From: Patescibacteria group bacterium
GTDB lineage: Bacteria > Patescibacteriota > Patescibacteriia > UBA1558 > GWA2-36-10
Direction of reading: 5' to 3'
DNA length: 64,000 nt
Assembly (NCBI GenBank): GCA_041650755.1
Contig: JBAZKN010000001.1
Span: forward strand, 70,796 to 134,795
Shown here: in pieces, positions 1 through 64,000 of the stretch
How positions within the stretch are numbered: the stretch's first letter is position 1
How the letters are laid out: each line of letters begins with the position of its first letter
The notes under the pieces: generated by a model
Databases searched by the model: none
Told to the model about the DNA's origin: nothing
Seen by the model: the letters and a program-made list of their open reading frames with translations, nothing else
Translations under genes and position numbers: made by a program

Positions 1-124
1 TCAACGCTTGTCGAAATTAGGCGCTAAAATAGAAAGAGTAGAAGATTAACAAAATAAACAGGCATGACTTTGCGTATTTTAGCAGTGGTAAAAATATAAT
101 TTGCATATTAATTTTTAAAATAAA

Positions 125-1390
125 GTGGATCAGTTTAAAACCTTCGCTAATAATCAAAGCCAAAAAAGTACTTGGGAAAAATCAGGCAGATTTTTTGTTT
201 GGGGACTTTTGGTCATTTTAGCCTTTTTCGTCGGTTTGGGAGTCGGTGTCAAACGTCAGCAGCCCGCTTTTACTTCTGAGCAGATAATTAGTCAGGCTAG
301 TGATGAACTGGCTAGCATATTTGGTCAAAATTCCGGAGTGAATATTAGTTTGTTTAAAGAAGTCTGGGACACTATCCATCAGAATTATTTCGATAAAGGC
401 CAAGTCAAAGATCAAGCTTTATTTTATGGGGCATTGGCTGGCATGGTGGATGCTTTGGGTGATCCGCATTCAGTCTTTTTTGATCCCAAGTCAACCAAAG
501 ATTTTGCCCAAGAGTTGAAAGGGTCGTTTGACGGTATTGGCGCTGAGATTGGCAGACGAGACGGCCTGTTGGTGATTGTCGCTCCTTTGTCTGGCTCGCC
601 GGCAGAAAAAGCCGGCCTCAAGGCTGGAGATAAGATATTGGCCATTGATAGCAAAGATGCCACTGAATTTTCCATTGATCAGGCAATTTCTTTGATTCGA
701 GGCAATAAGGGTACTAAAGTCACTCTGACTGTTTTATCCAACGGGGAAAATAAGACCAAAAATGTGACTATTGTGCGGGCTAAAATTGATGTGCCTAGCG
801 TGACCTATCGTTTGGAAGATAGTTTGGCCTTGATCAAGGTAAGCAATTTTAATGAAGAAACAGATGGCCAGTTTGCCAAGGTAGTACAAAAAGTTTTAGT
901 GGATAATCCCAATGGCATTATCTTGGATCTACGCAATAATCCCGGAGGATTTTTGGAAACAGCCGTGTCACTGACCAGTTATTGGCTGGAGCCAGGGCAA
1001 GTGGTAGTTAGGGAGGAGTTTGCTGATAAAAGCCTCAATCAAACCCACCAAGCCGTGCGCAAACCTAGCCTGAGCCGTTTTAAAACCATTGTTTTGGTGA
1101 ATGAGGGTTCTGCTTCAGCCAGCGAAATTTTGGCCGGGGCACTGAAAGATTATGCTTTAGCTACTTTAATTGGCCAAAAAACTTATGGCAAGGGATCGGT
1201 TCAACAACTCATTCCTTTGAGTGATCAGACTTCAGTGAAAATCACAGTGGCCAAATGGCTGACGCCAAAAGGCAACACCATAGACGGCACCGGCATTAGT
1301 CCCGATATAGAAGTTGATTTGACGGCCGATGATTATAATCAAGGGATTGATCCGCAGTTAGATAAAGCCAAGGAATTATTAAAGCAATAA
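125..1390 (+). CDS. ctpA: Carboxyl-terminal processing protease (S41 peptidase) with PDZ domain; N-terminal membrane anchor
   Basis: GTG start; TM helix (FVWGLLVILAFFVGLGVGV); PDZ segment (GLLVIVAPLSGSPAEKAGLKAGDKILAID); S41 catalytic region (VNEGSASASEILAGAL...KTYGKGSVQQ). Confidence 0.85.
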   Translation: MDQFKTFANNQSQKSTWEKSGRFFVWGLLVILAFFVGLGVGVKRQQPAFTSEQIISQASDELASIFGQNSGVNISLFKEVWDTIHQNYFDKGQVKDQALFYGALAGMVDALGDPHSVFFDPKSTKDFAQELKGSFDGIGAEIGRRDGLLVIVAPLSGSPAEKAGLKAGDKILAIDSKDATEFSIDQAISLIRGNKGTKVTLTVLSNGENKTKNVTIVRAKIDVPSVTYRLEDSLALIKVSNFNEETDGQFAKVVQKVLVDNPNGIILDLRNNPGGFLETAVSLTSYWLEPGQVVVREEFADKSLNQTHQAVRKPSLSRFKTIVLVNEGSASASEILAGALKDYALATLIGQKTYGKGSVQQLIPLSDQTSVKITVAKWLTPKGNTIDGTGISPDIEVDLTADDYNQGIDPQLDKAKELLKQ

Positions 1391-1397
1391 TATTTTT

Positions 1398-3008
1398 ATG
1401 CCCCAAACAAAATTTATCTTTATAACCGGTGGAGTTTGTTCTGGTTTGGGTAAGGGTATCGCCTCAGCATCGATTGGGGCGATATTGCGTTCAGCTGGAT
1501 TTTCTGTATTTTCCCTGAAGCTGGACCCTTATCTAAATATTGATCCTGGCACCATGAGCCCCTATCAGCACGGTGAAGTTTATGTGACTGACGATGGAGC
1601 AGAAACCGATCTAGATTTGGGGCACTATGAGAGATTCATCGATGTCAATTTGACCAAATTATCAAATTTGACCACTGGGCAGATTTATGAAAAAGTTTTG
1701 CGCGGTGAGCGTAGCGGAGCATACTTAGGCAAAACCATCCAAATAGTGCCGCATATTACCGATGAAATAAAAAATTATATAAAATTAGCCGCCCAAGAAT
1801 CGCAAGCTGAGTTTGTGCTGATAGAAATCGGCGGCACAGTCGGGGATATTGAGGGCGAGCCATATCTGGAGGCAGCTCGGCAATTTCATCATGAGATGGG
1901 CGGGCATAATGTTTTATTTGTGCATTTGACGCTTTTGCCATTTTTGCGCACCTCGGGCGAGCTCAAGACCAAACCCACGCAAATGTCAGTCAGAGAATTA
2001 TTTCATCGTGGCATACAGCCGGATATTATTTTGGCGCGTTCTGATAAGCCAGTCACCAAAGAAGCGATTGCCAAGATTGCCTTATTTGCTGATGTGGCAG
2101 AAAGTGACGTGATTCCAGCGCCGACGGTGAGGACTATCTTTGAAGTGCCGATTAATTTTGAAAATAAATATAAAATTTCTGAACGTATTTTTTCCAAATT
2201 GGATTTGCCCAAAAGAAAAACTAAGCTTGAGCAGTGGGAAAAGTTGGTCAAAAATATTATCACTAATCATAAAAAGAAATTAGCCATTGCCTTGGTTGGC
2301 AAGTATAATGAAAACCTTGATGCTTATTTGAGCGTCGTTGAGGCATTGAAATCAGCTTGCTATTTTTCCAATGTTGCTTTGGATTTGGTCTGGGTAAATG
2401 CCGCTAAGCTTGAGAAAAAAGATAAGGCCGAATTGGCCAAACTGCAGAAAGTAGCCGGCATTGTGGTGCCGGGAGGATTTGGCCACCGCGGCATAGAGGG
2501 TAAAATCATGGCAGCTAAATATGCTCGGGAACACAAAAAACCATATTTGGGTTTGTGTTTGGGGATGCAGGTGGCTACCATTGAGTTCGCTCGCCATGCC
2601 CTCAATACTTTGGACGCAAATTCTACCGAATTTAATGCCAAGACAGCCAACCCAGTCATTCATATTTTGCCTGGCCACCATGAAGCAGAAGCCAAGGGAG
2701 GCACGTTGCGCCTGGGATCGTACCCTTGCGTTTTGGATAAGGATTCTTTGAGCTTTAAGGCTTATGGCAAGCTCAGGGTAGATGAGCGCCATCGGCATCG
2801 CTATGAATTTAATATGGATTATCGCGAGCGCATGGAAACGGCCGGTTTGCGTATTGCCGGAATCTCGCCGGATAAAAGATTAGTGGAAATAATTGAAATA
2901 AAGGATCATCCGTTTTTTGTGGCTGTGCAGTTTCATCCGGAGTTCAAGTCGCGTCCCTTTAGGCCGCATCCCTTGTTTCGGGACTTCATCAAAGCATCTT
3001 TAAAATAA
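1398..3008 (+). CDS. pyrG: CTP synthase
   Basis: N-terminus FIFITGGVCSGLGKG; C-terminal glutamine amidotransferase domain with GLCLGMQ and HPEF motifs; 536 aa. Confidence 0.95.
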   Translation: MPQTKFIFITGGVCSGLGKGIASASIGAILRSAGFSVFSLKLDPYLNIDPGTMSPYQHGEVYVTDDGAETDLDLGHYERFIDVNLTKLSNLTTGQIYEKVLRGERSGAYLGKTIQIVPHITDEIKNYIKLAAQESQAEFVLIEIGGTVGDIEGEPYLEAARQFHHEMGGHNVLFVHLTLLPFLRTSGELKTKPTQMSVRELFHRGIQPDIILARSDKPVTKEAIAKIALFADVAESDVIPAPTVRTIFEVPINFENKYKISERIFSKLDLPKRKTKLEQWEKLVKNIITNHKKKLAIALVGKYNENLDAYLSVVEALKSACYFSNVALDLVWVNAAKLEKKDKAELAKLQKVAGIVVPGGFGHRGIEGKIMAAKYAREHKKPYLGLCLGMQVATIEFARHALNTLDANSTEFNAKTANPVIHILPGHHEAEAKGGTLRLGSYPCVLDKDSLSFKAYGKLRVDERHRHRYEFNMDYRERMETAGLRIAGISPDKRLVEIIEIKDHPFFVAVQFHPEFKSRPFRPHPLFRDFIKASLK

Positions 3009-3131
3009 GATCCCGCACAGGTCGCTTAGGGTATTTTTTGGATGAAATAAAAAACTATGCTATAATAAATTAACTAATAAACTAAATAAAATAAATTAAT
3101 AATTAAATTTTATATTAACAGGGCAAATAAC

Positions 3132-3893
3132 ATGAAAATAAAAAAATTAGCATTAAATTTAAAAGGCGATACATCAACTTTTATTTTGCGCATCGTTGGC
3201 GTAGTATTATTAGCAGCCGTTTTGATTATTGCAATTGTCAGGGATCGGATAGTCAACCCGCCGCAGTGGCAGGTATCGGTAGTTGGCCAGGGCAAAGTGA
3301 CCTTTGTGCCGGATATTGCCAAAATTAATCTTGGCGTCAGAGTAGACAAGGTAGATAGCGCCGAAGAAGCTTTAAAGCAGATTAATACCAGCATGGGAAA
3401 AGTAATAACAGCCGTCACAGCTTTGGGTATAGACAAAAATGATATCAATACCCAGAATTATGCTTTGTATCCCCAGTACAATAATGTTGATAATATTAGT
3501 TCGGTGATTGGTTATGGCGCCAATGAAGATTTATTGGTGACAGTCAGAGGGATAGACAAGAATAATGATTTGGTTGGCAAAGTGATTTCTGAGGCAAGTA
3601 AAGCTGGGGCTAACCAAGTAAACGGTGTCAGTTTTGAGGCCAGCAATTTGGAGGGTTTGAAGCAACAAGCCAGGATTTTGGCCATTAGCGACGCTCGCAG
3701 CAAAGCCAAACAACTCTCAAGAGTGATGGGTGTGCGTTTGGGCAAGATAGTTAGTTGGTGGGAAAATTATCCAACCCCGTACTATGATGCTAAGGGCGGT
3801 TTGGGAGTAGGCGGCGGCACCTTACCAAGCAGCATTCCGACTGGTAGCGGCGAGATCTCAATGGAGATGAATATTAGTTATCAAATTAAGTAA
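3132..3893 (+). CDS. SIMPL/DUF541 family periplasmic protein (26 kDa periplasmic immunogenic protein-like)
   Basis: N-terminal TM; VSVVGQGKVTFVPDIAKINLGV... and ARILAISDARSKAKQL match the SIMPL-domain pattern. Confidence 0.75.
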   Translation: MKIKKLALNLKGDTSTFILRIVGVVLLAAVLIIAIVRDRIVNPPQWQVSVVGQGKVTFVPDIAKINLGVRVDKVDSAEEALKQINTSMGKVITAVTALGIDKNDINTQNYALYPQYNNVDNISSVIGYGANEDLLVTVRGIDKNNDLVGKVISEASKAGANQVNGVSFEASNLEGLKQQARILAISDARSKAKQLSRVMGVRLGKIVSWWENYPTPYYDAKGGLGVGGGTLPSSIPTGSGEISMEMNISYQIK

Positions 3894-3900
3894 ATTTAAA

Positions 3901-3946
3901 AAAACCGCATTATCGCATTAGACGCGATTAAACGCGGTTTTTTTGA
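3901..3946 (+). terminator. Rho-independent terminator after the SIMPL gene
   Basis: GC hairpin aaccgc...gcggtt followed by a T7 run. Confidence 0.7.
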
Positions 3947-3958
3947 TATTTATTAATA

Positions 3959-3990
3959 TTGACAAAATTAACGAATTATGCTATTATAAT
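3959..3990 (+). promoter_or_regulatory. Sigma70-like promoter (TTGACA-17-TATTAT) in AT-rich DNA, 160 bp upstream of the GC-rich lipoprotein gene
   Basis: Near-consensus -35/-10 with 17-bp spacer, seen directly in the sequence. Confidence 0.4.
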
Positions 3991-4155
3991 ATATTCTTAT
4001 GTTCCTCACAATTTGGCTCTATTTTAAGGCAAATTAAAGCAAAACAGAGGCTAGGCAGTCTCTATAAAGATAAACAGCTGCGATGCTCGCGGCGCAGAGT
4101 CACTGGTTGCGTTCCGCTCAACCCGTTGGGTTAGAGCAGAAAGAGAGAGTGTGAG

Positions 4156-5034
4156 ATGAAGAAGAACGGTTGGTTCAAGGCATGCTTCCCTCTGATCGTG
4201 ATGCTTCTGCTCGCAAGCATCGTCCTGCTCATGCTGGGGTGCAGTCACGAGACGCAGCAGACCACGGCGCAGACCCAGATCGCTCGAGTCGACTCGATCA
4301 TCAAGGCTGCGAAAGATGAGCGGCCCCCGGCCAAGTTCAGAATCTTGGACAGGTCCGAGGCCGAGAAGAAGTTCGATCCGCGGCTGATCAAGGCGTTCAA
4401 CCGTCTAGCCACACAGGAGTTTGCTGCTTGGGAGTTGATCGAGGGTCTGCCGTTCTCTATGACCAGTGGTACGTACATTGTCGGTCAGGATAGCCTGCGT
4501 ACAATGTACTACTGGCTGGTCGATACGGTGATGGACTACAATGCCCAAGTGGGCACCTTTCAAGGCCTTGCCTTCTTGACGCCTGAAGAGTGGCATTCGG
4601 CCTATGAGCTAATGTGGGAGCTTCGGCTTCCGCGGCCGAGTTCTAGGTGCTTCACTCCCACCAGCTACGTGCAGGTGGGTGCACACAACGAGTTGGAGCA
4701 CTTTGGCAATGTTCTGTTCTTCACTGGTGAGCGATTGTACCAGGAGTTGTTCAACATCAACAACGCCTTGATTAACGCCAAGACACATGCCGACTCGTTG
4801 TCGGCGGCTCCGGATTCGCTCAAGCCGGAGCTGGTACAGAGGTACGATCTGATCAAGGATGGAACGACGGTCTATAAGGTGTTGGAGAATCATCCCGACA
4901 AGAAGTGTATCCTGGTGCACCGAGTCAGCGACAAGGAGACAAGGCTCATCTACTATGAAGACTTCCGCCGCGGGGCCAGACTTCTCGCCAAGGGTTCGCC
5001 TGACTGGGTGGAGGCGGTCTGTCGCATCTTCTGA
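4156..5034 (+). CDS. Hypothetical lipoprotein encoded on GC-rich island A
   Basis: RBS agagagagtgtgag; signal peptide plus lipobox MLGC|S; coding GC about 55% versus about 37% background; no recognisable domain. Confidence 0.65.
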   Translation: MKKNGWFKACFPLIVMLLLASIVLLMLGCSHETQQTTAQTQIARVDSIIKAAKDERPPAKFRILDRSEAEKKFDPRLIKAFNRLATQEFAAWELIEGLPFSMTSGTYIVGQDSLRTMYYWLVDTVMDYNAQVGTFQGLAFLTPEEWHSAYELMWELRLPRPSSRCFTPTSYVQVGAHNELEHFGNVLFFTGERLYQELFNINNALINAKTHADSLSAAPDSLKPELVQRYDLIKDGTTVYKVLENHPDKKCILVHRVSDKETRLIYYEDFRRGARLLAKGSPDWVEAVCRIF

Positions 5035-5054
5035 CACCAAGAGCCAACAACAAC

Positions 5055-5094
5055 GCAAAGGGGCGCTGGACCGACATAGGTCTTGAGCCCCTTT
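5055..5094 (+). terminator. Hairpin terminator after the island A gene
   Basis: aaggggc...gcccctt 7-bp stem followed by ttcatttt. Confidence 0.5.
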
Positions 5095-5120
5095 TCATTT
5101 TGCGAAAAAAGGAATTAAAG

Positions 5121-5154
5121 CGGCTCGTCCCGAGCGTAGTCGAGGGACGAGCCG
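5121..5154. terminator. Bidirectional GC-rich hairpin between convergent genes
   Basis: cggctcgtccc gagcgtagtcga gggacgagccg, an 11-bp perfect stem. Confidence 0.6.
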
Positions 5155-5169
5155 CTCAAAGCTTGTAAC

Positions 5170-6387
5170 TTATTTTTTGAGATACGCTTCCAGGCCCAAT
5201 TTAAATATATGCATAGCTGTGCGTAGTTTGTCAGCTGACAAAACATAAGCAATACGCACTTCATTTTTACCTAAACCAGGAGTGATATAAAAATCTTTCA
5301 GAGGCGATATCAGGATAGTTTGTTTTTTGTGGCTAAATTTAGTCAGCATAAAACGAATAAAATCTTCAGTGTCTTTGACCGGCAGCTTGGCCACTTGATA
5401 AAAAGCGCCGGCCGGAGTGTTGCTGACAACATTGGGGATTTTTTTGAGCGCCTGATTGACAATTTGGCTGCGTTTTTGGTAGGTGGTCTTTATTTTTTTG
5501 GTATAGGCCCTAAAATCTTTGATCAGTGGCGTACAGGCGATTTGTTCAATAGTTGGTGCCGATAGTCTGATCATAGCCAGCTTTAGAGCAGCAGACATCA
5601 TCTCCAGATTGTAGCTGGCGATTATCCCTAGTCTGGCTCCGGGGAGGGAAAACCTTTTGGACAGACTATCTATTAGTATAGTGCGCGGTCTGGCGGCAGC
5701 TTGCTGTAAAATACTTTTGGCTCGGCCGGTAAAGACAATTTCCCGGTAAGTTTCATCAGCAATAATAAAAAGATTTTTTTGCCGGGCAATCTCCACAATC
5801 ATTTTCAGCTCTTTGTCTGACCAGACTTTGCCAGTGGGATTATCAGGATTGATGATGATAATAGCTTTGGTTTTTGGAGAAATCTTTTTTAAAATTTCCG
5901 TTTTTTTCGGCAAAGCAAAATTATCAGCTAGTTGCAAAGTGATGGGCACTAGTTTTACCTGGGCCATTTTGGCAAAACCGCGATAATTGGTATATAGCGG
6001 CTCAAAAACAATAATTTCATCATTGGGGTTGGCGACTAGTAATAGAGACCAGAGTATGGCCTCGCCAGCGCCGATGGTGGGTAGAAGATTTTCTGGCTTA
6101 AAATTAAGACCATAGGCAGCATAATATTTTTGCCAAGCAGACACATGTTCGACTAGGCCGCTGGAGGGAGCATAGGGGACTTGTCCGGATTTTATTTTTT
6201 TTAGTGTCTGAAAAAATTTGGGCGGCGGTAAGATATCAGGATCGCCGATATTTATTTTTAAAACCTTGATGCCTCGTTTTTCCGCCTGTCTGACCAGAGG
6301 CAGAAATTTTCTGATCGGAGAAGCGACCAGGCTATTGGTTCTTGACGATAGTATTGGTTTAGACATATATTTTTGTAGAATAATCAT
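5170..6387 (-). CDS. Class I/II pyridoxal-phosphate aminotransferase (aspartate / LL-DAP aminotransferase-like)
   Basis: ASPIRKF N-terminal motif; PLP-lysine context SLSKRFSLPGARLG; NPDNPTG motif. The track start at 6477 runs through the upstream terminator, so the start is more likely 6387 (MIILQKYMSKP) or 6366 (MSKP). Confidence 0.85.
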   Translation of the reverse strand: MIILQKYMSKPILSSRTNSLVASPIRKFLPLVRQAEKRGIKVLKINIGDPDILPPPKFFQTLKKIKSGQVPYAPSSGLVEHVSAWQKYYAAYGLNFKPENLLPTIGAGEAILWSLLLVANPNDEIIVFEPLYTNYRGFAKMAQVKLVPITLQLADNFALPKKTEILKKISPKTKAIIIINPDNPTGKVWSDKELKMIVEIARQKNLFIIADETYREIVFTGRAKSILQQAAARPRTILIDSLSKRFSLPGARLGIIASYNLEMMSAALKLAMIRLSAPTIEQIACTPLIKDFRAYTKKIKTTYQKRSQIVNQALKKIPNVVSNTPAGAFYQVAKLPVKDTEDFIRFMLTKFSHKKQTILISPLKDFYITPGLGKNEVRIAYVLSADKLRTAMHIFKLGLEAYLKK

Positions 6388-6474
6388 AGCATTATTTATG
6401 AAAAAATAAAAACTGATAGAAAGTAAACTCATATAATGTAGCTCAGGTTCTGTTGCAGGGATAATTACATGAAA

Positions 6475-6508
6475 CAAAAAACTGCCGCGCCTAACGCGGC
6501 AGTTTTTT
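6475..6508 (-). terminator. Rho-independent terminator of the zinc-ribbon gene
   Basis: aaaaaactgccgcg cctaa cgcggcagtttttt. Confidence 0.75.
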
Positions 6509-6515
6509 ATGTAAT

Positions 6516-7103
6516 TTATTTTTTCTTTTTAGCGGCTGATTTTTTTGGAGCAGTTTTTGCCTTTTTTTCTTTAGCTGGTTTTTTCGCCTTAATCTCTTTA
6601 ACCGTTGCTATTGGCTCTGTTTTTGTTACTGAATTTTTAGGTGCCAGGATTTTTATTAACTCGTCTATTTTGGCATTTAGTTTTTTGATCTCACTCATGA
6701 CATCCCCGGAATGTTGATTTATATTGCCGCCCTTACCAAAACAGTTATTACAATAAACCGGTTTGCCGGCAGTTGGCCGAAAAGGTATTTGGCAAGTCTG
6801 ACCGCATTTATCGCAAACCGCGTCATAAATTTGTTTACCGCCTCTATCACCACCGAATTTATTTGATCTGGCATTGCCGCCATCTTGTTTACCAAAGCAG
6901 TTACTGCAATAAATTGGTCGGTCACCAGTGGGCTTGAAAGGAACTTCGCAAGCATAGCCGCATTCACTGCAGATAGCTTTGTGCATTGTTTTAGCACCAT
7001 CTCGGCCGCCGAATCTTTTTCCGCCGCCAAATGATTTATTGCCGCCAAAACCACGATTAAAGCCACCCCCTTGGCGGTTGCGGTTTCTATCAAAATTTGC
7101 CAT
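6516..7103 (-). CDS. RGG-box / tandem CxxC(N17)CxxC zinc-ribbon / Lys-rich tail protein, a putative nucleic-acid-binding protein
   Basis: N-terminus GGGFNRGFGGNKSFGGGKRFGG; two copies of C-x2-C-x4-(V/I)PF-x-P-x5-P-(I/V)-YC-x2-CF; coiled-coil segment; C-terminal AKKPAKEKKAKTAPKKSAAKKKK. Confidence 0.75.
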   Translation of the reverse strand: MANFDRNRNRQGGGFNRGFGGNKSFGGGKRFGGRDGAKTMHKAICSECGYACEVPFKPTGDRPIYCSNCFGKQDGGNARSNKFGGDRGGKQIYDAVCDKCGQTCQIPFRPTAGKPVYCNNCFGKGGNINQHSGDVMSEIKKLNAKIDELIKILAPKNSVTKTEPIATVKEIKAKKPAKEKKAKTAPKKSAAKKKK

Positions 7104-7280
7104 ATTATTATGTTTTGAGTTAATTAATGCGCAATTCGTCTAAATCTAACATACTTTGACGCAAATAGCAATTAGAGTGAATATTTATGCGAATGAAAAA
7201 TCAGGTTTTTGACTAGTTTTTGATTTCAATGATTGACATAATAGCCATAATTTAGTATTATTTTATAGTTTTTATAGTGA

Positions 7281-7354
7281 TCGGGGATCGTCTAATGGTA
7301 GGACAGCGGCCTTTGGAGCCGTGAATCTAGGTTCGACTCCTAGTCCCCGAGCCA
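7281..7354 (+). tRNA. tRNA-Gln (anticodon TTG)
   Basis: Acceptor tcgggga/tccccga with U1-A72; U8; T-arm ctagg ttcgact cctag; anticodon loop ctTTGga; discriminator G plus encoded CCA. Confidence 0.85.
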
Positions 7355-7450
7355 AGCGAACGAAGTGAGCTTGGTTCGAAACTTCAAAGGATGCTCCGCA
7401 ATAGGCGGAGCAACCTAAGATGCTGCGCAATAGCGCAGCGCCCCGAGCCA
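7355..7450 (+). repeat. Reiterated tRNA-Gln 3'-end-derived unit with hairpins, copies R1 and R2
   Basis: atgctccgcaataggcggagc at 7391-7411 and atgctgcgcaatagcgcagcgCCCCGAGCCA at 7420-7450, which ends with the same 10 nt as the tRNA 3' end tccccgagcca. Confidence 0.7.
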
Positions 7451-7530
7451 TGCACCACCCATTCTCTCGCTATCACTCAATAATTTCGGGTGCATGGCAA
7501 AGCCACTGGGGTGAAAGGATACGTAGTGCA

Positions 7531-7613
7531 TGCAATGAACCCTAGCGTAGCGCATGGTTCATTGCAACAAAAACAAAATGATATGCTGCGCAATAGCGCA
7601 GCGTCCCGAGCCA
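7531..7613 (+). repeat. Third copy of the tRNA-3'-end repeat (R3) preceded by a perfect 11-bp hairpin
   Basis: tgcaatgaacc/ggttcattgca hairpin at 7531-7566; atgctgcgcaatagcgcagcgTCCCGAGCCA at 7583-7613, 30/31 identical to R2. Confidence 0.7.
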
Positions 7614-7695
7614 ATCAGTATGAGCATATAATCAAAAAAACAGAGTTGAAATCCCTGTTTTTATTTTTTATTGATAATTATAAAAATAAAAAAAG

Positions 7696-7736
7696 AGAGG
7701 TCTGTGGATGCGTGCGGCGCATCCAGAGCAGACCTC
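7696..7736 (-). terminator. Strong nested-hairpin rho-independent terminator for the minus-strand island B gene
   Basis: agaggtctg [tggatgcg tgcg gcgcatcca] gag cagacctct, followed on the minus strand by a T-rich run. Confidence 0.7.
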
Positions 7737-7765
7737 TCGAGTTCACAGCCACCCCTCAATCACTA

Positions 7766-7792
7766 GATGAGGGTGCAGAGGAGGAGTGGCTA
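7766..7792 (+). repeat. Left copy of a direct repeat bounding GC island B
   Basis: ATGAGGGTGCAG 12/12 identical and about 21/27 over the extended match to 9945-9971. Confidence 0.55.
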
Positions 7793-8143
7793 CGGCAGGT
7801 CTCCCAGCCAGCCGTCATCGCCGTATTCGGTCTCGATGTAGATCGAGACCAGACAGAGCCAATTGAACGCCGTCCGCGCCCAGTTGAACTCCTTGGCGGT
7901 CTCGCAGTAGATGCTGTCGAACACATCGGCCTGGGCGTTCGTCGGACCGATGATCGACATCATGCTCTCGATCGCGGTGATGACAGCGGTGGCCGGCGGC
8001 GAAGCGACAGCGGGCATCATCGTCGTCAGGACGATCTCGTTCGGCTGCGGCGGCATGGTCGCGTTGTGCTGCGGCAAAGGCACGGCCATCAAGACCGTGA
8101 TCGCCAGCGTGCACAAGCCGATCAAAACGACATTCCTCTTCAT
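7790..8143 (-). CDS. Small secreted protein (signal peptide) on GC island B, hypothetical
   Basis: RBS cgaggagaggaac before ATG at 8143 (MKRNVVLIGLCTLAITVLMAVPLPQ...); about 60% GC; track ORF trimmed to this start; the long plus-strand ORF 7490..8206 is an antisense artefact. Confidence 0.6.
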   Translation of the reverse strand: MKRNVVLIGLCTLAITVLMAVPLPQHNATMPPQPNEIVLTTMMPAVASPPATAVITAIESMMSIIGPTNAQADVFDSIYCETAKEFNWARTAFNWLCLVSIYIETEYGDDGWLGDLP

Positions 8144-8231
8144 GTTCCTCTCCTCGCGTTGGTGGGGAAGCTGGACGCAAATCAAAGAACCTGGGTTACC
8201 GGCTGATAGATTCCTCCTTTCCCGAGGGACG

Positions 8232-8921
8232 TTAGCGAAACAGAGCTGTTTGCCTGGGCGCTACGATGCCTGGGTCCAGCGCGATGCTGGCGACTTGAGC
8301 GCCGAGGTATCGGCGCTCTACTAGCACCCAGACGATCTTTTTGGTTCCGTCCGGCTCTTGCGTATTGAACGCATTGTTGCTGAACTCCACCACTTGCCTG
8401 CGGCTATCGCACAAAGGCTCTCTTCCTCTTTGTTCTTGGAAGCACAGAACGCCACTGTCGCTGACAGGGATGGTCGAAGAGTCAGCGGTCGAGATGTACA
8501 GGGTGATTGTGCCTCGGCGGAAGAGAATCTTGTAGTCGTCTGGCATGGTGATGGCCAGGCGATACACTACCAGGTTGGGGTTGGTGACCAACTTGGACAG
8601 GAGATAGTCGGAGCGGGGATGCGGGGTGATAGGCTTACCATCCGGGTCAACGCCAGTCATCAATTGCTTGATACCGGCCATAGATGCTGGGACACCGCGA
8701 TCCCTGAACAACTGGTCAAGCTCTTGTATGCGCCTGTCGTACCATTGCTTGGGATCGCCCCAGCCGCTGTTCATGGTAGAGAAGATCACGTCTGGAGTCA
8801 GGCTAGGTAGCGGAGTGTAGGTGATGTCCGTCGGCCTGCCAGCGATTGCCGCTGTGTCTAGCAGTCCAAGGCCGCAAAAGACAATCAGCGACAGGATGAG
8901 GAAAGCGACTCTTCTCAACAT
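8232..8921 (-). CDS. Secreted hypothetical protein (230 aa) on GC island B
   Basis: AGGAG RBS 7 nt before ATG at 8921; signal peptide MLRRVAFLILSLIVFCGLGLLDTAAIAG; about 60% GC. Confidence 0.65.
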   Translation of the reverse strand: MLRRVAFLILSLIVFCGLGLLDTAAIAGRPTDITYTPLPSLTPDVIFSTMNSGWGDPKQWYDRRIQELDQLFRDRGVPASMAGIKQLMTGVDPDGKPITPHPRSDYLLSKLVTNPNLVVYRLAITMPDDYKILFRRGTITLYISTADSSTIPVSDSGVLCFQEQRGREPLCDSRRQVVEFSNNAFNTQEPDGTKKIVWVLVERRYLGAQVASIALDPGIVAPRQTALFR

Positions 8922-9127
8922 GTTGGTACTCCTTCTGCCCCTTTGGGGCAATGAGGGGTTGCTTTTCAAAGAACCGATTGGCTGGCTTTTGGCCGCCATT
9001 ATGTCAACTCTCGTTAACTCTTTATATAAATACTTACGTGGTTTTTTGTCAAGACTTGACCTTTTGCATAGACAAAAACCCCACTAAGTGAGGCCTTTTA
9101 TCATTATTTGGGTTATTTTCTTGGGAT

Positions 9128-9207
9128 AAGTGCCGGTTACGCCACTAGCTCTTGATTACCTATTTGGCGTCCAAAATATGGATGGTAATCAGTCATTGCC
9201 TCACTTT
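9128..9207 (+). repeat. Structured repeat copy A: conserved 5' box, variable 7-bp stem, conserved loop
   Basis: gccggttacgcCactagctcTt / GATTACC ...ggcgtcca.aata... GGTAATC / agtcattgcctca. Confidence 0.7.
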
Positions 9208-9385
9208 TAGTATATTTTATATATACACCTTTTTCAAATATTTTGCAATACATGTATCTGAAGATAAGGAGGGGCCTGCCATGAACAGATAGAGAACTAG
9301 CTGTAGGCAGGCCCGGATGCTAAGTGTCAGATTTGGCACTTAGCCATGAGGATCAGTTTGGTAAGTGGTTGGAGGTTGGGGGGGG

Positions 9386-9793
9386 TCAGCAGGAGACGGC
9401 GAAGAAAGTCTCGATGTACTCGACAAAGCGCATGACGTTGAAAGGTTTGGACCAGAAAGGCACGCGATAGAGTTCTTGCAGGTGGCGGACTTGATCGGTG
9501 TGGTGGTGTCCAGTCAGGATGACCGAACACTTCTGAGACATCTCCATGTCATAAACCAGACCACAGAGCCAGCCGCCATCCACTTCGCTGGTTTCGGCGA
9601 TGATCACATCGGGGAATGGCCTGGTGCTGGCCAAAAGCCCGATGACGTCGACTGGGTGGAGCACCATCTTGGGGCTAGTGCTGCCCTTGGGCAGCACTAT
9701 GTTGGTCAGTACTTCGTGACCATTGCCTTCAAGAGCCTGGCACAGAGCGGTGATGGTGCTGTGGTCTTTGTCAAAAATGAAGATGCGCGACAT
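9386..9793 (-). CDS. Stand-alone atypical receiver (REC)-like protein with Glu replacing the phospho-acceptor Asp
   Basis: GGAGG RBS; IFIFDKDH (acid pocket), PDVIIAETSEVDGG (Asp to Glu), SVILTGHH (conserved Thr), WSKPF (conserved Lys); GC-rich. Confidence 0.55.
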   Translation of the reverse strand: MSRIFIFDKDHSTITALCQALEGNGHEVLTNIVLPKGSTSPKMVLHPVDVIGLLASTRPFPDVIIAETSEVDGGWLCGLVYDMEMSQKCSVILTGHHHTDQVRHLQELYRVPFWSKPFNVMRFVEYIETFFAVSC

Positions 9794-9944
9794 GGTCGTT
9801 GACCTCCTAGTCCCTTTATGGACTTCCTTGTGGTGATTGATTTACCATTCCCATTTGCTGAAAATGGCCAACAAGGCTTGCCAGACATCGTTGAACTTAT
9901 TCACGATTTTCTACCTCTGGTTGATGAGTAACAAAAAGACACCC

Positions 9945-9971
9945 AATGAGGGTGCAGGAAGGAGAGTAGCC
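9945..9971 (+). repeat. Right copy of the direct repeat bounding GC island B
   Basis: ccaATGAGGGTGCAGgaaggagagtagcca. Confidence 0.55.
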
Positions 9972-9980
9972 AAAAGCCAT

Positions 9981-10053
9981 TATGCCGGTTACGCTACTAG
10001 CTCCTAATCGTTCAAGCGTCCATATACAAACGATTATTCACAGCCTCATTTTG
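9981..10053 (+). repeat. Structured repeat copy B
   Basis: tatgccggttacgctactagctcct / AATCGTT caagcgtccatataca AACGATT / attcacagcctcatttt. Confidence 0.7.
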
Positions 10054-10133
10054 ATCCTCGATATATTGAAATGAACTTTAACAAAATACACCTCCCATTT
10101 AAGAGGCGTAACCGTTAAAGTCATTTTGACTAT

Positions 10134-10203
10134 TATGCCGGTTACGCTACTAGCTCCTGACCACCCAAGCGTCCATATACAGGTGGTCATTCATAGCCTC
10201 ATT
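10134..10203 (+). repeat. Structured repeat copy C
   Basis: tatgccggttacgctactagctcc / TGACCACC caagcgtccatataca GGTGGTCA / ttcatagcctcatta. Confidence 0.7.
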
Positions 10204-10269
10204 AGTGTATTATATTGTTAACAATTAGCAATATATCATATTACCCATATTTTGTCAATAGGGGATAAA

Positions 10270-11046
10270 TTATTCGTGAAAAAAGCGATTAGCTAAAAAT
10301 ACTATTACTAAGCCAATAAAAAACCAGATTAATTGTTGTAAATAGTGTTTGCTATTTTGTTGGTGTAAGCGCGGAATAATGTCTGATAAAGAAATATAAA
10401 GAAAAGAGCCGGTAGCCAAGGCAGTCAAGGCCAATTGATGAGATGCGCTTTGGCCATAAAAGAAAGCGCTGATGCCGCCCAGGACAGCCAACATGCCGGA
10501 AATAAAGTTAAAAATCAAGGCCTTGGTACGATTAAAGCCGGCATGTAGAAGTAAACTGAAATCACCGACTTCTTGGGGTATTTCATGTAAGGCAATAGCC
10601 ACCGTGGTGATAAGCCCGATATTGGTGCCCAGCATAAAGCTGGAAGCGATTACCATACCGTCAACAAAATTATGCAGACCATCACCGATCAGGACATTGT
10701 AGCCCATGGGGTGTATATTTTTTTCACTATCATGGTGATGGTGACAGTGGTGCCAATGTAAATATTTTTCCGCTAAAATAAATAATATAATCGAGACCAA
10801 AATCCAGGCCGATACGGTTTGAAAAGCATCGTTTTGGTTTTGGGCCTGGGACATGGACATGAGTTCTGGCAAAAGCTCAAAAAATACATTGGCCAGCAAA
10901 ACGGCTGCTGCCAGAGAAATGGTAGCTTCCATGATTTTTTGCGCCTTGGCTTTCTGGCTAAAAATAAACAAGCCAGCAAAAGACAGCAAGCTGACAAATA
11001 GAGTGGCAATAATGATATTTAGTAGAGTAACCATATTTTCTAACAT
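10270..11046 (-). CDS. zupT: ZIP-family zinc transporter ZupT
   Basis: HHCHHHHD loop; HEIPQEVGDFSLLL signature; multi-TM. Confidence 0.9.
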   Translation of the reverse strand: MLENMVTLLNIIIATLFVSLLSFAGLFIFSQKAKAQKIMEATISLAAAVLLANVFFELLPELMSMSQAQNQNDAFQTVSAWILVSIILFILAEKYLHWHHCHHHHDSEKNIHPMGYNVLIGDGLHNFVDGMVIASSFMLGTNIGLITTVAIALHEIPQEVGDFSLLLHAGFNRTKALIFNFISGMLAVLGGISAFFYGQSASHQLALTALATGSFLYISLSDIIPRLHQQNSKHYLQQLIWFFIGLVIVFLANRFFHE

Positions 11047-11127
11047 TACCCAAGCATTATAACCAATGATTGAAAAAAAGTCTATTTTGTGGTATTTTTA
11101 TAACATCCTAAAATTATAATAGACATT

Positions 11128-12753
11128 ATGAGAATTGCTCCAGAAATTGCTCGACTGTACAAGAAAGTGTCCAGGATTTATGCAGAGCGAGCATATGTTG
11201 CCAGCGATGAAAATAAAAATGTTATCCAAGTAGAGGAGATAGCCAGCCACCTATCTTCTTTATATGAAAGATTGAGAAATAGTATAGATTTTAAAGAGGT
11301 CCATCTTTTGCGGCGCTATGCCATAGAGCGCAACATCAAGCGTCGTTTTGTGATGGAAATGCTCAAGCCTAATATTGCTCGCGGCTTGGTGGAAGATTTG
11401 ATCCGCTCCAAATATCTACCCAACAACGAAATTCTTGATGGCCAGATTGCCACAGTAGAAAACATTATTGCTAAATATAATAGCCTGTTTAGCGTACTTA
11501 ATGTTCAATACGAGTCAGCTAAAATACGGGAAAAAGAGTTGCATGAATATGTTGATTGGTTGATTTCTGTCGAGGCTTGTGAGATTGACATGCTTTTGAA
11601 GCCGGAAGATATAGCCGATGCCGTGATTGAAGCGATGTATCAGGAAACCAAATCGCGCGTCAAAATCAAGGGCGACGATTTGAGTATTCGGGAAAAAAAT
11701 GTTCAGCTCTATATCGCTATTCACAAGTCATTGGTCAAATCAGACGACACCATCATTTCCTATCATTTGCTTAATTTATATTTTGATCAATGGGCCAGCG
11801 CCAGCCAGGAGCTGGTTGACTTGGTGGCGCAAAATTTGCCGGCCATTTATCGGACTATCCAGCATCATCTGCGCCATCCCTATCAGCGCAAAATATACAA
11901 CGCTATTCAGGAGCCGGTAGTCACTTTCCAGGTCTTGCATGAGTTGATTATCAACAAGGGTGAAGAAATGGAAGAATTATTGGTGAACCCCGATTTATTG
12001 GAGTCTGAAGCCCAAGACTTAATCAATAAAAAATATAAAAGCTTACGTTCCAAGCTTAGCCAAAGCTCCATTAGGGCCATTATTTATATTTTCATTACCA
12101 AAGTGTTGATTGCTTTTATTTTGGAGTTTCCTTACGAGGTTTATGTCATCAAGGAAACCAACTATGTCAACTTAGCTATTAATGCCATTTTCCCGCCCAT
12201 GCTGATGTTTTTGGTGACTTTGAGCGCTCAAGTGCCGGGCAAGAAGAACACGGAAAAAATCCTCAGCAATTTATACGATACAGTGTATGATAAAGCTGAG
12301 CCGACCATTCTATGCCAGCTCAAGACTAAATTTCGCAAGAGCTTGTCTTTTCAGATTTTCTATAATTTCATGTACACCCTATTGTATATCCTAGTATTCG
12401 GCGGCGTCATTTATCTGTTAGAAAAGCTAAACTTCAATTTATTAAGCGGTGCTATCTTCTTGTTCTTCCTGACAGCTGTCAGCTTTTTTGCCGTACGCAT
12501 TCGCAATACAGCCAAAGAATTCAGGGTGACTGACAACAAAGAAGGCGTGCTGGCATTTTTGATAAACTTTTTTGCTTTGCCGATAGTCGGAGTGGGCCGC
12601 TGGATGGCCACCAAATTTAAGAAAATAAATTTGTTTGCTTTTATTTTTGATTATATTATTGAAGCGCCATTCAAGTCTTTTGTGGCTATTCTGGAGGACT
12701 GGATAGGGTTTATGAGAGAAAAGAAAGAAGAAGTCTATCATGACGACAAATAA
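11128..12753 (+). CDS. Hypothetical protein with C-terminal transmembrane region
   Basis: 541-aa ORF; soluble N-terminal part plus 4-5 predicted TM helices at the C-terminus; TATAAT 9 nt upstream suggests a leaderless or short leader. Confidence 0.55.
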   Translation: MRIAPEIARLYKKVSRIYAERAYVASDENKNVIQVEEIASHLSSLYERLRNSIDFKEVHLLRRYAIERNIKRRFVMEMLKPNIARGLVEDLIRSKYLPNNEILDGQIATVENIIAKYNSLFSVLNVQYESAKIREKELHEYVDWLISVEACEIDMLLKPEDIADAVIEAMYQETKSRVKIKGDDLSIREKNVQLYIAIHKSLVKSDDTIISYHLLNLYFDQWASASQELVDLVAQNLPAIYRTIQHHLRHPYQRKIYNAIQEPVVTFQVLHELIINKGEEMEELLVNPDLLESEAQDLINKKYKSLRSKLSQSSIRAIIYIFITKVLIAFILEFPYEVYVIKETNYVNLAINAIFPPMLMFLVTLSAQVPGKKNTEKILSNLYDTVYDKAEPTILCQLKTKFRKSLSFQIFYNFMYTLLYILVFGGVIYLLEKLNFNLLSGAIFLFFLTAVSFFAVRIRNTAKEFRVTDNKEGVLAFLINFFALPIVGVGRWMATKFKKINLFAFIFDYIIEAPFKSFVAILEDWIGFMREKKEEVYHDDK

Positions 12754-13204
12754 ACCTTTTTATTTGATCGCTCACAATATTCGCAGTTTATACAACATAG
12801 GTACGTTTTTTCGAACGGCCGATGCTTTGGGCATAGACAAGATTTTTTTGACCGGCTACTCTGGCACACCGCCGCAGTCCGGCATTGCCAAAGTTGCCTT
12901 GGGAGCAGAAAATACCGTGCCTTGGGAACAATACAAAAATATCAGTGTCCTGATCGATAAGTTAAGGGGGCGTTGCATACAGATTGTGGCTCTGGAGCTG
13001 AATAAAAAATCTATTGATATTTTTAAATTTCGGCCAAAGTTTCCTTTAGCGCTTTTGGTCGGCAATGAAGTCCGTGGCATTTCCTCGAGTTTATTAAAAC
13101 AGGCCGACAAAATAATAGCCTTACCCATGCGCGGCAAAAAAGAATCTTTAAATGTCGGCGTGGCTATGGCTGTAGCTGGATATTGTATTCGTTATAAAAA
13201 ATAA
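12740..13204 (+). CDS. SpoU/TrmH-family (SPOUT) RNA 2'-O-methyltransferase
   Basis: NIGTFFRTADALGID and LLVGNEVRGIS...LPMRGKKESLNVGVAMAVAG motifs; 14-nt overlap with the upstream gene. Confidence 0.8.
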   Translation: MTTNKPFYLIAHNIRSLYNIGTFFRTADALGIDKIFLTGYSGTPPQSGIAKVALGAENTVPWEQYKNISVLIDKLRGRCIQIVALELNKKSIDIFKFRPKFPLALLVGNEVRGISSSLLKQADKIIALPMRGKKESLNVGVAMAVAGYCIRYKK

Positions 13205-13293
13205 TTAGGCGAATGATTGAGTTTTTGCTATAATTAACTGCATGAAATGCCGCATATTATGCGAAAACTATTTCATGGGGTAAACAAAAACAA

Positions 13294-14286
13294 ATGTTAA
13301 ACAATAAAATCACCACTATTGGCGGATCAGTCTATGACATTATGTTTTATACCGATAATATTTTGCTATTGGATAACCGCCAGGATCTTTTGCGGCAGAA
13401 GCTGATTGCCTTTGAATACGGCGCCAAAATTTATGGCAAAAAGGTATATTTTGCCTTTGGCGGCGGCGGCGCCAACACAGCCATGACTTTTGCTAGCTTA
13501 GGCATCAAGACACAAATTATCACGGCCATAGGTGAGGATATGCTGGGCCGTAGTATCATGGAGCATCTAAAAAAGCACCGCATAGCCACCAAACTAGTTC
13601 AGATAAAGCCTCAAGAGCTGACGGGCATTTCTTTTGTTATCAATGTTGGTCAGGGCAGCGAACATGTCATTTTTGCCGTGCGAGGGGCCAATGATGCTAT
13701 TGACTTGACTCCGCATATTGTCAAAAAGATAAATACTCCCTGGCTATATTTGACTGCCTTGGGAATAAATTTTAAAACAAAATTAGATCATATTTTTGAA
13801 CAGGCCAGGCGTAAGAAAATAAAAGTAGCTTGGAATCCAGCTAGCCAGCAAATCGCCTTGGGTTTGGCTAGACTAAAACCTTATTTGGAAAAAACTTATG
13901 TTTTGTTGCTAAACCGCGATGAGGCGCTGGAGCTTTTGAGTAGGGGAGGTAAAAAGAAAATCAACAATAATATTAATTGGTTATTAAAAAATTTACACAA
14001 AAGCGGCCAGAAGATTACTGTCATTACTGATGGCGCTAAGGGGGCCCATGTCTATGATGGTCAGCAGGTATATTTTCGGCCGGCTACTAGGAAAAAGACC
14101 GTCAATACCACTGGTGCCGGCGATGCTTTTGGTTCTGGTTTTGTGGCTGGTCTGATAAAATATGGTAGCCGACATATCAGTAAAGCTTTGCATTTGGGTA
14201 TTATAAATAGCGGTTCGGTTGTCACCAAAATAGGCGCCCAGGCCGGCATTTTGCATAGTAAAGACTTAAGTAAGTATAAATTGTAA
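13294..14286 (+). CDS. PfkB-family carbohydrate/nucleoside kinase
   Basis: GGGGANTA and TTGAGDAFGSGFVAGL motifs. Confidence 0.8.
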   Translation: MLNNKITTIGGSVYDIMFYTDNILLLDNRQDLLRQKLIAFEYGAKIYGKKVYFAFGGGGANTAMTFASLGIKTQIITAIGEDMLGRSIMEHLKKHRIATKLVQIKPQELTGISFVINVGQGSEHVIFAVRGANDAIDLTPHIVKKINTPWLYLTALGINFKTKLDHIFEQARRKKIKVAWNPASQQIALGLARLKPYLEKTYVLLLNRDEALELLSRGGKKKINNNINWLLKNLHKSGQKITVITDGAKGAHVYDGQQVYFRPATRKKTVNTTGAGDAFGSGFVAGLIKYGSRHISKALHLGIINSGSVVTKIGAQAGILHSKDLSKYKL

Positions 14287-14287
14287 T

Positions 14288-14848
14288 ATGACAAAAACAG
14301 TCATCGCTGAAATTTCAGCTAAGCATATTCATCTTAGCCAAGAAGATTTAGCTAAACTTTTTGGTAAAAATTATAAGTTAAAAAAATTTAGAGCCTTGTC
14401 AGAACCCACGCAATTTGCGGCTAAAGAAAAAGTTTTTATTTTGGGTGCCAAAAAACATTTAAGTTTACGCATCGTTGGCCCAGCCAGAAAAAAATCCCAA
14501 GTCGAATTAGCCATGACGGATTGTATTTTCTTGGGTATCAAGCCAGCCATTCAGCTATCAGAACACGTCGCTAAAGCAACTTTGGTTATTGTCCAGGGGC
14601 CAAAGGGCAGAGTGAAGGTCCCGGCCATTGTGCCTTGGCGGCATTTGCACATCAGCTTGGCTCAAGCCAAGCTTTGGCGGCTAAGAGCCGGCCAGAGGAT
14701 TTCAGCAATTATTCCTGGCCAGCGGGCAATAGAATTCAAAAATATTATTGTTCGGCCTGGGCCATTTGTCACCCGTCTTCATCTGGACACTGATGAAGGC
14801 AATGCAGCTGGTATAAAATCAGGCACTAAAGTAAAATTATCCATTTGA
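14288..14848 (+). CDS. pduL: PduL-type phosphate acyltransferase (phosphotransacetylase/propanoyltransferase)
   Basis: SAKHIHLSQEDLAKLFG, LSEPTQFAAKEKV, WRHLHIS, RLHLDTDEGNAAG match the PduL signature. Confidence 0.8.
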   Translation: MTKTVIAEISAKHIHLSQEDLAKLFGKNYKLKKFRALSEPTQFAAKEKVFILGAKKHLSLRIVGPARKKSQVELAMTDCIFLGIKPAIQLSEHVAKATLVIVQGPKGRVKVPAIVPWRHLHISLAQAKLWRLRAGQRISAIIPGQRAIEFKNIIVRPGPFVTRLHLDTDEGNAAGIKSGTKVKLSI

Positions 14849-14849
14849 T

Positions 14850-16010
14850 ATGCACACCAAGCATCTTTTAGTTTTGAATCCAGGGTCAAGCAGCTTGCGG
14901 CTGACGGTTTTTGAAATTAAAGACAAAAATGTTGGCAGCCTGGTTTTTAATGGCATGGTCAGCGGGCAGAACGGTAAAACAGTCCTAATGTATCAGGCGC
15001 GCGGCCAAAAACAAAAAATAAATTATTCAGTTGGGCACAATTTGAAAGCCTGGTGGCAGTATATTCACGATTTGCTCAAAGATTTTGATATAGATATGGT
15101 TGGCGTCAGGGTGGTGCATGGCGGGGAACTGTATACCAGTACTTGTCGAATTGATAAGCAGTTTTTGGCTAATATTAGCCAATTTAATGTTTTAGCACCA
15201 TTGCATAATCCAGCCGCTATAGAATTAATCAAGCTAGTTCAGGCCACTTGGCCAAGAAGTAAGCTAGCCGCTAGTTTTGATACAGCTTGGTACAAAGATT
15301 TAGCGCCGGAAGTTTATCTTTATTCTTTACCTTTAAAATATTACGAAAAAAATAAAATTCGCAAATATGGTTTTCACGGGCTTAGCCATGAAGCGGCTAC
15401 TAATTTTGCTGCCAAAAAATTACGTCTGCCCTTAAATCAATTGCAAGCCATTAGCTGCCATTTGGGTGCCGGTGCCAGCCTTAGCTGGTATATCAAGGGC
15501 AAAGTCAAAGATACAACTATGGGCTTTTCGCCCAACGAAGGCCTGACTATGGCTACTAGATCGGGTGATCTGCCGTCAAGCATTGTCTTGTATTTGGCTC
15601 AAGAGCTCAAGATGTCTTTGCCGGCAATCCATAAAATGTTCAATGAACAATCCGGTCTTTTGGGCATATCCGGACTATCTGATTTGCGAGAAATACTGTT
15701 GGCTGCCGGCTATCGAGTCCAAGGGTATAAATCCAGCTTGAAATTTAGCGCTGAACAAAAAAAGAAGGCTAAACTAGCCCTAGCTATTTATATTTATGAC
15801 ATCAAGCGCTACTTGGCTTCATATATAGCCATGACGCAAAAATTGCAAGCCATAGTTTTCACCGGCACAGTAGGCGTCAATAGTCCGGTTATTAGAAAAC
15901 TTGTTTTAAAAGATTTACAAATTCCTAAAAATTGCAAAATCTTCGTTGCTCCGGAAGGAGAAATGACGATGCTTGCCCAAAAAACACTACAATGTTTGCT
16001 CAAAAAATAA
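14850..16010 (+). CDS. ackA: Acetate/propionate kinase
   Basis: LVLNPGSSSLRL; GFHGLSHEAA; VHLGAGAS-like HLGAGASLS. Confidence 0.9.
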   Translation: MHTKHLLVLNPGSSSLRLTVFEIKDKNVGSLVFNGMVSGQNGKTVLMYQARGQKQKINYSVGHNLKAWWQYIHDLLKDFDIDMVGVRVVHGGELYTSTCRIDKQFLANISQFNVLAPLHNPAAIELIKLVQATWPRSKLAASFDTAWYKDLAPEVYLYSLPLKYYEKNKIRKYGFHGLSHEAATNFAAKKLRLPLNQLQAISCHLGAGASLSWYIKGKVKDTTMGFSPNEGLTMATRSGDLPSSIVLYLAQELKMSLPAIHKMFNEQSGLLGISGLSDLREILLAAGYRVQGYKSSLKFSAEQKKKAKLALAIYIYDIKRYLASYIAMTQKLQAIVFTGTVGVNSPVIRKLVLKDLQIPKNCKIFVAPEGEMTMLAQKTLQCLLKK

Positions 16011-16522
16011 TAGAATTAGCCCAAGCGGCTACTTCTACCAACATCAATCAAAATTTACAAAATACCGAAGAGCAATTGCAAAACCTAAATGCTAATCTAG
16101 ATTTGCTCAAAGAAGAATATAATGCGGTGGCCAGCCAACCCACCAATTATTCATTTTTTGATTTGAGCAATATTTATTTTTGGTTTGTGCTAGCCGGCTT
16201 ATTGTTATTGGCTTTCGGACTTTTATTTCTATTGGCTGAATTGCAAAATAAAGAACGAAAGAATAGGGTCAAGCCCGAATTGCCAAAATTAGAACCCCTG
16301 ACCTACATCCAAAGCTCAGCTGAAGATAAGGCAGGAGAAAAAGTAGAAGCTATAAAATTTGCTCCCCAGCAAGAGATACCGGAAAAAAAGATTGAACCCA
16401 AAATTGCCTTCAAGCCGGTTGAAAAAACCGAAGCTAAAATTAAAGCAAAAAAACCAGTCCTAGCTCCAGCCAAAGAGTCCAAAAAGGGGCCGATTAAAAT
16501 AAAAGTGGAGAAGGTAAAATAA
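15992..16522 (+). CDS. Hypothetical membrane-anchored coiled-coil protein with Lys/Pro-rich tail
   Basis: Start moved to MFAQKII; still overlaps the ackA end by 19 nt; one TM (FWFVLAGLLLLAFGLLFLLA). Confidence 0.45.
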   Translation: MFAQKIIELAQAATSTNINQNLQNTEEQLQNLNANLDLLKEEYNAVASQPTNYSFFDLSNIYFWFVLAGLLLLAFGLLFLLAELQNKERKNRVKPELPKLEPLTYIQSSAEDKAGEKVEAIKFAPQQEIPEKKIEPKIAFKPVEKTEAKIKAKKPVLAPAKESKKGPIKIKVEKVK

Positions 16523-16533
16523 TTTTAATTATT

Positions 16534-16836
16534 ATGGGCACATTATCAACAAAAGTAAAGGTAGGTAGGTTTTTTCTTGGGGTAGTTATTAGTGTTATCT
16601 ATATTGGTATCACAAATTTATCTTATCGTTTTTTTAGTGGAGCATCTAGTAATTATATTTCAGTGTTGCAGATTATTATTTATTTAGCGGGAATCGTTTT
16701 TTGTGCTGTAAAAACTAAGACCGATTCACGCTACAAGTACGTTTGTTGGGGACTATTCATACCGCAAACTATTTTGTTAATTTCATTAACTTTATGGGCC
16801 CTCCTTGGTATTTATATAGCCACTAATATAAAGTGA
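16534..16836 (+). CDS. Small hypothetical membrane protein
   Basis: 100 aa with three hydrophobic helices. Confidence 0.4.
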   Translation: MGTLSTKVKVGRFFLGVVISVIYIGITNLSYRFFSGASSNYISVLQIIIYLAGIVFCAVKTKTDSRYKYVCWGLFIPQTILLISLTLWALLGIYIATNIK

Positions 16837-16936
16837 TGGAGCCTGCTTTGGTATGACGAAGATATAATTTCCCAAATTTATTAATTATTGCTACAATAAT
16901 CACGTTACACAGGCGTGATTATTTATTGATGAAAAT

Positions 16937-18643
16937 ATGTCCTATATTTGGCAAATAAAAGATAAAGCACCCAAAGAATTTTTAGATAAATTTCCTGAGC
17001 TGCCACCTATTGTGGTTCAACTTTTGTATAACCGTGAATTAAAAACTCAAGAGGCAATTGATGAATTTTTGTTGCCCGATTATAGTCAGGACGTGCACGA
17101 TCCTTTTTTATTTAAAGACATGCAGCGGGCCTGCCGGCGAATCTATGAAGCCATAACCAAGCAAGAATTAATTACCGTTTACGCTGACTACGATGCTGAT
17201 GGAGTATCGGCAGCCGTAATTTTGAAAAGTATCTTGACTGACCTGGGAGCCAAAATAAATGTTTATTTACCGCATCGTGAAAAAGAAGGCTATGGCCTAA
17301 ATTTGCCGGCTATAGAGGAAATAGCTAAAAATGGCACGCAGCTTATCATTACTTGTGATTGCGCCATCAGCAATGTAGAAGAAGTAGCCCTAGCTAATAG
17401 CCAGGGGCTTGATGTCATTATTACCGATCATCATGCCATTCCCTTGGTCCTGCCTCAAGCCTATGCTATTATTCATCCCCAATTAGCCGGCGAAACTTAT
17501 CCTTTCAAGTTTTTGGCTGGCGGTGGCGTGGCTTTTAAGCTGGCCCAAGCTTTATTGAAGCATGCGGACAATAAGTTTACCGTGAAAGATAGTGAAGTTA
17601 AAGAAAAATGGCTCTTGGATATGGTAGCCATTTCCACAGTAGCTGACATGGTGCCGCTTTTGGGAGAAAATCGTACTTTAGTAAAACATGGACTCATAGT
17701 CTTGCGGAAGACGCGGCGCGTAGGCCTGCAGTTGATGATCAAAGTGGCTGGCATCGACACGAGGGCTTTGGATGCCAATAGCATTGCTTTTTCCATAGCG
17801 CCGCGCATCAATACTGCCGGGCGCATGGATCATGCCAATCTGGCCTATTATTTGCTGACAACCACTGATCCAGAAAAAGCGACTGAAATGGCCTCAAGCC
17901 TTAATCAAAATAATATTGATCGGCAAAGAGTGACTGAACAAATTATCCGCGAGGCCAAAATGCAGGAGATTAATTTGGAAGAAAAATTATTAGTCTTCTA
18001 CAAAGCTGACTGGCCAGCTGGTTTAATAAGTTTGGCCGCTAATAGATTGTTGCGAGAATACAATCGGCCTTGTTTGGTGGTTTGCGGTCAGGGGGATAAA
18101 ATAGTTGCCTCGGCCCGCAGTTTTCCTGAATTTGATATTAATTGGGCCTTGGAAGAAAATAAAAATTTACTGGAGCGTTTTGGCGGTCATCCGCAAGCGG
18201 CTGGTTTTACTGTGCGGCAGGCAAATTATGATCAGTTATTAAAAAATCTGAAAAACCTAGCCGAGGAAAAACTGAAAAATGTTGCTTTGCAAAACAAGCT
18301 TTTGGTGGAAAAAAATATTGCCTTGAGCCAGATAAATTGGGAATTACTAGATTGGTTGAAAAAATTTGAGCCCTATGGTCAGGCTAATCCTGAACCAATT
18401 TTTTCTAGTGAAAATGTTCTGGTCAGCCAGGCACGTAAGGTTGGCAGCGATGGGCAGCATTGGAAATTAGAGCTTACCCAAGGAGAAAAAAGAATTGGCG
18501 GCATTGCTTTTGGCCAAGCGGATTTTGATTTGGCCATTGGCCACCGGGTGGATCTGGCGTATAATATCAATGTCAATGAATGGAATGGCAACCGAGAAGT
18601 TCAATTAAAAATTAAAGATTTGCGTCAGCATGATTCAAGGTAA
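16937..18643 (+). CDS. recJ: Single-stranded-DNA-specific exonuclease RecJ
   Basis: DHH motifs (YADYDADGVSAAVIL, ITDHH) and DHHA1 (GGHPQAAG). Confidence 0.9.
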   Translation: MSYIWQIKDKAPKEFLDKFPELPPIVVQLLYNRELKTQEAIDEFLLPDYSQDVHDPFLFKDMQRACRRIYEAITKQELITVYADYDADGVSAAVILKSILTDLGAKINVYLPHREKEGYGLNLPAIEEIAKNGTQLIITCDCAISNVEEVALANSQGLDVIITDHHAIPLVLPQAYAIIHPQLAGETYPFKFLAGGGVAFKLAQALLKHADNKFTVKDSEVKEKWLLDMVAISTVADMVPLLGENRTLVKHGLIVLRKTRRVGLQLMIKVAGIDTRALDANSIAFSIAPRINTAGRMDHANLAYYLLTTTDPEKATEMASSLNQNNIDRQRVTEQIIREAKMQEINLEEKLLVFYKADWPAGLISLAANRLLREYNRPCLVVCGQGDKIVASARSFPEFDINWALEENKNLLERFGGHPQAAGFTVRQANYDQLLKNLKNLAEEKLKNVALQNKLLVEKNIALSQINWELLDWLKKFEPYGQANPEPIFSSENVLVSQARKVGSDGQHWKLELTQGEKRIGGIAFGQADFDLAIGHRVDLAYNINVNEWNGNREVQLKIKDLRQHDSR

Positions 18644-19031
18644 ACTATTTACAGACGGGGGAGCGCGGGGCAATCCTGGGCCAGCGGCCATCGGGGCGGT
18701 TTTGCATATTGACGGCCAAAGCGTAGTTGAATCGTCTCATTATTTGGGCGAGGCTACCAATAATCAGGCAGAGTATGAGGCCATAATCGCTGGTTTGAAA
18801 TTGGCCCACAAAAATCAGGTAGATGTTCTGGAGTGTTATTTGGATAGCGAGCTGGTGGTCAAACAAATGCGTCAGGAATACAAGGTCAAAGATAAGGATC
18901 TACAAAAGCTATTTGTCAAAGCTTGGAATGAGACGCTGAATTTTAAAAAAATTACCTGGCACCATATTCCGCGAGAAAAAAACAAAGCAGCCGATAGATT
19001 GGTCAATCTAGCTTTAGATAAAGAAAAATAA
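18630..19031 (+). CDS. rnhA: Ribonuclease HI
   Basis: TDGGARGNPGPAAIGAV; TNNQAEYEA; DSELVVKQM. Confidence 0.9.
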   Translation: MIQGKLFTDGGARGNPGPAAIGAVLHIDGQSVVESSHYLGEATNNQAEYEAIIAGLKLAHKNQVDVLECYLDSELVVKQMRQEYKVKDKDLQKLFVKAWNETLNFKKITWHHIPREKNKAADRLVNLALDKEK

Positions 19032-19032
19032 T

Positions 19033-19362
19033 ATGAAAGAAAAAAGATTCAATCCTTTTGAGGAATCGTCAGAACAAATCCCGACTCCAGAAGAAATATT
19101 GGAGATACTTGAGCGTGTGATAAATAGAGAATTTATAGAAGTTGGTAGATATGAGGATGAAAGGGGTATTTACCGATTAGATGTTCAAACGCCCGGTGAT
19201 GAAGAGGGAGAAATGGTGGAATATATTTATACAAGAATGGGGCGCTACCCACAAAGCCAAAGTACAAACACCGAGATTAGTATAGCTTACTATAAAGATG
19301 GCATTCCTTTTTTCGGCACAATAGTGGCCAGATATATTGGTGGTAGCTGGAAGATTCTTTAA
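19033..19362 (+). CDS. Hypothetical small acidic protein
   Basis: 109-aa ORF immediately following rnhA. Confidence 0.45.
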   Translation: MKEKRFNPFEESSEQIPTPEEILEILERVINREFIEVGRYEDERGIYRLDVQTPGDEEGEMVEYIYTRMGRYPQSQSTNTEISIAYYKDGIPFFGTIVARYIGGSWKIL

Positions 19363-19424
19363 TTTTAAATTTTTAAAATAGGTAATAATATAAAAACTAC
19401 TCTGCGGAGAGTTTTTTTCTTCCC

Positions 19425-20468
19425 TTGATTTTATGCAGTAAAAATGTTATTTTAAAGACAATGCCAGTCAAATTTTTTTGGCCAATTTATGGGCACCAAG
19501 CCCAAATAAAATTTCTCCAATCGGCTATCGCCAATCAGCGCGTGGCCAATGCTTATTTGTTTTATGGGCCAAAAGGTTTGGGTAAAAAATTAACTGCCCA
19601 ATATTTTGGCGCCAGCTTATTTTGTACTAATTTGCAGGAAAAGCCCTGTGGTCGCTGTGAGCATTGTTTGCTGATCAAAAGAAAGGTTTTTCTAGACATC
19701 TTTACTTTGGGCGAGCAAGATACCGAGTTGTCAGCCGAGAATATCAGGGAATTTTTACATAGCTTGTCCATGTCGCGGGTGCATAATACTCATAAATTAG
19801 CCATTATCTATGGAGTAGAAAATATGAATTTATTTGGCGCCAATGCCATGCTTAAGATCTTGGAAGAGCCGCCCAGCCACACAACCATTCTTTTGGTGGC
19901 TGATAATATCAATCAATTGCCGGCCACTATTATTTCTCGTTGCCAGCTGATAAAATTTCAGGCTCTGGCGCGATCTGACATGGAGGCTTGGCTGAAAAAT
20001 TATGAAGAAGTCAACGAAGCAACGCGCGAAACCATTATCAATTTATCTTTTGGTCGGCCTGGCACGGCTTTGACAATGCTGGCTGATGATCTGACAACTT
20101 TTAAGAAGAATTGTAGTTTTATCATCAAGCTTTTGGCCGGCAATCAATTCAATGCTTTGCAGACCATTGAGAAGTGGTTTGAGATTTTAAAAAAAGAGAA
20201 TCCTGATGCCAAGGTTTCGGAGCTGGGCAATATGACTAAGCAATATTTGGATCTATTGGCAGTTTGCTTGCGTGATCTTTTGTGGATCAAGCTAGAGCGG
20301 CCGGTGGTCAATAGTCTTTATCAATCTGACATGCAAAAGCTAGCCGGGCAGTTCTCGGCTGACGGTTTGTTGAAAAACCTTTTGGCTATAGATGATTATA
20401 AACAAAAGATAAAATATAATGTCACGCCACAGCTAGCGTGGGAAAATTTATTTTTAAGTTTAAAATAA
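19425..20468 (+). CDS. holB: DNA polymerase III delta-prime subunit
   Basis: AYLFYGPKGLGK; ILEEPP; ISRCQ; the true start may be at 19461 (MPVKFF). Confidence 0.8.
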   Translation: MILCSKNVILKTMPVKFFWPIYGHQAQIKFLQSAIANQRVANAYLFYGPKGLGKKLTAQYFGASLFCTNLQEKPCGRCEHCLLIKRKVFLDIFTLGEQDTELSAENIREFLHSLSMSRVHNTHKLAIIYGVENMNLFGANAMLKILEEPPSHTTILLVADNINQLPATIISRCQLIKFQALARSDMEAWLKNYEEVNEATRETIINLSFGRPGTALTMLADDLTTFKKNCSFIIKLLAGNQFNALQTIEKWFEILKKENPDAKVSELGNMTKQYLDLLAVCLRDLLWIKLERPVVNSLYQSDMQKLAGQFSADGLLKNLLAIDDYKQKIKYNVTPQLAWENLFLSLK

Positions 20469-20472
20469 AAGT

Positions 20473-21597
20473 ATGCCTGGAATAAAAAAAATTTCTTTGA
20501 GCCTCATTTTCTTACCCTTGATTTTATCTGGCTGTAGCTTAGGAGTATCGCCAGCCAACAAAAATCAGGCAGCCGCTACTTTCAAAGGCGGTATGTGGCG
20601 CAGTCCTGATCTAGCTAGTCATTGGGAGCAAATAGTTAATATCTATAGTACTGGCGGCCAGCAGCTCAATTTTAATGCGGCCAATATCACCACCCTAGCT
20701 ATGGACCCATCTGACAAGGCGGCTATTTATGTGGGGACTGATGCTTATGGGATTTTTTATAGCTATGATTATGGTAAGGCCTGGCTAAATACCATACCAG
20801 CCAAAGGCACCATCAACGATATTGCCGTTGACCCCAAAGATAAGTGCACAATTTATGCAGCGATTTATAACAGTATTTACAAAAGTATCGACTGCAGCCG
20901 AACTTGGCAGCAAATTTATTTTGAGAACCGACCAAATATTTATATTACCAGCCTCAATATAAATCACGCTGAACCCAGTATAGTGTATGCCGGCAATTCC
21001 GATGGTTGGCTGATGAAAAGCAAAGATCATGGTTTTTCCTGGGATGTGATCAATCGCTTCAACAATCCAATCAGAAAAATATTTATTCAAAATCAGCTAG
21101 ACAGCAAGATTATGTATGTAGTGACTGCTACGGCCGGCATCTTCCGGTCGGCCGATGGTGGATCTGACCCCAGCGCCTGGGTAAATTTATTAAATGAAAA
21201 AGTGGCCCAGATAGATGCGCCGCAGGATGATTTAAAACCATTCAATAAATTACCCGGAGCCGCTAGTCTTTTGTCTGTTAACATTGACTATAGTGTGCCA
21301 GATGGGCTTATTTATGCCAATACTATCGGTATTTTCCGCTTGACTTATGGAGATATGTGGAAAGAGGTCCAGCTTCTGCCGCCACAGCGCAAAGAGACAG
21401 TTCGGGCAGTGGTAGTTAATTCCAAAAATACCAACGAGATTTTTTATGGCACAGCCGGCGCTTTTTATCATTCGGTTGACAATGGTGCCAATTGGAATGT
21501 CAGTAAAGTGCCAAATTCTGGCTGGCCAAATATTTTGATTTTTTCTGATGATGGAAAATATTTATATTATGGTAGCTATGCTGCCGCAAAAAAATAA
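20473..21597 (+). CDS. Lipoprotein with BNR/Asp-box repeats (sialidase/Ycf48-like beta-propeller)
   Basis: Lipobox LILSGC; repeated SxDxGxxW boxes (SYDYGKAW, SIDCSRTW, SKDHGFSW, SVDNGANW). Confidence 0.7.
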   Translation: MPGIKKISLSLIFLPLILSGCSLGVSPANKNQAAATFKGGMWRSPDLASHWEQIVNIYSTGGQQLNFNAANITTLAMDPSDKAAIYVGTDAYGIFYSYDYGKAWLNTIPAKGTINDIAVDPKDKCTIYAAIYNSIYKSIDCSRTWQQIYFENRPNIYITSLNINHAEPSIVYAGNSDGWLMKSKDHGFSWDVINRFNNPIRKIFIQNQLDSKIMYVVTATAGIFRSADGGSDPSAWVNLLNEKVAQIDAPQDDLKPFNKLPGAASLLSVNIDYSVPDGLIYANTIGIFRLTYGDMWKEVQLLPPQRKETVRAVVVNSKNTNEIFYGTAGAFYHSVDNGANWNVSKVPNSGWPNILIFSDDGKYLYYGSYAAAKK

Positions 21598-21614
21598 ACA
21601 ATTAATTTATTTAT

Positions 21615-22169
21615 ATGCATCCTTTAGTACAAAAAAATAAAGAGCAATACGAGAAAACTTTGGAGTTTTTAAAGAGTGATTTGGGATCACTGCGCACCGG
21701 TCGAGTAGCGCCCAGCGTAGTGGAAAAAATCAAAGTAGAGTCTTATGGCACTGTTTCCGAACTTTTGCAATTAGCTGCCATTCATACGCCCGAGCCGCAG
21801 ACTATTGCCATCAAGCCTTGGGATAAAAATATTGTCAAGGATATTGAGCGGGCCATTCAGTCATCGGATTTAAATGTCAATCCAGTGGTTGATGGCGACC
21901 TGATTCGTCTCAATTTTCCGCCCCTGACCGAGGAGCGTCGCAAGGATCTGGTCAAAATTTTGCATAAAAAGTTGGAGGATAGCCGAGTAACATTGCGCAG
22001 CCAACGAGAAAAGAATCGTGAAGACATTATTGCTCTGGAGAAAGCTAAAGAAATCTCGGAAGATGAAAAATTTCAGGCCCTCAAGGACTTGGATGTCATG
22101 ACTAAAGAATACAACGACAAAATAAAAGTTATTGGCGATCAAAAAGAGCAAGAAATAATGAAAGTCTAA
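21615..22169 (+). CDS. frr: Ribosome recycling factor
   Basis: 184 aa; RRF pattern ...IKVESYGTVSELLQLAAIHTPEPQTIAIKPWDKN... Confidence 0.9.
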   Translation: MHPLVQKNKEQYEKTLEFLKSDLGSLRTGRVAPSVVEKIKVESYGTVSELLQLAAIHTPEPQTIAIKPWDKNIVKDIERAIQSSDLNVNPVVDGDLIRLNFPPLTEERRKDLVKILHKKLEDSRVTLRSQREKNREDIIALEKAKEISEDEKFQALKDLDVMTKEYNDKIKVIGDQKEQEIMKV

Positions 22170-22172
22170 AAT

Positions 22173-23474
22173 ATGCTGACCATCATTACCTTTGTTTTAG
22201 TTTTAGGTGTTTTGATTTTTGTCCACGAGTTGGGCCATTTTATCAGTGCTATAAAATCAGGAGTAGAGGTAGAGGAGTTTGGTTTTGGTTATCCGCCCAG
22301 AATATTGGGAGTAAAGGTCAGCCAAAAAAAAGTTTTGCAGAAAATCGCGCAAACAGAATCAATCCAAGTAGAGGTCAGCGATGAGCAGCTTGACTCGGAA
22401 ACTGAATTAATCAAAGAAAAGGTGACCGATACTATTCGAGAGATTGACCAGCCCAAGACAATTAGGCATTGGCAATGGTTTTGGGGTAACAAACAAAAGC
22501 TGTCTGCCGATAACACCGAGGGCATTATTTATTCCATAAATTTATTGCCTCTGGGCGGCTTTGTGAAAATTACTGGTGAATCTGGTGATGCAAGCGACAA
22601 TCCACGCAGTTTTGCCAATCAAAAGCCCTGGAAAAAATCATTGATTTTATCGGCCGGGGTCCTGATGAATTTTTTATTGGCCTGGATATTGCTAGCAGTT
22701 GGTTTTTATTTCGGGTTGCCGCAGGCCATAGAAAATAATACTCCAGACAGTCAAGTAACTTATCACAATGTGGTTATTGCCGAAGTCTTGCCTAATAGTC
22801 CGGCCGCCAAACAAGGCTTGGAAATGGGTGATGAAATTTTGCAGGTTGATCAACAGCCGGTTAATAATATTGATCAGGTTTTTGACATCATAAAAAATAA
22901 TCCGGACAAAGAGTTGCTTTTTCGCATCAAGCGTCAAGCCACTGAAAGCCAGGTCGCTGTTAAACCGGAGATTTTGCCCGGCGGGCAAACACCCATGATA
23001 GGCATAGGCATGGTCAACACCGGTGTTATTCATTATGGGTTTTTTGGCAGCATTTGGCAGGGTTTGAAAACCACAGGTTTTTTAATAGTACGGGTAGCAG
23101 AAGCTTTTTATGAGCTGTTGAAAAATTTATTTAGCTCAGGCAGAGTTAGCGCCGACTTGTCTGGTCCGATAGGCGTAGCCGTTTTGACCGGCCAGGTAGC
23201 CAAGATGGGCTGGATATACTTATTGCAATTTATGGCGATTTTGTCGATAAATTTGGGTGTATTAAATATTTTGCCCATTCCGGCTTTGGATGGCGGACGT
23301 TTGCTGTTTGTTTTGATAGAAAAAATTCGCCGGCGCAGAATAAATGAAAAAGTCGAGGCTATAGTGCACAATACCGGCTTTGCTTTGTTGATGTTATTAA
23401 TTATTTTTATCACTTTCAAGGATATCGGTCGCTATGGCGCCGGAATTTGGCAAGCATTAAAGAATATTTTTTAA
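22173..23474 (+). CDS. rseP: RIP zinc metalloprotease RseP (site-2 protease, M50)
   Basis: HELGHFISA HExxH motif; PDZ domain; LDGG motif. Confidence 0.9.
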   Translation: MLTIITFVLVLGVLIFVHELGHFISAIKSGVEVEEFGFGYPPRILGVKVSQKKVLQKIAQTESIQVEVSDEQLDSETELIKEKVTDTIREIDQPKTIRHWQWFWGNKQKLSADNTEGIIYSINLLPLGGFVKITGESGDASDNPRSFANQKPWKKSLILSAGVLMNFLLAWILLAVGFYFGLPQAIENNTPDSQVTYHNVVIAEVLPNSPAAKQGLEMGDEILQVDQQPVNNIDQVFDIIKNNPDKELLFRIKRQATESQVAVKPEILPGGQTPMIGIGMVNTGVIHYGFFGSIWQGLKTTGFLIVRVAEAFYELLKNLFSSGRVSADLSGPIGVAVLTGQVAKMGWIYLLQFMAILSINLGVLNILPIPALDGGRLLFVLIEKIRRRRINEKVEAIVHNTGFALLMLLIIFITFKDIGRYGAGIWQALKNIF

Positions 23475-23480
23475 AAATTT

Positions 23481-23777
23481 ATGAAATTTATGATTGCCAA
23501 GCCAGCTGTTGCTCCCGCAAACTTTATGCGTTTTTTGGGTTATCATCCAGATCGTGGAGCGGCCAGTTTTAGTCGGCGTCTGGGAAGAAATGTTTATCCG
23601 CGCTTGCACATTTATTTAACAGAGTTGTCTGATAATAAACTGGAAATATCTTTGCACTTGGATCAAAAAAAACCGTCTTATCCGGGGCAAAGGGCGCACA
23701 GCGCTGATTATGATGGCGATATTCTGCAGCAAGAAAAAGAAAGAATTAAAACCAAATTTAGCGATTTGCCAAAATAG
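23481..23777 (+). CDS. Hypothetical protein
   Basis: 98-aa ORF upstream of mreB; no recognisable motif. Confidence 0.4.
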   Translation: MKFMIAKPAVAPANFMRFLGYHPDRGAASFSRRLGRNVYPRLHIYLTELSDNKLEISLHLDQKKPSYPGQRAHSADYDGDILQQEKERIKTKFSDLPK

Positions 23778-23801
23778 GCAAAAAATGATAAGACAAAGGT
23801 A

Positions 23802-24854
23802 ATGTTGAGGAGATTTTTCCGCAAATTTTCTAAGGATATGGGAATTGACCTGGGTACGGCCAATACTTTGGTTTATGTGCGCGATCAAGGCATTGTGATC
23901 AATGAACCCAGTGTGGTAGCAGTCAATAATCGAACAGAAAAAATTATTGCTGTCGGGGAGGATGCCAAAATAATGTTGGGCAAAACCCCAATGCATATTA
24001 CCGTGACCAAGCCTTTGGTGGACGGGGTGATTTCGGATTTTGAGGTATCAGAAAAAATGATCAAGCATTTTATTGAAAAAGTGCATCGTGAATCTATGAC
24101 TTTTGTCCCGCGACCTAGGGTGGTAGTAGCTATTCCTCTGGATGTCACCGAAGTAGAGCGTAAAGCAGTAGAAGATGCGGTCTTGCGTGCTGGTGCGGCG
24201 GAAGTCTTTTTGATTGAAGAGCCAATGGCCGCAGCTATTGGCGCTGGCTTGCCTATTCAAGAAGCGGCCGGCAGCATGATAGTGGACATTGGTGGCGGCA
24301 CTACGGAAATAGCCATTATTTCTTTGTCGGGCATTGTGTCTTGGAAATCATTGAAATTGGCCGGCGATAAACTAGATGACGCCATTATCCAATATGCCCG
24401 CGATAAATTTAATTTACTCTTGGGCCAACGGACAGCGGAAAAAATAAAAATGCAAGTTGGCTCGGTTTTACCACAAGATCAGACACTGGAGACTATTATG
24501 CGCGGTCGTGATTTATTGACCGGCTTGCCCAAAGAGGTGCATATTACCGATGCTAATATTCGCGAAGCTATTGCCAAACAAATTAAGTTGATTATTGATA
24601 ACATCAAAAATACGATTGAAACAGCGCCGCCAGAGCTAGTATCTGATTTATATGAGCGAGGCATGGTTTTGACTGGTGGCGGAGCTATGCTGCGAGGGTT
24701 GGATGAGTTGATTGCCAAAGAAACGAAAATGCCGGTTCATATTACTGATGAGCCATTGACGGCAGTGGTCAGGGGCACTGGTAAGGTTTTGGATGATCTG
24801 GAAAATTTAAAAGAAATTTTATTGCCCCCAACTCGAGATATTGGTTTGGGCTAA
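23802..24854 (+). CDS. mreB: Rod-shape-determining protein MreB
   Basis: N-terminus MLRRFFRKFSKDMGIDLGTANTLVYV parallels E. coli MreB; actin-fold motifs. Confidence 0.9.
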   Translation: MLRRFFRKFSKDMGIDLGTANTLVYVRDQGIVINEPSVVAVNNRTEKIIAVGEDAKIMLGKTPMHITVTKPLVDGVISDFEVSEKMIKHFIEKVHRESMTFVPRPRVVVAIPLDVTEVERKAVEDAVLRAGAAEVFLIEEPMAAAIGAGLPIQEAAGSMIVDIGGGTTEIAIISLSGIVSWKSLKLAGDKLDDAIIQYARDKFNLLLGQRTAEKIKMQVGSVLPQDQTLETIMRGRDLLTGLPKEVHITDANIREAIAKQIKLIIDNIKNTIETAPPELVSDLYERGMVLTGGGAMLRGLDELIAKETKMPVHITDEPLTAVVRGTGKVLDDLENLKEILLPPTRDIGLG

Positions 24855-24860
24855 AATTTT

Positions 24861-25601
24861 ATGGTGCGAAAAAACTTGAAAATTTTTGCCTGGTTATTGG
24901 CGATAATTTTATTTTTTATCTTCTTAAAACAAAGCAGATTTTTTGATTTGGGTTTTTTAGTCAGAGCCGGTTTTTTGCCCAATCAGCCAGCTAATTCTTT
25001 ATTGCAAAAGCCAGATGATATGCAGCGGGCTTACCAAGAATTATTGTCAGACAATAATCGTTTGCAGGCCTTGGCTCAAGAAAATCAGCAATTGAGAGAT
25101 CTTTTGGATTTTAAAAATCAGACTAGATATAATCTGCTGCCCGGACAATTGATTAGTCGCGATGCTGTCAATCACAATATCGTGACTATCAATTTGGGAC
25201 GCAGTCAGGGCTTAGTCGAGGGTCAGGCGGTAGTGGTTAATAAGGGTATTATGGTGGGCAAGGTAATGGAGGTGAGCAGTGATACCGCCAAAGTCAGGCT
25301 CTTGTCAGATAGTTTTAGCAAATTGACTGTCAGCGTCAGCGGCCAGCCCAATGTTTCAGGGCTATTGACCGGTTCTTTGGGCTTAGGCATGGATTTGAGC
25401 TATATCCCACAAAGTCAAGAGATAAAACAAAATGATATATTGGTTACCACCAATCTTGATCTGCTCATCCCGCCTGGATTGGTGGTGGGCAAAGTGGAAG
25501 AGGTGAAAGCGGCTGCTGAAGAATTGTTTAAACAAGCGGCGGTCACGCCTTTGGTAGACTTAAATAATCTTACCATAGTAGCAGTAATTATTTCCGGATG
25601 A
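24861..25601 (+). CDS. mreC: Rod-shape-determining protein MreC
   Basis: TM anchor plus coiled coil plus beta-domain; positioned between mreB and mreD. Confidence 0.75.
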   Translation: MVRKNLKIFAWLLAIILFFIFLKQSRFFDLGFLVRAGFLPNQPANSLLQKPDDMQRAYQELLSDNNRLQALAQENQQLRDLLDFKNQTRYNLLPGQLISRDAVNHNIVTINLGRSQGLVEGQAVVVNKGIMVGKVMEVSSDTAKVRLLSDSFSKLTVSVSGQPNVSGLLTGSLGLGMDLSYIPQSQEIKQNDILVTTNLDLLIPPGLVVGKVEEVKAAAEELFKQAAVTPLVDLNNLTIVAVIISG

Positions 25602-26098
25602 AATATTTAGTATCAGCATTTTTATTTCTATCAAGTATATATTGCTTTACGATTCTGACTTGGTCTAATAATGGTTGGCAGTTTTTGCAGCCATTTTTGA
25701 TAGTGGTTTTGTTGTTTTATTTTAATACCGAGGATGATTGGCTGCCTTATATCTTAGCCCTGATTTCTGGTCTCTATCTTGATTCGGTCGGCGGTATTTT
25801 TGGTTTGTATAGTGTCATATTTATTAGTTTGATATTTATTTTACGCACTCTGCAATTGACGGTTTTTACCGCTCGCAATATGCTGACGGTTATTTTATTG
25901 GTGGTTTTTTCTATAATTATTTTTTGGCTGATGTTCTGGTTGTTAAACTTTTTATTTGCCGGCTATGCTTACGTTTTTACCTGGTCACTACTTGGGCACA
26001 TTGCTAAAGGGGCAATAGCCAATTTATTGATTATTATTTTGGGGCATATTTTATATTATAATTTTTGGTTAAAGCTACATGAAAGACAATCCTTTTAA
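25598..26098 (+). CDS. mreD: MreD-like polytopic membrane protein
   Basis: 166 aa with 5 TM helices; 4-nt overlap with mreC; conserved gene order. Confidence 0.55.
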   Translation: MKYLVSAFLFLSSIYCFTILTWSNNGWQFLQPFLIVVLLFYFNTEDDWLPYILALISGLYLDSVGGIFGLYSVIFISLIFILRTLQLTVFTARNMLTVILLVVFSIIIFWLMFWLLNFLFAGYAYVFTWSLLGHIAKGAIANLLIIILGHILYYNFWLKLHERQSF

Positions 26099-27986
26099 AA
26101 TCCAGGAAGGCACTGTTCGAGATGGTCGCGTGGCCGAATGGCTAAAGCACCGGCAAACTGGTGATTATTTGAGCTTTGAATTTGTGCCCAAGGCGCAGGA
26201 TTTGGGTAAATTTATCTCTGATAAAAAAATTAAAATTACCTTAGTATTGTTTTTGGCAGTTTTATTTGTTCTTTTGGCGCGGGCTAGCTACCTGCAGATT
26301 ATCCAAGGAACCCATTTTCGCGGTATAGCTGAAGGAAATCGTTTGCGCAATGATGTGATTCCAGCTAATCGTGGCTTGATTTATGATCGTTTTGGCAATT
26401 TATTGGTGCGCAATGTATCCTATTTTTTCCTTTATTTAAATAAGCAAATTTTGGATAAAGACAGCGTGGCAGCTGCCGAGTTGACTGATAAGTTGCTCCC
26501 GATTTTGAAGATTTCTGCTGATGAGCTAAGCCAACGTCTGCAAGTTGCACCCCAAGACGCAGACAAGGCTTTGGTTTATGAAAATTTGCCCTATGAGTCA
26601 GCTATGCAGTTGATGGTGTTGTCGGAAAATTATCCGGCTATTCAAGTGAACTATGAACCGCGGCGGCAATATTTAGCCTCTACCGGTCTATCGCACGTTT
26701 TGGGCTATTTGGGTGTGGTCAGCCCAGAAGACTTACAAAAAAACCCCGGCTATCATTATAATGACCGCTTGGGTAAAGACGGGCTAGAAGCTGTCTATGA
26801 GTCTATTTTGAAAGGTGAAGACGGTCAGCGTCAGGTAGAAGTTGACGCCTTGTATCATGAAAAAAACATTGTCTCCATGACTGAGCCGGTAGATGGCCAG
26901 GATTTGGTTTTGACTATTGATAATAAGGCTGAAGCTAAGCTGACAGAGATTATGGAAACTCAAGCCAGAACCAACGGCAAACTAAAAATGGCCGCTGTTG
27001 TTTTGGATGCCAAAGACGGCGGAGTATTAGCTATGGTAAGTTTGCCCACTTATGATAATAATATTTTTACCACGATTTTAAATAATGATGAATATGGAAA
27101 AATTATTTATGATTCGAATACTCCTTTGCTCAATAGGGTGATTGCCGGCACTTATCCTTTGGGTTCAGTTTTTAAATTAATAGTCGGCTCGGCTGCTCTG
27201 CAGGAAAAAATTATTGATACCAGTTTTACAGTCAATAGTACCGGCGGAGTTTCGGTCAGCAGCAATTTTTTTCCCGACTGGCGATCAGGCGGACATGGTT
27301 TGACCAATATTTATTGGGCGATAGCCGATTCAGTCAATACTTTTTTTTATACTGTGGGCGGCGGTAATAATCAATGGCTAAAAATTGGCTTAGGAGTAGA
27401 CAAAATTATTGATTATGCCAAAAGATTTGGCCTAAGTAAATTGACTGGCATTGATTTATTGGGAGAGAATCCGGGATTTTTGCCCAGCAAACAATGGAAA
27501 GAAGAGAATATTAAAGAAAGATGGTATTTGGGTGATACTTATAATCTATCCATTGGTCAGGGGTATTTGCTGGCAACGCCTTTGCAGGCAGCTGTTTATA
27601 CTTCTTATTTTGCTAATTTTGGACAAGCTTTTCAGCCACATTTAGTCAAAGAAATAAAAACCAAAGATGGTGTTCAATCTATTATCCCCAAGCCAATTTT
27701 GACTAACATTGTTTCATCTGATAATTTAAATGTGATTCGTCAAGCATTGCGGCAAACTGTGATTCAGGGGACAGCAGTGAGCTTGCAGTCAGTCAGCGTG
27801 CCAGTAGCCGGCAAGACTGGTACCGCCCAATTTAATCGTAATAAATCACCACATTCTTGGTTTACTGCCTTTGCTCCCTATGACGATCCCAAAATAGTAA
27901 TGACAGTTATTGTGGAAGAGGGCGGAGACACCGGTTTGGCAGTCACTGTAGCAAGACAGTTTATGGAGTGGTATTTTTCCCAATAG
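26079..27986 (+). CDS. mrdA: Penicillin-binding protein 2 (elongasome transpeptidase)
   Basis: SVFK (SxxK), SxN, KTGTA motifs; N-terminal dimerisation domain. Confidence 0.9.
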   Translation: MKDNPFKIQEGTVRDGRVAEWLKHRQTGDYLSFEFVPKAQDLGKFISDKKIKITLVLFLAVLFVLLARASYLQIIQGTHFRGIAEGNRLRNDVIPANRGLIYDRFGNLLVRNVSYFFLYLNKQILDKDSVAAAELTDKLLPILKISADELSQRLQVAPQDADKALVYENLPYESAMQLMVLSENYPAIQVNYEPRRQYLASTGLSHVLGYLGVVSPEDLQKNPGYHYNDRLGKDGLEAVYESILKGEDGQRQVEVDALYHEKNIVSMTEPVDGQDLVLTIDNKAEAKLTEIMETQARTNGKLKMAAVVLDAKDGGVLAMVSLPTYDNNIFTTILNNDEYGKIIYDSNTPLLNRVIAGTYPLGSVFKLIVGSAALQEKIIDTSFTVNSTGGVSVSSNFFPDWRSGGHGLTNIYWAIADSVNTFFYTVGGGNNQWLKIGLGVDKIIDYAKRFGLSKLTGIDLLGENPGFLPSKQWKEENIKERWYLGDTYNLSIGQGYLLATPLQAAVYTSYFANFGQAFQPHLVKEIKTKDGVQSIIPKPILTNIVSSDNLNVIRQALRQTVIQGTAVSLQSVSVPVAGKTGTAQFNRNKSPHSWFTAFAPYDDPKIVMTVIVEEGGDTGLAVTVARQFMEWYFSQ

Positions 27987-28032
27987 TTTGTTATAGTAAA
28001 AGCAGATTTATTATTAATTTTTTGAGATAAAT

Positions 28033-28494
28033 ATGGATAAAAAAGTTTTGACTCAAGAGGGCCTAAATAATCTGAAAGCTGAACTAGAGGATTTGAAGAC
28101 CAATAAGCGTAAAGAAGTGGCCGAGCGTATTAAAATTGCCAAAGAATACGGTGATTTATCAGAAAACGCCGAATATCAAGAAGCTAAGGATCAGCAGGGG
28201 TATGTTGAGGGGCGTATTTTAGAATTAGAAGCCTTGATAAAAACAGCTATTTTAGCCGATAAGCAGGTTAATGATCACAATATTGTAGGCATTGGCTCTC
28301 ATGTTGCCGTGCAGCGCGATGGGCAGACGCTAAATTTTACTATTGTAGGTAGTACCGAAGCTGATCCGGCCAACAAAAAAATTTCCCTAGAATCACCTTT
28401 GGGTCAAGCTTTGCTTAATAAAAAAATAGGCGATGAAGTAGAAGTAAAATTGCCCGGGGGTATAGCAATATATAAAATTTTGGATATCAAATAA
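28033..28494 (+). CDS. greA: Transcription elongation factor GreA
   Basis: GDLSENAEYQEAKDQQ coiled-coil finger; 153 aa. Confidence 0.9.
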   Translation: MDKKVLTQEGLNNLKAELEDLKTNKRKEVAERIKIAKEYGDLSENAEYQEAKDQQGYVEGRILELEALIKTAILADKQVNDHNIVGIGSHVAVQRDGQTLNFTIVGSTEADPANKKISLESPLGQALLNKKIGDEVEVKLPGGIAIYKILDIK

Positions 28495-29507
28495 TGTTTA
28501 TCAAGAAAATCGGCATTGATTTAGGCACGACTTATACTCTGGTTTATATCCCTAAGCGAGGGATTGTTATCAATGAGCCGTCAGTAGTCGCTATTTCTGT
28601 GTTTGATAAAAAAGTTTTGGCAGTAGGGGATGAGGCCAAAGAAATGATTGGTCGCACGCCGGATTCTATAGTAGCTGCTCGGCCTTTGAAAAATGGAGTG
28701 ATTGCTGATTATAAAACCACGGAAAGCATGCTGCGCTATTTTATTGGCAAAGCAGTTGGCGGCATGAAGATTTTTAGACCGGAAGTAATGATTGCCGTGC
28801 CGGCCGGTATTACATCAACCGAGCGGCGAGCAGTGATTGATGCTACTTTGGCGGCTGGCGCCAAAGCAGCCTTTATTATCAAAGAGCCTATTGCGGCTGC
28901 CATTGGTGCTGATATTCCGATTGGTTCAGCTTCCGGGCACATGATCGTTGACATGGGTGGCGGCACTTCCGAGGTGGCTGTGATTTCTTTGGGTGGTATT
29001 GTGGCTAATACTTCAGTGCGTATCGGCGGTAATCGCTATGATGCGGCTATTTCCGAATTTATTAAAAAGAAATATAATTTAGCTATTGGCGAAAGAACTG
29101 CTGAAGAAATTAAAATCAAAGCTGGTTCAGCTCAGTTTTTGCCAAAAGGTGAAAAATTATATATTGACATCAAGGGCCGCGATATGATCAGTGGCCTGCC
29201 GCGCACCATCACAGTAGGCTCGGATGATGTGACAGAGGCTTTGCAAAATGAGCTGCAGGGCTTGATATCAGCCGTTAAATCTGTCTTGTATCAAACGCCG
29301 CCAGAATTATCAGCTGACATTATGGATAAGGGCATGGTTTTATCGGGCGGCACTGCTTTGTTGCGCAACATGGACAAGCTCTTGTCTCAAGCCACTGGCG
29401 TGCCAGCCTATGTGGCCGAAGATGCTTTATTGTGCGTGGCTAGAGGCACGGGTATTGCCCTAGAAAACCTAGAGTCATATAAGCGTAGCATATTATCAGC
29501 TAAATAG
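28494..29507 (+). CDS. Second MreB/Mbl-like actin homologue
   Basis: IGIDLGTTYTLVYI, DMGGGTSEVAVIS, SGGTALL motifs; paralogue of 23802..24854. Confidence 0.85.
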   Translation: MFIKKIGIDLGTTYTLVYIPKRGIVINEPSVVAISVFDKKVLAVGDEAKEMIGRTPDSIVAARPLKNGVIADYKTTESMLRYFIGKAVGGMKIFRPEVMIAVPAGITSTERRAVIDATLAAGAKAAFIIKEPIAAAIGADIPIGSASGHMIVDMGGGTSEVAVISLGGIVANTSVRIGGNRYDAAISEFIKKKYNLAIGERTAEEIKIKAGSAQFLPKGEKLYIDIKGRDMISGLPRTITVGSDDVTEALQNELQGLISAVKSVLYQTPPELSADIMDKGMVLSGGTALLRNMDKLLSQATGVPAYVAEDALLCVARGTGIALENLESYKRSILSAK

Positions 29508-29512
29508 GTTTT

Positions 29513-30610
29513 ATGGCCAAAATTGGTTTGGAAGCAAGTCGCGCTAATAGAGAACACAAGACCGGAACCGAATGGTATGCTTGGCATTTATTACAGCAGT
29601 TCAAGCAGCTTGATCACAAAAATGATTTCATAATTTATTATAATCAGACATTAGCCGGAAATTTGGGTCAAGCCCCGGCTAATTTTTATTTCAAAAAATT
29701 AGCTTGGCCGTGGAAGAAATTATGGACACAGGTGCGCTTGTCTTGGGAATTGCTTTGGCATAAGGTGGATAAATTTTTTTCCAGTAATACCGTTCCCTTT
29801 ATTGTTCGAGGCCAAGTGACAGCTACTATGCATGATTTGGGGTTTTTACGATACCCAAAACTATACCATCCTTTAGCTCGACCTTATCATCTATTGATGC
29901 ATTGGTGGGCCGCCATCAGGGCCCAAAAAATTATCGCTCCCTCGCAAGCTACCGCTGATGATATTAGGCATTATTTTCCCTATGCTAAAAATAAGATTCG
30001 AGTGATATACAATGGTTATGATGCTCAGGAGTTTACTCCCATCCCTGAGGCACAGAAGCAAGAGATTAAGGATAAATTTGATTTGCCTGATAATTTTTTG
30101 TTTTATGTTGGTCGGCTAGAGCTCAAAAAAAATATCCCCAATCTTATTCGAGCCTACAAATTATTACCTGATAAGTCTTGGCCCTTGGTTTTGGCTGGTC
30201 CGTGGGGGAAATACGGCTATAACGAAATTAAATCTTTGGTCAGCGATGAAATCAAAGACAAAATATTATTTTTGGGTTATTTGAGTCAAAAGCACTATCG
30301 CTTGTTATTGGCTGCTGCCGACTTATTTGTTTTTCCTTCAGAGTTTGAAGGTTTTGGCATACCAGTTTTGGAGGCCATGGCCTGTGGTACGCCAGTAATC
30401 TGCTCTGATTTGCCGGTTTTACGCGAAGTGGCTGGGGAGGCGGCTGCTTATTTTGATCCGGGTAGTCCAGAAGCCATGGCTAGACAATTGGCAGAAATTA
30501 TTTCTCGGCCAGATCTTAGACAGAATTTTAGCACTTTAGGTTTGCAACGAGTGAAAGATTTCTCTTGGGCCAAATGCGCCGCAGAGACTTTAAAATATAT
30601 ATTAGAATGA
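29513..30610 (+). CDS. Glycosyltransferase family 4 (GT-B)
   Basis: EGFGIPVLEAMACGTPVICSD motif. Confidence 0.85.
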   Translation: MAKIGLEASRANREHKTGTEWYAWHLLQQFKQLDHKNDFIIYYNQTLAGNLGQAPANFYFKKLAWPWKKLWTQVRLSWELLWHKVDKFFSSNTVPFIVRGQVTATMHDLGFLRYPKLYHPLARPYHLLMHWWAAIRAQKIIAPSQATADDIRHYFPYAKNKIRVIYNGYDAQEFTPIPEAQKQEIKDKFDLPDNFLFYVGRLELKKNIPNLIRAYKLLPDKSWPLVLAGPWGKYGYNEIKSLVSDEIKDKILFLGYLSQKHYRLLLAAADLFVFPSEFEGFGIPVLEAMACGTPVICSDLPVLREVAGEAAAYFDPGSPEAMARQLAEIISRPDLRQNFSTLGLQRVKDFSWAKCAAETLKYILE

Positions 30611-30627
30611 TTTAAGCAAACTAAAAA

Positions 30628-31063
30628 GGCTTAAGCTGACCCTGTAAGCCGAATTCTGTCTAGGATGATCATCTATCTAGGCCTAACATTGCTGTTAAGC
30701 TCAAGCGGTTTACCCGCCATACACCATATGGTGCATGACCTACTTAACCTTTCACCAAGTAGAGTTTGCCTCTTTTAGCTTGTCACCAAGCTAACGTGTC
30801 TAGTCATTACCAGACAATTTCACCCTTATCCACCTAGGCCGAAGCTTTGGCGGAAGGAATATTTTCTGTTGTACTTGTCCTGATCAATGGGTCACCCCTT
30901 TGATCGGTTGGCGTTACCAACTACTCTTTTATCGGTGTTCGGACTTTCCTCCCCGAACCACTCGCTTTGCTCGGGTATCAGGGCAGAACTCCTGAAATTC
31001 CCTTACGTGGTTAGCCATTTACCAGAGCAAGGCGAGTGGTTCGCGGCGATCATCTGGGCCAAT
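30628..31063 (-). ncRNA. rnpB: RNase P RNA (bacterial type A)
   Basis: Minus-strand sequence contains GGAAAGTCCGAACACC (P4), AGGGTGAAATTGTCTGGTAATGAC (P10/11 region), ACAGAATTCGGCTTACAGG (3' P4 strand), and P1 pairing of ggcttaa with ttaagcc. Confidence 0.8.
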
Positions 31064-31092
31064 TTAAGCCTATTTATTTTATACAATATTTT
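31064..31092 (-). promoter_or_regulatory. Putative rnpB promoter (TTGACA-17-TATAAA)
   Basis: Read on the minus strand immediately upstream of the rnpB 5' end. Confidence 0.4.
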
Positions 31093-31191
31093 TTATGTTT
31101 TGTCAAGAAAATAAAACATTATTAGTTTAGCACAATATTCTAACAGGGTTTACTAAATGACCATAAATTGTTATGATAAAATTAAACCGTT

Positions 31192-32580
31192 ATGAAAAAG
31201 GCTGATTTTATTATAAACATTGCCTTGGTGCCAATTGATTTTCTGTTGGTGGTTTTAGCTGCTGTGTCTGCCTATTATTTACGTTTTTCTACTCTGATAG
31301 CTGATGCTTGGCCGGTTTTGTATACCATGCCCATAAATCTGTACATGGCTATAGTCTGGCGGGTAGCTACGGCTAGCGTGATTATTTTTGCGGCGTCTGG
31401 TTTTTATACCATGCGCAATAAAAAAATCTCTAAAGAGTTCACTAAAATTATTGCCGGCGTTTCTACTTTGGTGATTTTTTTGGTGATGGCTATTTTTTTG
31501 CAACGAGAATTATTTTCTTCCCGATTTATTATTATCTTGGGCTGGTTTTTGGCTATCCTTTATTTATTTATTGCTCGCTGGCTAATTTTTTTGGTAAGAA
31601 ATTATTTTTTTCAAAAGGGCATTGGTCTGTCAGGTATTATTGTCTTAGGTGATAGTCAGAGTCGGGGGGCGCTAGTGTCAGTCTATCGTCAATTCCCAAA
31701 TCTGGGCTTTAGAATTTTAGGTGAGTTTGATAATCTGGCAACCCTAAGTGGCTCTGCACAAGTTAGAGATTGGCTAAATAAGAAACAGCTTGATACAGTC
31801 GTACAAACAGATTCATCGATCGGCAAAGACGATGCCTTGGATTTGTTGACCTGGTGCCAAGAAAATCATCTAAATTTTAATTATGTTGCCAACCTATTTC
31901 AAGCACAAAGCACTCATCTGGAGCTCAATAGCGTGGCTGGCTTGCCTTTGGTAGAGATAAAAAGTACCCCTTTGGAGGGTTGGCGCAGAGTATATAAGCG
32001 CTTGTTTGATTTAGTGGTGTCTATACTATTGATTATTATTTTATCGCCTGTGCTTTTGCTTTTGGCTATTCTGGTTGCTTTGACTTCACCGGGTCCGATG
32101 ATAGTTGGTTTAGAGCGCGTGGGAGCAAAAAATAAGATTTTTAAGATGTACAAATTTCGTTCAATGATCAAAAATGCGCATTTATTGAAGCCCGACATCT
32201 TGCGGTACAATGAAAGGCCGGATGGGCCATTGTTTAAAATGAAAAATGATCCACGGGTGACGAAATTTGGCAGATTTTTACGCCGAACTTCTTTGGACGA
32301 GCTGCCACAGCTATTCAATGTTCTCTTGGGACAGATGAGCCTGGTCGGGCCACGGCCGCATGAGCCGCAAGAAGTGTCACAATATCGGCGGGGCTACAAA
32401 AAATTGTTGGCCATTAAACCAGGTATGACTGGCATGGCTCAAGTTTCTGGGCGCTCCAACCTTCTTTTTAGTGAGGAAGCAAAGTTGGATATTTTTTATA
32501 TTGAAAACTGGTCAATTTTGCTGGATTTGATCATTCTCTTAAAAACTCCAAAAGCTTCTTTTAAACAGGCGGGTGATTAA
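31192..32580 (+). CDS. Polyprenyl-phosphate sugar phosphotransferase (WbaP/bacterial sugar transferase family)
   Basis: N-terminal TM block; C-terminal LDELPQLFNVLLGQMSLVGPRP signature. Confidence 0.9.
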   Translation: MKKADFIINIALVPIDFLLVVLAAVSAYYLRFSTLIADAWPVLYTMPINLYMAIVWRVATASVIIFAASGFYTMRNKKISKEFTKIIAGVSTLVIFLVMAIFLQRELFSSRFIIILGWFLAILYLFIARWLIFLVRNYFFQKGIGLSGIIVLGDSQSRGALVSVYRQFPNLGFRILGEFDNLATLSGSAQVRDWLNKKQLDTVVQTDSSIGKDDALDLLTWCQENHLNFNYVANLFQAQSTHLELNSVAGLPLVEIKSTPLEGWRRVYKRLFDLVVSILLIIILSPVLLLLAILVALTSPGPMIVGLERVGAKNKIFKMYKFRSMIKNAHLLKPDILRYNERPDGPLFKMKNDPRVTKFGRFLRRTSLDELPQLFNVLLGQMSLVGPRPHEPQEVSQYRRGYKKLLAIKPGMTGMAQVSGRSNLLFSEEAKLDIFYIENWSILLDLIILLKTPKASFKQAGD

Positions 32581-32587
32581 TTAGTTT

Positions 32588-33676
32588 ATGCTGAAAGTAG
32601 CTTTAGCGCATGATCACCTATATCAAGTCGGTGGCGCCGAAAGAGTTTTGGCGGCTTTATTTAGCCTTTATCCTGAAGCCCCGGTTTTTACTTTGATTAA
32701 TGATAAGCGCATTAGCCAACAATTTTTGCCCCAAGGCCGGGTGATAAGCTCTAAACTACAAAGAATTCCCAAGCCCAGCCACTGGTTTAAGTATTTTTTG
32801 ATTTTGATGCCAAAAATTTGGGAGCAAACAAATCTTAGTGATTATGATCTGGTGATCAGTTCTTCCTCGGCTTTTGTCAAAGGATTGAGAGTAGGGCCGC
32901 AGACTAAACATATCTGCTATTGCCATGCTCCGACCCGCTATCTCTGGGATGAAAAAGAAGAATACTTGGAAAATTTGCCCGAAGGTCGAATATTAAAAAG
33001 GTTTTTGCCCAAAATCCTGGGATCTTTACAGGATTGGGATTATGATAAAGCGCAAAAGGTTGATTACTTCATCGCCAATTCCAAATATATTGCTGATAAA
33101 ATTTTTAGACATTATCATCGCCGAGCCACGGTCATTTATCCGCCAATCCGCCTAGCTGATTTTTCCGTCAGTCCCCAGACCGATGAGTACTATTTGATTA
33201 TTAGTCGTTTGCGCCCTTACAAAAAAGTAGATTTAGCCATCAAGGCTTTCAATAATTTGAAGTTGCCACTCAAAATAATTGGTAGCGGTACAGAGTATCA
33301 GAGGCTAAAAAAAATAGCTCAAAGCAACATAGAGTTTTTAGGCGAACTTGATGATCAGCAGCGTAATTATTATTTGTCTCGTTGCCGGGCTTTTATCTAT
33401 CCGCAGATTGAGGACTTGGGTATTACTGCGTTGGAGGCAATGGCTTGTGGCCGGCCAGTCATCGCTTATGCTAAGGGTGGGGCACTGGAAACTGTGGTTG
33501 AAGGTTTGAGCGGCACTTTTTTTCCTGAACAGACCTGGGAATCATTAGCGCACAAGATTTTACGTTTTGACGCCAACCAATATGACCCAGAAAAGATACG
33601 TCAGCATGCCGCTCAATTTGATGAAGCAATTTTTAAACAAAAAATTTTAGACTTTGTGAAAAATTTAGGAAACTAA
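32588..33676 (+). CDS. Glycosyltransferase family 4
   Basis: LGITALEAMACGRPVIA motif. Confidence 0.85.
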   Translation: MLKVALAHDHLYQVGGAERVLAALFSLYPEAPVFTLINDKRISQQFLPQGRVISSKLQRIPKPSHWFKYFLILMPKIWEQTNLSDYDLVISSSSAFVKGLRVGPQTKHICYCHAPTRYLWDEKEEYLENLPEGRILKRFLPKILGSLQDWDYDKAQKVDYFIANSKYIADKIFRHYHRRATVIYPPIRLADFSVSPQTDEYYLIISRLRPYKKVDLAIKAFNNLKLPLKIIGSGTEYQRLKKIAQSNIEFLGELDDQQRNYYLSRCRAFIYPQIEDLGITALEAMACGRPVIAYAKGGALETVVEGLSGTFFPEQTWESLAHKILRFDANQYDPEKIRQHAAQFDEAIFKQKILDFVKNLGN

Positions 33677-33677
33677 T

Positions 33678-34811
33678 ATGAGGATCGGTGTCGATATCCG
33701 CAGTCTTAATACCAAACATCTCACGGGTGTGGGGCATTATTCGCTTCATATTTTAGAAGAGCTGGCTCGGCAGGATAAAAACAACCAATATTTTTTGCTT
33801 AGTTCTGGCTGTAAAGCAGGGGACAATCATTTTTTACCAAAGAGCGATAATTTTAATTATCATCATATCAAGCAGGCCAACAAGTGGCTGAATTTTAATT
33901 TTATTTTGGGCCGGGGGAAGGATTTTAGTATGGTTGGCGATAGGGGGGTGGATATTTTTTGGCTACCAAATATAAATTTTTTAAAAATTAATGCTAAGAC
34001 ACCGTTGATTATCACTATCCACGATCTTTCCTGGCTGCAAAATAAAGCTTTTTATGATTATAAAAGAATCTGGTGGCACAGATTAGTCGGAGTGAAAAGA
34101 TTATTACAGCGCGCCGATCACATTATTGCTGTTTCTCATAATACAAAACGCGATTTGATCCGCTTTTTTAATTTGCCGGCAGATAAGATCAGCGTGGTCT
34201 ATTCTGGGATTAGTGCTGTGGTCATGGATCAGGAGCGGGCTAAGAGGGAGCTGGCCGGATCTTCTCTGCCTGATAAATATTTTTTGTATCTTGGTACTTT
34301 GGAGCCAAGAAAAAACATTATTAGCATCATTCAGGCTTTTGCCATGTTTCATAATGATCAGCCAGATTACCACTTACTTATCGTTGGCGGCCGCGGCTGG
34401 GCTTATAAAAATATTTTGCAAGCCATCAAAGACAAACCATATATTCATTATTTAAATTATCTGAGCAGCCCCAAGAAAGACGCTTTGTATTTTTTGAGCC
34501 AAGGGCTGATTTGGCCCTCTTTTTATGAGGGTTTTGGCTTTCCGCCGCTGGAAGCTATCAGCCAGGGCGCACCGGTCATTACTAGCTACAAAAGCTCTTT
34601 ACCGGAAGTTTTGGGTCAGGCCGCTTTGTATGTTGATCCATATAATGTAGCTGATATTTATCAGGCCTTAAAATTAATTACTGACAATAGTGACTTGCGT
34701 CAACAATTATATGACTCTGGTCAAAAAATATTAAAACCTACTTGGTCAGCAACTGCGCAGGAAATGATAAAAATATTTGAAAAAATAAAAAGATATGAAA
34801 ATAGTAATTGA
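33678..34811 (+). CDS. Glycosyltransferase family 4
   Basis: EGFGFPPLEAISQGAPVI motif. Confidence 0.85.
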   Translation: MRIGVDIRSLNTKHLTGVGHYSLHILEELARQDKNNQYFLLSSGCKAGDNHFLPKSDNFNYHHIKQANKWLNFNFILGRGKDFSMVGDRGVDIFWLPNINFLKINAKTPLIITIHDLSWLQNKAFYDYKRIWWHRLVGVKRLLQRADHIIAVSHNTKRDLIRFFNLPADKISVVYSGISAVVMDQERAKRELAGSSLPDKYFLYLGTLEPRKNIISIIQAFAMFHNDQPDYHLLIVGGRGWAYKNILQAIKDKPYIHYLNYLSSPKKDALYFLSQGLIWPSFYEGFGFPPLEAISQGAPVITSYKSSLPEVLGQAALYVDPYNVADIYQALKLITDNSDLRQQLYDSGQKILKPTWSATAQEMIKIFEKIKRYENSN

Positions 34812-35907
34812 TGCCCGGATTTATGGCCCGGAGTTTGGTGGCTTGGGTCGTTACAATCAGGCTTTTTTAGAAAATTTGAGCTTGCAGGATCATCTCAACG
34901 AATATATTGTGCTCTTGCAAGAGGTCCCCAAAGATCATAACTGGCCGAGTAATTGGCAAATAAAAATTTGCACCTATCATTGGTATAGCTGGCAAGAGCA
35001 AGTATTTTTACCGCTACTGCTCAAGCGCCTGAAGCCTGATCTGGTTCACTTTACTCATTTTAATGTGCCTATATTTTATCGTGGTAAATTTATAGTCACA
35101 ATCCATGATTTGATCATGACTAAATTCCCCAGCCAAAGAGCCAGTACGTTGAATAGACTAATGTTTAAGCTGAAGCGAATCGGGTATCAACTAGCTATCA
35201 AACAAGCCGTCCTCAAAGCACAGAAGATTATTGCTGTTTCCCAGTTCACTGCTCGGGATATTAAGGAATACTTTGAGCTGACGACGCAGCAAGCCAAAAA
35301 GATAGCAGTGATTTATGAAGGGGTTTCTTTGGTGCCGGCCGAGGGTGGGGCCGTAACTAATTTGCCGAAGAAGTTTTTCTTATATGTTGGTAATACTTAT
35401 CCTCACAAAAATTTAGAGTTTTTGATTAAAACTTTCAAAGACTGGCTAAAAATTTATCCCGATTATTATTTATATTTACTGGGTAGCCGAAATTATTTTT
35501 ATAATCGTTTGGAAGCTTGGGCCAAAGATTTTATGGCTGGACAAAGCGACCGGGTAGTATTTACTGGTTTTGTGCCAGACAGTGAACTGACCCACTATTA
35601 TCAGGCAGCCACAGCCTATATTTTCCCTTCTTTGTATGAAGGTTTTGGTTTGCCCCCCTTAGAGGCCTGTGCTCATGGTTTGCCGGTTTTGGCTAGCCAA
35701 AGTAGTTGCTTGCCGGAAATTTTAGCTGAAGCTGCTCTATATTTTGATCCTAAAAATCAAACTGATTTGCTCAACAAGATGGAAATTATTGTGAAAAGCA
35801 ATGACCTGAGGGCTCGTTTAAAAGAACGCGGCCTAGAGCAGATAAAAAAATATTCTTGGCAAAAAATGGCATTTAGCATTAGAGAATTATATTTAAGTTT
35901 AAAATAA
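34795..35907 (+). CDS. Glycosyltransferase family 4
   Basis: EGFGLPPLEACAHGLPVLAS motif; 17-nt overlap with the upstream gene. Confidence 0.85.
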   Translation: MKIVIDARIYGPEFGGLGRYNQAFLENLSLQDHLNEYIVLLQEVPKDHNWPSNWQIKICTYHWYSWQEQVFLPLLLKRLKPDLVHFTHFNVPIFYRGKFIVTIHDLIMTKFPSQRASTLNRLMFKLKRIGYQLAIKQAVLKAQKIIAVSQFTARDIKEYFELTTQQAKKIAVIYEGVSLVPAEGGAVTNLPKKFFLYVGNTYPHKNLEFLIKTFKDWLKIYPDYYLYLLGSRNYFYNRLEAWAKDFMAGQSDRVVFTGFVPDSELTHYYQAATAYIFPSLYEGFGLPPLEACAHGLPVLASQSSCLPEILAEAALYFDPKNQTDLLNKMEIIVKSNDLRARLKERGLEQIKKYSWQKMAFSIRELYLSLK

Positions 35908-35959
35908 AATTATTTTGTTTTTTACAGAAAATCTGTTATAATATATAACAGAAATTTTT

Positions 35960-38443
35960 ATGACCGACCCAACAGCACAGCCAAAAAATTTGCAAGCACT
36001 GAAACAAGAATTTATTGCCGAATTAGACGAATTTTTGTTGGAAGAAAAGACAGGGGAGAAGATTTCTCAGCCTGAGTTTGATTTGGCAAGACGCCAGGCC
36101 TTAGCTGAATTAGATAGACTGATTAAGCAGGATTTGCCTTATGCAGAGCTGGCGAGCGGCATTGATAAGATAAAAAGAGAGACGACGGAAAAAAGAGAAA
36201 AACCAACTAACGATATTTCAGCAAACTTTGCTGGCGGTCAGCAATCAGCCCATTTGATAGATTTGCGGCCAGGCCAGCAGAAGCCAGCCATAGTCAAAAA
36301 ACCCTGGTCAATCAAATTGAATCGGCCGGCCAAGCAGCCCAAAAAGCAAAAAGGCCAAGCGTCAGTTGATAAGTTGGTTTTGCATTTTCCTAGTAATATA
36401 GGCGAGCAGGCAGCTGTCTCTAAGCGGCCAAAGATAGACTGGTCAGCTTTTGGCTTATCTCATGTTTTTAGTCAGGCGGCAGTTGTTGGTTTGGTGACAG
36501 CCCTGATTTTATTACCTTTGCGCGGTCTGGTTTGGCTGGGTCAGGTGCAAAAAGATAAGGATAAATTATTGGCCTTTGGTCAGCAGGGAATTTTTAGTTT
36601 TCAGGCCGGCCTTTTGTCTGCATCAGAGAATTCATATCAAAATGCCCAAATTGATTTTGAACAGGCACTGGACAATTTTCGTCAAGCCCAAGGCGTATTA
36701 AATAATTATCAGCAGTGGCTCTTAGACGTTGGCGGCCAATTACCAATTTTGGGCAAGTCTTTGTCGGTTGGTCGTAATTTACTTAGCGTAGCCAACAATG
36801 TTTCAGAGGCAGCTATGGTTTTAAATAAAAAAATTCAAGATAATGTCAAGCTGACTGATTACTTGATTTTCATCAGTCGGCAGATAGAAAGCACCTTACC
36901 ATATCTAGAGCGCGCTAGTAATGATTTGGATAAGATGAGTCTCAATAATTTGCCGGAAAATTTTCGTCCCTATTTTCAGAATTTGAAAAATGATCTGCCG
37001 GCCACCATTGATAATTTAAAGAATTTACAGCAAATTTTATCAGTGACAGGAGAATTATTGGGCCAGGACCAGGAAAAAAGGTATTTGGTTTTATTCCAAA
37101 ATAATAATGAGCTAAGGGCTACCGGTGGCTTTATTGGTAGCTATGCTGTCCTGGATGTTTACAAGGGGCAAGTAAAAAATTTGGAAATTCCCAAAGGCGG
37201 AACCTATGATTTGACAGCTGGGCAAAAGACAAAATTACGGGCGCCACAAGCCTTGAGTATTATTAATCCCAATTTTAATATTTGGGATGCGAATTGGTGG
37301 CCAGATTTTCCGACTTCAGCCAAAAAAATAACCTGGTTTTATAATAATAGCGGCGGCAGTAGTATAGACGGGGTCATTGCTATCAATGCCAGTGTTTTGC
37401 AGGAATTATTGCGTATTTACGGGCCAATTTATATGCCTGATTATAATATCACCATTGATGCTGATAATGTTTTTGCGGTTTTACAGGAGCAGGTGGAATT
37501 CAAATATGATCATGAGGCCAATACGCCCAAGGCTATCATTGCTGATTTGGTGCCGCAAGTTTTATCCCAATTATTATCGCGCACAGACAAACAAAAAGAA
37601 ACAGCCGCGTTAATGGCCAAGTTGCTGACCGATAAAGACATCCAAATTTTTGCCAGCGATCAGGTTTTGCAAAAAGAGCTCAGTAACTTTGGCTGGTCGG
37701 GAGAAATTTTGTCAACCGACAAAGATTATTTGAATGTGGTTGACACCAATATTGCCGGCGGCAAAACCAATAATGATATTTACCAGACCATAGAACACAG
37801 GGCCGAGGTCCAAGTAAACGGCGAGGTGATAGACACAGTAAAGATTACTCGTCAAAATCAAGGATCGCCTCTCAATCCTTTGGCTGGCCTGGATGGCGGC
37901 AATGTCAGCTATTTGCGCGTTTATGTGCCTCAAAGCGCGGAACTTTTGGAGGCCAATGGTTTTAGTCAATTGCCGGAAGTATTTTTACACAATCAAAATA
38001 TAAATGATCAAGTAGATCCCGATGTGGTATCAGAGGAAAATAAATTGGTTGATGCCACTTCTGGCACCGAAATCTATGAAAGTCTTAACAAAACAGTCTT
38101 TGCCAATTGGCTCACTCTCAAGCCGGGCGAGACCAAGACCGTGACTATAAAGTATAAACTGCCTTTTAAGCTTGATTTGGGAGAAAAGTTGGTCAATGAT
38201 TGGCGTCAGATATTTTTGCGAAATAGTTGGCAGTTAGACCACTATGGTTTATTGGTGCAGTCACAGAGTGGCAATCACAACAATGTTTTTAGTTCAGAAG
38301 TGATACTGCCTACCGACTGCCGAGTAGCCTGGACAGTAGCCACTGACCCAGAACAAATAATGGTCAACGATAATAGTGTTTACTATAGCGATCCCTTGGA
38401 CAAAGACCAGTATTATGGTTTTGTGGTGGCTAAACAAAAATAG
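35960..38443 (+). CDS. Large membrane-anchored DUF4012-like protein
   Basis: One TM around residue 170; conserved ELRATGGFIGSYAVLDV block. Confidence 0.55.
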   Translation: MTDPTAQPKNLQALKQEFIAELDEFLLEEKTGEKISQPEFDLARRQALAELDRLIKQDLPYAELASGIDKIKRETTEKREKPTNDISANFAGGQQSAHLIDLRPGQQKPAIVKKPWSIKLNRPAKQPKKQKGQASVDKLVLHFPSNIGEQAAVSKRPKIDWSAFGLSHVFSQAAVVGLVTALILLPLRGLVWLGQVQKDKDKLLAFGQQGIFSFQAGLLSASENSYQNAQIDFEQALDNFRQAQGVLNNYQQWLLDVGGQLPILGKSLSVGRNLLSVANNVSEAAMVLNKKIQDNVKLTDYLIFISRQIESTLPYLERASNDLDKMSLNNLPENFRPYFQNLKNDLPATIDNLKNLQQILSVTGELLGQDQEKRYLVLFQNNNELRATGGFIGSYAVLDVYKGQVKNLEIPKGGTYDLTAGQKTKLRAPQALSIINPNFNIWDANWWPDFPTSAKKITWFYNNSGGSSIDGVIAINASVLQELLRIYGPIYMPDYNITIDADNVFAVLQEQVEFKYDHEANTPKAIIADLVPQVLSQLLSRTDKQKETAALMAKLLTDKDIQIFASDQVLQKELSNFGWSGEILSTDKDYLNVVDTNIAGGKTNNDIYQTIEHRAEVQVNGEVIDTVKITRQNQGSPLNPLAGLDGGNVSYLRVYVPQSAELLEANGFSQLPEVFLHNQNINDQVDPDVVSEENKLVDATSGTEIYESLNKTVFANWLTLKPGETKTVTIKYKLPFKLDLGEKLVNDWRQIFLRNSWQLDHYGLLVQSQSGNHNNVFSSEVILPTDCRVAWTVATDPEQIMVNDNSVYYSDPLDKDQYYGFVVAKQK

Positions 38444-38445
38444 TT

Positions 38446-40041
38446 ATGTGGCAAAAGGTTTGGTATAAGATTAATAATACAGTTACCGGTGGGGCGATTT
38501 TGATCGCTTTTTTTTCACTGCTGGCAAAAATAGTTGCCCTGTTTAGAGAAAGATTGATTGCAGCTACTTTTGGTGCCAGCCAATTATCCGATATTTATTA
38601 TGCCGCTTTTCGTCTGCCAGATTTTATTTTTAATACTTTAGTACTGGGTGCTTTGACTTCAGCTTTTATTCCTATTTTTCAGAAAGTTTGGCTACAGGAT
38701 AAGAAGCGGGGGTTGAATCTGGCTAACTCGGTAATAAACTTTTTTTTGATTTTGATTGTCGTTCTGGTAATCATCGCTTTTATTTGGGCAGCGCCCATCA
38801 TATCTTGGATCACTCCTGGTTTTGGCCCTTGGGAGCTGGAGCAGACCATTAGACTAAGCCGGATCATGCTTTTGGCTACTATTTTTTTCGTAGTTTCCAA
38901 TATTTTGGGCGGCATATTAAATTCCTGGAAAAAATTTTTTAGCTTTTCCTTGGCAGCCAGTTTTTATAACTTAGGGATTATTATCGGCATTATATTTTTT
39001 TATCCCCAGGTTGGTTTAGCGGGCCTAGCTTGGGGTGTGGTGATTGGTGCGGCTATGCACGGTTTGGTGCAACTGCCCGAAGCTATAAAAAATGGCTGGC
39101 GTTATAATATAATTTTAAAGTGGGATAGCAATTTGCGTCAGATACTCAAGCTTATGGTGCCGCGAACCATTGGTCTGGCTGCCGGGCAAATAAATTTAGT
39201 GGCCGTTACCATGATTGGCTCTACTTTAACGGCTGGCAGCATTGCCATTTTTAATTTAGCTAATAATCTGCAAAGTCTGCCGGTCAGCTTGTTTGCCGTA
39301 TCTTTGGCCGTGGCGGTTTTTCCCACATTTACTCAAGCTTTCAATGAAAATAGACAGGACCTATTTGCAGCTAATTTTACCGCTAGTTTGCGTCGCATTC
39401 TTTTTTTATTGATACCACTTTCAGTTTTGTTGGTGGTTTTGCGGGCCCAGGTAGTGAGAGTCATTCTGGGCAGCGGTAATTTTAACTGGGATAATACTTA
39501 TTATACTGCCCAAACCTTGGGCTGGTTTAGTATATCTATTTTTTCCCAAGGATTGATTCCGCTTTTGGCAAGAGCTTTTTATGCTCAAGCTGACACCAAA
39601 ACACCGACTTCAGTGGGCATCATTTGTATTATTTTTAATATATTTTTATCTTGGGCTTTGGCGGTCTGGGCAAACTTGGGCGTGATTGGTTTGGCGATAG
39701 CTTTTTCCATCACCAATATTCTCAACATGCTGATCTTGTATATTATATTGCATTATCGATTGAGTAAGATCAATGATAATTTAATTTTTATTTCTTTATT
39801 AAAAATATCCTTTAATTCTTTGATTGGCGGCATGGTGGCCTATGGCGCCCTGAATTTTATGGCGCCCTTAGTCAATATGCATACTTTTCTGGGAATTTTT
39901 ACCCAAGGGTTGGTGGCAGGACTTTTGGGCTTGCTAAGCTTCCTGATTTTAAGTATATTATTCAAATTGGAAGAAGTGCAGATTGTCAAAGACATGCTGA
40001 AGCGATCATTGGCCGTATTTAAAAACGGTTCTGGTCGTTAG
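38446..40041 (+). CDS. murJ: Lipid II flippase MurJ (MOP/MVF family)
   Basis: 14 TM helices; N-terminal FRERLIAATFGASQLSDIYYAAFRLPDFIF pattern. Confidence 0.8.
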   Translation: MWQKVWYKINNTVTGGAILIAFFSLLAKIVALFRERLIAATFGASQLSDIYYAAFRLPDFIFNTLVLGALTSAFIPIFQKVWLQDKKRGLNLANSVINFFLILIVVLVIIAFIWAAPIISWITPGFGPWELEQTIRLSRIMLLATIFFVVSNILGGILNSWKKFFSFSLAASFYNLGIIIGIIFFYPQVGLAGLAWGVVIGAAMHGLVQLPEAIKNGWRYNIILKWDSNLRQILKLMVPRTIGLAAGQINLVAVTMIGSTLTAGSIAIFNLANNLQSLPVSLFAVSLAVAVFPTFTQAFNENRQDLFAANFTASLRRILFLLIPLSVLLVVLRAQVVRVILGSGNFNWDNTYYTAQTLGWFSISIFSQGLIPLLARAFYAQADTKTPTSVGIICIIFNIFLSWALAVWANLGVIGLAIAFSITNILNMLILYIILHYRLSKINDNLIFISLLKISFNSLIGGMVAYGALNFMAPLVNMHTFLGIFTQGLVAGLLGLLSFLILSILFKLEEVQIVKDMLKRSLAVFKNGSGR

Positions 40042-40069
40042 ACTTTTTCCAAGTCAAGATTTTGTTTTT

Positions 40070-41836
40070 ATGGAAAAAATTAGAAATTTTTGTATTATCG
40101 CCCATATTGATCACGGTAAATCCACCCTAGCTGATCGTATGCTGGAGCTGACTGGTACTATCACCAAGCGCCAGATGAAGGAGCAAATCCTGGATCAGAT
40201 GGATTTAGAAAGAGAGCGCGGGATTACCATCAAGCTTCAGCCGGCCCGTATGCATTGGCAAGGTTTTGTTTTGAACTTAATAGATACTCCAGGGCATGTT
40301 GATTTTACTTATGAGGTTTCGCGGTCTTTGGCGGCTGTGGAAGGAGCGATACTTTTGGTTGATGCCAGCCAGGGCGTAGAGGCCCAGACTTTAGCCAATC
40401 TATATTTAGCCATTGAACAAAATCTAGAGATTATTCCGGTCATAAATAAAATTGATTTACCGGCAGCCGATGTGCCCAAAGTCAAGCGTGAGCTGATAAA
40501 GCTCCTGGGCTGCCGGGAAGAGGAAATATTATTGGTGTCTGCTAAAACCGGCCAGGGCGTCCAGGAAGTTTTACAGGCCATTGTTCAGCGCCTGCCCCAG
40601 CCCAAAGAAACCGGCGGCGATCTGCAAGCCCTGATTTTTGATTCTACTTATGATGAGTATAGGGGCGTGGTGATTTATGTGCGCATTTTTGCCGGGCACA
40701 TAAAGCCTGCTGACAAAATCCAGTTTGTGGCTAGTCATGAGATCAGTGAAGTCCTAGAAGTCGGCTATTTTAAGCCGCAGTGGGTCAAATCAGACAGTCT
40801 AAATAATGGTGAAATTGGTTATGTTATCACCGGCATCAAAGATCTAGAAAAAGCCAAAGTTGGCGATACTCTGATTGATAAGGACGCCCACACCTTGGCT
40901 TTGCCGGGATATAAGGATGTCAAACCTATGGTTTATGCCGGCATTTTTCCCCAAGAGGGTAATGATTATAATAAATTGCGCGAAGCCATTTTAAAATTAA
41001 AGCTCAATGACGCCAGTTTAGTTTTTGAACCGGCCAGCTCTCAAGCCTTAGGTTTTGGTTTTCGGTGTGGCTTTTTGGGCTTGCTGCACTTAGAAATCTT
41101 TCAAGAAAGACTGAAGCGGGAATTCAATCTTGATTTAGTAGTGACTACTCCGACCGTAGCTTATCATTTGTATTTAAAAAATAACACTAATAAGATTTTG
41201 ACTACGCCAGCTGAAATGCCCGACCCGTCAACCATTGATTATATCGAGGAGCCATATATGAATATCGAGGTTCTGACGCCAAAAAATTATATAGGCAATC
41301 TGATGTCTTACATTGCTGAAGTAGGCGGCTTGCCCAAGGACAGCGAATATCTTGATGAACAACGGATCATTTTGCGCTATAGCATACCTTTGGCTAGTAT
41401 TCTGGTGGATTTTTATGACAAAATAAAAAGTTTATCTTCCGGTTATGCTTCTTTAAATTATGATTTTGCCGATTATCGCCGTTGTGATTTGGTTAAGATG
41501 GATATTTTGGTAGCTGAAGAGCCAGTCGAGGCTTTGACTGCTTTGGTTTATCGCGACCAGGCTCATCGCGTCGGCAAAAGCATCGTCAATAAATTAAAAG
41601 AAGTATTGCCGCGGCAACAATTTGTGATTAAGCTTCAGGCCGCTGTGGGCGGCAAGATAGTGGCCGCTGAGAGGATATCGGCTATGCGCAAAGATGTGAC
41701 GGCCAAGCTTTATGGTGGCGATGTGACGCGCAAGCGCAAGCTTTTGGAAAAGCAAAAAAAGGGCAAGAAAAAAATGGCCCACAGCGGCCGTGTAGAAATA
41801 CCCCAATCGGCTTATTTGGCTATTTTGAAACGTTAG
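40070..41836 (+). CDS. lepA: Elongation factor 4 (LepA)
   Basis: IRNFCIIAHIDHGKSTLADR G1 motif; LepA C-terminal domain; 588 aa. Confidence 0.95.
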   Translation: MEKIRNFCIIAHIDHGKSTLADRMLELTGTITKRQMKEQILDQMDLERERGITIKLQPARMHWQGFVLNLIDTPGHVDFTYEVSRSLAAVEGAILLVDASQGVEAQTLANLYLAIEQNLEIIPVINKIDLPAADVPKVKRELIKLLGCREEEILLVSAKTGQGVQEVLQAIVQRLPQPKETGGDLQALIFDSTYDEYRGVVIYVRIFAGHIKPADKIQFVASHEISEVLEVGYFKPQWVKSDSLNNGEIGYVITGIKDLEKAKVGDTLIDKDAHTLALPGYKDVKPMVYAGIFPQEGNDYNKLREAILKLKLNDASLVFEPASSQALGFGFRCGFLGLLHLEIFQERLKREFNLDLVVTTPTVAYHLYLKNNTNKILTTPAEMPDPSTIDYIEEPYMNIEVLTPKNYIGNLMSYIAEVGGLPKDSEYLDEQRIILRYSIPLASILVDFYDKIKSLSSGYASLNYDFADYRRCDLVKMDILVAEEPVEALTALVYRDQAHRVGKSIVNKLKEVLPRQQFVIKLQAAVGGKIVAAERISAMRKDVTAKLYGGDVTRKRKLLEKQKKGKKKMAHSGRVEIPQSAYLAILKR

Positions 41837-41915
41837 TAGCTGGCAGTGCCAAAGGTCCAGAGCACCATTGATAAAACTACGAAAATTCCCAGTATTACCC
41901 AAATGATTTTTTGCG

Positions 41916-42413
41916 TTGATTTTTTCATTTCTTTATCCTATGCCTAATTTTAGCAAATTTTTACCAACTGAGGAAGGTCTTGATTTGCTGATTTATCCTA
42001 AAGAAGCGGCCTACAAGCTGTATTTGTGGCTATTATTTTTACTGGTAGCTTTTTTTATGATGTATCCGCTTTGGCATTTGGGTAGGCCGGGCATATTTTT
42101 ATGGCTTACCATGACTGCGTTTATATTATTGGCGATTGCTAATCATTTTTTACGCCGTTTTAGCTACTATATATTAAGCACCAATAAACTTTGGCATGTT
42201 TTTTATATCAAGGCTGATAATATTAGGATCAGGGGGTCGATAGATAGGGGATTGATCATTGCTTTAGAAAAGTGCGGCGACCATGATATTTTGGTGCTGA
42301 CCAAACAAAATCGATATTATTTAAAAGATATAAAACAGCGCGATCAGGTTTACGCGGCATTAGTGACAAAATTAAATATAGCGGCTTACCAAAAAGACGT
42401 AAATTTGTTATAA
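41916..42413 (+). CDS. Hypothetical membrane protein (2 TM plus PH-like C-terminus)
   Basis: 165-aa ORF; hydrophobic pair at residues 35-80. Confidence 0.5.
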   Translation: MIFSFLYPMPNFSKFLPTEEGLDLLIYPKEAAYKLYLWLLFLLVAFFMMYPLWHLGRPGIFLWLTMTAFILLAIANHFLRRFSYYILSTNKLWHVFYIKADNIRIRGSIDRGLIIALEKCGDHDILVLTKQNRYYLKDIKQRDQVYAALVTKLNIAAYQKDVNLL

Positions 42414-42420
42414 TATAGCC

Positions 42421-42888
42421 ATGGATAATCCAAAAAATTTGGATCAAAATTTTATATCTAAACCTGAAAATATTACTACTCCAGATCAAGTGGATGGTTT
42501 TGAATCAGGGCCGACTTCGGCTGCCCTGGAGCAGCCTACTCCGGCTCTGGCAACCAGCGCTCCAGCTGTGCCGGATTTAGATAAAATAGCCAGCGCTCCA
42601 GCCCAGCCCACCATTGTTTTGGAAAAAGTCGAAAATATTTTAGCTCGGGACATGGACAAGGTTTTTTTGTCTATGGATCTAGCTACGCAAGCCAAATTTA
42701 AAGCCAAGGGTGAAGAAACAGCCGTAGCTATTACTAATTTATTGCAAAAAACTAAGGTTCAAGTTAGGAAAATTATTAACCTGATTGTTGATTGGTTGCG
42801 TTTGGTGCCTAGTATCAACAAATATTACCTCGAACAGGAAGCTAAGCTAAAGGCCGAAGAAATTATTCGTTTACATAAAAATCAATAA
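42421..42888 (+). CDS. Hypothetical Ala/Pro-rich protein
   Basis: 155-aa ORF directly upstream of the large ATPase gene. Confidence 0.5.
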   Translation: MDNPKNLDQNFISKPENITTPDQVDGFESGPTSAALEQPTPALATSAPAVPDLDKIASAPAQPTIVLEKVENILARDMDKVFLSMDLATQAKFKAKGEETAVAITNLLQKTKVQVRKIINLIVDWLRLVPSINKYYLEQEAKLKAEEIIRLHKNQ

Positions 42889-42897
42889 TTTATTATC

Positions 42898-45354
42898 ATG
42901 GAATTTACCGTTGAAAATATAGCTGTTGTCATTAGCCTGGTTATTATTCTTAGTATTATTTTTCCCGTGATCGCAAATTATCAAAAAAATAAGGTTGATA
43001 AGAATTTAAAATTGGACATGTTATTGATTAAAGTGCCGAAATATACCAAGCAAGAAAAAGAAGAGTTGTCCAAACAATACATTGAACAGACTTTAGGTAA
43101 AATTGAAAATTTTTTTTCTGCCCTAGCTGGCCTCAAGGCCGAACATCCTTTTTTGGGGCAAGCCAAAGAAATTTTTTCCCTAGATATTGTTTCGGTAGAT
43201 GGTTTTATAAATTTTTACGCGGCCGTGCCGCCAAAATTTAAAGACTTCTTTATTGCCCAGCTGCAGGCTGTCTATCCCAAAATTTATGTAGAAGAAGTGG
43301 TTGATTATAATATTTTTCAGCCACAAGGACAGGTCTTGGCTGGCAATTTATCTTTTGCCAATGATTTTACTTTACCCATCAAGACATATAAGACTTTTGA
43401 AAATGACCCCTTAGAGGGAATTACCAATACCTTAAGTAAGCTGACCAACGACGAATCGGCTGTTGTGCAATATGTCTTTAAATCTGCCCCCAAAAAATGG
43501 CATCAACGCGGCCGTCAACTGGCTCAAAAAATGCAAGCCGGAGCTACTTTTGCCGATGCTATTAAACAGGTTGGTGGCACTTCTTTTTTTGATAAATTGG
43601 AAAAAACAGGTAGTTTTTTTGGCAGCTTTTTTGCTACCAGTAAAAAAGAGGATGAGCAAAAAAAGAAATCCCTGGAAGTCAAACAGCCCTTGTCAGCCAT
43701 GGAACAAGAGCGGGCCAAAAGCCTAGAAGCAAAAACTTCTAAAGCTGGTTTGGATGTCAATATTCGCATCGTAGTTTCAACCAGAAGCTTGGAGCGCTCC
43801 AAGGCAGTTTTACTGGACGTTCTCAATAGCTACAATCAATATAATATTTATGAGTTTGGCAATCGTTTTCAAGCCAGTATACCGCGCCACCCGGATACTA
43901 TTATTGAGTACTTGATTTATCGACATTTTTCAAACAAGCGTAAACTTTTGCTCAACGCTGAGGAAATGGTCAGCGTGGTGCATCTGCCTTTACCGACCAC
44001 TGAAACGCCAAATATTGATTGGCTAGAAGCTGTCAAGGCGCCACCGCCCAGCAGTCTGCCCAGCGAAGGCATTATTTTGGGCAAAAGCATTTATCGTGGC
44101 AAAGAAACTTTGGTGCGCATCAAGGATGCTGATCGTCGGCGACACATGTACGAAATCGGCCAGACCGGTACTGGTAAGTCTGCCTTTATGGAAAGCTTGA
44201 TTAAACAGGATATTGAAGCTGGCAAAGGATTGTGCGTGATTGATCCGCACGGTGAATTGGTAGAAAGATGCTTAACCTATATACCAAAAGAAAGAGCCGA
44301 AGACGTGATTGTTTTTGATCCATCGGATACTGATCGGCCAGTAGCCATTAACATGTTGGAATATGATACCGATGAACAGAAGACTTTTGTGATCAACGAA
44401 ATGATCGCTATCTTTGATAAGCTTTATGATCTGAAAGCTACTGGTGGGCCGATGTTTGAGCAATATATGCGTAATGCAATGCTTTTGGTGATGGACGACA
44501 AAGATTCGGGAGCGACTTTGTTGGAAGTGCCGAGAGTCTTGTCAGATGAAGCTTACCGCAAGCACAAGTTGAGCAAGGTCAAGAACCGCTTAGTCAAAGA
44601 TTTTTGGGAAAAAGAAGCGCAAAAAGCCGGCGGTGAAGCGTCCCTAGCCAATATGGTACCCTATATCACTAGCAAGCTCACGCCTTTTATTGCCAATGAT
44701 ATCATCCGGCCGATTATTGCCCAGCAAAAAAGCGCTTTCAATTTTCGTGAAGCAATGGATAGCAAAAAGATTATCATGATCAATCTATCCAAGGGCAAAA
44801 TTGGTGACATGAATAGTAGCCTTTTGGGCATGATTATTATTGGTAAACTACTATTTGCCGCTTTGAGCAGAGCGGATTATACTGAAGAGCAACGCAATGA
44901 TTTTTATCTCTATATTGATGAGTTCCAAAATTATACTACCGATAGTATCGCTATTATTTTATCCGAAGCCAGAAAATACAAACTGAATTTAATTATCGCT
45001 CATCAGTATATCGCTCAGCTGGTAAAAAATAACGACACCAAGATTCGAGATGCTGTTTTTGGCAATGTCGGCACTATCATCGCTTATCGTCTAGGCGTAG
45101 AGGACGCAGAGGTGATTGCCAAGCAAATGGCCCCGGTGGTTACTGAATATGACCTGATCAATATGCCAAAATTTACGGCTTATATAAAATTATTGATTGA
45201 TAATGCCAATCCGCCAGCCTTTAATTTTAATCCCATTAGGCCGGAAAAAGGCAACTTTGAGCTAGCGGCGGCCATCAAACAATTGTCTCGATTAAAATAT
45301 GGCCGTGATAGAAAAACAGTAGAAGACGAGGTTCAGCAAAGGATTATCATTTAG
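42898..45354 (+). CDS. Membrane-anchored FtsK/HerA-superfamily (VirB4/VirD4/DUF87-like) P-loop ATPase, fused N-domain plus ATPase
   Basis: N-terminal TM; Walker A IGQTGTGKS followed by VIDPHGEL (DPHGE signature); Walker B YIDEFQNY; ARKYKLNLIIAHQYIAQL; FGNVGTIIAYRLG. Confidence 0.75.
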   Translation: MEFTVENIAVVISLVIILSIIFPVIANYQKNKVDKNLKLDMLLIKVPKYTKQEKEELSKQYIEQTLGKIENFFSALAGLKAEHPFLGQAKEIFSLDIVSVDGFINFYAAVPPKFKDFFIAQLQAVYPKIYVEEVVDYNIFQPQGQVLAGNLSFANDFTLPIKTYKTFENDPLEGITNTLSKLTNDESAVVQYVFKSAPKKWHQRGRQLAQKMQAGATFADAIKQVGGTSFFDKLEKTGSFFGSFFATSKKEDEQKKKSLEVKQPLSAMEQERAKSLEAKTSKAGLDVNIRIVVSTRSLERSKAVLLDVLNSYNQYNIYEFGNRFQASIPRHPDTIIEYLIYRHFSNKRKLLLNAEEMVSVVHLPLPTTETPNIDWLEAVKAPPPSSLPSEGIILGKSIYRGKETLVRIKDADRRRHMYEIGQTGTGKSAFMESLIKQDIEAGKGLCVIDPHGELVERCLTYIPKERAEDVIVFDPSDTDRPVAINMLEYDTDEQKTFVINEMIAIFDKLYDLKATGGPMFEQYMRNAMLLVMDDKDSGATLLEVPRVLSDEAYRKHKLSKVKNRLVKDFWEKEAQKAGGEASLANMVPYITSKLTPFIANDIIRPIIAQQKSAFNFREAMDSKKIIMINLSKGKIGDMNSSLLGMIIIGKLLFAALSRADYTEEQRNDFYLYIDEFQNYTTDSIAIILSEARKYKLNLIIAHQYIAQLVKNNDTKIRDAVFGNVGTIIAYRLGVEDAEVIAKQMAPVVTEYDLINMPKFTAYIKLLIDNANPPAFNFNPIRPEKGNFELAAAIKQLSRLKYGRDRKTVEDEVQQRIII

Positions 45355-45359
45355 ATATT

Positions 45360-45381
45360 TTAGCTAATATTAGCCAAAATA
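45360..45381 (+). repeat. Conserved 22-nt intergenic motif TTAGCTAATATTAGCCAAAATA, copy 1
   Basis: Identical to 63760..63781; the core is shared with 55423..55440. Confidence 0.6.
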
Positions 45382-45485
45382 ATCATATTAACAGAAAATT
45401 GCCAGGAATTTATTTTTATGATATTCTAAAATTATCCATAGATTGCTGAAAGAGCGCTGCCTAGTCTTTAAACAAAAATAAAAAA

Positions 45486-46073
45486 ATGCCAAAAACCAAA
45501 AAAATAAAAGAATTAGAATCCTTGATATATAATTTAGAGTTGGAGCTGAAAAAGACTAAACTGATTTTGGGTGAATTATCTGGCAAAAATACCAAGCAGG
45601 CATTGGATTATAGTTTAAAAGCAGCCGAGCTTGGCGCAAGCTCTCAAGATGATGAAGGTCTGGTGATCGAAGGCGTGTTTAATGGTCAGATAATGATCGG
45701 TCCAGACGGCAAGCAGTATTCTGTGCCGGCTAACTATGCTTCCAAGTCCAAACTAGTGGAAGGCGATATTTTGAAATTAACTATAGATCGTCAAGGCGCA
45801 TTTATCTATAAGCAGATAGCCCCAGTAGAAAGGACCCGCTTAGTTGGTCATTTGGTCAAAGACAAGGCTTTGGGTGAGTATGTGGTTTTGGCTGGTGACA
45901 AAATATACCGGGTCTTACTGGCCAGCATCACTTACTTTAAGGGTGAAGAGGGCGATGAAGTGGTGATTCTGGTCCCCAAGGAAGCTGATAGTATCTGGGC
46001 AGCGGTTGAAAATATTATTCGTAGCAAAGCCCGCCGTGATGCCGAAGGAGATGATCTGGGAATTAGCTTATAG
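45486..46073 (+). CDS. Hypothetical protein (N-terminal coiled coil)
   Basis: 195-aa ORF. Confidence 0.5.
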   Translation: MPKTKKIKELESLIYNLELELKKTKLILGELSGKNTKQALDYSLKAAELGASSQDDEGLVIEGVFNGQIMIGPDGKQYSVPANYASKSKLVEGDILKLTIDRQGAFIYKQIAPVERTRLVGHLVKDKALGEYVVLAGDKIYRVLLASITYFKGEEGDEVVILVPKEADSIWAAVENIIRSKARRDAEGDDLGISL

Positions 46074-46080
46074 ATTTTAG

Positions 46081-47574
46081 ATGACAGAAGTATTATATCG
46101 TAAATATCGGCCGCAGACTTTCAAGGATGTGGTTGGTCAAAAGCCGATCAAAATTACTTTAGAAAACGAAATTATCAGTGGGCGCATAGCTCATGCTTAT
46201 TTATTTGTTGGTCCGCGCGGCACTGGCAAGACTACTCTGGCCAGATTGTTTGCGCGGTCTTTAAATTGCGCTGCTAGAAAGACGGGCGAATCAGAACCTT
46301 GTAATAATTGCCAGCTCTGCCAGATGATTTTAGCCGGTCGATCCTTGGATGTGATTGAGATTGACGCCGCTTCTCATACCGGCGTTGACAATGTCCGAGA
46401 AAATATCATCAATAATGCCCAGGTGCCGCCATTCAATCGGCAGGGTTATAAAGTATTTATCATTGATGAAGTGCACATGTTGTCAAAATCAGCTTTCAAC
46501 GCTTTGTTGAAAGTTCTAGAAGAGCCCCCGCCAAGAGTAATATTTATTTTGGCCACTACCGAAGTGCACAAAGTGCCGGAGACCATCATTTCCCGTTGCC
46601 AGCGTTTTGATTTCAAAAAATTATCCCAAAATGAAATTATTACTCGTCTGGCCGAAATTGTTGAATGGGAAAAAGTAGTTGTACCAGAGTATGTTTTGGC
46701 TGATATTGCTCGTCGGGCTGACGGTGGTTTGCGTGATGCCGAATCTCTCTTGGGCCAGATAATATCGCTAAGTTCCGGCAAAGTTACTGATGAGCTGGCC
46801 TCAATTGTTTTACCGCGCAGCTATTGGCAAGAAATTGATATATTAGTCGAAGCTTTGCGGCTGCGCAATTTGTCCGCCGCCTTAAACCAGATAAACAAGC
46901 TGGTTAATGAAGGTATAGATTTGAAAAATTTCACCGATGAGATGCTTGATTATCTGCGGCAGATTTTACTTTATCAGACTATCGGCCCGAGCTTTAGCTT
47001 GGAAGTAGCGGATAACGTGTCTCAAGCCATCAAGAAACATGCACAGGATTTTGCTTTGGCCGATCTGTCTAAGCTGATTGGCATAATTTTAGATAAATTA
47101 GCTATCAAGGAATCACTCATAGACCAGCTGCCCTTGGAGTTGGCTTGCGTGGAATATTTATTAGCTCCGGCTGTACTGAAACCGCTGGCTGGTGAAGCAG
47201 TACCCACAGCTACCAAAAAAACAACAGCCGGTTTATTGAATCTAAAAGCTATTCAAGATCATTGGCCAAAGTTTATTATTTTAAGTAAAAATTTAAACCA
47301 TTCTTTATCAGCTGTTTTATTAAATAGTCATCCTTTAAGTTTGCGGGGCGAGACAGTGGTTGTGGGTTTGGAATATAATTTTCATTTGGAGCAGCTCAAT
47401 AAGCCTGCCATCAAGGAAAACCTTAGTGATATTTTATTGGAATTATTGGGCCATCGAGTTAAGTTTGATTTTACCATTGATCCGGAATATCAGATCAACC
47501 ATCAGAATTTTAAAGGACGTAATGAAAAGGAAGTAGAGGATTTGCTTGATACTTTTGGCGGCCAGGTAATATGA
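46081..47574 (+). CDS. dnaX: DNA polymerase III gamma/tau subunit
   Basis: AYLFVGPRGTGKTT; zinc module CxxC...CxxC; ISRCQ; sensor motifs. Confidence 0.9.
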   Translation: MTEVLYRKYRPQTFKDVVGQKPIKITLENEIISGRIAHAYLFVGPRGTGKTTLARLFARSLNCAARKTGESEPCNNCQLCQMILAGRSLDVIEIDAASHTGVDNVRENIINNAQVPPFNRQGYKVFIIDEVHMLSKSAFNALLKVLEEPPPRVIFILATTEVHKVPETIISRCQRFDFKKLSQNEIITRLAEIVEWEKVVVPEYVLADIARRADGGLRDAESLLGQIISLSSGKVTDELASIVLPRSYWQEIDILVEALRLRNLSAALNQINKLVNEGIDLKNFTDEMLDYLRQILLYQTIGPSFSLEVADNVSQAIKKHAQDFALADLSKLIGIILDKLAIKESLIDQLPLELACVEYLLAPAVLKPLAGEAVPTATKKTTAGLLNLKAIQDHWPKFIILSKNLNHSLSAVLLNSHPLSLRGETVVVGLEYNFHLEQLNKPAIKENLSDILLELLGHRVKFDFTIDPEYQINHQNFKGRNEKEVEDLLDTFGGQVI

Positions 47575-47626
47575 TAATTGTCAATTGACTAATTGGTAAA
47601 ATTGTAATATTCTTTTTTTGTTTTAT

Positions 47627-47700
47627 TGCCGGATCGTCTAATGGTAGGACGTCAGGTTCTGGCCCTGATAATCTAGGTTCGATTCCTAGTCCGGCAGCCA
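47627..47700 (+). tRNA. tRNA-Gln (anticodon CTG)
   Basis: Acceptor tgccgga/tccggca with U1-A72; anticodon loop ttCTGgc; T-arm ctagg ttcgatt cctag; encoded CCA. Confidence 0.85.
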
Positions 47701-47712
47701 AATTTTAATAAA

Positions 47713-48408
47713 ATGAAGTATAAGATTCAAGGAAAAAATATTAATTTGGTATTAAAAGAAGATGTTTTTTCCCCATCTATTCACGGTTCGTCAGCTTTAG
47801 CAGAAAATATAAAAGTCAATCGCGGTGAATCGGTTCTAGATCTCGGTACCGGCACGGGTATCCTAGCTATTTTAGCTGCAAAATTAGGCGGTCAGGTTAC
47901 TGCGGTGGATGTACTACCAAAAGCTGTGGCATTGGCTAAGATAAATTTTAAAAAAAATCATGTTACAATTAGATTGAAACATGGTAATTTGTTTAGGCCT
48001 GTTATCAAAAATAAATATGATGTAATTATTGCTAATATTCCGCAAGAAAATTTGTCTCCTAAAATTATAAAATCTGTGCGTAAAGAAATTTTTATAGGTA
48101 TGCATGGTGGCAAGTATGGAAACGAAATTTTATTAAACGTTTTAAAAAATGCTCCTAAACATATGCACAAACTGTCCAGATTGTATGTGGTGATTTATTC
48201 AATGAGTAATTTTAGAAAAAGCTTACAAACAATTTATAAATTATATCAAGCAAAACTTATACATTTTTATACTGGGCCAGTCAAAAATTTTATTTATGAT
48301 GATTTAGACTGGTATGAGAGTGAATCTAGAAGTGGTCGCATAAATATTTATAAAAAAGGTAATAAATATTTTGCAGATCTTTTTGTTTTTGAATTAACAT
48401 TAAAATAG
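47713..48408 (+). CDS. Class I SAM-dependent methyltransferase (MTS/HemK-like small domain)
   Basis: VLDLGTGTGILAI motif I; DVIIANIPQ motif IV. Confidence 0.7.
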   Translation: MKYKIQGKNINLVLKEDVFSPSIHGSSALAENIKVNRGESVLDLGTGTGILAILAAKLGGQVTAVDVLPKAVALAKINFKKNHVTIRLKHGNLFRPVIKNKYDVIIANIPQENLSPKIIKSVRKEIFIGMHGGKYGNEILLNVLKNAPKHMHKLSRLYVVIYSMSNFRKSLQTIYKLYQAKLIHFYTGPVKNFIYDDLDWYESESRSGRINIYKKGNKYFADLFVFELTLK

Positions 48409-48441
48409 CCTAATTTAGATTCTCGAAGCGAAGCGTAGACC

Positions 48442-48472
48442 ATGCTGAATAGCGGGGCTAGCCCCCGAGCCA
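48442..48472 (+). repeat. tRNA-Gln(TTG) 3'-end mimic repeat (R4) at the edge of GC island C
   Basis: atgctgaatagcggggCTAGCCCCCGAGCCA versus the tRNA 3' end CTAGTCCCCGAGCCA (14/15); homologous to R2/R3 at 7420-7613. Confidence 0.65.
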
Positions 48473-48513
48473 AAAAAATTTGAAGCCCCAAGTTTTATTT
48501 TTTTTATGAAAAA

Positions 48514-48545
48514 AAGTTGGCCACAAGGGGCCAACCGTCGTGAAG
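48514..48545 (-). terminator. Rho-independent terminator of the island C gene
   Basis: gttggcc acaagg ggccaac with a T-run on the minus strand. Confidence 0.65.
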
Positions 48546-48570
48546 CAAGCTAGCACAGGCAGTGTTGGAC

Positions 48571-48861
48571 CTACCAGCCATAGAGGCGCCGGTGATCCTC
48601 GGCAGCGCGCCGAGCCGCTCGTGCAGCTGCATCCTGCTCCATCATGGACCGCAGGCAGATACTCTCAACCTCGCTTTGGCGCATGGCCAAGATTTCGCCC
48701 GCATCGGGCCCGTTGAGTGCGGCCAGCTTGGCCGCCTTGGCTGATCGCTTGCGCTCCTGCGAAGCAGCTTGGCCGTGGGTCGGACCTTGGCCAAAGTGTC
48801 GATATTGTTGTCGTCTGCCACTTGGTACGTGACTTTCATCTAAGAACTTGTCTCGAGCCAT
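48571..48861 (-). CDS. Small basic Arg/Ala-rich hypothetical protein on GC island C
   Basis: GGGAGG RBS 7 nt before ATG at 48861 (MARDKFLDE...); about 62% GC; 96 aa. Confidence 0.5.
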   Translation of the reverse strand: MARDKFLDESHVPSGRRQQYRHFGQGPTHGQAASQERKRSAKAAKLAALNGPDAGEILAMRQSEVESICLRSMMEQDAAARAARRAAEDHRRLYGW

Positions 48862-48971
48862 GAGTTTCCTCCCTGGTTGGGGGACACACACTGGGGCAAA
48901 GACTATACATTATATAGCTTAATAAATAATAAAAATATTGTCAAAATCATTATTCTTGATATAATCAAACA

Positions 48972-49670
48972 ATGGACACAAATTTGAAAATTCCAGAGCA
49001 TATCGGCATTATTTTAGATGGCAACAGGCGTTGGGCAAAGAGTAGAAACTTGCCTACCTTTGAAGGCCATAGGCAAGGCTCAGAAAACATTACTACCATT
49101 GCGAATTATGCTTTTGATCGTGGCATAAAAATAATGTCTGTTTTTGCTTTTTCCGTAGAAAATTGGAAACGCAACCAAGAAGAAGTTGGTTATTTGATGG
49201 ATTTATTTAAATTGATGCTAAAGGATCAATTCAGGATTTTAGCTGATCGCGGGATTAAACTTACGGTGTCTGGTGATATTACTGCTTTTGACACAGAGTT
49301 GAGAGGGGGGATTATTGATGCTCAAAACAACACAGCCGACAATAAAAATGGTATTTTTAATGTTTGTTTGAATTATGGCGGCCGGGAGGAAATTATTCAG
49401 GCTATTAAAAAAATAATTCAAGATAAAATAAATCCAAAAGACATTGATCAAAATCTGTTCAATAAATATTTATATACTGCTGGCTTGCCCGATCCCGATT
49501 TGATTATTCGCACTTCAGGCGAACAAAGATTGTCTGGTTTTTTGACTTGGCAATCAGTCTACAGCGAATTATATTTTGTGGACAAGCATTGGCCGGATTT
49601 TTCTACTCAAGACTTTGACAAAGCCTTAGTAGAGTATAGCCGACGCCAACGGCGTTTTGGTGGGAATTAG
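48972..49670 (+). CDS. uppS: Undecaprenyl diphosphate synthase
   Basis: HIGIILDGNRRWAK; RTSGEQRLSGFLTWQ. Confidence 0.9.
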   Translation: MDTNLKIPEHIGIILDGNRRWAKSRNLPTFEGHRQGSENITTIANYAFDRGIKIMSVFAFSVENWKRNQEEVGYLMDLFKLMLKDQFRILADRGIKLTVSGDITAFDTELRGGIIDAQNNTADNKNGIFNVCLNYGGREEIIQAIKKIIQDKINPKDIDQNLFNKYLYTAGLPDPDLIIRTSGEQRLSGFLTWQSVYSELYFVDKHWPDFSTQDFDKALVEYSRRQRRFGGN

Positions 49671-49766
49671 ATATGCTAGCAAAATTCACAAAAAAAGTTT
49701 TTGGAAAAAAACTTTTTTTGTGGTATAATTTAGGCAAATAACTTATCGCTTTAAAAAAATAAAAAT

Positions 49767-51842
49767 ATGCCCAAAAAAATCATGGCTAGCAAGAAAAGCC
49801 AAAGCAAAAAATTGACAGCAAAAAACAAGGTCGCTAAACTCAATAATTATTATGGCAACACCACTTTGGCTATTGTTTTCTTTTTATTTGTCATAGCTAT
49901 TGGCGTTTTAATATTAACTAAATTACAAAGGCCATATCAGCGTCCACCAATTATCACTTTGCCCAACAATAATTTGGCCAATACTAATACCCAAGTAGCA
50001 GCCTTTTCTTCAGCAGAAGAATTTTTGAGCTATTTAGAGACAGGCAAAGATCTAGCCAGTAATATCAGTATGCCTGGCATGGGTATAGCCAAAAATAGTG
50101 CTCAAGGCAGGACAGAAGCTATGGATGTCTTGAGTGCTCCTAGCGCGGCTCCGGAAAGAGTATCCACCACCAATGTTCAAGTAGCTGGAGTTGATGAGCC
50201 GGATATAGTTAAAACTGATGGCCAGACAATATATTTTTCCCAAGAGCCCGGTTATCGGACATATTATGATTATGAAATCATGCCAATGGTGCGGGTAGGC
50301 AGCAGCATTGTGCCTCCGCAATATCAAACCGGCAAAACATCTCTTATCAAAGCTTGGCCCACTAAAGACGTAGAATTTTTGACCAAAATAGAAAAATCTG
50401 GAAACTTGCTTTTGGCTGACAATATATTAGCTATTTTTACTGGCCAAGAAATAGTGGCCTATGATGTCAGCGACCGGACTAAACCCAATAAAACCTGGAC
50501 AGCAAAATTTGATGATAATAATTATTTAGTATCAGCTAGATTGTATCAAGATAAGATATACCTGGTCAGCCAAACTTATTTAAATGATTTTAAACCGTGT
50601 CCCTTGAAGACCCTGTCAATCGACGATAAAAATATAGAAATTGCTTGTCAAGAAATTTATCACCCGGTCAGCCCCACCCAGGTGGACACTGCCTTTACTG
50701 CTATGACTATTGATATGAAATCTGGCGAAATCAACCATAAAATATCTTTTGTCGGTATGGCCAGCCAATCAGTGGTCTATATGTCAACCGGCAATTTATT
50801 CGTGACTTATCAGCAGCCCATTGATATGTTTAGCTTTTTGACTGAATTTTTCCGGGAAAAGATGGCAGATTTAGTGCCGGCTGAACTATTGGCCCGCTTA
50901 GATAAGATCAATGGCTATGATATCGGTCAAAATGCCAAGTTGACTGAATTTTATGATGTTTTCGGTAAATGGCAGAATTCTTTAGATAAAGATACTGCTT
51001 TGAAATTGGAAAATGACATGAACAACCGATTAGACGATTATTTAAAAATCAATCAAAGAAAATTATTAAATACCGGCATAGTCAAAATCGGTATAGATGA
51101 TTTTAAAATAAAAGCTACCGGCACAGTGCCTGGTACGCCCTTAAATCAATTCTCTTTGGATGAGTACCAGGATAATTTGCGCATTGCCACGACCCTGGGC
51201 AATGTGTGGCTGGGATTTACCAATAGCACTAATACTGCCAACGATGTCTATGTTTTGGATAAAAATTTGAAAATTACCGGCTCCATCCAAGACCTAGGTC
51301 TAGGAGAGCGCATTTATGCTGCTCGCTTTTTGAGCGACAAGGGATACTTGGTGACTTTTAGGCAGACTGATCCTTTTTATGTCTTAAATTTAGCTGATCC
51401 CAAAAATCCAAAATTAGCTGGTGAGCTGAAAATACCAGGCTATTCCTCTTATTTGCATCAGCTGGCCAACAACAGGATTTTGGGCATTGGCCAGGAAGGT
51501 TCTAAAGTTAAGTTGTCTTATTTTGACGTATCTGATCCAAACAAGCCAAAAGAAATCAGCAAGTACCTATTGGATGAATATTGGAGCGAAGTATCAAACA
51601 ATCACCACGCCTTTTTACAGGATGCTAAGCACCAAATATTCTTCTTGCCGGCTAGTCAAGGCGGTTATGTATTTTCTTATGATGATGACGCCTTGTCTTT
51701 AGAAAAAGCCATCAGTTTGTCCGCAGTTAAAAGAGCTATTTATTTAAATGATTATTTGTATGTTTTGTCATCTTCAGCTATCAAGGTCTATGATGAAAAC
51801 GATTGGCAAGAGGTAAAAAATCTAGATTTAGATACAGACTAA
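49767..51842 (+). CDS. Membrane-anchored secreted beta-propeller domain protein (Beta_propel-like)
   Basis: N-terminal TM; conserved C-terminal block YAARFLSDKGYLVTFRQTDPFYVLNLADPKNPKLAGELKIPGYSSYLH. Confidence 0.6.
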   Translation: MPKKIMASKKSQSKKLTAKNKVAKLNNYYGNTTLAIVFFLFVIAIGVLILTKLQRPYQRPPIITLPNNNLANTNTQVAAFSSAEEFLSYLETGKDLASNISMPGMGIAKNSAQGRTEAMDVLSAPSAAPERVSTTNVQVAGVDEPDIVKTDGQTIYFSQEPGYRTYYDYEIMPMVRVGSSIVPPQYQTGKTSLIKAWPTKDVEFLTKIEKSGNLLLADNILAIFTGQEIVAYDVSDRTKPNKTWTAKFDDNNYLVSARLYQDKIYLVSQTYLNDFKPCPLKTLSIDDKNIEIACQEIYHPVSPTQVDTAFTAMTIDMKSGEINHKISFVGMASQSVVYMSTGNLFVTYQQPIDMFSFLTEFFREKMADLVPAELLARLDKINGYDIGQNAKLTEFYDVFGKWQNSLDKDTALKLENDMNNRLDDYLKINQRKLLNTGIVKIGIDDFKIKATGTVPGTPLNQFSLDEYQDNLRIATTLGNVWLGFTNSTNTANDVYVLDKNLKITGSIQDLGLGERIYAARFLSDKGYLVTFRQTDPFYVLNLADPKNPKLAGELKIPGYSSYLHQLANNRILGIGQEGSKVKLSYFDVSDPNKPKEISKYLLDEYWSEVSNNHHAFLQDAKHQIFFLPASQGGYVFSYDDDALSLEKAISLSAVKRAIYLNDYLYVLSSSAIKVYDENDWQEVKNLDLDTD

Positions 51843-51844
51843 TT

Positions 51845-52645
51845 ATGACCGAGGCTTCATACCAGATACAAAGCCAAAAACAAAAGGACTATTATAATCA
51901 AACTGCAAAGCATTATGATCAGTGGCACGTAGATACCGGTAGTGCCGCTGTGGTTGATGCTTGGAATTTTTCTAATCTAAAAAAATTTTTAGGTAAGAAC
52001 AAAATCGATACCTGTCTAGATATTGCTTGCGGCACCGGACGCCTAAGTAATAATTTATTACAGATTGCCCGTGAAGTTTATGGCGTGGATCAATCTCAGG
52101 CTGTCCTGGATATCGCCCAAGCTAAATATCCACAACTGAAGTTAGCCTGCGCCGAGGTTGTTGATTTGCCTTATGCTGACAATTTTTTCGATTTAGTGCT
52201 GATCAATGGTTCTTTGCATCATTTTTTTGCTGTCAAAAAAACTTTGACAGAAGCTAAAAGAGTTTTGAAACCCGGTGGTTATTTTGTGCTCTTGGGCGAG
52301 CCATCTAGTCTTTATCACAAAATTTACAATCCTTTTTTCTATATTTGGCTTGTGGATAGGGCTATAAATAAGATATTTTCTTTAGTCAAAAAAAGTCCCG
52401 CCAGTTCAGAAATAGAGCCTGAGGCAGAGGCCTATCATCCGCCTCAACTAAAACAGCAATTTTTGGATAGTGGATTTATTGTCCGCCAATTTTATACTTA
52501 TGACTTTTTTCCTCGTCATGAGTCAAGAATCTGCTTAAAAATATATCGTTGGTATTTGCCCTATGAACACAAAATTTTAGCTAAGATTTGCCCATTTTTA
52601 GGCTCAGCTATACAAATTTTTGCCCAAAAACCAAAAAATGCCTAG
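51845..52645 (+). CDS. Class I SAM-dependent methyltransferase (Methyltransf_11-like)
   Basis: LDIACGTGRLS motif I; LKPGGYFVL; start moved to the ATG at 51845 just after the upstream stop. Confidence 0.8.
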   Translation: MTEASYQIQSQKQKDYYNQTAKHYDQWHVDTGSAAVVDAWNFSNLKKFLGKNKIDTCLDIACGTGRLSNNLLQIAREVYGVDQSQAVLDIAQAKYPQLKLACAEVVDLPYADNFFDLVLINGSLHHFFAVKKTLTEAKRVLKPGGYFVLLGEPSSLYHKIYNPFFYIWLVDRAINKIFSLVKKSPASSEIEPEAEAYHPPQLKQQFLDSGFIVRQFYTYDFFPRHESRICLKIYRWYLPYEHKILAKICPFLGSAIQIFAQKPKNA

Positions 52646-52746
52646 ATACTTGTCAAAATCAAAGATTATGCTACAATAGTGTGGCAAATATTGAATATTA
52701 TTTATGCTAAAGCTCTTAACTTTAGCATAAATTATTAATAAAAAAT

Positions 52747-54429
52747 ATGAATAAATATCAGTCCAGTTCTCATAAGGTTATGTCTGCCCAGAGAGTTAAG
52801 ATTACTTTTGTGGCCATTATTATTTTGGCTATTTTGGGTTGCTTGGTGGCCCTGCCAAAACCAGGCTTTATACCCAATAATAATTGGTTTAGGCAGTTTA
52901 AAATACACTTGGGCCTTGATTTGCAGGGCGGCACCCATCTGGTTTATCAAGCAGATGTATCACAAGTGCCGGATAATGAGCGTCGCGATAGAGTGGAAGC
53001 CTTGCGGGACGTGATTGAACGCCGGGTAAACGCCTATGGCGTGTCTGAACCGGTTGTCCAGACCAATTATAGCGGCGATAATTATCGTATTATTGTTGAG
53101 CTGGCCGGGGTGACCGATGTCAATCAAGCTATCAGTATTATCGACAAGACTCCTTTGCTCGAATTCAAGACACAAGGCCAGGCTCCTATTGATAATAATG
53201 ACCAGAATGCCGTTCGTGATAAAGCCAACGACATATTACAGCGAGTACTGAAGGGCGAAGACTTTGCTGAGCTAGCCAAGCAATATAGTGAGGATCCAGT
53301 TTCAGCTGCTCAAGGCGGAGATTTGCCTTGGGTGACCAAAGGCAAATTTGTCCCAGAATTTGATACAGCCATTTTTGATCAGCTAAAGACAGGCGAGGTA
53401 GATAAACAATTAGTTGAATCTCAATTTGGCTATCATATTATCAAAAAAATAGAGGAGAGAACCAATGACAGTGGCGAAAAGGAAGTCCATGCCGCCCATA
53501 TTTTGATAAAAAAAATTGACGCTGATATGGTCTGGGAGGATACTTCTTTGAGTGGCCGCAATATCAAAAAAGCCGAGTTAAGCTTTGATCAGAATACTCA
53601 AGAGCCCTTGGTCTTAATTAACTTTGATGACCAGGGTAAAGAAATTTTTGCTGATCTGACCACTGCCAACGTCGGTAAGCCAATCGCCATATTTTTGGAT
53701 GGAGTTTTACGCTCTGAGCCGGTTGTGCAAGAAGCTATTACTGACGGAAGTGCCCAGATTTCCGGAAAATTCACCATCAAAGAAGCCAAACAGCTCGTCA
53801 AAGACTTGAATTTAGGCGCCCTGCCTGTGCCAATAAAACTAGTGACTCAACAAACAGTTGGCCCTACTTTGGGGCAAGTGTCGCTAGACAAAAGTTTGAT
53901 AGCTGGCATTATTGGTTTTTTGGCAGCTGCTTTATTTATGCTCATTTTGTATCGTTTGCCGGGTATTTTAGCAGTGGTGGCCTTGGGGCTATATACTATT
54001 TTGAGTTTGAGTATTTTTGAAATTATACCAGTAACCATGACCATGGCCGGCATTGCTGGTTTTATTCTATCTATCGGCATGGCTGTGGATGCCAATATTT
54101 TAATATTTGAAAGAACCAAAGAAGAGTTATATAAAGGCAAAACTTTATGGACTGCCATTGAAGAAGGATTCAGCAGAGCTTGGCCATCAATTCGCGATTC
54201 AAATGTTTCCTCAATTATTACTTGTATAATTTTGGCTTGGTTTGGCACTTCGATTATCAGAGGTTTTGCTATTACCTTGGGGATAGGTATCTTGGTGTCC
54301 ATGTTTTCCGCCATTACCGTGACCCGCACCTTCTTGTACTTAGTTGTTAACAAAAAATTAGAAAATAAATTGAGTTGGTTTGGCGTACATATTACTAAAA
54401 CCACCGAAGAACAACAAAACCATGTATAG
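52747..54429 (+). CDS. secD: Protein translocase subunit SecD with a parvulin-like (PpiC-type PPIase) insertion
   Basis: LGLDLQGGTHLVYQAD and the SecD TM bundle; inserted segment (about 53180-53530) EDFAELAKQYSEDPVSAAQGGDLPWVTKGKFVPEFDTAIF...SQFGYHIIKKIEER...VHAAHILIKK. Confidence 0.85.
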   Translation: MNKYQSSSHKVMSAQRVKITFVAIIILAILGCLVALPKPGFIPNNNWFRQFKIHLGLDLQGGTHLVYQADVSQVPDNERRDRVEALRDVIERRVNAYGVSEPVVQTNYSGDNYRIIVELAGVTDVNQAISIIDKTPLLEFKTQGQAPIDNNDQNAVRDKANDILQRVLKGEDFAELAKQYSEDPVSAAQGGDLPWVTKGKFVPEFDTAIFDQLKTGEVDKQLVESQFGYHIIKKIEERTNDSGEKEVHAAHILIKKIDADMVWEDTSLSGRNIKKAELSFDQNTQEPLVLINFDDQGKEIFADLTTANVGKPIAIFLDGVLRSEPVVQEAITDGSAQISGKFTIKEAKQLVKDLNLGALPVPIKLVTQQTVGPTLGQVSLDKSLIAGIIGFLAAALFMLILYRLPGILAVVALGLYTILSLSIFEIIPVTMTMAGIAGFILSIGMAVDANILIFERTKEELYKGKTLWTAIEEGFSRAWPSIRDSNVSSIITCIILAWFGTSIIRGFAITLGIGILVSMFSAITVTRTFLYLVVNKKLENKLSWFGVHITKTTEEQQNHV

Positions 54430-55330
54430 AATTATTCAAAAAAAAGCGCTTTGGTTTTCCATTTCAGCTATTGTCTGCGGAGCATCTCTGTTGGCTTTAT
54501 TGATCTGGGGACTAAGGCCTGGCATTGATTTTACCGGCGGTAGCTTGCTGGAAGTTTCTTATTCTCAAGCTAGACCCGGCTTCCAGGCAGTAGAGGAAGC
54601 GCTTAAAGATGTTCAGCTCAAGGACCTCAAAATCCAGCCCAGCGGCGATAGAGACTATATCTTAAGATTTGAAAGTATTGATGAGACACAGCACCAAACT
54701 ATTTTATCCAAGCTGCAGGATATTAAGCTGGATAACATCAATGATAATAAGCTGACCGAAAATCGCTTTGAATCTATTGGGCCCACTATCGGCGTAGAGC
54801 TAAAAAATAAAGCTATCCAATCCATTATTGTGGTTTTGATCTGTATTTTACTTTATATTGCTTATGCTTTTAGAAAAGTTTCCAAACCAGTAGAATCCTG
54901 GAAATATGGCGTGGCAGCCATCATCGCTTTGCTGCACGACGTGATTGTGGTGTCTGGTGTATTTGCGATTCTCGGCTACTTTGCCGGGATAGAGATAGAT
55001 AGCTTATTTGTGACTGCTTTATTGACTGTCTTAGGTTTTTCTGTGCACGATACCATAGTAACCTTTGATCGTATTAGGGAAAATTTGTTCAGAAGTCGTA
55101 ATTATGATGATTTCGAGGACATTATCAACTCCAGTGTCAACGAAACAATCATTAGGTCTTTAAATACCTCGTTGACCACGCTTTTAGCTTTGCTGGCAAT
55201 TTATATTTTTGGCGGGGAAAGCACCAGATACTTTGTCTTGGCTCTAATTATTGGTATTATTACCGGTACCTACTCATCTATCTTTATTGCTTCACCAATT
55301 GTTTTATTGTTTAATAATAAAAATAAATAA
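54422..55330 (+). CDS. secF: Protein translocase subunit SecF
   Basis: SecF TM topology; LDFTGGSLLEVSY; start MYRIIQKK overlaps the secD stop by 8 nt. Confidence 0.85.
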   Translation: MYRIIQKKALWFSISAIVCGASLLALLIWGLRPGIDFTGGSLLEVSYSQARPGFQAVEEALKDVQLKDLKIQPSGDRDYILRFESIDETQHQTILSKLQDIKLDNINDNKLTENRFESIGPTIGVELKNKAIQSIIVVLICILLYIAYAFRKVSKPVESWKYGVAAIIALLHDVIVVSGVFAILGYFAGIEIDSLFVTALLTVLGFSVHDTIVTFDRIRENLFRSRNYDDFEDIINSSVNETIIRSLNTSLTTLLALLAIYIFGGESTRYFVLALIIGIITGTYSSIFIASPIVLLFNNKNK

Positions 55331-55368
55331 TCGCATAATATTTTTCACTTTCTGTCAAGAAAATATAT

Positions 55369-55391
55369 ATACCCCCAAAATAAAGGGGGTA
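55369..55391 (+). terminator. Rho-independent terminator after secF
   Basis: tacccccaaaataaagggggta followed by a T-containing tail. Confidence 0.6.
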
Positions 55392-55422
55392 TTCAGTTTA
55401 AAGAAAATTATTATTTTTATTT

Positions 55423-55440
55423 AATATTAGCCAAAAAATG
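55423..55440 (+). repeat. Conserved intergenic motif core AATATTAGCCAAAA, copy 2
   Basis: Shares the 14-nt core with 45360..45381 and 63760..63781. Confidence 0.5.
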
Positions 55441-55496
55441 ACATTATTTTAAACTCTATTTTGCGTTTTTTCTATTTGAGGGTTGACTTATTTTAA

Positions 55497-55550
55497 AAAA
55501 TGTGTTATTCTATGAAATGTTTAAAAAGTAAACACATTTTTAAACGTTTA
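55497..55550 (+). promoter_or_regulatory. Nested palindromic operator-like site immediately upstream of the sigma-r4/HARE-HTH gene
   Basis: aaatgtttaaaaa...tttttaaacgttt (13-nt arms, 1 mismatch) plus aaatgtgtt/aacacattt; ends 11 nt before the ATG. Confidence 0.5.
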
Positions 55551-55560
55551 AGTAAAACAT

Positions 55561-56667
55561 ATGGAATCTATATTGGATCAAGTGATTACTGCCAGACATT
55601 TGTCAAATTTGGCAAATTTTAATCCCCATCAAACCCTAGATAACATCTTGGCGGCTTTGTCAGACCGCGAACGCGAGATTATTAAGTTGCGTCATGGTTT
55701 ATCTGGTTATGAAAAAAAGACCTTGGAGGAAATTGGCCAAAAATACAAAGTCACTCGTGAAAGGGTAAGGCAGATTGAGAATACTGCTCTCAAGAAAATC
55801 ACCAAAAATTTTGATCAAACCTATCTTAAGGAAATAGAAGATATTGCCAATGGCATTTTATCTGAACATGGCGGCATGATGTCAGAAACCAATTTAATCA
55901 AAGAATTATTGACCGTGCCCGGTAATACGCCGGAGAATCAGGCAGCTATTCGCTTTATCTTAAATCAATTACTGAAAAACCGTTTTCACTTCATCAAAGA
56001 ATCCAAGGATTACCATAATTTTTGGAAAACTCCAGAGTCTTCCCAAGGTTTTTTTGAAGAAACCATTGATCATATTGCTAAATTGATCCATGGCCATGGT
56101 ACGCCATTGCCCTTAGAACATCTTTTATCAAAAATTCAACAGCATGATTTTTATAAAGATAATGATGATTTGACTGATCGAGTGATTGTCAACTTTATTT
56201 ACATCACCAAAAAACTAAAGGCCAACCCTTACGATGAGTGGGGTTTGGCAGAATGGTCAGCCATCAGTCCGCGTCGCATGAACGACAAAATTTATCTGGT
56301 CTTGAAAAAGGAAAATCGCCCCATGCACTTTACGGAAATTGCCGATATGATCAATAAAATGCAGTTTGATCAGCGTCAAGCCTATCCGGCCACCATCCAT
56401 AATGAATTGATTTTAGATGATAAGTACGTTTTGGTGGGCCGTGGTATTTATGCCTTATCAGAATGGGGCTATAAGCCGGGCGTGGTCAGCGACGTGATCG
56501 CTGAAATTTTACAAGCCAATCCACAAGGCTTAAGTAAAAAGGAGATTATTGCCGAAGTATTAAAAAAGCGCTTAATCAAAGAAACCACTATTACTTTAGC
56601 CCTGATGAACAAAGATCGTTTTATCCGCAATGAACGAGGTCGCTACACTTTGAAAACTAATGCTTAA
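55561..56667 (+). CDS. Sigma-70 region-4-like HTH protein fused to tandem HARE-HTH domains
   Basis: LSDREREIIKLRHGL...TLEEIGQKYKVTRERVRQIENTALKKI (sigma r4); later PYDEWGLAEWS and LVGRGIYALSEWGY (HARE-HTH hallmark). Confidence 0.65.
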   Translation: MESILDQVITARHLSNLANFNPHQTLDNILAALSDREREIIKLRHGLSGYEKKTLEEIGQKYKVTRERVRQIENTALKKITKNFDQTYLKEIEDIANGILSEHGGMMSETNLIKELLTVPGNTPENQAAIRFILNQLLKNRFHFIKESKDYHNFWKTPESSQGFFEETIDHIAKLIHGHGTPLPLEHLLSKIQQHDFYKDNDDLTDRVIVNFIYITKKLKANPYDEWGLAEWSAISPRRMNDKIYLVLKKENRPMHFTEIADMINKMQFDQRQAYPATIHNELILDDKYVLVGRGIYALSEWGYKPGVVSDVIAEILQANPQGLSKKEIIAEVLKKRLIKETTITLALMNKDRFIRNERGRYTLKTNA

Positions 56668-56786
56668 ATGAGATTTTATTACAAGAACAACCGGTTTCCA
56701 CTTGGGGCGGTTGTTTTTGTTTCCTACTACTTTAAAAATTTTGCAAAAAAAGGTATAATATACTGGTAGCCCATCAAAAAATAGCT

Positions 56787-58289
56787 ATGAATTTTAGCGT
56801 TGAGGTCAATAATTTTATCAATACACTACTGACTATAGGTTCTTTGCCACCGGATATAGCTTTTATTTATTTAATGACCCACTATATCTGGCCAATTTAT
56901 GTTGTCATGATTTTATGGATGGCTTATGATGTTTGGCTGACGTCTCTGCAGAATAAGTGGTTTGCTACTCACAAGTTCATCCTTTTGGCTATTGATATAC
57001 CTAAAGATACCGAACAGACACCAAAGGCTATTGAGCAACTATTTGCCACCCTATCAGGCGCTCATACGCCCATCAGTACTCGCGATAAATATGCTGGCAT
57101 GTTTCAGCTGTCATTTTCTTTTGAAATTGTCAGTATAGACGGCTATATTCAATTTTTGATTCGCACTCCCAGCCACTGGCGGGATCTGGTAGAGAGTTCC
57201 ATTTATTCACAGTATCCCGATGCAGAGATCACTGAAGTGGAGGATTATACCACTGATTTGCCGCGTAAATTTCCCGACGACAAATACAATATGTGGGGTG
57301 CGGAAATAGTTTTGGTAAATAAAGATGTTTATCCCATAAAAACTTATATTGATTTTGAAGATGCGGTTTCCGGAGAATTCAAAGATCCAATGGCCTCAAT
57401 TTTGGAAACTATGAGTAAAATACAGGCCGGTGAACAGGTCTGGGTGCAGCTGATAGTCAGACCGACTGACCACCTCTGGACTAATCGTAGCAAAGCTGAA
57501 GCCGACAAATTGGCTGGTAAAAAGGTTAAAGCACAGAAAGGTTTATTGGAAAGACTGTTTGGCCCTCTGTTTGGTTTATTTTTCCTGTCTGGCGGCGACT
57601 CTATTTTTTGGCCAACTGGCGCTGAATCCAAATCAGAAAAAAAGGCCAATGAACCAATTAGCTTGATGCTGTATATGACCCCGGGAGAGAGAATAAAGAT
57701 TGAAGCAGTAGAAAAAAAGGCATCCAAAATAGGCTTTCAATGCAAAATTCGCTTGGTCTATCTATCGCCCAAAGAGCAGTATAATCCCGGCAGGGTAGTT
57801 TCTTCGGTGTTTGGTTCGCTGAAACAGTTTAGCACCATGCATTTGAATTCTTTTAAGCCCGATGCTAAAACCAAGACCAAAATAGAGTGGATTATGGTCA
57901 AAACCAGGACCAATTGGCGCCGTACAAACCTCATTAGAGCCTATAAGAGCCGCAGCGGCATCATCGGACATGGCTATTTTATATTAAATACCGAAGAACT
58001 AGCTACTTTGTGGCACTTTCCTAGCAAATTTATTCGCACGCCTTTATTGCAAAAAACAGAGTCCAAAAAAGCCGAACCGCCAGCTTCTTTGCCTATTATG
58101 TCTGGAATTTTTGATACCCAGACCGAGCAGGCAAGCGCTGAATTACGCCAGCAGCTAAAAACAGTGCCGGAATTCAATATACCCCTGGACAATACTTATT
58201 TTGAGGAGCGCTTTGCCAAAGACAAAAGCCAGGTCAAGCCAAGACATACAAAAAACGAGCCACCGACTAATCTACCCGTTACCAAATAA
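56787..58289 (+). CDS. Membrane-anchored N-domain protein, paralogue of the N-terminal half of 42898..45354
   Basis: 2 TM at the N-terminus; FSFEIVSIDGYIQFLIRTPSHWRDLVESSIYSQYPDAEITEVEDY aligns with FSLDIVSVDGFINFYAAVPPKFKDFFIAQLQAVYPKIYVEEVVDY. Confidence 0.65.
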   Translation: MNFSVEVNNFINTLLTIGSLPPDIAFIYLMTHYIWPIYVVMILWMAYDVWLTSLQNKWFATHKFILLAIDIPKDTEQTPKAIEQLFATLSGAHTPISTRDKYAGMFQLSFSFEIVSIDGYIQFLIRTPSHWRDLVESSIYSQYPDAEITEVEDYTTDLPRKFPDDKYNMWGAEIVLVNKDVYPIKTYIDFEDAVSGEFKDPMASILETMSKIQAGEQVWVQLIVRPTDHLWTNRSKAEADKLAGKKVKAQKGLLERLFGPLFGLFFLSGGDSIFWPTGAESKSEKKANEPISLMLYMTPGERIKIEAVEKKASKIGFQCKIRLVYLSPKEQYNPGRVVSSVFGSLKQFSTMHLNSFKPDAKTKTKIEWIMVKTRTNWRRTNLIRAYKSRSGIIGHGYFILNTEELATLWHFPSKFIRTPLLQKTESKKAEPPASLPIMSGIFDTQTEQASAELRQQLKTVPEFNIPLDNTYFEERFAKDKSQVKPRHTKNEPPTNLPVTK

Positions 58290-58291
58290 AT

Positions 58292-60001
58292 ATGAATGTT
58301 AATGATATAACAACTTTTGCTGAGACTAATTTCCGTAATTCACGGGTAAAGTTTGGTATTAAGACAGACGATAGGCGCCGACATATGTATATTATCGGTA
58401 AAACTGGCATGGGTAAATCAACCTTGTTGGAAAACATGATCATTCAGGACATCCAGGCCGGCAAAGGAGTTTGCGTAGTCGATCCACATGGTGAGCTGGT
58501 TGAAAAAGTGATTGATTTTATACCACAGAACCGCATCAATGATGTAATTTATTTCAATCCCGCTGACCTTGAATACCCGATAGCCTTTAATGTGCTGGAA
58601 AGCGTCAACATCGAGCAACGCCATTTGGTAGTTTCTGGATTGATCGGTGTCTTTAAAAAGATCTGGGCTGATTCCTGGGGCCCAAGACTAGAATATGTTC
58701 TGCATCATGCAATTTCTGCTTTGCTGGAATATCCTGGCTCGACCCTTTTGGGCATTATGCGCATGCTGACGGACAAAAAGTTTCGTGAGCGGGTAGTTGA
58801 TAAAGTGACCGATCCAGTGGTAAAGGCCTTTTGGGTTGATGAATATTCTCGTTATCCAGACAATCTCAAGGCCGAAGCCATTGCTCCGATTCAAAACAAG
58901 GTAGGCCGATTTTTATCCTCTTCTTTGATTAGAAACGTCCTGGGCCAGGTCAGATCTTCCTTCTCAATGCGGGAAATTATGGATGGCAAAAAAATATTGT
59001 TACTAAATTTATCCAAAGGCAGGGTGGGCGAGGATAACTCGGCTTTACTTGGCTCCATGATGATCACCAAGATTCAGCTGGCTGCCATGAGCCGGATAGA
59101 TACCCCGGAACAGGAGCGCAATGATTTTTACCTTTATGTTGATGAATTTCAAAATTTTGCCACCCAAAGTTTTGCCAATATTCTATCAGAAGCGCGTAAG
59201 TATAGGCTGAACTTGATCATGGCCCACCAATATATTGATCAATTAAAATGGGGTAATGATGAAACGGTCAAGTCGGCAGTCTTTGGTAATGTCGGCACCA
59301 TCATTGCTTTCCGCGTTGGTGCTACTGATGCGGAATTTCTGGAAAAAGAATTTTTCCCGGTTTTTACTCAAGAAGATTTGGTCAATCTGTCTAAATACGA
59401 AATTTATCTAAAATTAATGGTTGATGGCGTAGCCACTGAGCCATTTTCAGGAGTAGGCTTGCCGCCGGTAATATTACCTGCCGAATCAATCGGCATCAAA
59501 GAAAAGGTGATCAAAGTATCCAGAGAAAGATATGCCAAGCCCCGCGAGATTATTGAAGATAAAATCGCTCGTTGGGCAGAAAATAAAGAGGGCAAAGAGC
59601 CAGAAAAAAACAGCAAAGAAGACAGAGTAAAAAAATCCAAAAAAAAAGGCGATGAGGAAAGAAAATCTGGTTCCAAAAAGCCAAAAATCAGCAAAATAAT
59701 AAATTGCACTTACTGCGGTAAAGAAGCGGAAATCAATTTTGAGCCCGATCCTACTAGGCCAGTATACTGCGATGATTGTTTGATACTGGCCAAACAAGGA
59801 AAAATTCCCTCTCCTACCAGTATCAAAATACTCAAAGAAGAGTCAGCCAGTAAAAAAGTAGATGATGATCAGACCAAAGAACAGTTTATCTCTCTATCGG
59901 AAGCAATAAAATCAAATAATCTTCATTCTGGCAAAGAAAAAAGTAAGCAAGTGGCCGAGGATGAGCATCTGCTTCAGCCAGGACAAATTGTTAAGTTTTA
60001 A
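58292..60001 (+). CDS. FtsK/HerA-superfamily (VirB4/VirD4/DUF87-like) ATPase with C-terminal Lys-rich linker and zinc ribbon
   Basis: IIGKTGMGKST Walker A; VVDPHGELVE; YVDEFQNF Walker B; ARKYRLNLIMAHQYIDQL; C-terminus CTYCGKEAEINFEPDPTRPVYCDDC. Confidence 0.75.
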   Translation: MNVNDITTFAETNFRNSRVKFGIKTDDRRRHMYIIGKTGMGKSTLLENMIIQDIQAGKGVCVVDPHGELVEKVIDFIPQNRINDVIYFNPADLEYPIAFNVLESVNIEQRHLVVSGLIGVFKKIWADSWGPRLEYVLHHAISALLEYPGSTLLGIMRMLTDKKFRERVVDKVTDPVVKAFWVDEYSRYPDNLKAEAIAPIQNKVGRFLSSSLIRNVLGQVRSSFSMREIMDGKKILLLNLSKGRVGEDNSALLGSMMITKIQLAAMSRIDTPEQERNDFYLYVDEFQNFATQSFANILSEARKYRLNLIMAHQYIDQLKWGNDETVKSAVFGNVGTIIAFRVGATDAEFLEKEFFPVFTQEDLVNLSKYEIYLKLMVDGVATEPFSGVGLPPVILPAESIGIKEKVIKVSRERYAKPREIIEDKIARWAENKEGKEPEKNSKEDRVKKSKKKGDEERKSGSKKPKISKIINCTYCGKEAEINFEPDPTRPVYCDDCLILAKQGKIPSPTSIKILKEESASKKVDDDQTKEQFISLSEAIKSNNLHSGKEKSKQVAEDEHLLQPGQIVKF

Positions 60002-60010
60002 CGCGATACC

Positions 60011-61510
60011 ATGCCATATTATCTTAAAATAAAAAAGCTGGACATATCTACCGGCCAGTCAAATATAGCCCTGCTTAACGAAAAAGAGGCCACTCATTAT
60101 GGTATCAGGGCCGGCGATAAGATAAAAATTTGTTGGCAAAAAAATCGTGTAATCGCTGAGGCTAATACTACTGCCAAAAATGTAAAGCCCGGTCAAATAG
60201 GGCTATATAAAGACATTTGGGAGCAAATAAGTATTCCGCCCAATACTATTGTTGAAGTAGAATTTTTGCAAAGATCGCAGTCTATTCAAGCCATCAAAAA
60301 ACGTCTTTTGGGTAAAAAATTAAAGTACCAAGATTTTTACCAAATATTTTCCGATATCGCCAGCGGCGTTTTGACCAGAACAGAAATTACCTATTTTGTG
60401 GCTTCCAGTTTTATTAAATCCTATACTGATCAGGAGCTTTATTATATGGTAAAAGCCATGGCGGAAACTGGTGAAATGCTCAAATTTAAAGGTATAGTGG
60501 CTGATAAACATTCAGTCGGTGGTTTGGCCGGTAATCGTACTACTATGGTGGCTGTACCTATTATAGCAGCCTTGGGGCTGACTATACCAAAGACTTCTTC
60601 CCAAGCTATTACTTCGCCGGCTGGCACAGCTAATACCATGGAAGTGCTGGCCCCAGTGGCTTTTAGCGCTGAGGCGATATACAAAATAGTCAATAAAGTT
60701 CATGCTTGTTTGGTTTGGGGCGGCGGTCTAAATTTAGCTCCGGCTGATGATAAAATCTTGGAAGTTTCTTATCCTTTATCACTAGAGCCCTATGATAAAA
60801 TGCTGGTTAGCATCATGGCTAAGAAGGTGGCTATGGGTGTGACTCATTTGGTGATTGATATGCCGGTTGGGCCAACCACCAAAATACCCAATATGACTAT
60901 TGCCAAAAATTTGGAGCGTAAATTCAAATATTTGGCTAGACGTTTTGGCATCAAAATAAAAGTAGTTATGATACATACAGAAGATCCGGTAGGCAGAGGA
61001 GTAGGCCCTGCCTTAGAGGCTCGCGATGTTTTGCGCGTGCTCCAGCAAAAAGATAATTATCCGGCTGACCTGGCCAACAAAGCTATTCATCTGGCTGGTG
61101 AGCTTTTAGAACTGACCGGCAAAGCAAAACATAGGCATGGGGCTAAAATGGCCTGGCAAACCCTAGAATCTGGAGCTGCCTGGAAAAAAATGCAGGAAAT
61201 CATCAAGGCGCAGGGCGGCAATCCAACCATTGATCCGGAGAGCATTGTCTTGGGTGCTTGTAAAAAATATTTTAATGCCAAGCATTCGGGCAAAATAATT
61301 TTTACTGATAATAAAGCCTTGAATACCGTGGCTCGTATTTTGGGCGCGCCCAGCGACCAGTTGGCCGGCGTTTATCTAAACAAAGAATACGCTGATCACG
61401 TCAAAAAAGGCGAGCGCCTATTTACGCTTTATGCCCGCAACAAAGAGCGGCTGCATTTGGCTACGGTCGCCTTAGAAAAAATGTCAATTTTCAAAATTGG
61501 CAAACAGTAA
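60011..61510 (+). CDS. AMP phosphorylase / archaeal-type thymidine-phosphorylase homologue
   Basis: Extra N-terminal domain MPYYLKIKKLDISTGQSNIALLNEKEATHYGIRAGDKIKI typical of AMPpase; KHSVGGLAGNRTTMVAVPIIAALG phosphate-binding motif. Confidence 0.8.
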   Translation: MPYYLKIKKLDISTGQSNIALLNEKEATHYGIRAGDKIKICWQKNRVIAEANTTAKNVKPGQIGLYKDIWEQISIPPNTIVEVEFLQRSQSIQAIKKRLLGKKLKYQDFYQIFSDIASGVLTRTEITYFVASSFIKSYTDQELYYMVKAMAETGEMLKFKGIVADKHSVGGLAGNRTTMVAVPIIAALGLTIPKTSSQAITSPAGTANTMEVLAPVAFSAEAIYKIVNKVHACLVWGGGLNLAPADDKILEVSYPLSLEPYDKMLVSIMAKKVAMGVTHLVIDMPVGPTTKIPNMTIAKNLERKFKYLARRFGIKIKVVMIHTEDPVGRGVGPALEARDVLRVLQQKDNYPADLANKAIHLAGELLELTGKAKHRHGAKMAWQTLESGAAWKKMQEIIKAQGGNPTIDPESIVLGACKKYFNAKHSGKIIFTDNKALNTVARILGAPSDQLAGVYLNKEYADHVKKGERLFTLYARNKERLHLATVALEKMSIFKIGKQ

Positions 61511-61531
61511 ATTTTACTAACCAAAAAATAT

Positions 61532-61927
61532 ATGACTAGAATTATTATCGCTTCTGGTCCGGTGATAGTCGAAAATAATAAGGTTCTTCTCAACCAACAT
61601 GGCGACACTGATTTTTGGAAATTTTGTGGCGGCCGCGTAGAGGATAGCGAACAAAATTTGATCACAGCCGCGCAAAGAGAAGCTAAAGAAGAAATGGGTA
61701 TTGAAATAGAAATACTGGATCCAGAGCCGTTTATTACTTATACCCACAAAGATACCGATCAAGGACGCATTGATGTATTATTGGTGCACTATTTATCTAA
61801 AAGAATAGGCGAGATAAAGCCCGGAGCTGATATCAGAGAATGGCAATGGTTTGATCTGGATAAATTACCGGCTAATTTTGGGCCAAATATCCTGCCCGCT
61901 CTAAAGCATTTTAATCTTATAAAATAA
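61532..61927 (+). CDS. NUDIX hydrolase
   Basis: Nudix box GGRVEDSEQNLITAAQREAKEEMGIE. Confidence 0.85.
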   Translation: MTRIIIASGPVIVENNKVLLNQHGDTDFWKFCGGRVEDSEQNLITAAQREAKEEMGIEIEILDPEPFITYTHKDTDQGRIDVLLVHYLSKRIGEIKPGADIREWQWFDLDKLPANFGPNILPALKHFNLIK

Positions 61928-61932
61928 AAAAG

Positions 61933-61958
61933 AAGCCCCGCGCCTGCGGAGCTTCGAT
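61933..61958. terminator. Bidirectional GC hairpin terminator at the AT/GC boundary of island D
   Basis: gaagccccgcgcctgcggagcttc flanked by an A-run on the plus strand and a T-run on the minus strand. Confidence 0.65.
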
Positions 61959-61980
61959 GTTTCTGCGCCCTAGTCTCTTC

Positions 61981-62532
61981 TTAGGCCACTTCCTGGGTGC
62001 GGTCTAGAAAAGAGACGTCGATTTCACTTGCCAAGTAAGCGAGCAGTCTGTCCAAAGCCTCTTGCCCGGCAGGGCTGTTTTCGAAAATCAGCCGAAGGCG
62101 ATGAAGCTCGGGATAGCCGACCTCTGGCCAATGCCCGTCCAGAACCGGATCGTCATCGCGATGCTCAAGATGCTTGATCAGCCACTCTAACCTCAGGTTG
62201 CTTGGCTCAGGCGGCACCAATAGATCAAGGATGCCGTATTGATGCGTCATGACCAAAGCTTCACAGTCAGCCGGCTGATCATCTTTGCCCAAAACAGTTT
62301 CTTGATAGGGCAGATTGAGCATTTTGGCAACTTCGCGCATGAAGACCAATAATTCCTCTAGCCGGCTGGGCTCAACCATCACCCTGATAAGGTCGCCTTC
62401 ATGCTTCATGATGATGAACTTCAGATGAGTGGCTTGCACCCTATCACGGATGACTGAAAAGCACCGTTCAGGAAATTCGTACTCGACAAGTATTCGACGC
62501 AGAACCATCTCGAAAACATTGCTGTCAGACAT
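61981..62532 (-). CDS. Hypothetical acidic protein on GC island D
   Basis: GGGAGG RBS; about 55% GC; 183 aa; no recognisable motif. Confidence 0.55.
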   Translation of the reverse strand: MSDSNVFEMVLRRILVEYEFPERCFSVIRDRVQATHLKFIIMKHEGDLIRVMVEPSRLEELLVFMREVAKMLNLPYQETVLGKDDQPADCEALVMTHQYGILDLLVPPEPSNLRLEWLIKHLEHRDDDPVLDGHWPEVGYPELHRLRLIFENSPAGQEALDRLLAYLASEIDVSFLDRTQEVA

Positions 62533-62687
62533 GAGTATCGCCTCCCCAGAAAGTCTGATCGAGATGGTTTCTGTCCAATGAACGTCCGTGTTGAATATAA
62601 ACTACTCTTTTTTTACATAGTCGTCAATTAATATCATTTTGACATTTTGGTGGTTTTTTATTATAGTATAAAAACTCAATAAAAAAC

Positions 62688-63737
62688 ATGAGAAATAAAG
62701 AAAAAGGCAGGATCTTGGTAGCTTTATCCGGCGGAGTAGATTCGGCGGTGGCTTTGTATTTACTAAAAAAACAAGGTTACGAGGTAGAGGCCGCTTTTAT
62801 GAAAAATTTTTCTGCTAGAGCAAATATCAAGGGCGACTGCCCCTGGAAAGAAGACCACCTAATGGCTTATCGGGTAGCCAGCCAGCTAAAAGTGCCCATT
62901 CGGACATTTAATTTTGAAAAACAATATCACCAGAAAATAGTAAGCTATATTTTTTGCTCTTACAAACAAGGGCAAACGCCAAATCCCGATGTCTTATGTA
63001 ATAATGAAATAAAATTCAAATTATTTTTAGATAAAGCTATCAAGCTTGGCTTTGATAAAATAGCTACCGGTCACTATGCTCAAATCAAACAAACAAAAAA
63101 TGTCTATCGCCTATATCGTGGCCGGGATAAAAACAAGGATCAATCCTATTTTTTGGCTGGTTTAGGCCAAGCCCAATTAGCTAAAAGTTTATTTCCCATT
63201 GGCCACTTGACTAAGCCACGGGTCAGAAGCATTGCTAAAAGGGCAAAACTCGTAAATGCTGATCGGCCAGACAGCCAAGGGATTTGCTTTATCGGCAAAA
63301 TAAATCTAAAAGATTTTCTGGCGCAAAAAATAAAACCCAAAGAGGGAAAAACTCTAAATACTAAAGGTGAATTTTTAGGCACACATCAGGGCGTTTGGTA
63401 TTATACCATCGGCCAGCGTCAAGGCTTAAATCTATCTGGCGGACCTTGGTATGTGGTAGATAAGAATGTCAAAAAAAACATATTAACCGTTGCTCGCCTT
63501 AATGAATCATCCCTATACAAAAAAACTATTAAGATAGATTCACTACACTGGTTAGGCAAAATCTATAAATTACCGCTTAGAGCTAAGGCCCAAGTTCGCT
63601 ATCGCCAGCCAGCTCAGAATGCCACTTTGTATAAGGAAAAAATTATTTTTACAGTGAGGCAAAGGGGGGTGGCTAGCGGACAAATTCTGGTTATTTATAA
63701 AAATAAAGAACTAATAGCCAGCGCTACTATAATATAA
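62688..63737 (+). CDS. mnmA: tRNA-specific 2-thiouridylase MnmA
   Basis: ILVALSGGVDSAVA PP-loop; catalytic Cys context CNNEIKF; 349 aa. Confidence 0.9.
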   Translation: MRNKEKGRILVALSGGVDSAVALYLLKKQGYEVEAAFMKNFSARANIKGDCPWKEDHLMAYRVASQLKVPIRTFNFEKQYHQKIVSYIFCSYKQGQTPNPDVLCNNEIKFKLFLDKAIKLGFDKIATGHYAQIKQTKNVYRLYRGRDKNKDQSYFLAGLGQAQLAKSLFPIGHLTKPRVRSIAKRAKLVNADRPDSQGICFIGKINLKDFLAQKIKPKEGKTLNTKGEFLGTHQGVWYYTIGQRQGLNLSGGPWYVVDKNVKKNILTVARLNESSLYKKTIKIDSLHWLGKIYKLPLRAKAQVRYRQPAQNATLYKEKIIFTVRQRGVASGQILVIYKNKELIASATII

Positions 63738-63759
63738 TTTTTTTAAATTTAAGATTTTC

Positions 63760-63781
63760 TTAGCTAATATTAGCCAAAATA
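63760..63781 (+). repeat. Conserved 22-nt intergenic motif, copy 3
   Basis: TTAGCTAATATTAGCCAAAATA, identical to copy 1. Confidence 0.6.
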
Positions 63782-63856
63782 TTGGTTATTTTTATTTTTT
63801 TGTCTTTGGGGGCTTGACAAATCTATTATTTATGTTAGCATATACAACTGCTCGGT

Positions 63857-63945
63857 ATGGGCGTAGCTCAGTCAGGATCCCGGCCGGAAAGAGCGCTGCA
63901 TTATCGGTGCAGAGGTCGCAGGTTCAAATCCTGCCGCCCATACCA
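63857..63945 (+). tRNA. Atypical 89-nt tRNA with a 13-nt palindromic D-loop insertion and nominal anticodon ATC (Asp codon GAU); isotype uncertain
   Basis: Acceptor atgggcg/cgcccat; U8; D-stem gctc/gagc enclosing agtcagg-atcccggccggaa-a; anticodon arm ctgca ttATCgg tgcag; T-arm gcagg ttcaaat cctgc; encoded CCA. Confidence 0.55.
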
Positions 63946-63972
63946 TCCGTTCTTCAAACAGACATAAGGGGA

Positions 63973-64000
63973 GCCTCCGTAGCTCAATTGGTAGAGCGCA
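63973..64000 (+). tRNA. 5' portion of a tRNA truncated by the window end
   Basis: gcctccg-ta-gctc-aattggta-gagc-gca fits acceptor/U8/D-arm geometry; the remainder lies outside the window. Confidence 0.4.

Follow-up and report, generated by a model that had tools for sequence, protein, structure and literature searches.

What are the three similar repeats, each of about 80 nt, that precede GC-rich genes in this window (the whole 64-kb stretch of Patescibacteria DNA that we analyzed)? The copies lie at ~9128-9207 (copy A), 9979-10053 (copy B), and 10132-10203 (copy C) in plus-strand coordinates. Each has a stem that differs entirely from copy to copy and always pairs (GATTACC/GGTAATC, AATCGTT/AACGATT, TGACCACC/GGTGGTCA), as an initial annotation had pointed out. 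Copies B and C share 85% identity over 72 nt, with nearly all of the differences within the stem. The sequence boxes that had been described as common to the three copies hold for B and C, while copy A has inexact versions (GTGCCGGTTACGCCACTAGCTCTT, TGCCTCAC) and another, longer loop (TATTTGGCGTCCAAAATATGGAT). The sequence CGGTTACGC occurs four times in the 64-kb window versus 0.2 expected; three occurrences are on the plus strand inside the copies, and one is on the minus strand (10106-10114).

The best explanation overall is that the locus carries three c-di-GMP-II riboswitches, one tandem pair and one single, each with its own terminator; we put the probability of this reading at roughly 0.9. 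Along the minus strand, 5' to 3', its putative parts are as follows.

10230..10258, minus strand: promoter-like site (TTGACA, 17-nt spacer, TG-TATATT), identified by consensus match only, with 11/12 matches and an extended -10 TG
10127..10210, minus strand: predicted c-di-GMP-II aptamer 1 (copy C), P3 UGACCACC/GGUGGUCA; full-length RF01786 match, 65.5 bits
10106..10114, minus strand: putative antiterminator segment CGGUUACGC, which complements the aptamer-1 pseudoknot strand GCGUAACCG and overlaps the 5' arm of terminator 1
10077..10110, minus strand: predicted intrinsic terminator 1, UACGCCUCUU-AAAU-GGGAGGUGUA then UUUUGUU (10-pair stem plus T tract)
9974..10057, minus strand: predicted c-di-GMP-II aptamer 2 (copy B), P3 AAUCGUU/AACGAUU; RF01786, 64.1 bits
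9929..9955, minus strand: predicted intrinsic terminator 2, GCACCC-UCAUU-GGGUGU then CUUUUUGUU, from terminator scan and folding
9386..9793, minus strand: candidate regulated gene 1, 3' of the tandem pair, for a 135-aa stand-alone protein with a receiver (CheY-like) fold
9209..9237, minus strand: promoter-like site (TTGAAA, 17-nt spacer, TATACT), identified by consensus match only, with 10/12 matches
9122..9212, minus strand: predicted c-di-GMP-II aptamer 3 (copy A), divergent, P3 GAUUACC/GGUAAUC with a longer loop; RF01786, 43.3 bits
9071..9104, minus strand: predicted intrinsic terminator 3, CCUCAC-UUA-GUGGGG then UUUUUGU, from folding (missed by the simple terminator scan)
8232..8921, minus strand: candidate regulated gene 2, 3' of aptamer 3, for a 229-aa secreted protein with a signal peptide
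7790..8143, minus strand: possible third gene (117 aa, N-terminal hydrophobic segment, 61% GC), placed here by strand and proximity only

The first promoter-like site sits immediately 5' of aptamer 1, and the -10 box of the second abuts the 5' end of aptamer 3. The distances reported earlier to the downstream genes on the minus strand hold (~120-200 nt), as does the GC richness of these genes (55-61% versus 41% for the window).

Based on comparison with the Rfam model RF01786, all three repeats are almost certainly c-di-GMP-II-class aptamers read from the minus strand. This class was reportedly described by Lee et al. in 2010, and its crystal structure (3Q3Z) is said to be the work of Smith et al. 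in 2011. Copies C and B score 65.5 bits (E 2.1e-12) and 64.1 bits (E 5.2e-12), both above the curated gathering cut-off of 53.5 bits, and with the whole 64-kb window searched against 4227 families, E values of 2e-12 and 5e-12 put the pattern far above chance. Copy A also matches over the full length of the model, at 43.3 bits, which is below the cut-off (E 9.9e-8 in a 1.5-kb scan). Our own covariance model (R1) gives 99.3, 98.1, and 53.8 bits for copies C, B, and A, respectively. Covariance-model searching of the 64-kb window recovered these three copies only, all in leaders and all in gene orientation; the RF01786 matches fall on the minus strand only, and the earlier proposal that this is the functional strand was right.

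The shared sequence and structure are those of the class, with helices P1, P2, and P3 and a pseudoknot that joins the P3 loop to the 3' tail. The variable stem corresponds to helix P3, and the ligand-pocket pseudoknot would consist of the loop GGACGC paired with the 3' segment GCGUAACC, so that the conserved boxes base-pair with each other, a relationship that had been overlooked. P1 and P2 are closed by AUG-A-GGC with GCU...CAU. P1 is short and weak here, shorter than is usual for the class; in copies B and C, its contiguous pairing is limited to AUG/CAU. Among the core letters tested (GA, UGA, UGUAU-UGG, GGAG, AGU, and AACCG, which include the class-typical GA...UGA / GGAG core and AACC segment), copies B and C retain all strongly conserved ones except four. 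These four make up two pseudoknot pairs in which both partners differ (A-U in place of G-C, and G-C in place of A-U), which gives the window pseudoknot ACGC/GCGU versus the Rfam consensus GCAC/GUGC. Copy A deviates further in the 5' half of the P3 loop (the UGUAU segment) and through loss of a conserved G (GGAG to AGAG), and its P2, P3, and pseudoknot are all intact. In all three units, the element lies in a 5'-UTR with a terminator-based expression platform, and its aptamer and antiterminator pairings are mutually exclusive; the tandem pair consists of two such units, both complete and on one strand within a single leader, with aptamers at 10210-10127 and 10057-9974 and terminators at 10110-10087 and 9955-9939 in the terminator scan.

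Covariation among relatives bears on the same structure. We assembled 66 copies from 40 sources in an alignment fitted to the model, in which 92% of cells are paired, versus 77% after shuffling and at most 47.5% when partner columns were slid; the corresponding covariation scores are 0.473, 0.182, and at most 0.086. In these 66 copies, all eight P3 pairs change on both sides while 98% of P3 cells are paired, which bears out the earlier suggestion that the hairpin is selected for pairing. P2 is 100% paired, with one compensatory pair, and P1 is 74% paired, with compensatory changes in six of its seven pairs. The pseudoknot (GGACGC / GCGU..CC) is 100% paired at 6/6 pairs across ~60 sequences, and it also covaries, with one pair switching from A-U to G-C in five sequences.

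By class membership and context, the predicted ligand is c-di-GMP. The alternative with the most to recommend it, although still improbable, is that the same fold binds something else, i.e., that these are a Patescibacteria specificity variant whose ligand is a different dinucleotide, cyclic or linear, or a related metabolite. The pseudoknot is ACGC/GCGU where the consensus has GCAC/GUGC, and the Rfam clan (CL00127) includes two orphan variant families, c-di-GMP-II-GAG (RF03169) and c-di-GMP-II-GCG (names from PMC12452182), which share the overall fold and most core nucleotides with the window copies; lower-scoring clan matches overlap these copies. However, RF01786 is the top clan match for every copy, and each altered position has changed along with its Watson-Crick partner, which is ordinary covariation. 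Other conserved core nucleotides are kept, including the AA bulge of GCGU-AA-CC. The sole sequence in our set assigned to the GAG family (L010:1215-1308, the only member recovered) has AGU changed to AAU and GGAG to UGAG, whereas the window copies are canonical there (AGU and GGAG, apart from the AGAG of copy A).

Genomic context weighs on both sides of the ligand question. The receiver-like downstream genes are not a classic c-di-GMP regulon, and the surroundings of the Patescibacteria copies showed no c-di-GMP enzymes: motif scans for GGDEF, EAL, HD-GYP, and PilZ across the 64-kb window and 375 kb of related loci gave no relevant Patescibacteria match, and the small number of regex matches to EAL and PilZ are short and due to chance. 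Diguanylate cyclase genes have been reported in metagenome-assembled genomes of ultra-small cells (Patescibacteria, DPANN; PMC9938205). Against a variant ligand, aptamers with a similar GCG-type pseudoknot (GCGC rather than the GCGU of the window) lie 5' of GGDEF genes in other phyla (a GAF-GGDEF gene at L033, and L042), and at L018 one aptamer of the window's GCGU type lies directly 5' of a c-di-GMP-I riboswitch.

A second alternative, which we consider very improbable, is that the repeats do not sense a metabolite and instead work as a leader RNA that binds protein or as a small RNA acting in trans. Early stops at the three terminators would indeed release RNAs of ~100-130 nt able to act in trans. 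Since the repeats show every feature that defines this validated class of ligand-binding aptamers, no extra factor is needed, and any such role would supplement the riboswitch function, not supplant it.

The initial annotation had offered three candidates, a structured RNA leader, a DNA cruciform recombination site resembling integron attC, and a site for a structure-specific DNA-binding protein; the first stands, and the other two fall away. As an attC-like array bounding gene cassettes, the locus would share with integrons its recurring imperfect palindromes, their variable stems and conserved flanks, and their position beside genes of atypical, GC-rich composition; a tRNA gene with duplicated 3'-end fragments also lies nearby. 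The copies, however, lie 5' of genes, between a promoter-like site and a terminator, and not at the 3' ends of cassettes. They match on a single strand, that of the downstream gene, and their conservation fits an RNA model with a pseudoknot, which would be meaningless for a DNA cruciform. Related genomes preserve the gene order of the locus, Pfam revealed no integrase among the seven proteins compared with it, and nothing in the ORF list for 5.1-14.3 kb stood out as integrase-like. We therefore reject the cassette array and give the attC-like reading next to no credence. Equally negligible is a MITE or REP-like dispersed repeat: the copies are short, repeated, and intergenic and contain an inverted repeat, but that sole inverted repeat is internal, terminal inverted repeats and target-site duplications are both lacking, the three copies in 64 kb are all leader-located and gene-oriented, and they are far from near-identical, their wholly different stems around a conserved unpaired core being the opposite of recent transposition.

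Returning to the c-di-GMP-II riboswitches, we asked in which direction they would act. The scan places terminators 20-45 nt 3' of the aptamers, and each can compete with its aptamer. In the unconstrained fold of the first unit, the 3' core of aptamer 1 is taken up by pairing with the segment at 10106..10114, at the expense of terminator 1; the terminator forms once the aptamer core is sequestered. This is also the place of the 9-nt inverted repeat that had been thought to link copies B and C: the repeat is real, and instead of joining the two copies it belongs to the antiterminator, or expression platform, of copy C. In the second unit, the 5' arm and loop of terminator 2 (CCUCAUU, 9951-9945) complement AAUGAGG at the 5' end of aptamer 2 (10050-10044), and in the third, GCCUCACUU within terminator 3 (9094-9086) complements AAGUGAGGC at the 5' end of aptamer 3 (9206-9198).

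Two-state folding gave a terminator only when the aptamer core was blocked in all three window units. The same logic appeared in 34 of 59 distinct related units, with another 16 of the 59 forming the terminator in both states. Because the terminator folds only when the aptamer core is sequestered, all three are predicted to be OFF switches, an assignment that we favor with some reserve, as it derives from minimum-free-energy folding without kinetics. Without c-di-GMP, part of each aptamer would pair with the 5' arm of the terminator and act as an antiterminator, allowing read-through; this part would be the 3' pseudoknot strand in switch 1 and the 5' strands AAUGAGG and AAGUGAGGC in switches 2 and 3, respectively. 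With c-di-GMP bound, these segments would be locked in the aptamer, so that the terminator could form and transcription would stop. Placed in series, two such switches may make the receiver gene shut off more steeply and more digitally with rising c-di-GMP. In contrast to this predicted logic, the best-known c-di-GMP-II examples, those studied in Clostridioides difficile, are ON switches (PMC9495366).

The gene 3' of the tandem pair encodes a protein in which Glu replaces the phospho-acceptor Asp and a C-terminal AVSC is conserved (alignment). Pfam had no matches for the 135-aa, 229-aa, or 117-aa proteins. For the 135-aa protein, a profile search matched response regulator 6xvu (E 0.0018), the AF2 model has a pLDDT of 91, and the top Foldseek matches are all receiver domains (TM ~0.7-0.8); its receiver fold is seen only by profile search and structure. 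It belongs to a family of 14 proteins, and the three with source names come from two Patescibacteria and one unclassified bacterium. The candidate regulated gene 3' of aptamer 3 has an alternative upstream start at 8999 that would give 255 aa. Homology searching with its 229-aa product returned the self match only, and a single-sequence AlphaFold model was unusable (pLDDT 47).

Synteny extends the arrangement beyond this genome. The order ZIP gene, two aptamers, and 135-137-aa gene is kept in four of five sampled related genomes (L003, L005, L007, and L008), and the fifth (L002) lacks the ZIP gene. In L005 and L008, a third aptamer and a secreted-protein gene come next. Aptamer 3 has a close counterpart at L021:1587-1675, and proteins 24-43% identical to the 229-aa protein come after the third aptamer in L008 and L021. 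Aptamer doublets recur 5' of a small stand-alone receiver-like protein in ~20 related Patescibacteria loci; more generally, c-di-GMP-II riboswitches are common in Parcubacteria-type Patescibacteria, usually as doublets.

There is nothing out of the ordinary in the element itself, which is already cataloged; its host is the one slightly unusual aspect. The hosts usually cited are Clostridia and Deinococcota, and the class is covered in reviews (PMC9495366, PMC8976393). A routine Rfam scan detects it, so this is neither a new recombination site nor a new RNA family, and the annotation question is settled in that the "perfectly co-varying repeat" belongs to a textbook riboswitch class. Tandem c-di-GMP-II riboswitches have also been described as "pseudo-cooperative," with 59 doublets and 9 triplets that have separate expression platforms [Sherlock et al. 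2022, PMC9481103]. Like the pair here, the published tandems place two complete riboswitches of the same class, with their own platforms, in series before one gene; unlike it, most of them precede a surface-anchor gene (COG4932) in Paraclostridium and its relatives (PMC9481103), whereas the gene here is receiver-like. All that is mildly new is that a regulon of stand-alone receiver-like proteins is conserved in Patescibacteria, where the switches are coupled to these small proteins and not to adhesins or pili.

A broader and more speculative possibility, which we hold to be rather doubtful, is that the Patescibacteria doublets mark a conserved, lineage-wide, undescribed regulon of stand-alone receiver-fold proteins (mostly with Glu for Asp) and fast-evolving secreted proteins that would be turned off at high c-di-GMP. 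If true, ultra-small episymbiotic bacteria would possess a second-messenger circuit, perhaps linked to attachment or to changes of lifestyle, and its signal could come from the cell's own cyclases or from the host. The full-text literature collection searched contains no paper that connects riboswitches for c-di-GMP with Patescibacteria or the candidate phyla radiation; thus, the regulon could be a small, usable entry into the second-messenger signaling of these uncultured organisms.

Some smaller points concern the genes around the switches. A recent island insertion as the source of the GC-rich genes was considered and is unsupported, since both the genes and their GC excess recur unchanged at orthologous loci; an old insertion adjoining tRNA-Gln is conceivable. 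The 117-aa gene is possibly in the same transcription unit as the 229-aa gene. Gene callers can output spurious ORFs spanning the aptamers.

Three related repeat copies lie in 9128-10203 by sequence comparison within the window, each with a self-complementary stem of its own, as the initial annotation had described. Copies B (9979-10050) and C (10132-10203) share 85% identity, with nearly all differences inside the 7-8-bp stem, which is unlike between the copies and self-complementary in each. Copy A (~9128-9207) has the core CCGGTTACGC.ACTAGCTC plus GCCTCA in common with the others and its own stem pair, GATTACC/GGTAATC. Copy A also has a longer loop and several substitutions in its boxes, so the boxes described as common to all three copies are exact in B and C only. 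There are four occurrences of the 9-mer CGGTTACGC in the window (0.2 expected): three on the plus strand within the copies and one on the minus strand at 10106-10114, where it forms the additional 9-nt inverted repeat that had been noted.

The whole window was scanned against Rfam, with output of the best match per clan only (two variant families, GAG and GCG, share this clan). The scan returned two full-length minus-strand matches to RF01786, the cyclic-di-GMP class II riboswitch aptamer, both exceeding the curated cut-off of 53.5 bits. These matches bear out the suggestion of a structured RNA leader on that strand. The match to copy A comes from a permissive scan of 8900-10400.

10210-10127, minus strand: aptamer 1 (copy C), RF01786, 65.5 bits, E 2e-12
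10057-9974, minus strand: aptamer 2 (copy B), RF01786, 64.1 bits, E 5e-12
9212-9122, minus strand: aptamer 3 (copy A), RF01786, 43.3 bits, E 1e-7, full-length, below cut-off

In RF01786 alignments, helix P3 corresponds to the variable stem. The 3' box, AGCCTCATT, reads AAUGAGGCU on the minus strand and supplies the 5' strands of P1 and P2, and the central loop includes UGGACGC. The 5' box, GGAGCUAGUAGCGUAACCGGCAU on the minus strand, provides the 3' strands of both P1 and P2 together with the conserved junction and the pseudoknot strand GCGU-AA-CC. Relative to the consensus, copies B and C depart at four strongly conserved positions only; these make up two base pairs of the pseudoknot, each altered in both nucleotides (GCAC/GUGC to ACGC/GCGU). 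Both copies show every structural feature of the class that was tested. Copy A scores lower because the 5' half of its P3 loop and one G of GGAG also depart; it is a divergent but structurally intact class member, and L021, a locus from another genome, has a close counterpart. The single sequence in our set that Rfam assigns to the GAG variant (L010:1215-1308) has AAU for AGU and UGAG for GGAG, whereas the window copies are canonical there.

We built a covariance model from five copies, which detected 66 aptamers in 40 sources, with doublets at ~20 loci, and in the window the three copies and no more. In the 66-copy alignment, which was itself fitted to the model, 92% of cells are paired, vs 77% when shuffled and no more than 47.5% when the partners are slid. 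P3 is 98% paired and 8/8 of its pairs change on both sides, so the stems do co-vary in further copies; the sequence set was chosen by a 3'-core pattern, which cannot bias P3. P2 and the pseudoknot are 100% paired, the latter switching from A-U to G-C in five sequences. A cassette array of attC-like recombination sites, as the initial annotation had proposed for these hairpins, fails on position and integrase, and a miniature inverted-repeat element fails on terminal repeats and target-site duplications; the strand-specific pseudoknot signal is also unexplained by either. Many Patescibacteria copies (L002, L003, L005, L007, L013, L025, L030, L031, L039, and others in the aptamer alignment A3) have an extra 20-60-nt hairpin in the P3 loop directly 3' of the pseudoknot strand GGACGCUU; the window copies are without it.

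The element is therefore an already known riboswitch class in a known tandem arrangement. Earlier work reports c-di-GMP-II riboswitches in tandem, each with its own expression platform, in 59 doublets and 9 triplets, most of which precede surface-anchor genes in Paraclostridium (PMC9481103). c-di-GMP riboswitches are also statistically enriched in tandem arrangements (PMC12452182). What novelty is left concerns the Patescibacteria context and the receiver-like targets. Each aptamer is followed by a terminator-like hairpin, and two sigma-70-like sites lie upstream.

10258-10230, minus strand: sigma-70-like site upstream of aptamer 1, good match (TTGACA, 17-nt spacer, TG-TATATT)
10110-10087, minus strand: terminator-like hairpin and U-tract 3' of aptamer 1
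9955-9939, minus strand: terminator-like hairpin and U-tract 3' of aptamer 2
9237-9209, minus strand: second sigma-70-like site, upstream of aptamer 3
~9093-9074, minus strand: terminator 3 (CCUCAC-UUA-GUGGGG-UUUUU), 3' of aptamer 3

Each unit (aptamer plus terminator) was folded twice, free and with the aptamer core blocked as a mimic of the ligand-bound state. In the free fold, an aptamer segment pairs with the terminator 5' arm in all three units: the pseudoknot strand GCGUAACCG with CGGUUACGC (10114-10106), which is the 9-nt inverted repeat, in unit 1; AAUGAGG (10050-10044) with CCUCAUU (9951-9945) in unit 2; and AAGUGAGGC (9206-9198) with GCCUCACUU (9094-9086) in unit 3. With the core blocked, the terminator hairpin forms in all three. 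Without ligand, then, the aptamer segment would hold the terminator 5' arm, and sequestering the core would release the terminator hairpin. Since the terminator forms when the core is sequestered, thermodynamic folding only, without kinetics, predicts that all three are transcriptional OFF switches, two of which would act in series on the receiver-like gene. The same crude folding test gave this logic in 34/59 distinct related units, a terminator in both states in 16, and no clear terminator in 9.

Three minus-strand genes follow in 7790-9793, the last a 117-aa ORF after the 229-aa gene.

9793-9386, minus strand: 135-aa ORF downstream of the tandem pair
8921-8232, minus strand: 229-aa signal-peptide protein with no assigned function, downstream of aptamer 3

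The 135-aa protein has no Pfam match, but a profile of 14 homologues weakly matches response-regulator receiver domains (6xvu, E 0.0018), with the invariant Glu of the family aligned to the phospho-acceptor Asp. Its AlphaFold model is confident (pLDDT 91), and the PDB matches are receiver domains only (TM ~0.7-0.8). Beyond this Glu (AE67), the receiver-fold family (P0001-P0014) conserves a DGGWLCGL motif, and its C-terminal AVSC, with Cys as the last residue, is nearly invariant. The three genes are 55-61% GC vs 41% for the window and genome, and their leaders and riboswitches 41-46%. Orthologues in four related loci (L002, L003, L005, L008) show the same excess (45-59% vs 34-40% in neighbours), which marks it as an old or maintained trait and speaks against recent insertion of GC-rich genes. 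A 50-aa ORF at 10038-10190 (minus strand) spans the aptamers without interruption, and the peptide it encodes, CIWTLGWSGASSVTG, is a translation of the conserved core. Similar pseudo-ORFs occur elsewhere (L023, L035), and gene callers could report them as conserved hypothetical proteins.

The 135-aa protein has an exact match (100% identity) in a hypothetical protein on a 405-kb contig of a "Patescibacteria group bacterium" MAG. Of the 13 homologues of the 135-aa protein, two have source names (one from a second Patescibacteria MAG, one from an unclassified "bacterium"); the rest are metagenome proteins without them. The neighbourhood is largely syntenic in five related genomes, and in four (L003, L005, L007, L008) a ZIP transporter gene is followed by two c-di-GMP-II aptamers and then the 135-137-aa gene. 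A third aptamer comes next in L005 and L008, ahead of a secreted-protein gene; the L007 contig stops just past its third aptamer, and L002 is without the ZIP gene and third aptamer. Several MAGs titled "uncultured Gammaproteobacteria", namely L003/L015 (CAYRIU010000025.1) and other TPA MAGs, have this same syntenic locus of the Patescibacteria, with SpoU, a 541-aa gene, ZIP, the riboswitch doublet, and the receiver gene; their taxonomic labels are probably wrong.

A pattern scan with one genome per species gave 36 loci, the majority from Parcubacteria, Komeilibacteria, Uhrbacteria, and other Patescibacteria. Among first downstream ORFs, the largest cluster consists of small stand-alone receiver-like proteins (18 unique ORFs and, in addition, the window 135-aa gene); secreted proteins are next in frequency. 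Among five receiver-like proteins scanned, Pfam Response_reg was above cut-off in one and below in four; most of those under riboswitch control, including in other Patescibacteria, carry Glu at the acceptor site. Beyond the Patescibacteria, a similar pseudoknot occurs in aptamers upstream of a GAF-GGDEF cyclase gene in Desulfofundulus (L033), of a gene for a GGDEF protein (L042), and of a c-di-GMP-I riboswitch (L018). Such placements are classic signatures of c-di-GMP sensing; the pseudoknot strand is GCGU in L018, as in the window, and GCGC in L033 and L042. In L018 (Candidatus Howiella intestinavium, 7590-7786, plus strand), the c-di-GMP-II-like aptamer scores 59.5 bits with our model and is without P1, and the c-di-GMP-I riboswitch (59.6 bits) lies ~40 nt 3' of it, a mixed-class tandem for the same ligand.

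No GGDEF, EAL, or HD-GYP genes were found in the window or the fetched Patescibacteria loci; diguanylate cyclase genes are reported in ultra-small-cell MAGs generally, Patescibacteria and DPANN (PMC9938205). The literature searched, with partial coverage, yielded no link between c-di-GMP riboswitches and Patescibacteria or the candidate phyla radiation, so a Patescibacteria-specific c-di-GMP-II regulon may be undescribed.

Elsewhere in the window, the Rfam scan located ordinary housekeeping RNAs, and a zinc-finger protein gene adjoins a tRNA-Gln gene.

6516-7103, minus strand: 195-aa Gly/Arg-rich protein with two treble-clef zinc-finger repeats (PF23477, E 1e-32), adjoining tRNA-Gln
30629-31003, minus strand: bacterial class A RNase P RNA, 190 bits
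47627-47697 and 63857-63942, plus strand: two further tRNA genes

The 3' end of tRNA-Gln (7281-7354, plus strand), CCCGAGCCA at 7345-7357, recurs at 7441-7453 and 7604-7616, each time with a perfect hairpin GCTGCGCAATAGCGCAGC ahead of it, in a 40-nt repeat (88% identity, 163 nt apart). These extra copies, at the border of the GC-rich block, could be remnants of att sites left by integrations at the tRNA gene.

Follow-up and report, generated by a model that had tools for sequence, protein, structure and literature searches.

Classical coupling proteins (T4CPs) of type IV secretion systems (T4SSs) carry a short two-helix transmembrane (TM) domain straight before the ATPase, and the N-terminal domain (NTD) of VirB4 touches the membrane, VirB3 and VirB8. 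Patescibacteria, which live by exploiting host cells, account for much of bacterial diversity. Their T4SS is, to our knowledge, the sole one with a known essential role in the growth of the organism carrying it, and we know of no recognized coupling protein or relaxase encoded adjacent to it.

Quinonero-Coronel et al. (2025; PMC12102498) counted 5,713 T4CP homologs, just 148 of them near virB4, across 2,918 Patescibacteria genomes, and detected VirB4 in 2,417 of 3,035 genomes, with t4cp commonly far from virB4; relaxases were rare (109 in 103 genomes). The chromosomal MPF-FATA-like T4SS is encoded away from these T4CP homologs, and their exaptation was suggested as possible. In Southlakia, the T4SS is essential and t4cp is not (PMC12102498), and no recognizable coupling protein was seen for that T4SS (Wang et al.).

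Here we report the analysis of two related loci, one fused and one split, in a 64,000-nucleotide stretch of Patescibacteria DNA (the window), which an earlier sequence-only reading had described as a duplicated membrane-anchored ATPase module. Judged by identity and architecture, both loci are very probably one machine in two layouts, composed of a membrane anchor, a VirB4-NTD-like DUF8128 domain and a T4CP-like ATPase. We describe their family placement, phylogeny and genomic context, and weigh a role as T4SS-coupled motors against several alternatives.

Results

Architecture of the fused and split loci

The open reading frames of 818, 500 and 569 aa are all present at the coordinates listed in Table 1. 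In agreement with the sequence-only reading, the 818-aa protein combines one TM helix, a large N-domain and an ATPase of the FtsK-HerA superfamily, and all five quoted motifs were located (GQTGTGKS at aa 421, VIDPHGE at aa 447, IDEFQN at aa 673, RKYKLNLIIAHQYIAQL at aa 692 and FGNVGTIIAYRLG at aa 721). The TM helix is flanked by acidic residues on its N side and basic residues on its C side, which by the positive-inside rule predicts an N-out/C-in topology and thus a cytoplasmic location of both the N-domain and the ATPase.

The two halves of this protein are indeed paralogous to the two separate genes, with the split ATPase 44% identical to fused aa 399-812 (E 1e-121) and the split N-protein 27% identical to fused aa 12-388 (E 4e-31). 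The split ATPase is without any TM helix, starts 3 nt past the stop codon of the DUF8128 gene, and has counterparts of the five motifs at aa 36, 62, 283, 302 and 331. Walker A and Walker B are complete in both copies, as proposed (GQTGTGKS and YIDEFQN in the fused protein, GKTGMGKS and YVDEFQN in the split one). For the split N-protein the same reading had counted two TM helices; we found a single clear hydrophobic segment (aa 24-42) within a longer hydrophobic stretch (approximately aa 10-50), so the second helix is not established.

The zinc finger of the split ATPase scores 39.6 bits with Pfam zf_Tbcl_2 and is often kept in the split ATPases of relatives; the split ATPase also scores 37 bits with TIGR04272. 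A finger of the zf_Tbcl_2 type also occurs twice in an RGG/Lys-rich protein encoded at 6516..7103.

Table 1. Features of the fused and split loci and their neighbors, in window coordinates
Feature	Position (nt)	Strand	Protein length or residues	Description
165-aa ORF	41916..42413	+	165 aa	Upstream of o155; two TM helices; PH_3 17 bits, below cut-off
Small ORF o155	42421..42888	+	155 aa	9 nt upstream of fused gene; no family match
Fused paralog	42898..45354	+	818 aa	
TM helix of fused protein	42919-42975	+	aa 8-26	Strong hydrophobic helix, only one seen
DUF8128/VirB4-NTD-like domain of fused protein	43003-44052	+	~aa 36-385	~350 aa
T4CP-like P-loop ATPase of fused protein	44071-45351	+	aa 392-818	
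Walker A of fused ATPase			aa 421-428	
Walker B of fused ATPase			aa 671-677	
195-aa ORF	45486..46073	+	195 aa	Between fused gene and dnaX; no family match
Upstream partner of split pair	55561..56667	+	368 aa	Sigma-70 region 4 (aa 30-80); HARE-HTH winged helix (aa 243-300)
Split N-domain gene	56787..58289	+	500 aa	Standalone membrane-anchored DUF8128 protein
Split ATPase gene	58292..60001	+	569 aa	T4CP-like P-loop ATPase (aa 1-~425), then Lys/Glu-rich linker
Treble-clef zinc finger, CxxC-x17-CxxC	59699-59782	+	aa 470-497	C-terminus of split ATPase; zf_Tbcl_2

Family placement of the N-domain and the ATPase

Precomputed matches to PF26449 (DUF8128) include the window proteins P0001 and P0121 together with all relatives listed. 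A DUF8128 profile of the split family collected 3,606 representative clusters; the best 150 all represent standalone proteins, 370-690 aa in length. When the N-domain was searched with Foldseek, the 13 best PDB matches were all TrwK chains, followed by a gap to E > 0.02; this fold comparison points to VirB4 and not to a HAS barrel. The DUF8128 domain has the VirB4 N-terminal-domain fold, but only structure ties it to VirB4: at the sequence level it gave no signal to TrsD, TraC_F_IV or CagE families, and none of 27 DUF8128 members matched the VirB4/TraC N-terminal Pfam families even at E<=1. A relationship by sequence to TrsD of pGO1 was rejected (hhalign probability 0.1%), as was the idea that the 'TrsD homologues' of PMC12102498, which adjoin VirB4, correspond to the split DUF8128 gene.

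The ATPases of both paralogs exceed the Pfam gathering cut-offs for TrwB_AAD_bind (35.6 bits fused and 52.2 bits split; cut-off 20.5), T4SS-DNA_transf (32.9 and 34.9 bits; cut-off 20.1) and TraG-D_C (26.6 and 30.2 bits; cut-off 22). Among PDB sequences, the family profile retrieved TrwB (E 1e-5) and DotL (E 6e-4) only, and no VirB4. An hhalign alignment with TrsK of pGO1 extends over 295 columns, beginning at Walker A and ending at the FGN motif, and one with TrsE covers only the P-loop. Curated NCBIfam models of T4CPs are not reached (SXT_TraD, 44.6 and 51.5 bits vs a cut-off of 366; the CD1115 VirD4-like model, 44.6 and 48.9 vs 250; TraD families, 19-33 vs 521-648). The VirB4 sequence models TIGR00929 (13.1 bits vs 643) and AAA_10 (PF12846; 15.7 vs 27.5) are not reached either, and PF03135 (CagE_TrbE_VirB) and PF11130 gave zero matches. 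Within the FtsK-HerA superfamily, the ATPase is an ASCE P-loop protein of the VirB4/VirD4 branch and by sequence is closest to VirD4/TrwB-type T4CPs. The sequence-only reading had noted that the proteins resemble VirB4 as well as coupling proteins, and this is borne out, with a VirB4-NTD fold in the N-domain and TrwB/VirD4-type scores in the ATPase. A phage terminase, named there as a competing identity, was rejected, since phrog_2666 (31-34 bits) matches approximately 50 residues around the P-loop alone and nothing terminase-type was found beyond it.

Conservation and phylogeny

A profile search of species-representative genomes gave more than 600 matches, and the best 80 of them are all fused orthologs. 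In a neighbor-joining tree of 80 sequences, the fused (n=72) and split (n=8) clades are each monophyletic, with median identities of 57% among fused, 70% among split and 42% between fused and split proteins. Homologs from phages and plasmids fall outside a single clade that unites all Patescibacteria copies. In 80 orthologs and paralogs, the columns of the catalytic motifs show 95-100% conservation, suggesting that both the fused and the split copies are probably active NTPases. The sequence-only reading had considered that the second copy might be absent from relatives; it is kept in them, and the duplication is therefore not artefactual. Reciprocal monophyly, wide conservation in Patescibacteria and housekeeping neighborhoods together identify both paralogs as old, vertically inherited core genes of Patescibacteria that stem from an ancient duplication, with no mobile element involved.

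Genomic context

As previously read, the flanking genes are housekeeping genes, identified by synteny with Pfam-annotated relatives, and T4SS partners are missing at both loci. No VirB4, VirB6, VirB8, relaxase or pilin gene adjoins either window locus, and in neighbor clustering none of these, nor VirB3, is a conserved neighbor in any of the 80 fused or 10 split loci. Pilin homologs of T4SSs were not found within the window; in one relative (L001), two such genes lie between dnaX and uppS.

The 368-aa partner upstream of the split pair matches Sigma70_r4 (64.5 bits) and HARE-HTH (46.6 bits) in Pfam, and its profile matches region 4 of primary sigma factors in the PDB (E ~1e-19). This sigma4/HARE-HTH gene lies directly upstream of the DUF8128 gene in 9 of 10 independent contexts, some with unrelated flanks, and is missing in L096; in five further NCBI genomes the two locus tags are adjacent. 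It has no similarity to the Replic_Relax proteins found beside the phage and plasmid homologs.

Of approximately 70 loci with room upstream of the fused gene, 50 have a small ORF there on the same strand, no more than 400 nt away. Homologs of o155 hold position -1 in 16 fused loci, and a different family of approximately 142 aa holds it in 21-22 others. Because jackhmmer did not connect the two families, a small-ORF partner is a weak lead, and o155 is possibly a lineage-specific accessory protein. The 165-aa ORF is kept in the closest relatives only (cluster 44, 3 loci), and the 195-aa ORF, 57-77% identical across approximately 16 loci of one subclade with dnaX always next, travels with dnaX. 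Elsewhere in the window, a GC-rich stretch at 48.44-48.90 kb was rejected as a structured RNA (no Rfam match; fold z-scores of -1.4 and -2.1).

Distant homologs on phages and plasmids

The sequence-only reading had proposed a function specific to this lineage. This does not fit the phage family phrog_5156, which matches the fused protein full-length (E 4.9e-75, 254 bits, aa 85-814 vs profile positions 71-806 of 824) and whose two halves are matched by the two split proteins (E 1.7e-17 for the split N-protein). The same N-domain plus ATPase architecture is present in Bacillus phage G, in SPO1-like phages, in plasmids of Bacillus, Clostridium and Streptomyces, and in archaeal plasmids; tblastn alignments with the homologs of Firmicutes plasmids and Bacillus phages span 74-86% of the query, with 21-29% identity. 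The homolog on the B. subtilis plasmid NZ_OX419568.1 directly precedes a replication-relaxation protein, which is accompanied by a TcpE-family protein and a VirB4 (AAA_10, 280 bits). A Replic_Relax protein directly follows the homolog in the SPO1-like phage SP8, and in phage G the homolog adjoins a VirB4-like ATPase.

Discussion

A further suggestion of the sequence-only reading, that the proteins escape canonical type IV secretion annotations, did not hold: NCBI names DUF8128-ATPase proteins as T4SS coupling or DNA-binding proteins, and T4CPs of Patescibacteria have been counted (PMC12102498). Since abundant T4CP homologs far from virB4 were already reported in 2025, the window proteins are not an undescribed system; published counts already include their type as an 'orphan coupling protein'. 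The roles that the sequence-only reading gave as examples, host interaction or DNA uptake, are speculative.

We lean, with somewhat less than even confidence, to the full functional claim that the proteins are motors coupled to a T4SS, with a substrate-coupling or translocating role for the chromosomal Gram-positive-type system. By analogy with TrwB/VirD4, each paralog would probably form a membrane-tethered hexameric ring that takes a substrate and, driven by ATP, pushes it toward a channel. The VirB4-like N-domain would probably dock this motor on the inner-membrane platform of the MPF-FATA-like chromosomal T4SS. The two paralogs may serve different substrates or states; the sigma-region-4/HARE-HTH partner, basic linker and zinc-finger tail of the split one may link it to nucleic acid or to the transcription machinery.

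Coupling to a T4SS is favored by the three Pfam coupling-protein families that both paralogs reach, by the TrwK chains matched by the N-domain, by the genuine coupling-protein contexts of the distant homologs (NZ_OX419568.1, SP8 and phage G), and by the commonness of VirB4 in Patescibacteria with t4cp usually at a distance from it (PMC12102498); the zf_Tbcl_2 finger and the conserved sigma4/HARE-HTH partner are consistent with the nucleic-acid link. Against it stand the N-domain tie to VirB4 being structural only, the scores far under the curated T4CP cut-offs, and the near absence of relaxases from Patescibacteria, with which the classical T4CP substrate is missing; nor was a coupling protein recognized for the T4SS of Southlakia (Wang et al.), and no T4SS gene lies within the window, the only part of the genome covered. 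Other objections speak at the same time for a Patescibacteria-wide membrane motor that moves or anchors DNA or RNA independently of any T4SS, together with the sigma4/HARE-HTH protein and the zinc-finger tail, an explanation that we consider possible if on balance improbable. No T4SS gene or relaxase is a conserved neighbor of the 80 fused and 10 split loci. Merely 148 of the 5,713 T4CP matches lie near virB4, genomes with T4CPs (2,918) outnumber those with VirB4 (2,417), for which the incompleteness of metagenome-assembled genomes could account, and t4cp of Southlakia is dispensable while its T4SS is essential (PMC12102498). An independent motor would also suit the persistence of the sigma4/HARE-HTH, DUF8128 and ATPase cassette where flanks differ, the nucleic-acid-type zinc finger and basic linker, the very high conservation of the ATPase across classes, and the dependence of Patescibacteria on host nucleic acids (bioRxiv 10.64898/2026.06.21.733656). 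The sigma4/HARE-HTH protein may then bridge to RNA polymerase or DNA, and the motor could take up or handle nucleic acids from the host, or tether DNA to the membrane. However, such a motor has no known membrane channel partner and one TM helix cannot make a pore alone, all characterized relatives with the same ATPase sequence type work with a T4SS, and the architecture recurs in distant homologs that belong to conjugation modules; moreover, the recurring secDF neighborhood may be plain ancestral synteny, and the sigma4/HARE-HTH gene could be a mere transcription factor in a shared operon.

The remaining explanations fit the data poorly. Membrane-anchored DNA pumps that substitute for FtsK/SpoIIIE in clearing or segregating the chromosome at division of ultra-small cells are unlikely, given an FtsK_SpoIIIE score of 15 bits vs a cut-off of 24, a structural match to FtsK much weaker than that to VirB4 or TrwB, the lack of a gamma/KOPS domain and of a multi-TM N-terminus in these proteins, and the presence in Patescibacteria of separate t4cp2 (FtsK/TcpA-like) matches (PMC12102498, Table S3) and of an annotated ftsK in TM7x. 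The occurrence of homologs on plasmids and phages, with the phrog_5156 match, could suggest that an integrated conjugative element or a prophage left a remnant here, domesticated or in decay, that was retained by chance; this is very improbable in view of the housekeeping synteny at both loci across many lineages, the 95-100% conserved catalytic motifs, the monophyly of the Patescibacteria copies, a local GC content equal to that of the genome, and loci that are both free of integrases, relaxases and repeat boundaries. We give equally little credence to an anti-phage defense ATPase (HerA-like, MADS mad8-like or DndH-like): the mad8 and HerA matches are limited to the generic ATPase core (HerA equivalog NF040819, 13.7 bits vs a cut-off of 970; DUF87, 34-40 bits), no nuclease, Sir2, methylase or other effector or partner lies nearby, and near-universal vertical conservation is atypical of defense islands.

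As orphan coupling proteins, the DUF8128-ATPase proteins are obvious candidates for the missing T4SS motor or receptor. Described here are the VirB4-like putative docking domain, the two ancient paralogs and the conserved DNA- or RNA-polymerase-type partner of one of them, which turn the published suggestion of proteins exapted for other functions into testable hypotheses on which paralog docks where and what moves. It is doubtful, though conceivable, that they are the core of an undescribed, T4SS-independent VirB4/VirD4-hybrid membrane machine for nucleic acid, found throughout Patescibacteria with its sigma4/HARE-HTH protein and zinc finger. Its job might be the intake or processing of host-derived RNA or DNA by nucleotide-auxotrophic epibionts, and, if true, a major branch of life would have a translocation system of a new kind. 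Possibly, the architecture is also a surviving intermediate in which the T4CP lineage retains an ancestral VirB4-like N-domain, and it may connect the VirB4 and VirD4 ATPase families in evolution.

Comparison with known systems

In contrast to VirD4, TrwB of R388, DotL, Cagbeta and TrsK of pGO1, the window proteins carry one TM helix and a VirB4-NTD-like domain of approximately 350 aa, or have these encoded by a separate gene. Their genes are chromosomal, vertically inherited and duplicated, with no relaxase or T4SS alongside, and they score 44-51 bits against cut-offs of 250-650 for curated T4CP equivalogs. They differ from VirB4 in its various forms (TrwK of R388, Thermoanaerobacter VirB4, VirB3-VirB4 fusions and the split TrsD+TrsE of pGO1 and Patescibacteria) by having no sequence-level VirB4 signal and no adjacent VirB3, VirB6 or VirB8; the genuine VirB3-TrsD-VirB4 cluster of Patescibacteria is a different locus (PMC12102498). 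Against the archaeal DNA-exchange ATPases of the Ced system (NCBIfam CedD) and HerA, scores stay far below the cut-offs (600 and 970), and the window proteins have neither a HAS-barrel nor membrane partners of the Ced type. A full-length architecture is common to the Patescibacteria copies and the DUF8128 T4CP-like proteins of phages and plasmids, such as gp156 of phage G, the 'VirD4 component-like protein' of SP8 and WP_213380696.1. The latter belong to mobile elements and lie beside Replic_Relax or relaxase-type genes and VirB4, whereas the Patescibacteria copies, without such partners, form a clade of their own and are accompanied instead by a sigma4/HARE-HTH gene (split) or a small ORF (fused).

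Domain composition and paralogy of the two loci

The three ORFs described in the sequence-only reading are present in the window, which resembles part of a Patescibacteria (CPR) genome: it has a GC content of ~0.41 and compact, co-directional genes, and its proteins have their closest database relatives in MAGs named 'Patescibacteria group bacterium' and in those of Komeilibacteria. The paralogy of the fused gene and the split pair was confirmed by BLASTP, both for the ATPase halves (44% identity over 417 residues, E 1e-121) and for the N-domains (27% over ~380 residues, E 4e-31), and every motif cited in that reading is found in both copies. The one TM segment proposed for the fused protein is a single strong helix at aa 8-26, whose acidic N-flank and basic C-flank place both globular domains in the cytoplasm by the positive-inside rule. 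Two such segments in the split N-protein could not be established, since one clear hydrophobic segment was found.

Coordinates of the features discussed, in window positions
Feature	Coordinates	Strand	Details
RGG/Lys-rich protein	6516..7103	-	195 aa; two zf_Tbcl_2 / CxxC-x17-CxxC fingers, 112 bits
tRNA-Gln(ttg)	7281-7354
c-di-GMP-II riboswitch aptamers (RF01786), tandem pair	9974-10057, 10127-10210	-	64.1, 65.5 bits vs gathering score 53.5
MreB paralogs, two	23802..24854, 28494..29507	+
RNase P RNA, bacterial class A	30629-31003	-	190 bits
Fused gene	42898..45354	+	818 aa
195-aa ORF	45486..46073	+	no family match; always just upstream of dnaX
tRNA-Gln(ctg)	47627-47700
Methyltransferase	47713..48408		low GC
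Candidate small ORF	ATG near 48861	-	96 aa; RBS GGGAGG; no Pfam match
Split N-domain gene	56787..58289	+	500 aa
Split ATPase gene	58292..60001	+	569 aa

The Pfam models TrwB_AAD_bind, T4SS-DNA_transf and TraG-D_C exceed their gathering scores in the ATPases of both paralogs, which are also matched by the generic DUF87. Among NCBIfam models, TraD and CD1115-type VirD4-like ones reach only sub-threshold scores (44-51 bits vs cut-offs of at least 250) and VirB4_CagE only 13 bits. Searched against all PDB sequences, the ATPase family profile matched solely TrwB (E 1e-5) and DotL (E 6e-4); extending the limit to E<=10 brought in no VirB4 chain. These results assign the ATPase to the VirB4/VirD4 branch, with a sequence resembling type IV coupling proteins (T4CPs). 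Both ATPases are probably active.

The N-domain has no match in the Pfam, NCBIfam and PADLOC models searched; its precomputed annotation is DUF8128 (PF26449), of which we found no mention in the literature searched. Its fold is that of the VirB4 N-terminal domain (NTD), a purely structural link, with no sequence signal to pGO1 TrsD by hhalign or to VirB4 in Pfam scans of 27 family members. Both loci encode membrane-tethered, cytoplasmic combinations of a VirB4-NTD and a T4CP-like ATPase, and represent two ancient paralogs.

Conservation in Patescibacteria

At least 600 matches to the fused family were obtained from species-representative genomes. The top 80 all have the fused form (40-72% full-length identity) and are distributed over Komeili-, Uhr-, Moran-, Azam-, Sung-, Taylor-, Lipton-, Zambryski-, Buchanan-, Nomura- and Doudnabacteria and Paceibacterota. 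Many contigs with clear Patescibacteria orthologs (L013, L016, L022, L024, L027 and others) are TPA_asm MAGs titled 'uncultured Gammaproteobacteria', 'Bdellovibrionales' or 'Candidatus Saccharibacteria'; these titles look unreliable and were left out of the taxonomy. The standalone N-domain profile matched 3,606 representative clusters, the best 150 of which are all standalone proteins, and fused and split copies share a contig in other genomes as well.

A neighbor-joining tree built without bootstrap from the ATPase domains separates 72 fused from 8 split sequences as reciprocally monophyletic groups, and unites all Patescibacteria copies apart from phage and plasmid homologs and from the pGO1 coupling protein TrsK and VirB4 protein TrsE. 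The median identity is 57% among fused sequences, 70% among split ones and 42% between the two forms; conservation of the Walker motifs and of those downstream is 95-100%. By the tree groups and motif conservation, the duplication is ancient and both copies are under purifying selection. A recent artefactual duplication is ruled out by this ancient, conserved second copy.

Homologs in phages and plasmids

The lineage specificity suggested by the sequence-only reading was not upheld. The profile phrog_5156 ('unknown function') aligns with the whole length of the fused protein (254 bits), each split protein matching one half, and by tblastn homologs with both domains in this arrangement, 21-29% identical, occur in Bacillus phage G (gp156), ~30 SPO1-like phages, and plasmids of Bacillus, Clostridium botulinum, Streptomyces/Embleya, haloarchaea and Sulfolobus. 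On B. subtilis plasmid NZ_OX419568.1 the genes directly after the homolog encode, in order, a replication-relaxation protein, a TcpE-family protein and a VirB4 (AAA_10, 280 bits); in phage SP8 a Replic_Relax protein directly follows it, and in phage G it adjoins a VirB4-like ATPase. Outside Patescibacteria, the architecture therefore holds a genuine coupling-protein position.

Genomic neighborhoods

De novo clustering of neighbors at the 80 fused loci revealed no VirB4, VirB3, VirB6, VirB8, pilin or relaxase. All that recurs is a small ORF next to the fused gene on its upstream side and on the same strand (50 of ~70 loci with room), belonging to one of two sequence families with no connection found, one including 42421..42888 of the window. 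In one subclade, the 195-aa ORF and dnaX lie downstream; this ORF is 57-77% identical over ~16 distant loci, which exceeds the conservation of the fused ATPase, and by eye seems to include two small beta-rich repeats.

In L001, a relative at 66% identity, two VirB2-like T4SS_pilin (PF18895) genes (125 and 82 aa; 14987-15750, equivalent to L003 492-1255) are found ~2.5 kb downstream from the fused gene, in the interval from dnaX to uppS; no other T4SS-related gene was seen in the vicinity of these loci, and pilin homologs are absent from the window. In the window, the dnaX-uppS interval is filled by tRNA-Gln(ctg), the methyltransferase gene and a stretch at 48440-48900 of GC 0.5-0.67 in a low-GC setting. 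With nothing in Rfam up to E<=1 and only weak folding z-scores (-1.4, -2.1), this stretch is better read as the candidate small ORF followed by a hairpin and U-run.

A protein with sigma-70 region 4 and HARE-HTH domains (55561..56667) is encoded directly upstream of the split pair in 9 of 10 independent contexts, including L094, L095, L099 and L100 with unrelated other neighbors, and is absent at L096; in five more genomes the arrangement can be read from neighboring NCBI locus tags. For region 4 of this protein, the match to primary sigma factors has E ~1e-19. The trio is often preceded by secDF, in the order secD, secF, sigma4/HARE-HTH, DUF8128, ATPase (window 52747..60001, L003, L007, L015, L094, L099, L100), which recurs in relatives with differing downstream genes; secDF is absent at L095. 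This linkage may be functional or may reflect no more than ancestral synteny.

Many but not all split ATPases have the C-terminal treble-clef zinc finger. Two fingers of this type are present in the RGG/Lys-rich protein, which has a Gly/Arg-rich (RGG-like) N-terminus and a Lys-rich tail, suggesting a shared nucleic-acid-binding module through which the ATPase tail may bind nucleic acid.

Other features of the window

The riboswitch pair lies upstream of minus-strand ORFs 9386..9793 and 8232..8999, both without family match. The block at ~7400-10250 looks like an acquired island, given its GC of ~0.5 (genome ~0.41) and its start right after tRNA-Gln(ttg). A second GC-rich block (0.49) at 4.0-6.0 kb contains ORF 4156..5034, without family match. 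The two MreB paralogs flank mreC, mreD, a PBP2 gene and greA.

Discussion

A tentative reading, to which we give slightly less than an even chance, is that the paralogs are hexameric motors docked on a chromosomal T4SS and delivering substrates to it. The VirB4-like domain would dock the motor onto the inner-membrane platform, the docked hexamers would hand substrates to the T4SS, and the split paralog may be linked to nucleic acid or RNA polymerase. In the R388 structure, VirB4 dimerises through its N-terminal domain, which also touches the membrane, VirB3 and VirB8 (review PMC12857230). A nucleic-acid translocase independent of any T4SS, the main rival, seems less likely to us; it is favored by the complete absence of T4SS linkage, a distribution wider than that of VirB4 and the dispensability of t4cp in Southlakia, although redundant paralogs would each look dispensable anyway. 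Roles as an FtsK substitute, a mobile-element remnant or a defence ATPase are disfavored.

A monophyletic MPF-FATA-like T4SS was reported in 2,417 of 3,035 Patescibacteria genomes, together with 5,713 T4CP homologs in 2,918 genomes, only 148 of them near virB4, and with relaxases almost absent; as t4cp is non-essential in Southlakia, the authors suggest exaptation (Quinonero-Coronel et al. 2025, PMC12102498). Table S3 of that study contains VirB3-TrsD-VirB4 clusters, t4cp1 matches at a distance from virB4 (one or two in each genome), and distinct t4cp2 (FtsK/TcpA-like) matches; TrsD, being a separate VirB4-NTD-like gene within these clusters, is not the DUF8128 gene. No recognisable coupling protein was seen for the essential Southlakia T4SS (Wang et al. 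2023). The orphan-T4CP phenomenon is thus already published; we found no publication that recognises DUF8128 as VirB4-like or that describes the organisation into fused and split paralogs, the sigma4/HARE-HTH partner or the relaxase-adjacent phage and plasmid homologs. The duplicated module noticed in the sequence-only reading stands as an observation, its interpretation being supported in part only: both loci are a widely conserved architectural variant within a known kind of ATPase.

Follow-up and report, generated by a model that had tools for sequence, protein, structure and literature searches.

A conserved palindrome at whole helical turns upstream of predicted housekeeping promoters in Patescibacteria, a probable site of a global regulator

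The closest described systems to the motif reported here are the class I CRP sites of E. coli and the Fis sites of Gammaproteobacteria. In the textbook class I arrangement the CRP site is centred at -61.5, -71.5, -82.5 or -92.5, and Fis is, to our knowledge, restricted to Proteobacteria. Boxes of the Fur/Zur/PerR type are odd-length 7-1-7 inverted repeats, TAAT-N-ATTA, situated before metal-homeostasis genes. Within the Patescibacteria, the LexA box (the SOS operator, reportedly described by Sanchez-Osuna and co-workers in 2017) is the only studied cis-regulatory protein-binding motif that we found in the literature on the phylum, and full-text searches with the core string of our motif and with related topics found no description of it.

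The palindrome described here recurs within a 64,000-nucleotide stretch of DNA, referred to throughout as the window, which belongs to a 250-kb metagenomic contig (ENA ERZ27247363) with a Patescibacteria (CPR) gene content and 41% GC. Its consensus, TTTTrGCTAATATTAGCyAAAA, forms a symmetric site of about 20–22 bp in which two GCTAA half-sites are placed about 10 bp apart, roughly one helical turn, and so present themselves on the same face of the helix. Each half has an invariant GC pair, the two GC cores being 10 bp apart, and the dyad is of even length (TAAT|ATTA) without a central base. The copies in the window are as follows.

15161..15186, no strand assigned: site D, an 18-bp palindrome without mismatch (TTGGCTAATATTAGCCAA) that spans 15165-15182 and is extended on the left by TTTT
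45356..45381, no strand assigned: site A, an inverted repeat of 26 bp (TATTTTAGCTAATATTAGCCAAAATA) in which one pair is mismatched; the dyad falls between 45368 and 45369
52577..52594, no strand assigned: a possible weak copy (TTAGCTAAGATTTGCCCA) with three mismatches at the 3' end of the ORF 51803-52645, of low confidence
55417..55438, no strand assigned: site C, a degenerate copy (TTATTTAATATTAGCCAAAAAA) whose right half matches well; the dyad falls between 55425 and 55426
63760..63781, no strand assigned: site B, where the 22-mer occurs exactly for the second time; the dyad falls between 63768 and 63769

The initial annotation had reported two identical copies of a 22-mer, and both are present without a mismatch, TTAGCTAATATTAGCCAAAATA occurring at 45360-45381 and again at 63760-63781. 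A third copy that it had placed after the secF terminator is indeed there but is degenerate (55417-55438): its right part is AATATTAGCCAAAAAA at 55423-55438, and the poor left half, TTATTTAATATTAGCCAA, carries two or three mismatches. The sequence singled out in the 5' half of the motif (TTAGCTAA) is palindromic, but the symmetry spans the whole motif and at site A reaches 26 bp. Site D is a fourth copy that had not been listed.

Recurrence by chance had been judged unlikely, and the numbers agree. With up to three mismatches allowed, dinucleotide shuffles of the 64-kb window lead to an expectation of 0.02 matches, against six observed, which correspond to four distinct sites (three full copies starting at 45360, 63760 and 15165, and the degenerate one at 55417). 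The 84 kb around the window hold two further three-mismatch copies where 0.3 are expected, and the search of other genomes that had been called for adds matches throughout the phylum. Nor do the window copies belong to a longer dispersed repeat: they share only the 22-mer, and the flanks examined contain neither common sequence nor terminal inverted repeats. We therefore regard the finding as confirmed, in that it is real and is explained neither by chance nor by a dispersed repeat.

An exact-pattern scan for the 20-mer TTRGCTAATATTAGCYAAAA over one genome per GTDB species, plus metagenomes, returned at least 117 genomic and at least 115 metagenomic stretches, where a rough estimate predicts a handful of matches by chance. 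The matches listed are overwhelmingly from Patescibacteria MAGs (Komeili-, Kuenen-, Magasanik-, Uhr- and Kerfeldbacteria, together with Parcubacteria/Paceibacter), the few listed in Acinetobacter, Pseudoalteromonas, Methanobrevibacter and similar organisms being compatible with chance, and six matches in viral contigs follow no clear pattern. Among the listed matches the flanks are unrelated except in one Kuenenbacteria MAG. All of the site sets were chosen by exact matches of 18–20 nucleotides, so that the true degeneracy of the motif is poorly known. In the fetched loci there are, in addition, copies outside that selection, namely 12 with one or two mismatches (about none expected) and 17 with three mismatches (2.4 expected).

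We note in passing that Patescibacteria-like genes are present in several MAGs bearing the title 'uncultured Gammaproteobacteria bacterium' (loci L017, L020, L025, L030, L041, L044, L064, L073, L077, L080 and L083). Because the partial RpoB of L073 is 66–76% identical to RpoB proteins labelled as Patescibacteria (about 1,080–1,110 aa), sequence comparison suggests that the Gammaproteobacteria labels of these MAGs are probably wrong. In five loci (L011, L025, L030, L083 and L091) the palindrome is found amid DnaA-box-like sequences (TTATCCACA, TGTGGACAA) downstream of a tRNA-Ala or tRNA-Arg gene, and these loci may represent an origin-proximal region.

The positional analysis relative to genes that had been proposed was carried out on 131 non-redundant sites (the listed matches minus MITE copies and near-duplicates, with genes called by a crude ORF caller), and places them mostly in intergenic DNA upstream of predicted promoters. 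Their contexts are distributed as follows.

Between tandem genes: 53 of 131 sites
Between divergent genes: 23 of 131 sites
Between convergent genes: 14 of 131 sites
Inside a called ORF: 20 of 131 sites (15%)
At a locus edge: 21 of 131 sites

The intergenic bias is strong, since the host genomes are densely coding and yet few sites fall inside ORFs; moreover, many of the 20 ORFs that hold sites are only 50–140 aa long and are probably spurious. The frequency of the divergent context points to a role linked to promoters and not to termination.

The most informative property of the placement is its periodicity. Outward-pointing TTGAC sequences cluster at 25, 35, 46 and 55 bp from the dyad, and are phased at a period of 10.5 bp (Rayleigh p = 1.6e-6, n = 73), whereas the inward-pointing TTGAC sequences that serve as a control have no periodicity (p = 0.99). 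The phased hexamers belong to predicted TTGACA-17-TATAAT promoters, often with an extended -10 TG, and if the first T of the hexamer is taken as -35 the dyad falls at about -60.5, -70.5, -81.5 and -91 of these predicted promoters, that is, at whole helical turns upstream of the core promoter. The sites are mostly 14–80 bp upstream of an ordinary TTGACA -35 element and stay clear of the core promoter. Dyad-to--35 distances are 44, 44, 44 and 55 bp at tuf promoters, 20, 44, 55 and 66 bp at infA promoters, and 45, 53 and 55 bp at rpoB promoters, one of which (L050) has a second TTGACA at 33 bp. Because orthologous promoters in different lineages differ by whole turns, the constraint acts on the helical face and not on absolute distance. 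The palindrome also lies 27, 28, 38 and 51 bp (counted manually) upstream of the -35 elements of ECF-type promoters (TGTAAYA...CGTCTA) that front an ECF-like sigma gene in four genomes, and its presence before both sigma70-type and ECF-type promoters suggests an effect that is apparently independent of the sigma factor. Secondary half-sites (TTAGCYAAA) are often seen between a distal palindrome and the -35 element, and there is no preference for the A- or the G-variant half to face the promoter (counts of 16, 15, 14 and 12).

Genes whose starts are no more than 500 bp downstream of a site were grouped by BLAST clustering and counted by Pfam family, and the same ones recur in independent lineages. 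EF-Tu recurs five times, and RpoB, IF-1 and an ECF-like sigma factor four times each, followed by HU and Sigma70_r4/HARE-HTH proteins (three each), adenylate kinase and ribosomal protein L10 (two each), and tRNAs; the gene names downstream include tuf, rpoB, infA, rplJ and adk. The recurrent targets are thus the core transcription and translation apparatus.

In the window itself the motif marks the predicted promoters of a tRNA operon after mnmA and of a sigma4/winged-helix gene after secF, and probably also that of a unit composed of a hypothetical gene and dnaX at site A. The corresponding features are these.

45399..45427, plus strand: predicted promoter at site A, TTGCCA-17-TATTCT with an upstream TG, from a consensus scan only
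55483..55511, plus strand: predicted promoter of the sigma4/winged-helix gene at site C, TTGACT-17-TATTCT with a TG, read directly from the sequence
55561..56667, plus strand: sigma4/winged-helix gene, 368 aa, with Sigma70_r4 and four winged-helix domains
63814..63841, plus strand: predicted promoter of the two-tRNA operon at site B, TTGACA-16-TAGCAT with a TG

Site B starts 22 nt past mnmA (which ends at 63737), and its dyad is 45 bp from the predicted -35 element, in phase and near -80.5. The operon that follows consists of an 86-nt tRNA at 63857-63942 and a tRNA-Val; the former scores 57 bits with Rfam, was missed by ARAGORN, and apparently contains about 15 inserted nt around the D-arm. 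Site C is situated after the secF terminator hairpin (55369-55392) and upstream of the sigma4/winged-helix gene, with its dyad 57 bp from the -35 element, again in phase and near -92; the promoter sequence is conserved in relatives, and the 57-bp distance is repeated in L246. Site A lies between a gene for a fused DUF8128/TrwB-like ATPase, with the 22-mer starting 5 nt past its TAG stop codon (45352-45354), and a 195-aa ORF that is followed by dnaX. The promoter predicted ahead of this ORF and dnaX gives a dyad-to--35 distance of 30 bp, which is off the preferred phase, and an alternative, weaker -35 element (TTAACA at 45388) would be in phase at 19 bp from the dyad. Neither site A nor site B is kept in the relative L249, whose sigma4/winged-helix ortholog is 68% identical, and site A is missing from the equivalent 61-bp spacer of that locus. 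The possible weak copy at 52577..52594 is 64 bp upstream of a predicted TTGTCA-16-TACAAT promoter ahead of secD.

Site D is located within ackA (14850-16010), in a frame that encodes LANISQ, and its palindrome is not kept in the one ackA ortholog examined (L118). At three other loci (L099 at 6103, L169 at 5880 and L194 at 10391) the palindrome sits inside an orthologous gene of about 240 aa at the same codons (aa 74-75), where it encodes VNILANISQNI; this is a conserved intragenic site, unlike the ackA copy of the window. Two further observations on the window may be recorded here. The 818-aa gene at 42898-45354, which immediately precedes site A, is a fused paralog of a DUF8128 and TrwB-like ATPase pair that is also present unfused, as separate genes at 56787-58289 and 58292-60001; and tandem c-di-GMP-II riboswitch aptamers are found on the minus strand at 9974-10057 and 10127-10210 (64–66 bits).

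The sigma4/winged-helix gene deserves separate consideration. In the AlphaFold model of its product (pLDDT 88), four winged-helix domains are arranged in tandem after an N-terminal domain, and the third of the four is a HARE-HTH domain of the RNA-polymerase-delta type. The N-terminal domain is 46–55% identical to region 4 of primary sigma factors (Foldseek), and the region-4 recognition helix TRERVRQIE is invariant in 35 homologs. The family has more than 6,600 matches, the best of which are 65–75% identical, and every top match with a named source is from Patescibacteria. Conservation in relatives had been proposed as a check on the motif, and a gene-first sample of four 20-kb homolog loci (48–73% identical), fetched regardless of whether they contain the motif, bears on it directly. 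All four share the order secD, secF, sigma4/winged-helix gene, DUF8128 and TrwB-like ATPase, and in three of the four the spacer between secF and the gene contains a copy with two or three mismatches upstream of a conserved TTGACT...TATTCT promoter; the spacer of the fourth (L253) has the left motif half only. The window's own site C is a fifth case upstream of this gene. The manually counted dyad-to--35 distances of the spacer copies are 57 bp (L246), 43 bp (L249, about 3 bp off phase) and 78 bp (L251). We also observed that the TrwB/DUF87-type ATPase gene after DUF8128 carries a zf_Tbcl_2 domain in the window and in L246, L249, L251 and L253.

Within the 20-kb samples the spacer copy is the sole or main copy of the motif, which makes the sigma4/winged-helix gene a core member of the regulon and is the pattern expected of an autoregulated factor. 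Its product is the best candidate for the protein that binds the motif, although we put this forward tentatively, as one possibility. The more elaborate proposal, that the palindrome is the site of a Patescibacteria-specific protein combining region 4 with four winged-helix domains, which would act as a polymerase-tethering global activator and autoregulate its own gene, is more speculative again; if it were true, it would describe a phylum-wide CPR growth-control circuit with no described counterpart, and a new kind of polymerase-associated activator. A version in which the sigma-4 domain reads TTrGCT as a -35-like hexamer is weak, given that the third position of the half-site varies (A, G or C); the equivalent G of a -35 element is a key contact for sigma-4. 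No gene for an ECF-like sigma factor, a TrmB-like protein, an HTH_17 protein or HU is present in the 84 kb around the window.

Several other explanations for the motif have to be weighed against a regulatory site bound by an activator. The palindrome might serve as the operator of a repressor, perhaps a factor under negative autoregulation that damps housekeeping promoters, and in L129 and L137 it does have an operator-like position, downstream of an extended -10 promoter and ahead of the ATG of the sigma4/winged-helix gene; a core-regulon position beside a putative transcription factor gene would likewise fit negative autoregulation. Most sites, however, are placed too far upstream of the -35 element (14–80 bp) to overlap the core promoter, and phasing at -60, -70, -81 and -91 is the signature of an upstream activator, so that we consider a repressor operator quite unlikely as the prevailing arrangement, though repression may occur at some promoters. 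Helical phasing would also be expected from bend-mediated effects, and an architectural or nucleoid-associated protein that bends or insulates the DNA upstream of strong promoters, without direct contact to RNA polymerase, could account for the A/T-tract flanks and the secondary half-sites between the main site and the -35 element, for the existence of intragenic copies, for the nearness of some sites to DnaA-box-like sequences, and for the HU genes among the targets. This explanation is hard to reconcile with a 20-bp motif that is exact across lineages whose RpoB proteins are 65–75% identical, which is far more specific than typical nucleoid-protein sites, or with a density of about one site per 15–20 kb, too sparse for a structural protein, and we judge it unlikely.

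Readings that assign the motif no role at promoters fare less well. Copies located 5 and 22 nt past stop codons invite interpretation as an intrinsic terminator or a small RNA, both of which the initial annotation had considered, or as another RNA-level hairpin such as a processing site, and the palindrome is able to fold (-7 to -12 kcal/mol in windows of 61 nt). The stem is nevertheless weak and AT-rich, without a U-tract on either strand, and the z-scores for the three copies folded on both strands are mostly not significant; the GC-rich hairpin with U-tract at gene 3' ends that defines a Rho-independent terminator is not what is found at these sites. In addition, the terminator scan did not list the motif copies, secF is already served by a GC-rich terminator that precedes site C, no Rfam match overlaps any window copy, and the sites are at least as common in divergent as in convergent pairs (23 versus 14), all of which leaves a terminator or small RNA with scarcely any credibility. 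Descent from a mobile dispersed repeat (a MITE or REP-like element, or a remnant of one) with no regulatory role in the source genome derives its appeal from the Kuenenbacteria MAG JACQWZ01, where the motif is carried in at least 71 copies by a 118-bp element bounded by terminal inverted repeats of about 15 bp. Around the window copies no MITE terminal repeats occur in the flanks examined, the flanks are unrelated beyond the 22 bp both in the window and at about 130 other sites, placement is promoter-specific and phased, and the same genes are targeted in distant lineages; we regard this origin as very improbable.

What we favour, with a probability of about 0.68, is that the motif is the homodimer-bound site of a global regulator of Patescibacteria housekeeping promoters, placed at whole turns upstream of the -35 element. 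Its constituent claims can be graded individually: that the motif is a protein-binding regulatory site acting on promoters appears likely, and that the regulator activates is a view to which we incline somewhat. Among the options raised initially, the transcription-factor site is the one that the data support, through dyad symmetry, intergenic placement upstream of promoters, helical phase, and conservation before orthologous housekeeping genes; a UP element or a -35 element for a specific sigma factor is not supported, since the motif precedes ordinary TTGACA elements (by 14–80 bp) as well as ECF-type promoters, and does so at several discrete distances. We envisage that a homodimeric, sequence-specific protein would bind the palindrome upstream of sigma70-type and ECF-type promoters, and that, from dyads at about -60, -70, -81 and -91, it would act on RNA polymerase in a manner dependent on the helix face. 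The most likely action would be activation through polymerase contact, similar to the alpha-CTD-mediated contact of class I activators or to Fis at stable-RNA promoters.

A regulon of this kind would be the first global one defined for the phylum beyond SOS, in organisms with reduced genomes, the uncultivated Patescibacteria, in which the control of transcription is hardly known. Should the regulon reading hold, the motif would also be a practical marker for strong promoters in Patescibacteria genomes. It raises the question of which protein binds, and of how these symbionts couple expression of the growth machinery to their own state.

Comparison with described sites helps to define what the motif is. 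A box of the Fur/Zur/PerR type does not match, the motif being of even length and its targets being tuf, rpoB, infA and tRNAs. As an operator for LexA it was also rejected, because the lexA promoter has a GTTC-type repeat instead and because positions and target genes differ. The lexA promoter on the window's contig (L005, 7100-7140, minus strand, some 3 kb before the window begins) has the form TTGACG-TTCGGTTTTTGTTCGG-TATATAAT and carries GTTCGGTTTTTGTTCGG within its spacer, without the palindrome; this spacer holds a direct repeat of the GTTC-N7-GTTC type, which is probably the LexA box of the source organism. UP elements resemble the motif in being A/T-rich and in preceding the -35 element of strong promoters, but they are asymmetric, lack a conserved GC core and have a fixed position from -40 to -60, whereas the motif is palindromic and takes up discrete positions out to about -100, and we reject a UP element on the grounds of symmetry and of these variable discrete positions.

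MITEs that carry regulatory sites, such as the Correia elements of Neisseria and the ERIC/REP elements of enterobacteria, offer a parallel to the 118-bp element of the one Kuenenbacteria MAG, and the comparison fails for the window and for most genomes, where the motif is solitary. In JACQWZ01, which is very AT-rich (loci L007-L122), the MITE-like element has the terminal inverted repeats TTCAGGAGTTACGCA...TGCGTAAGTCCTGAA and carries one perfect palindrome together with a second, degenerate copy (GCTAACTTTAGCC), with examples in L036 at 651-670, 1268-1287, 1957-1976 and 7360-7379. It seems that a mobile element spread the regulatory site through this genome.

The likeness to Fis sites is more instructive. 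Both kinds of site lie upstream of promoters of stable RNA and translation-apparatus genes and are helically phased, and the resemblance fits growth-related global control, the targets of the motif including tRNA, tuf, infA, rplJ and rpoB; the Fis motif, however, is degenerate, 15 bp long and odd-centred, and the motif here is a highly conserved even palindrome. The correspondence with class I CRP sites is closest in geometry, as both are 22-bp sites with two-fold symmetry whose dyad lies whole turns upstream of the promoter. A CRP site serves a helix-turn-helix dimer, and we liken the motif to the same, with its binder proposed by comparison; contact with the alpha-CTD is suggested here by analogy. 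The sequences are unrelated (TGTGA-N6-TCACA for CRP, GCTAAT|ATTAGC at the dyad of the motif), CRP targets catabolic operons whereas the motif targets the transcription and translation machinery, and neither a CRP/FNR consensus at the motif nor, in Pfam listings for the 84 kb around the window, a CRP/FNR gene was found. With neither a CRP/FNR nor a Fis protein linked to it, the motif is probably an undescribed site of the upstream activator type, one that works architecturally like class I CRP sites and Fis sites but belongs to neither family.

Follow-up and report, generated by a model that had tools for sequence, protein, structure and literature searches.

Does the SecD protein encoded in this stretch of Patescibacteria DNA carry a folding enzyme within its extracytoplasmic region, and if so, is the enzyme domain complete? 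The window, meaning the whole stretch of DNA that was analyzed, comprises 64,000 nucleotides from a Patescibacteria group bacterium of the candidate-phyla-radiation lineage (GCA_041650755.1, contig JBAZKN010000001.1). In the answer that we consider likely, the locus encodes a functional SecD with a complete, circularly permuted parvulin in the connector that links P1 base and head, most likely serving as a tethered peptidyl-prolyl isomerase (PPIase) or holdase.

An intact SecD gene followed by secF

The features of the locus, all on the plus strand, are as follows:

52747..54429, +, SecD coding sequence; a single uninterrupted open reading frame of 560 aa plus stop that contains the insert
52996..53172, +, SecD_1st, covering the N-terminal portion of the P1 base up to and including the 'PLLEFKT' strand (aa 84-142); Pfam E 7.7e-17, with query residues 50-142 aligned to 30-117 of Thermus thermophilus SecDF
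53173..53193, +, N-side connector (aa 143-149), disordered in the AF2 model
53194..53463, +, parvulin core from helix alpha1 to strand beta4 (aa 150-239), containing S181, D183, L193, F201, F205, S225 and H230
53464..53478, +, hairpin loop from beta4 to the relocated beta1 (aa 240-244, 'NDSGE'), flanked by AF2 strands 228-239 and 245-255
53479..53511, +, relocated strand beta1' (aa 245-255, 'KEVHAAHILIK') with the invariant H251, defined by strand transplant, conservation and a pLDDT of about 98
53512..53544, +, C-side connector to the P1 head (aa 256-266), in which W263 is nearly invariant (0.96)
53545..53829, +, P1 head subdomain (aa 267-361, Pfam match from aa 263); SecDF_P1_head E 9.7e-30, aligned to T. 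thermophilus SecDF from residue 159 on
53839..54366, +, SecD C-terminal transmembrane bundle (about aa 365-540), including D448; SecD_SecF_C and MMPL matches
54422..55330, +, SecF, 302 aa; SecD_SecF_C E 5.9e-57, its start overlapping the SecD stop by 8 nt

Judged by its sequence, the open reading frame at 52747-54429 is a bona fide SecD. The TIGR01129 secD model was matched over all of its positions (1-397 of 397) at 399.7 bits (cut-off 244.4), and a Pfam search returned SecD_1st, a Rotamase match, SecDF_P1_head and SecD_SecF_C in this order. The protein has the general build of SecD, with a first transmembrane helix (TM1), a large extracytoplasmic P1 region made of base and head, and a C-terminal transmembrane bundle; the AF2 model places helices at residues 14-35 and 376-545, and SecDF structures were the top Foldseek matches. 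The proton-path aspartate is present as D448, which aligns to Thermus D340 (3aqp alignment) and is invariant in 68 sequences. SecF is encoded adjacent to SecD, as a separate gene.

An extra segment between P1 base and P1 head

The extra segment comprises residues 143-266 (window positions 53173-53544); it follows the P1-base strand 'LLEFKT' and precedes the first strand of the P1 head. The two flanking blocks (query 50-142 and 267-532) correspond to residues 30-117 and 159-424 of T. thermophilus SecDF; between them the Thermus protein has 41 aa, whereas the window SecD has 124 aa. This amounts to a net gain of about 83 aa, and not the 115 or so given by a sequence-only reading of this DNA, although the insertion that it described is real. 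In insert-free SecDs the same gap is filled by a low-complexity linker of 9-70 aa. The comparison that this earlier reading had proposed thus came out in its favor, as in both Thermus SecDF and insert-free SecDs the segment does not align to ordinary P1-head sequence.

The poorly conserved, length-variable stretch at the N-side covers residues 143-157 and extends into the start of the first helix, with indels seen in the alignment and a mean top-residue frequency of 0.36, compared to 0.72 for the parvulin domain. On the C-side, homologous 'W..T.LSG' junctions occur in SecDs with either one or two inserted parvulins. These alignments put the insertion point in the variable, extracytoplasmic connector that joins P1 base to P1 head.

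The extra segment contains a parvulin domain

Both rotamase profiles recognized the segment by a wide margin: Rotamase_3 (PF13616) matched SecD residues 150-237 with an E-value of 3.9e-26 (92.3 bits, gathering threshold 22.5) and Rotamase (PF00639) matched residues 149-235 with an E-value of 5.3e-23 (82.3 bits, gathering threshold 21.7). The parvulin-like PPIase segment that had been read from the letters at 53180-53530 is thereby borne out; these coordinates correspond to residues 145-261, with the translation exactly as quoted. The quoted text itself was correct, but it did not include the first helix of the parvulin domain, DQNAVRDKANDILQRVLKG. The segment had further been likened to the 'catalytic half' of a parvulin, and while the rotamase match holds, it covers the whole domain minus strand beta1 rather than a half. 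A reading as an incomplete half-domain was rejected.

The predicted three-dimensional fold of the insert is that of a parvulin. When the segment was modeled alone, AF2 returned a pLDDT of 89.8 and a pTM of 0.81. The model of full-length SecD reached a pTM of only 0.51 and does not define the placement of the parvulin relative to head, base or SecYEG. The domain is flanked by the SecD P1 base and head, and is hence internal to SecD and not an independent polypeptide; no Pfam match to SurA_N, SurA_N_3 or a related chaperone domain was obtained in the SecD protein at E ≤ 0.1. The SecD-embedded parvulin is not a member of the PrsA, SurA or PpiD families, though its putative function would be like that of those foldases.

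Distribution of parvulin-bearing SecDs

PF00639 and PF13616 occurred together with SecD domains in all 120 best database homologues, which belong to Patescibacteria wherever a name is given. Some insert-bearing loci are labeled 'Gammaproteobacteria', 'Binatia' or 'Lysobacteraceae'; in pairwise BLAST of the C-terminal halves, a noisy comparison with short HSPs, these group with SecDs of Magasanikbacteria and Parcubacteria. SecDs of other lineages carry two parvulins at the same insertion site, and in each of 12 such sequences the beta4 histidine is gone from one of the two units (unit 1). Since this unit is kept, the site tolerates units lacking an active-site histidine. Many of the best representative-library matches are proteins of about 650-690 aa; these were considered as double-insert SecDs and rejected, as Pfam described them as multi-parvulin proteins devoid of SecD domains. 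A related permuted parvulin is also found in a separate membrane-anchored protein (P0222). No second parvulin open reading frame is present within the 64-kb window.

The parvulin is circularly permuted

In the canonical parvulin order, beta1 is followed by three helices, beta2, helix 4, beta3 and beta4. The SecD parvulin departs from this order, with beta1 located after beta4, and the native-order profile matches start at helix alpha1 (position 31 of 116 in Rotamase_3 and 11 of 97 in Rotamase). When residues 243-261 were moved ahead of the core, the Rotamase_3 score rose to 107.8 bits, from 97.2 for the insert in its native order and 94.7 when the strand was omitted, and the Rotamase score increased from about 86 to 93.7 bits; the matches then covered profile positions 14-115 of Rotamase_3 and 1-96 of the 97 positions of Rotamase. 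The true strand contributed 13.1 bits in this transplant, against 0.2 to 1.3 bits for shuffled or unrelated 19-mers and 5.8 bits for the reversed strand. In the AF2 model of the excised segment, beta4 (86-97) and beta1' (103-113) form a hairpin. That beta1' takes the canonical beta1 place between beta4 and beta2 is deduced from profile scores, alignment lengths and DSSP strings, not from observed hydrogen bonds.

The sequence-only reading had left two options for 'VHAAHILIKK', a permutation or a partial second repeat, and these turn out to answer different questions. The domain as it stands today is better described as a circular permutant, while the partial repeat probably describes, as far as colinearity can tell, the origin of the beta1' strand. 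From alpha1 of its parvulin domain P1 through beta1 of P2 ('EVHARHILLKP'), E. coli SurA is colinear with the insert, as are many tandem-parvulin proteins, and exactly this order would be expected if part of a tandem array had been copied with its boundaries shifted. The same colinearity also speaks for a more radical proposal, in which 'VHAAHILIKK' is a leftover of a truncated second repeat that serves as a linker only, leaving an incomplete, three-stranded domain that is not a true permutant. We regard this as very improbable. H251 is invariant and the strand is as well conserved as the core; its N-terminal placement adds 13 bits to the rotamase profile match; AF2 pairs it with beta4 at a pLDDT of about 98, even for the module alone; P0222 has the same unit, from alpha1 to beta4 plus beta1', outside SecD; and a sheet deprived of its central beta1 would expose the core and lose one active-site histidine. 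The possibility that the inserted region is an artefact, whether from a chimeric assembly or a frameshift, or merely divergent P1-head sequence, is practically negligible. The open reading frame is unbroken, and an identical SecD protein is present in NCBI (MFA5126484.1), ENA and Logan data, each assembled independently, on which basis an assembly chimera was rejected. The architecture is common to more than 120 homologous clusters, and the failure to align to P1-head sequence, together with Pfam rotamase E-values of about 1e-26, led us to reject an ordinary P1-head identity. Literature searches on both the permuted parvulin and the SecD-parvulin architecture found no published description of either. 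The domain is thus apparently an undescribed natural circular permutation of the parvulin fold.

Active-site residues and the question of catalysis

Alignment to Par10 and Pin1 paired H251 with Pin1 H59, S181 with S111, D183 with C113, S225 with T152, and H230 with H157. The Pin1-type active-site positions (H59, C113 or D, T152 or S, and H157) are accordingly occupied by H251, D183, S225 and H230. Across 68 homologues (54-89% identity), S181, D183, H230 and H251 do not vary, and the position of S225 is serine in 81%. The insert and the P1 head are equally conserved, with a mean top-residue frequency of 0.72 in each. F201, which aligns to Pin1 M130, is mostly phenylalanine among the homologues. 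The motif 'SQFGYHIIK' matches that of Par10, an active parvulin.

Conserved residues are nevertheless no proof of catalysis, since near-intact parvulins can be inactive: the SurA P1 and PpiD parvulin domains look nearly intact yet are dispensable or, as in PpiD, inactive, and the chaperone function of both SurA and PpiD is independent of PPIase activity. The inserted parvulin could similarly be catalytically silent and provide an extra polypeptide-binding or holdase surface, or a docking site, on P1, in the manner of SurA P1 or the PpiD parvulin. The retention of unit 1 in all 12 double-insert SecDs despite the loss of its beta4 histidine is in line with such a role, as are the dispensability of PPIase activity for SurA and PpiD chaperoning and the phenylalanine at the Pin1 M130 position. 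Unit 1, however, also indicates that active-site residues drift fast where catalytic selection is relaxed, while in the single-insert family the four residues are invariant, and the serine at S225 is largely kept; the Par10-like motif of the window SecD points the same way. We therefore consider a silent domain unlikely, and the SecD parvulin is treated here as a putative enzyme.

Putative function of the SecD parvulin

The permuted module starts at helix alpha1 and ends with the normally N-terminal beta1, which is predicted to fold back onto beta4 as a hairpin and to bring in the second active-site histidine. With beta1 relocated after beta4, both ends of the module exit at the position of the normal beta1-alpha1 loop. 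In Pin1-type parvulins this loop borders the substrate cleft, and the cleft is therefore probably close to the SecD hinge. As a putative tethered, non-phospho-specific PPIase or holdase, the domain would meet unfolded secretory chains leaving SecYEG as they are captured by the mobile, proton-motive-force-driven P1 head, where it could isomerize prolyl bonds and help to prevent backsliding and aggregation. We infer that the parvulin acts on translocating substrates and moves together with the head. In this arrangement, the SecD parvulin would be a cis version of PrsA, PpiD-YfgM, SurA and the Mycoplasma Mdp dome, which act in trans. The suggestion, put forward when the sequence was first read, that such a foldase would link export and folding with no distinct PrsA or SurA is plausible as a prediction.

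A more far-reaching and quite unlikely scenario would make the SecD parvulin the principal or only extracytoplasmic prolyl isomerase of reduced-genome Patescibacteria and a mechanically coupled 'powered foldase', with the two-parvulin form as a later elaboration. Here, the short conserved connector would tie the parvulin to the swinging P1 head, each proton-driven stroke would present the emerging chain, and the foldase would be powered by head movement rather than passively co-localized. In the two-parvulin relatives, an active native-order parvulin would be nested inside a degenerate permuted one.

Recent work has placed folding catalysts at the exit of the Sec channel, namely PpiD-YfgM on SecYEG, SurA on the SecDF P1 head and the PrsA-like dome of Mycoplasma, but these contacts are transient or lineage-specific and difficult to pin down. 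A natural parvulin-SecD fusion constitutes independent evolutionary evidence, of the 'Rosetta-stone' type, for a shared substrate and a shared site of action of P1 region and parvulin. The fusion is conserved in many Patescibacteria, with the residues aligned to the active site invariant, and offers a compact, genetically defined system to probe the coupling of translocation and prolyl isomerization. The tethering of a folding enzyme to the secretion machine through a SecD insert is conserved and apparently undescribed.

Comparison with known systems

The window SecD shares TM1, P1 base, P1 head, C-terminal transmembrane bundle and the proton-path Asp with the SecDF proteins of T. thermophilus (PDB 3AQP, 5YHF) and Deinococcus (PDB 5XAM, 5XAN, 5XAP), with a sequence E-value of 5.5e-71 and a Foldseek E-value of 1e-24. 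In contrast to the 41-aa base-head connector of Thermus SecDF, the window SecD has the 124-aa segment with the parvulin, and SecD and SecF are separate genes. The soluble periplasmic PPIase of Bacteroides fragilis (PDB 8HM3, 8HM4; 427 residues) is not a SecD.

PrsA of Bacillus and Listeria (PDB 4WO7, 6VJ6, 1ZK6) has the native strand order and an N/C SurA-like chaperone domain, and is a dimeric lipoprotein outside the translocon, whereas the SecD insert is permuted, lacks the chaperone domain and is tethered through SecD itself. The best PDB sequence match of the insert was E. coli SurA (PDB 1M5Y, E 4e-19), a soluble protein with tandem native-order parvulins and an N/C chaperone core that delivers outer-membrane proteins in diderms. 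In AlphaFold models, the parvulin domains of SurA lie on the P1 head of SecDF (PMC9987972), and the SecD-parvulin fusion is a covalent counterpart of this proposed contact.

PpiD-YfgM binds SecYEG (PMC9643414), and the Mycoplasma PrsA-like parvulin proteins associate near-obligately with the Sec translocon, SecDF included (bioRxiv 10.1101/2025.04.25.650208; 10.1101/2024.09.05.611430). E. coli PpiD-YfgM (PDB 8ZHT) and the M. pneumoniae Mdp436/444/489 dome are membrane-anchored, parvulin-containing chaperones at the Sec channel exit, and the dome, in a genome-reduced, wall-less host, involves SecDF in its near-obligate association. Both are nonetheless separate polypeptides with chaperone domains, and neither is inserted in SecD.

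A parvulin segment in the base/head connector of SecD

The sequence-only reading had placed a parvulin-like segment inside SecD at window positions 53180-53530, which correspond to SecD residues 145-261; the text quoted there is identical to the translation.

52747-54429, + strand: uninterrupted SecD ORF, 560 aa
aa 84-142: SecD_1st (Pfam)
aa 143-266, window 53173-53544: extra segment of 124 residues by comparison with Thermus
aa 149-237: Rotamase_3/Rotamase (Pfam)
aa 263-361: SecDF_P1_head (Pfam)
aa 365-533: SecD_SecF_C (Pfam)
54422-55330: SecF, after SecD, with an 8-nt overlap with the SecD stop

On sequence grounds, the parvulin-bearing ORF is a genuine SecD: it scores 399.7 bits on NCBIfam TIGR01129 with the full model covered (cut-off 244.4), its Pfam domains follow the order Sec_GG, SecD_1st, Rotamase_3/Rotamase, SecDF_P1_head and SecD_SecF_C, and D448, which aligns with the proton-path aspartate D340 of Thermus SecDF, is invariant among homologues. 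The insert was recognized by both Rotamase_3 (E 3.9e-26) and Rotamase (E 5.3e-23). An identical protein is recorded in NCBI (MFA5126484.1, 'Patescibacteria group bacterium'), ENA and Logan assemblies, and an assembly artifact is therefore ruled out.

Alignment with T. thermophilus SecDF (PDB 3AQP) paired residues 50-142 with Thermus 30-117 and residues 267-532 with Thermus 159-424, leaving 124 residues between the flanking blocks compared with 41 in Thermus. The base-head gap was also measured in each of 80 SecD loci from GTDB species representatives (the best 80 matches listed, a non-random sample), and in 63 of these it spanned 9-140 aa with no parvulin signal, the short gaps being low-complexity linkers from 'LEF[KR]' to '...W/F..T.L[ST]G'. 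Since Thermus aligns on both sides and parvulin-free SecDs have a variable or short linker there, these alignments place the parvulin in the hypervariable connector that leaves the last base strand, 'PLLEFKT', and leads into the first strand of the head, and the segment is a true insertion. This site belongs to the extracytoplasmic side of the membrane and forms the hinge region between the base and head of P1.

Connector insertions of 89-139 aa were also present in the SecDs of L058:117-2036 (labelled Dehalococcoidia), L076:1072-2973 (Calditrichaceae) and L045:2812-4437 (Cyanobium), and Pfam gave no match within them. The SecD base/head connector seems to be prone to insertions in general.

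Permuted strand order and its origin

The profile matches begin late, at position 31 of 116 (Rotamase_3) and 11 of 97 (Rotamase), and strand beta1 is therefore absent from the N-terminal side of the insert. After beta4 ('FGYHIIKKIEER') there follow a five-residue turn and then 'KEVHAAHILIK', which is a textbook parvulin beta1 (hereafter beta1'). The fold was un-permuted in silico by placing aa 243-261 ahead of the parvulin core and rescoring on the Rotamase profiles, with control strands of equal length.

Profile scores of the parvulin segment by strand arrangement
Core without strand: Rotamase_3 94.7 bits, Rotamase 86.4 bits; coverage from 32/116 and 11/97
Native order: Rotamase_3 97.2 bits, Rotamase 85.7 bits; coverage from 32/116 and 11/97
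Strand at N-terminus: Rotamase_3 107.8 bits, Rotamase 93.7 bits; coverage 14-115/116 and 1-96/97

Gains with the controls were +1.3 and +0.9 bits for a shuffled strand, +0.2 to +0.6 bits for two P1-head strands, and +5.8 and +1.4 bits for the reversed strand. AlphaFold2 modelling of the excised 124-aa segment, using an alignment of 26 homologous segments, gave a pLDDT of 89.8 and a pTM of 0.81, with the element order alpha1, alpha2, alpha3, beta2, alpha4, beta3, beta4 (86-97) and beta1' (103-113) and a beta4-beta1' hairpin at pLDDT about 98. The full-length model (overall pTM 0.51) contained identical secondary-structure elements in the insert, whose closest structural match was PDB 8HM3/8HM4 (113 aligned residues). 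The parvulin sheet has the strand order 2-1-4-3; together with the profile scores and the model, this would put beta1' between beta4 and beta2.

The strand 'VHAAHILIKK' had been read as a sign of either circular permutation or a partial second repeat. Circular permutation describes the present fold well, as moving the strand N-terminally restores near-full profile coverage, and a partial second repeat accounts well for its origin. Insert residues 10-114 align colinearly with E. coli SurA 171-274, which comprises alpha1 to beta4 of parvulin domain P1, the linker and beta1 of P2; the shared strand reads '...EVHARHILLKP' in SurA and '...EVHAAHILIKK' in the insert. The top matches in a representative library of 1.8 billion proteins were multi-parvulin proteins, many alignments continuing through the relocated strand. 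Judged from these alignments, this order is exactly what would arise if a segment were excised from a tandem parvulin array at shifted boundaries (permutation by duplication), which is why the repeat explains the origin well.

A permuted unit also occurs in P0222, a non-SecD protein outside the window (456 aa, found only in Logan assemblies) with a single TM anchor. Its unit runs from alpha1 to beta4 and then 'EVRVSHILF', is 51% identical to the SecD insert and precedes a C-terminal domain that lacks annotation; a separate membrane-tethered protein therefore carries the permuted module as well.

Distribution among SecD proteins

All of the best 120 matches in a collection of 5.8 billion proteins (54-100% identity, about 550-600 aa) combined PF00639, PF13616 and SecD domains; those named were Komeilibacteria, Nomurabacteria, Parcubacteria and 'Patescibacteria group'. 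Among the best 80 GTDB matches, five loci carried one parvulin (named as Buchanan-, Kerfeld- and Moranbacteria) and 12 carried two units at the identical site, including Magasanik- and Peregrinibacteria and Parcubacteria, while the parvulin-free loci included Saccharibacteria, several Paceibacteria-type lineages, Gastranaerophilales, Cyanobacteria and Chloroflexi. Several two-unit loci bear the NCBI labels Gammaproteobacteria or Binatia; their SecDs group with those of Magasanikbacteria and Parcubacteria, and the labels look unreliable.

The double-insert SecD/SecDF proteins of Patescibacteria are those of L006, L007, L009-L013, L015, L017, L018, L024 and L028 (e.g. L009:2806-4872; L011:2875-5964). 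Unit 1 has lost its beta4 histidine in 12/12, and the histidines of the inter-unit strand and of unit 2 are each kept in 12/12. The histidine of the terminal strand survives in only 3/12 and is usually replaced by Arg. Such a pattern points to a degenerate permuted parvulin within which an active native-order one is nested.

Active site and conservation

The un-permuted insert was aligned with two reference sequences, Par10 of E. coli and the PPIase domain of human Pin1.

Active-site equivalences (by alignment to the reference sequences)
SecD H251: Pin1 H59, Par10 H8
SecD S181: Pin1 S111, Par10 –
SecD D183: Pin1 C113, Par10 C40
SecD S225: Pin1 T152, Par10 –
SecD H230: Pin1 H157, Par10 H84

In the same alignment L193, F201 and F205 of the hydrophobic pocket correspond to Pin1 L122, M130 and F134. 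PrsA- and Par14-type enzymes have Asp at the position equivalent to D183. Across 68 homologues (54-89% identity) F173, A177, S181, D183, G191, G228, H230, K233 and H251 are invariant, and conservation of the parvulin core and of beta1' equals that of the P1 head (mean top-residue frequency 0.72, 0.71 and 0.72, respectively). The N-side connector is unconserved (0.36) and variable in length; in the C-side connector W263 is nearly invariant. A Pin1-type basic phosphate-binding loop cannot exist in the insert, because the beta1-alpha1 loop is the splice point of the module into SecD, and the insert is therefore of the non-phospho-specific kind. Its substrate cleft probably adjoins the SecD hinge.

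Other features of the window

49767-51842, + strand: secreted Beta_propel (PF09826) protein, 691 aa, upstream of secD
55561-56667, + strand: 368-aa protein just 3' of secF, with Sigma-70 region 4 (aa 30-80) and HARE-HTH (aa 243-300)
56787-58289, + strand: membrane protein, 500 aa, without Pfam match, downstream of secD
9974-10057 and 10127-10210, - strand: two tandem c-di-GMP-II riboswitch aptamers
30629-31003, - strand: bacterial RNase P class A RNA, 190 bits
7281-7351, 47627-47697 and 63857-63942: tRNAs

The pairing of Sigma-70 region 4 and HARE-HTH in one protein is unusual. The aptamers score 64-65 bits, above the Rfam gathering threshold, and G+C is raised in the riboswitch region (0.52 at 8-10 kb). 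No other extracytoplasmic PPIase was found within the 64-kb window.

Proposed function and comparison with translocon-associated parvulins

Structures from Thermus and Deinococcus indicate that in SecDF the proton-motive force swings the P1 head; the head binds the preprotein as it emerges and draws it out of SecYEG. With a short conserved connector on its head side and a floppy one on its base side, a parvulin inserted between these two subdomains would be kept in reach of the emerging chain. In this ATP-free compartment it could speed prolyl isomerization and limit both backsliding and aggregation. A cis-tethered PPIase/holdase is the best-supported predicted function. The data above establish what the domain is, where it is inserted, its permuted strand order, how conserved it is and how widely it occurs, and from them we infer that it would be catalytic, act on translocating chains and move with the head.

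Sequences and automatic Pfam annotations of parvulin-bearing SecDs are already public. No description of a SecD-parvulin fusion, or of a natural parvulin circular permutation, was found in a full-text literature corpus that covers a minority of subscription journals. The fusion is no categorically new system, and the observation is a solid one, of use to work on translocation and folding. Studies of other bacteria have independently located parvulin chaperones at the translocon: SurA parvulin domains dock on the SecDF P1 head in AlphaFold models (PMC9987972), PpiD-YfgM binds SecYEG (PMC9643414), and the PrsA-like parvulin lipoproteins of genome-reduced Mycoplasma are in a near-obligate complex with the translocon and cross-link to SecD (10.1101/2025.04.25.650208; 10.1101/2024.09.05.611430). 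The SecD-parvulin fusion represents the covalent extreme of this trend.
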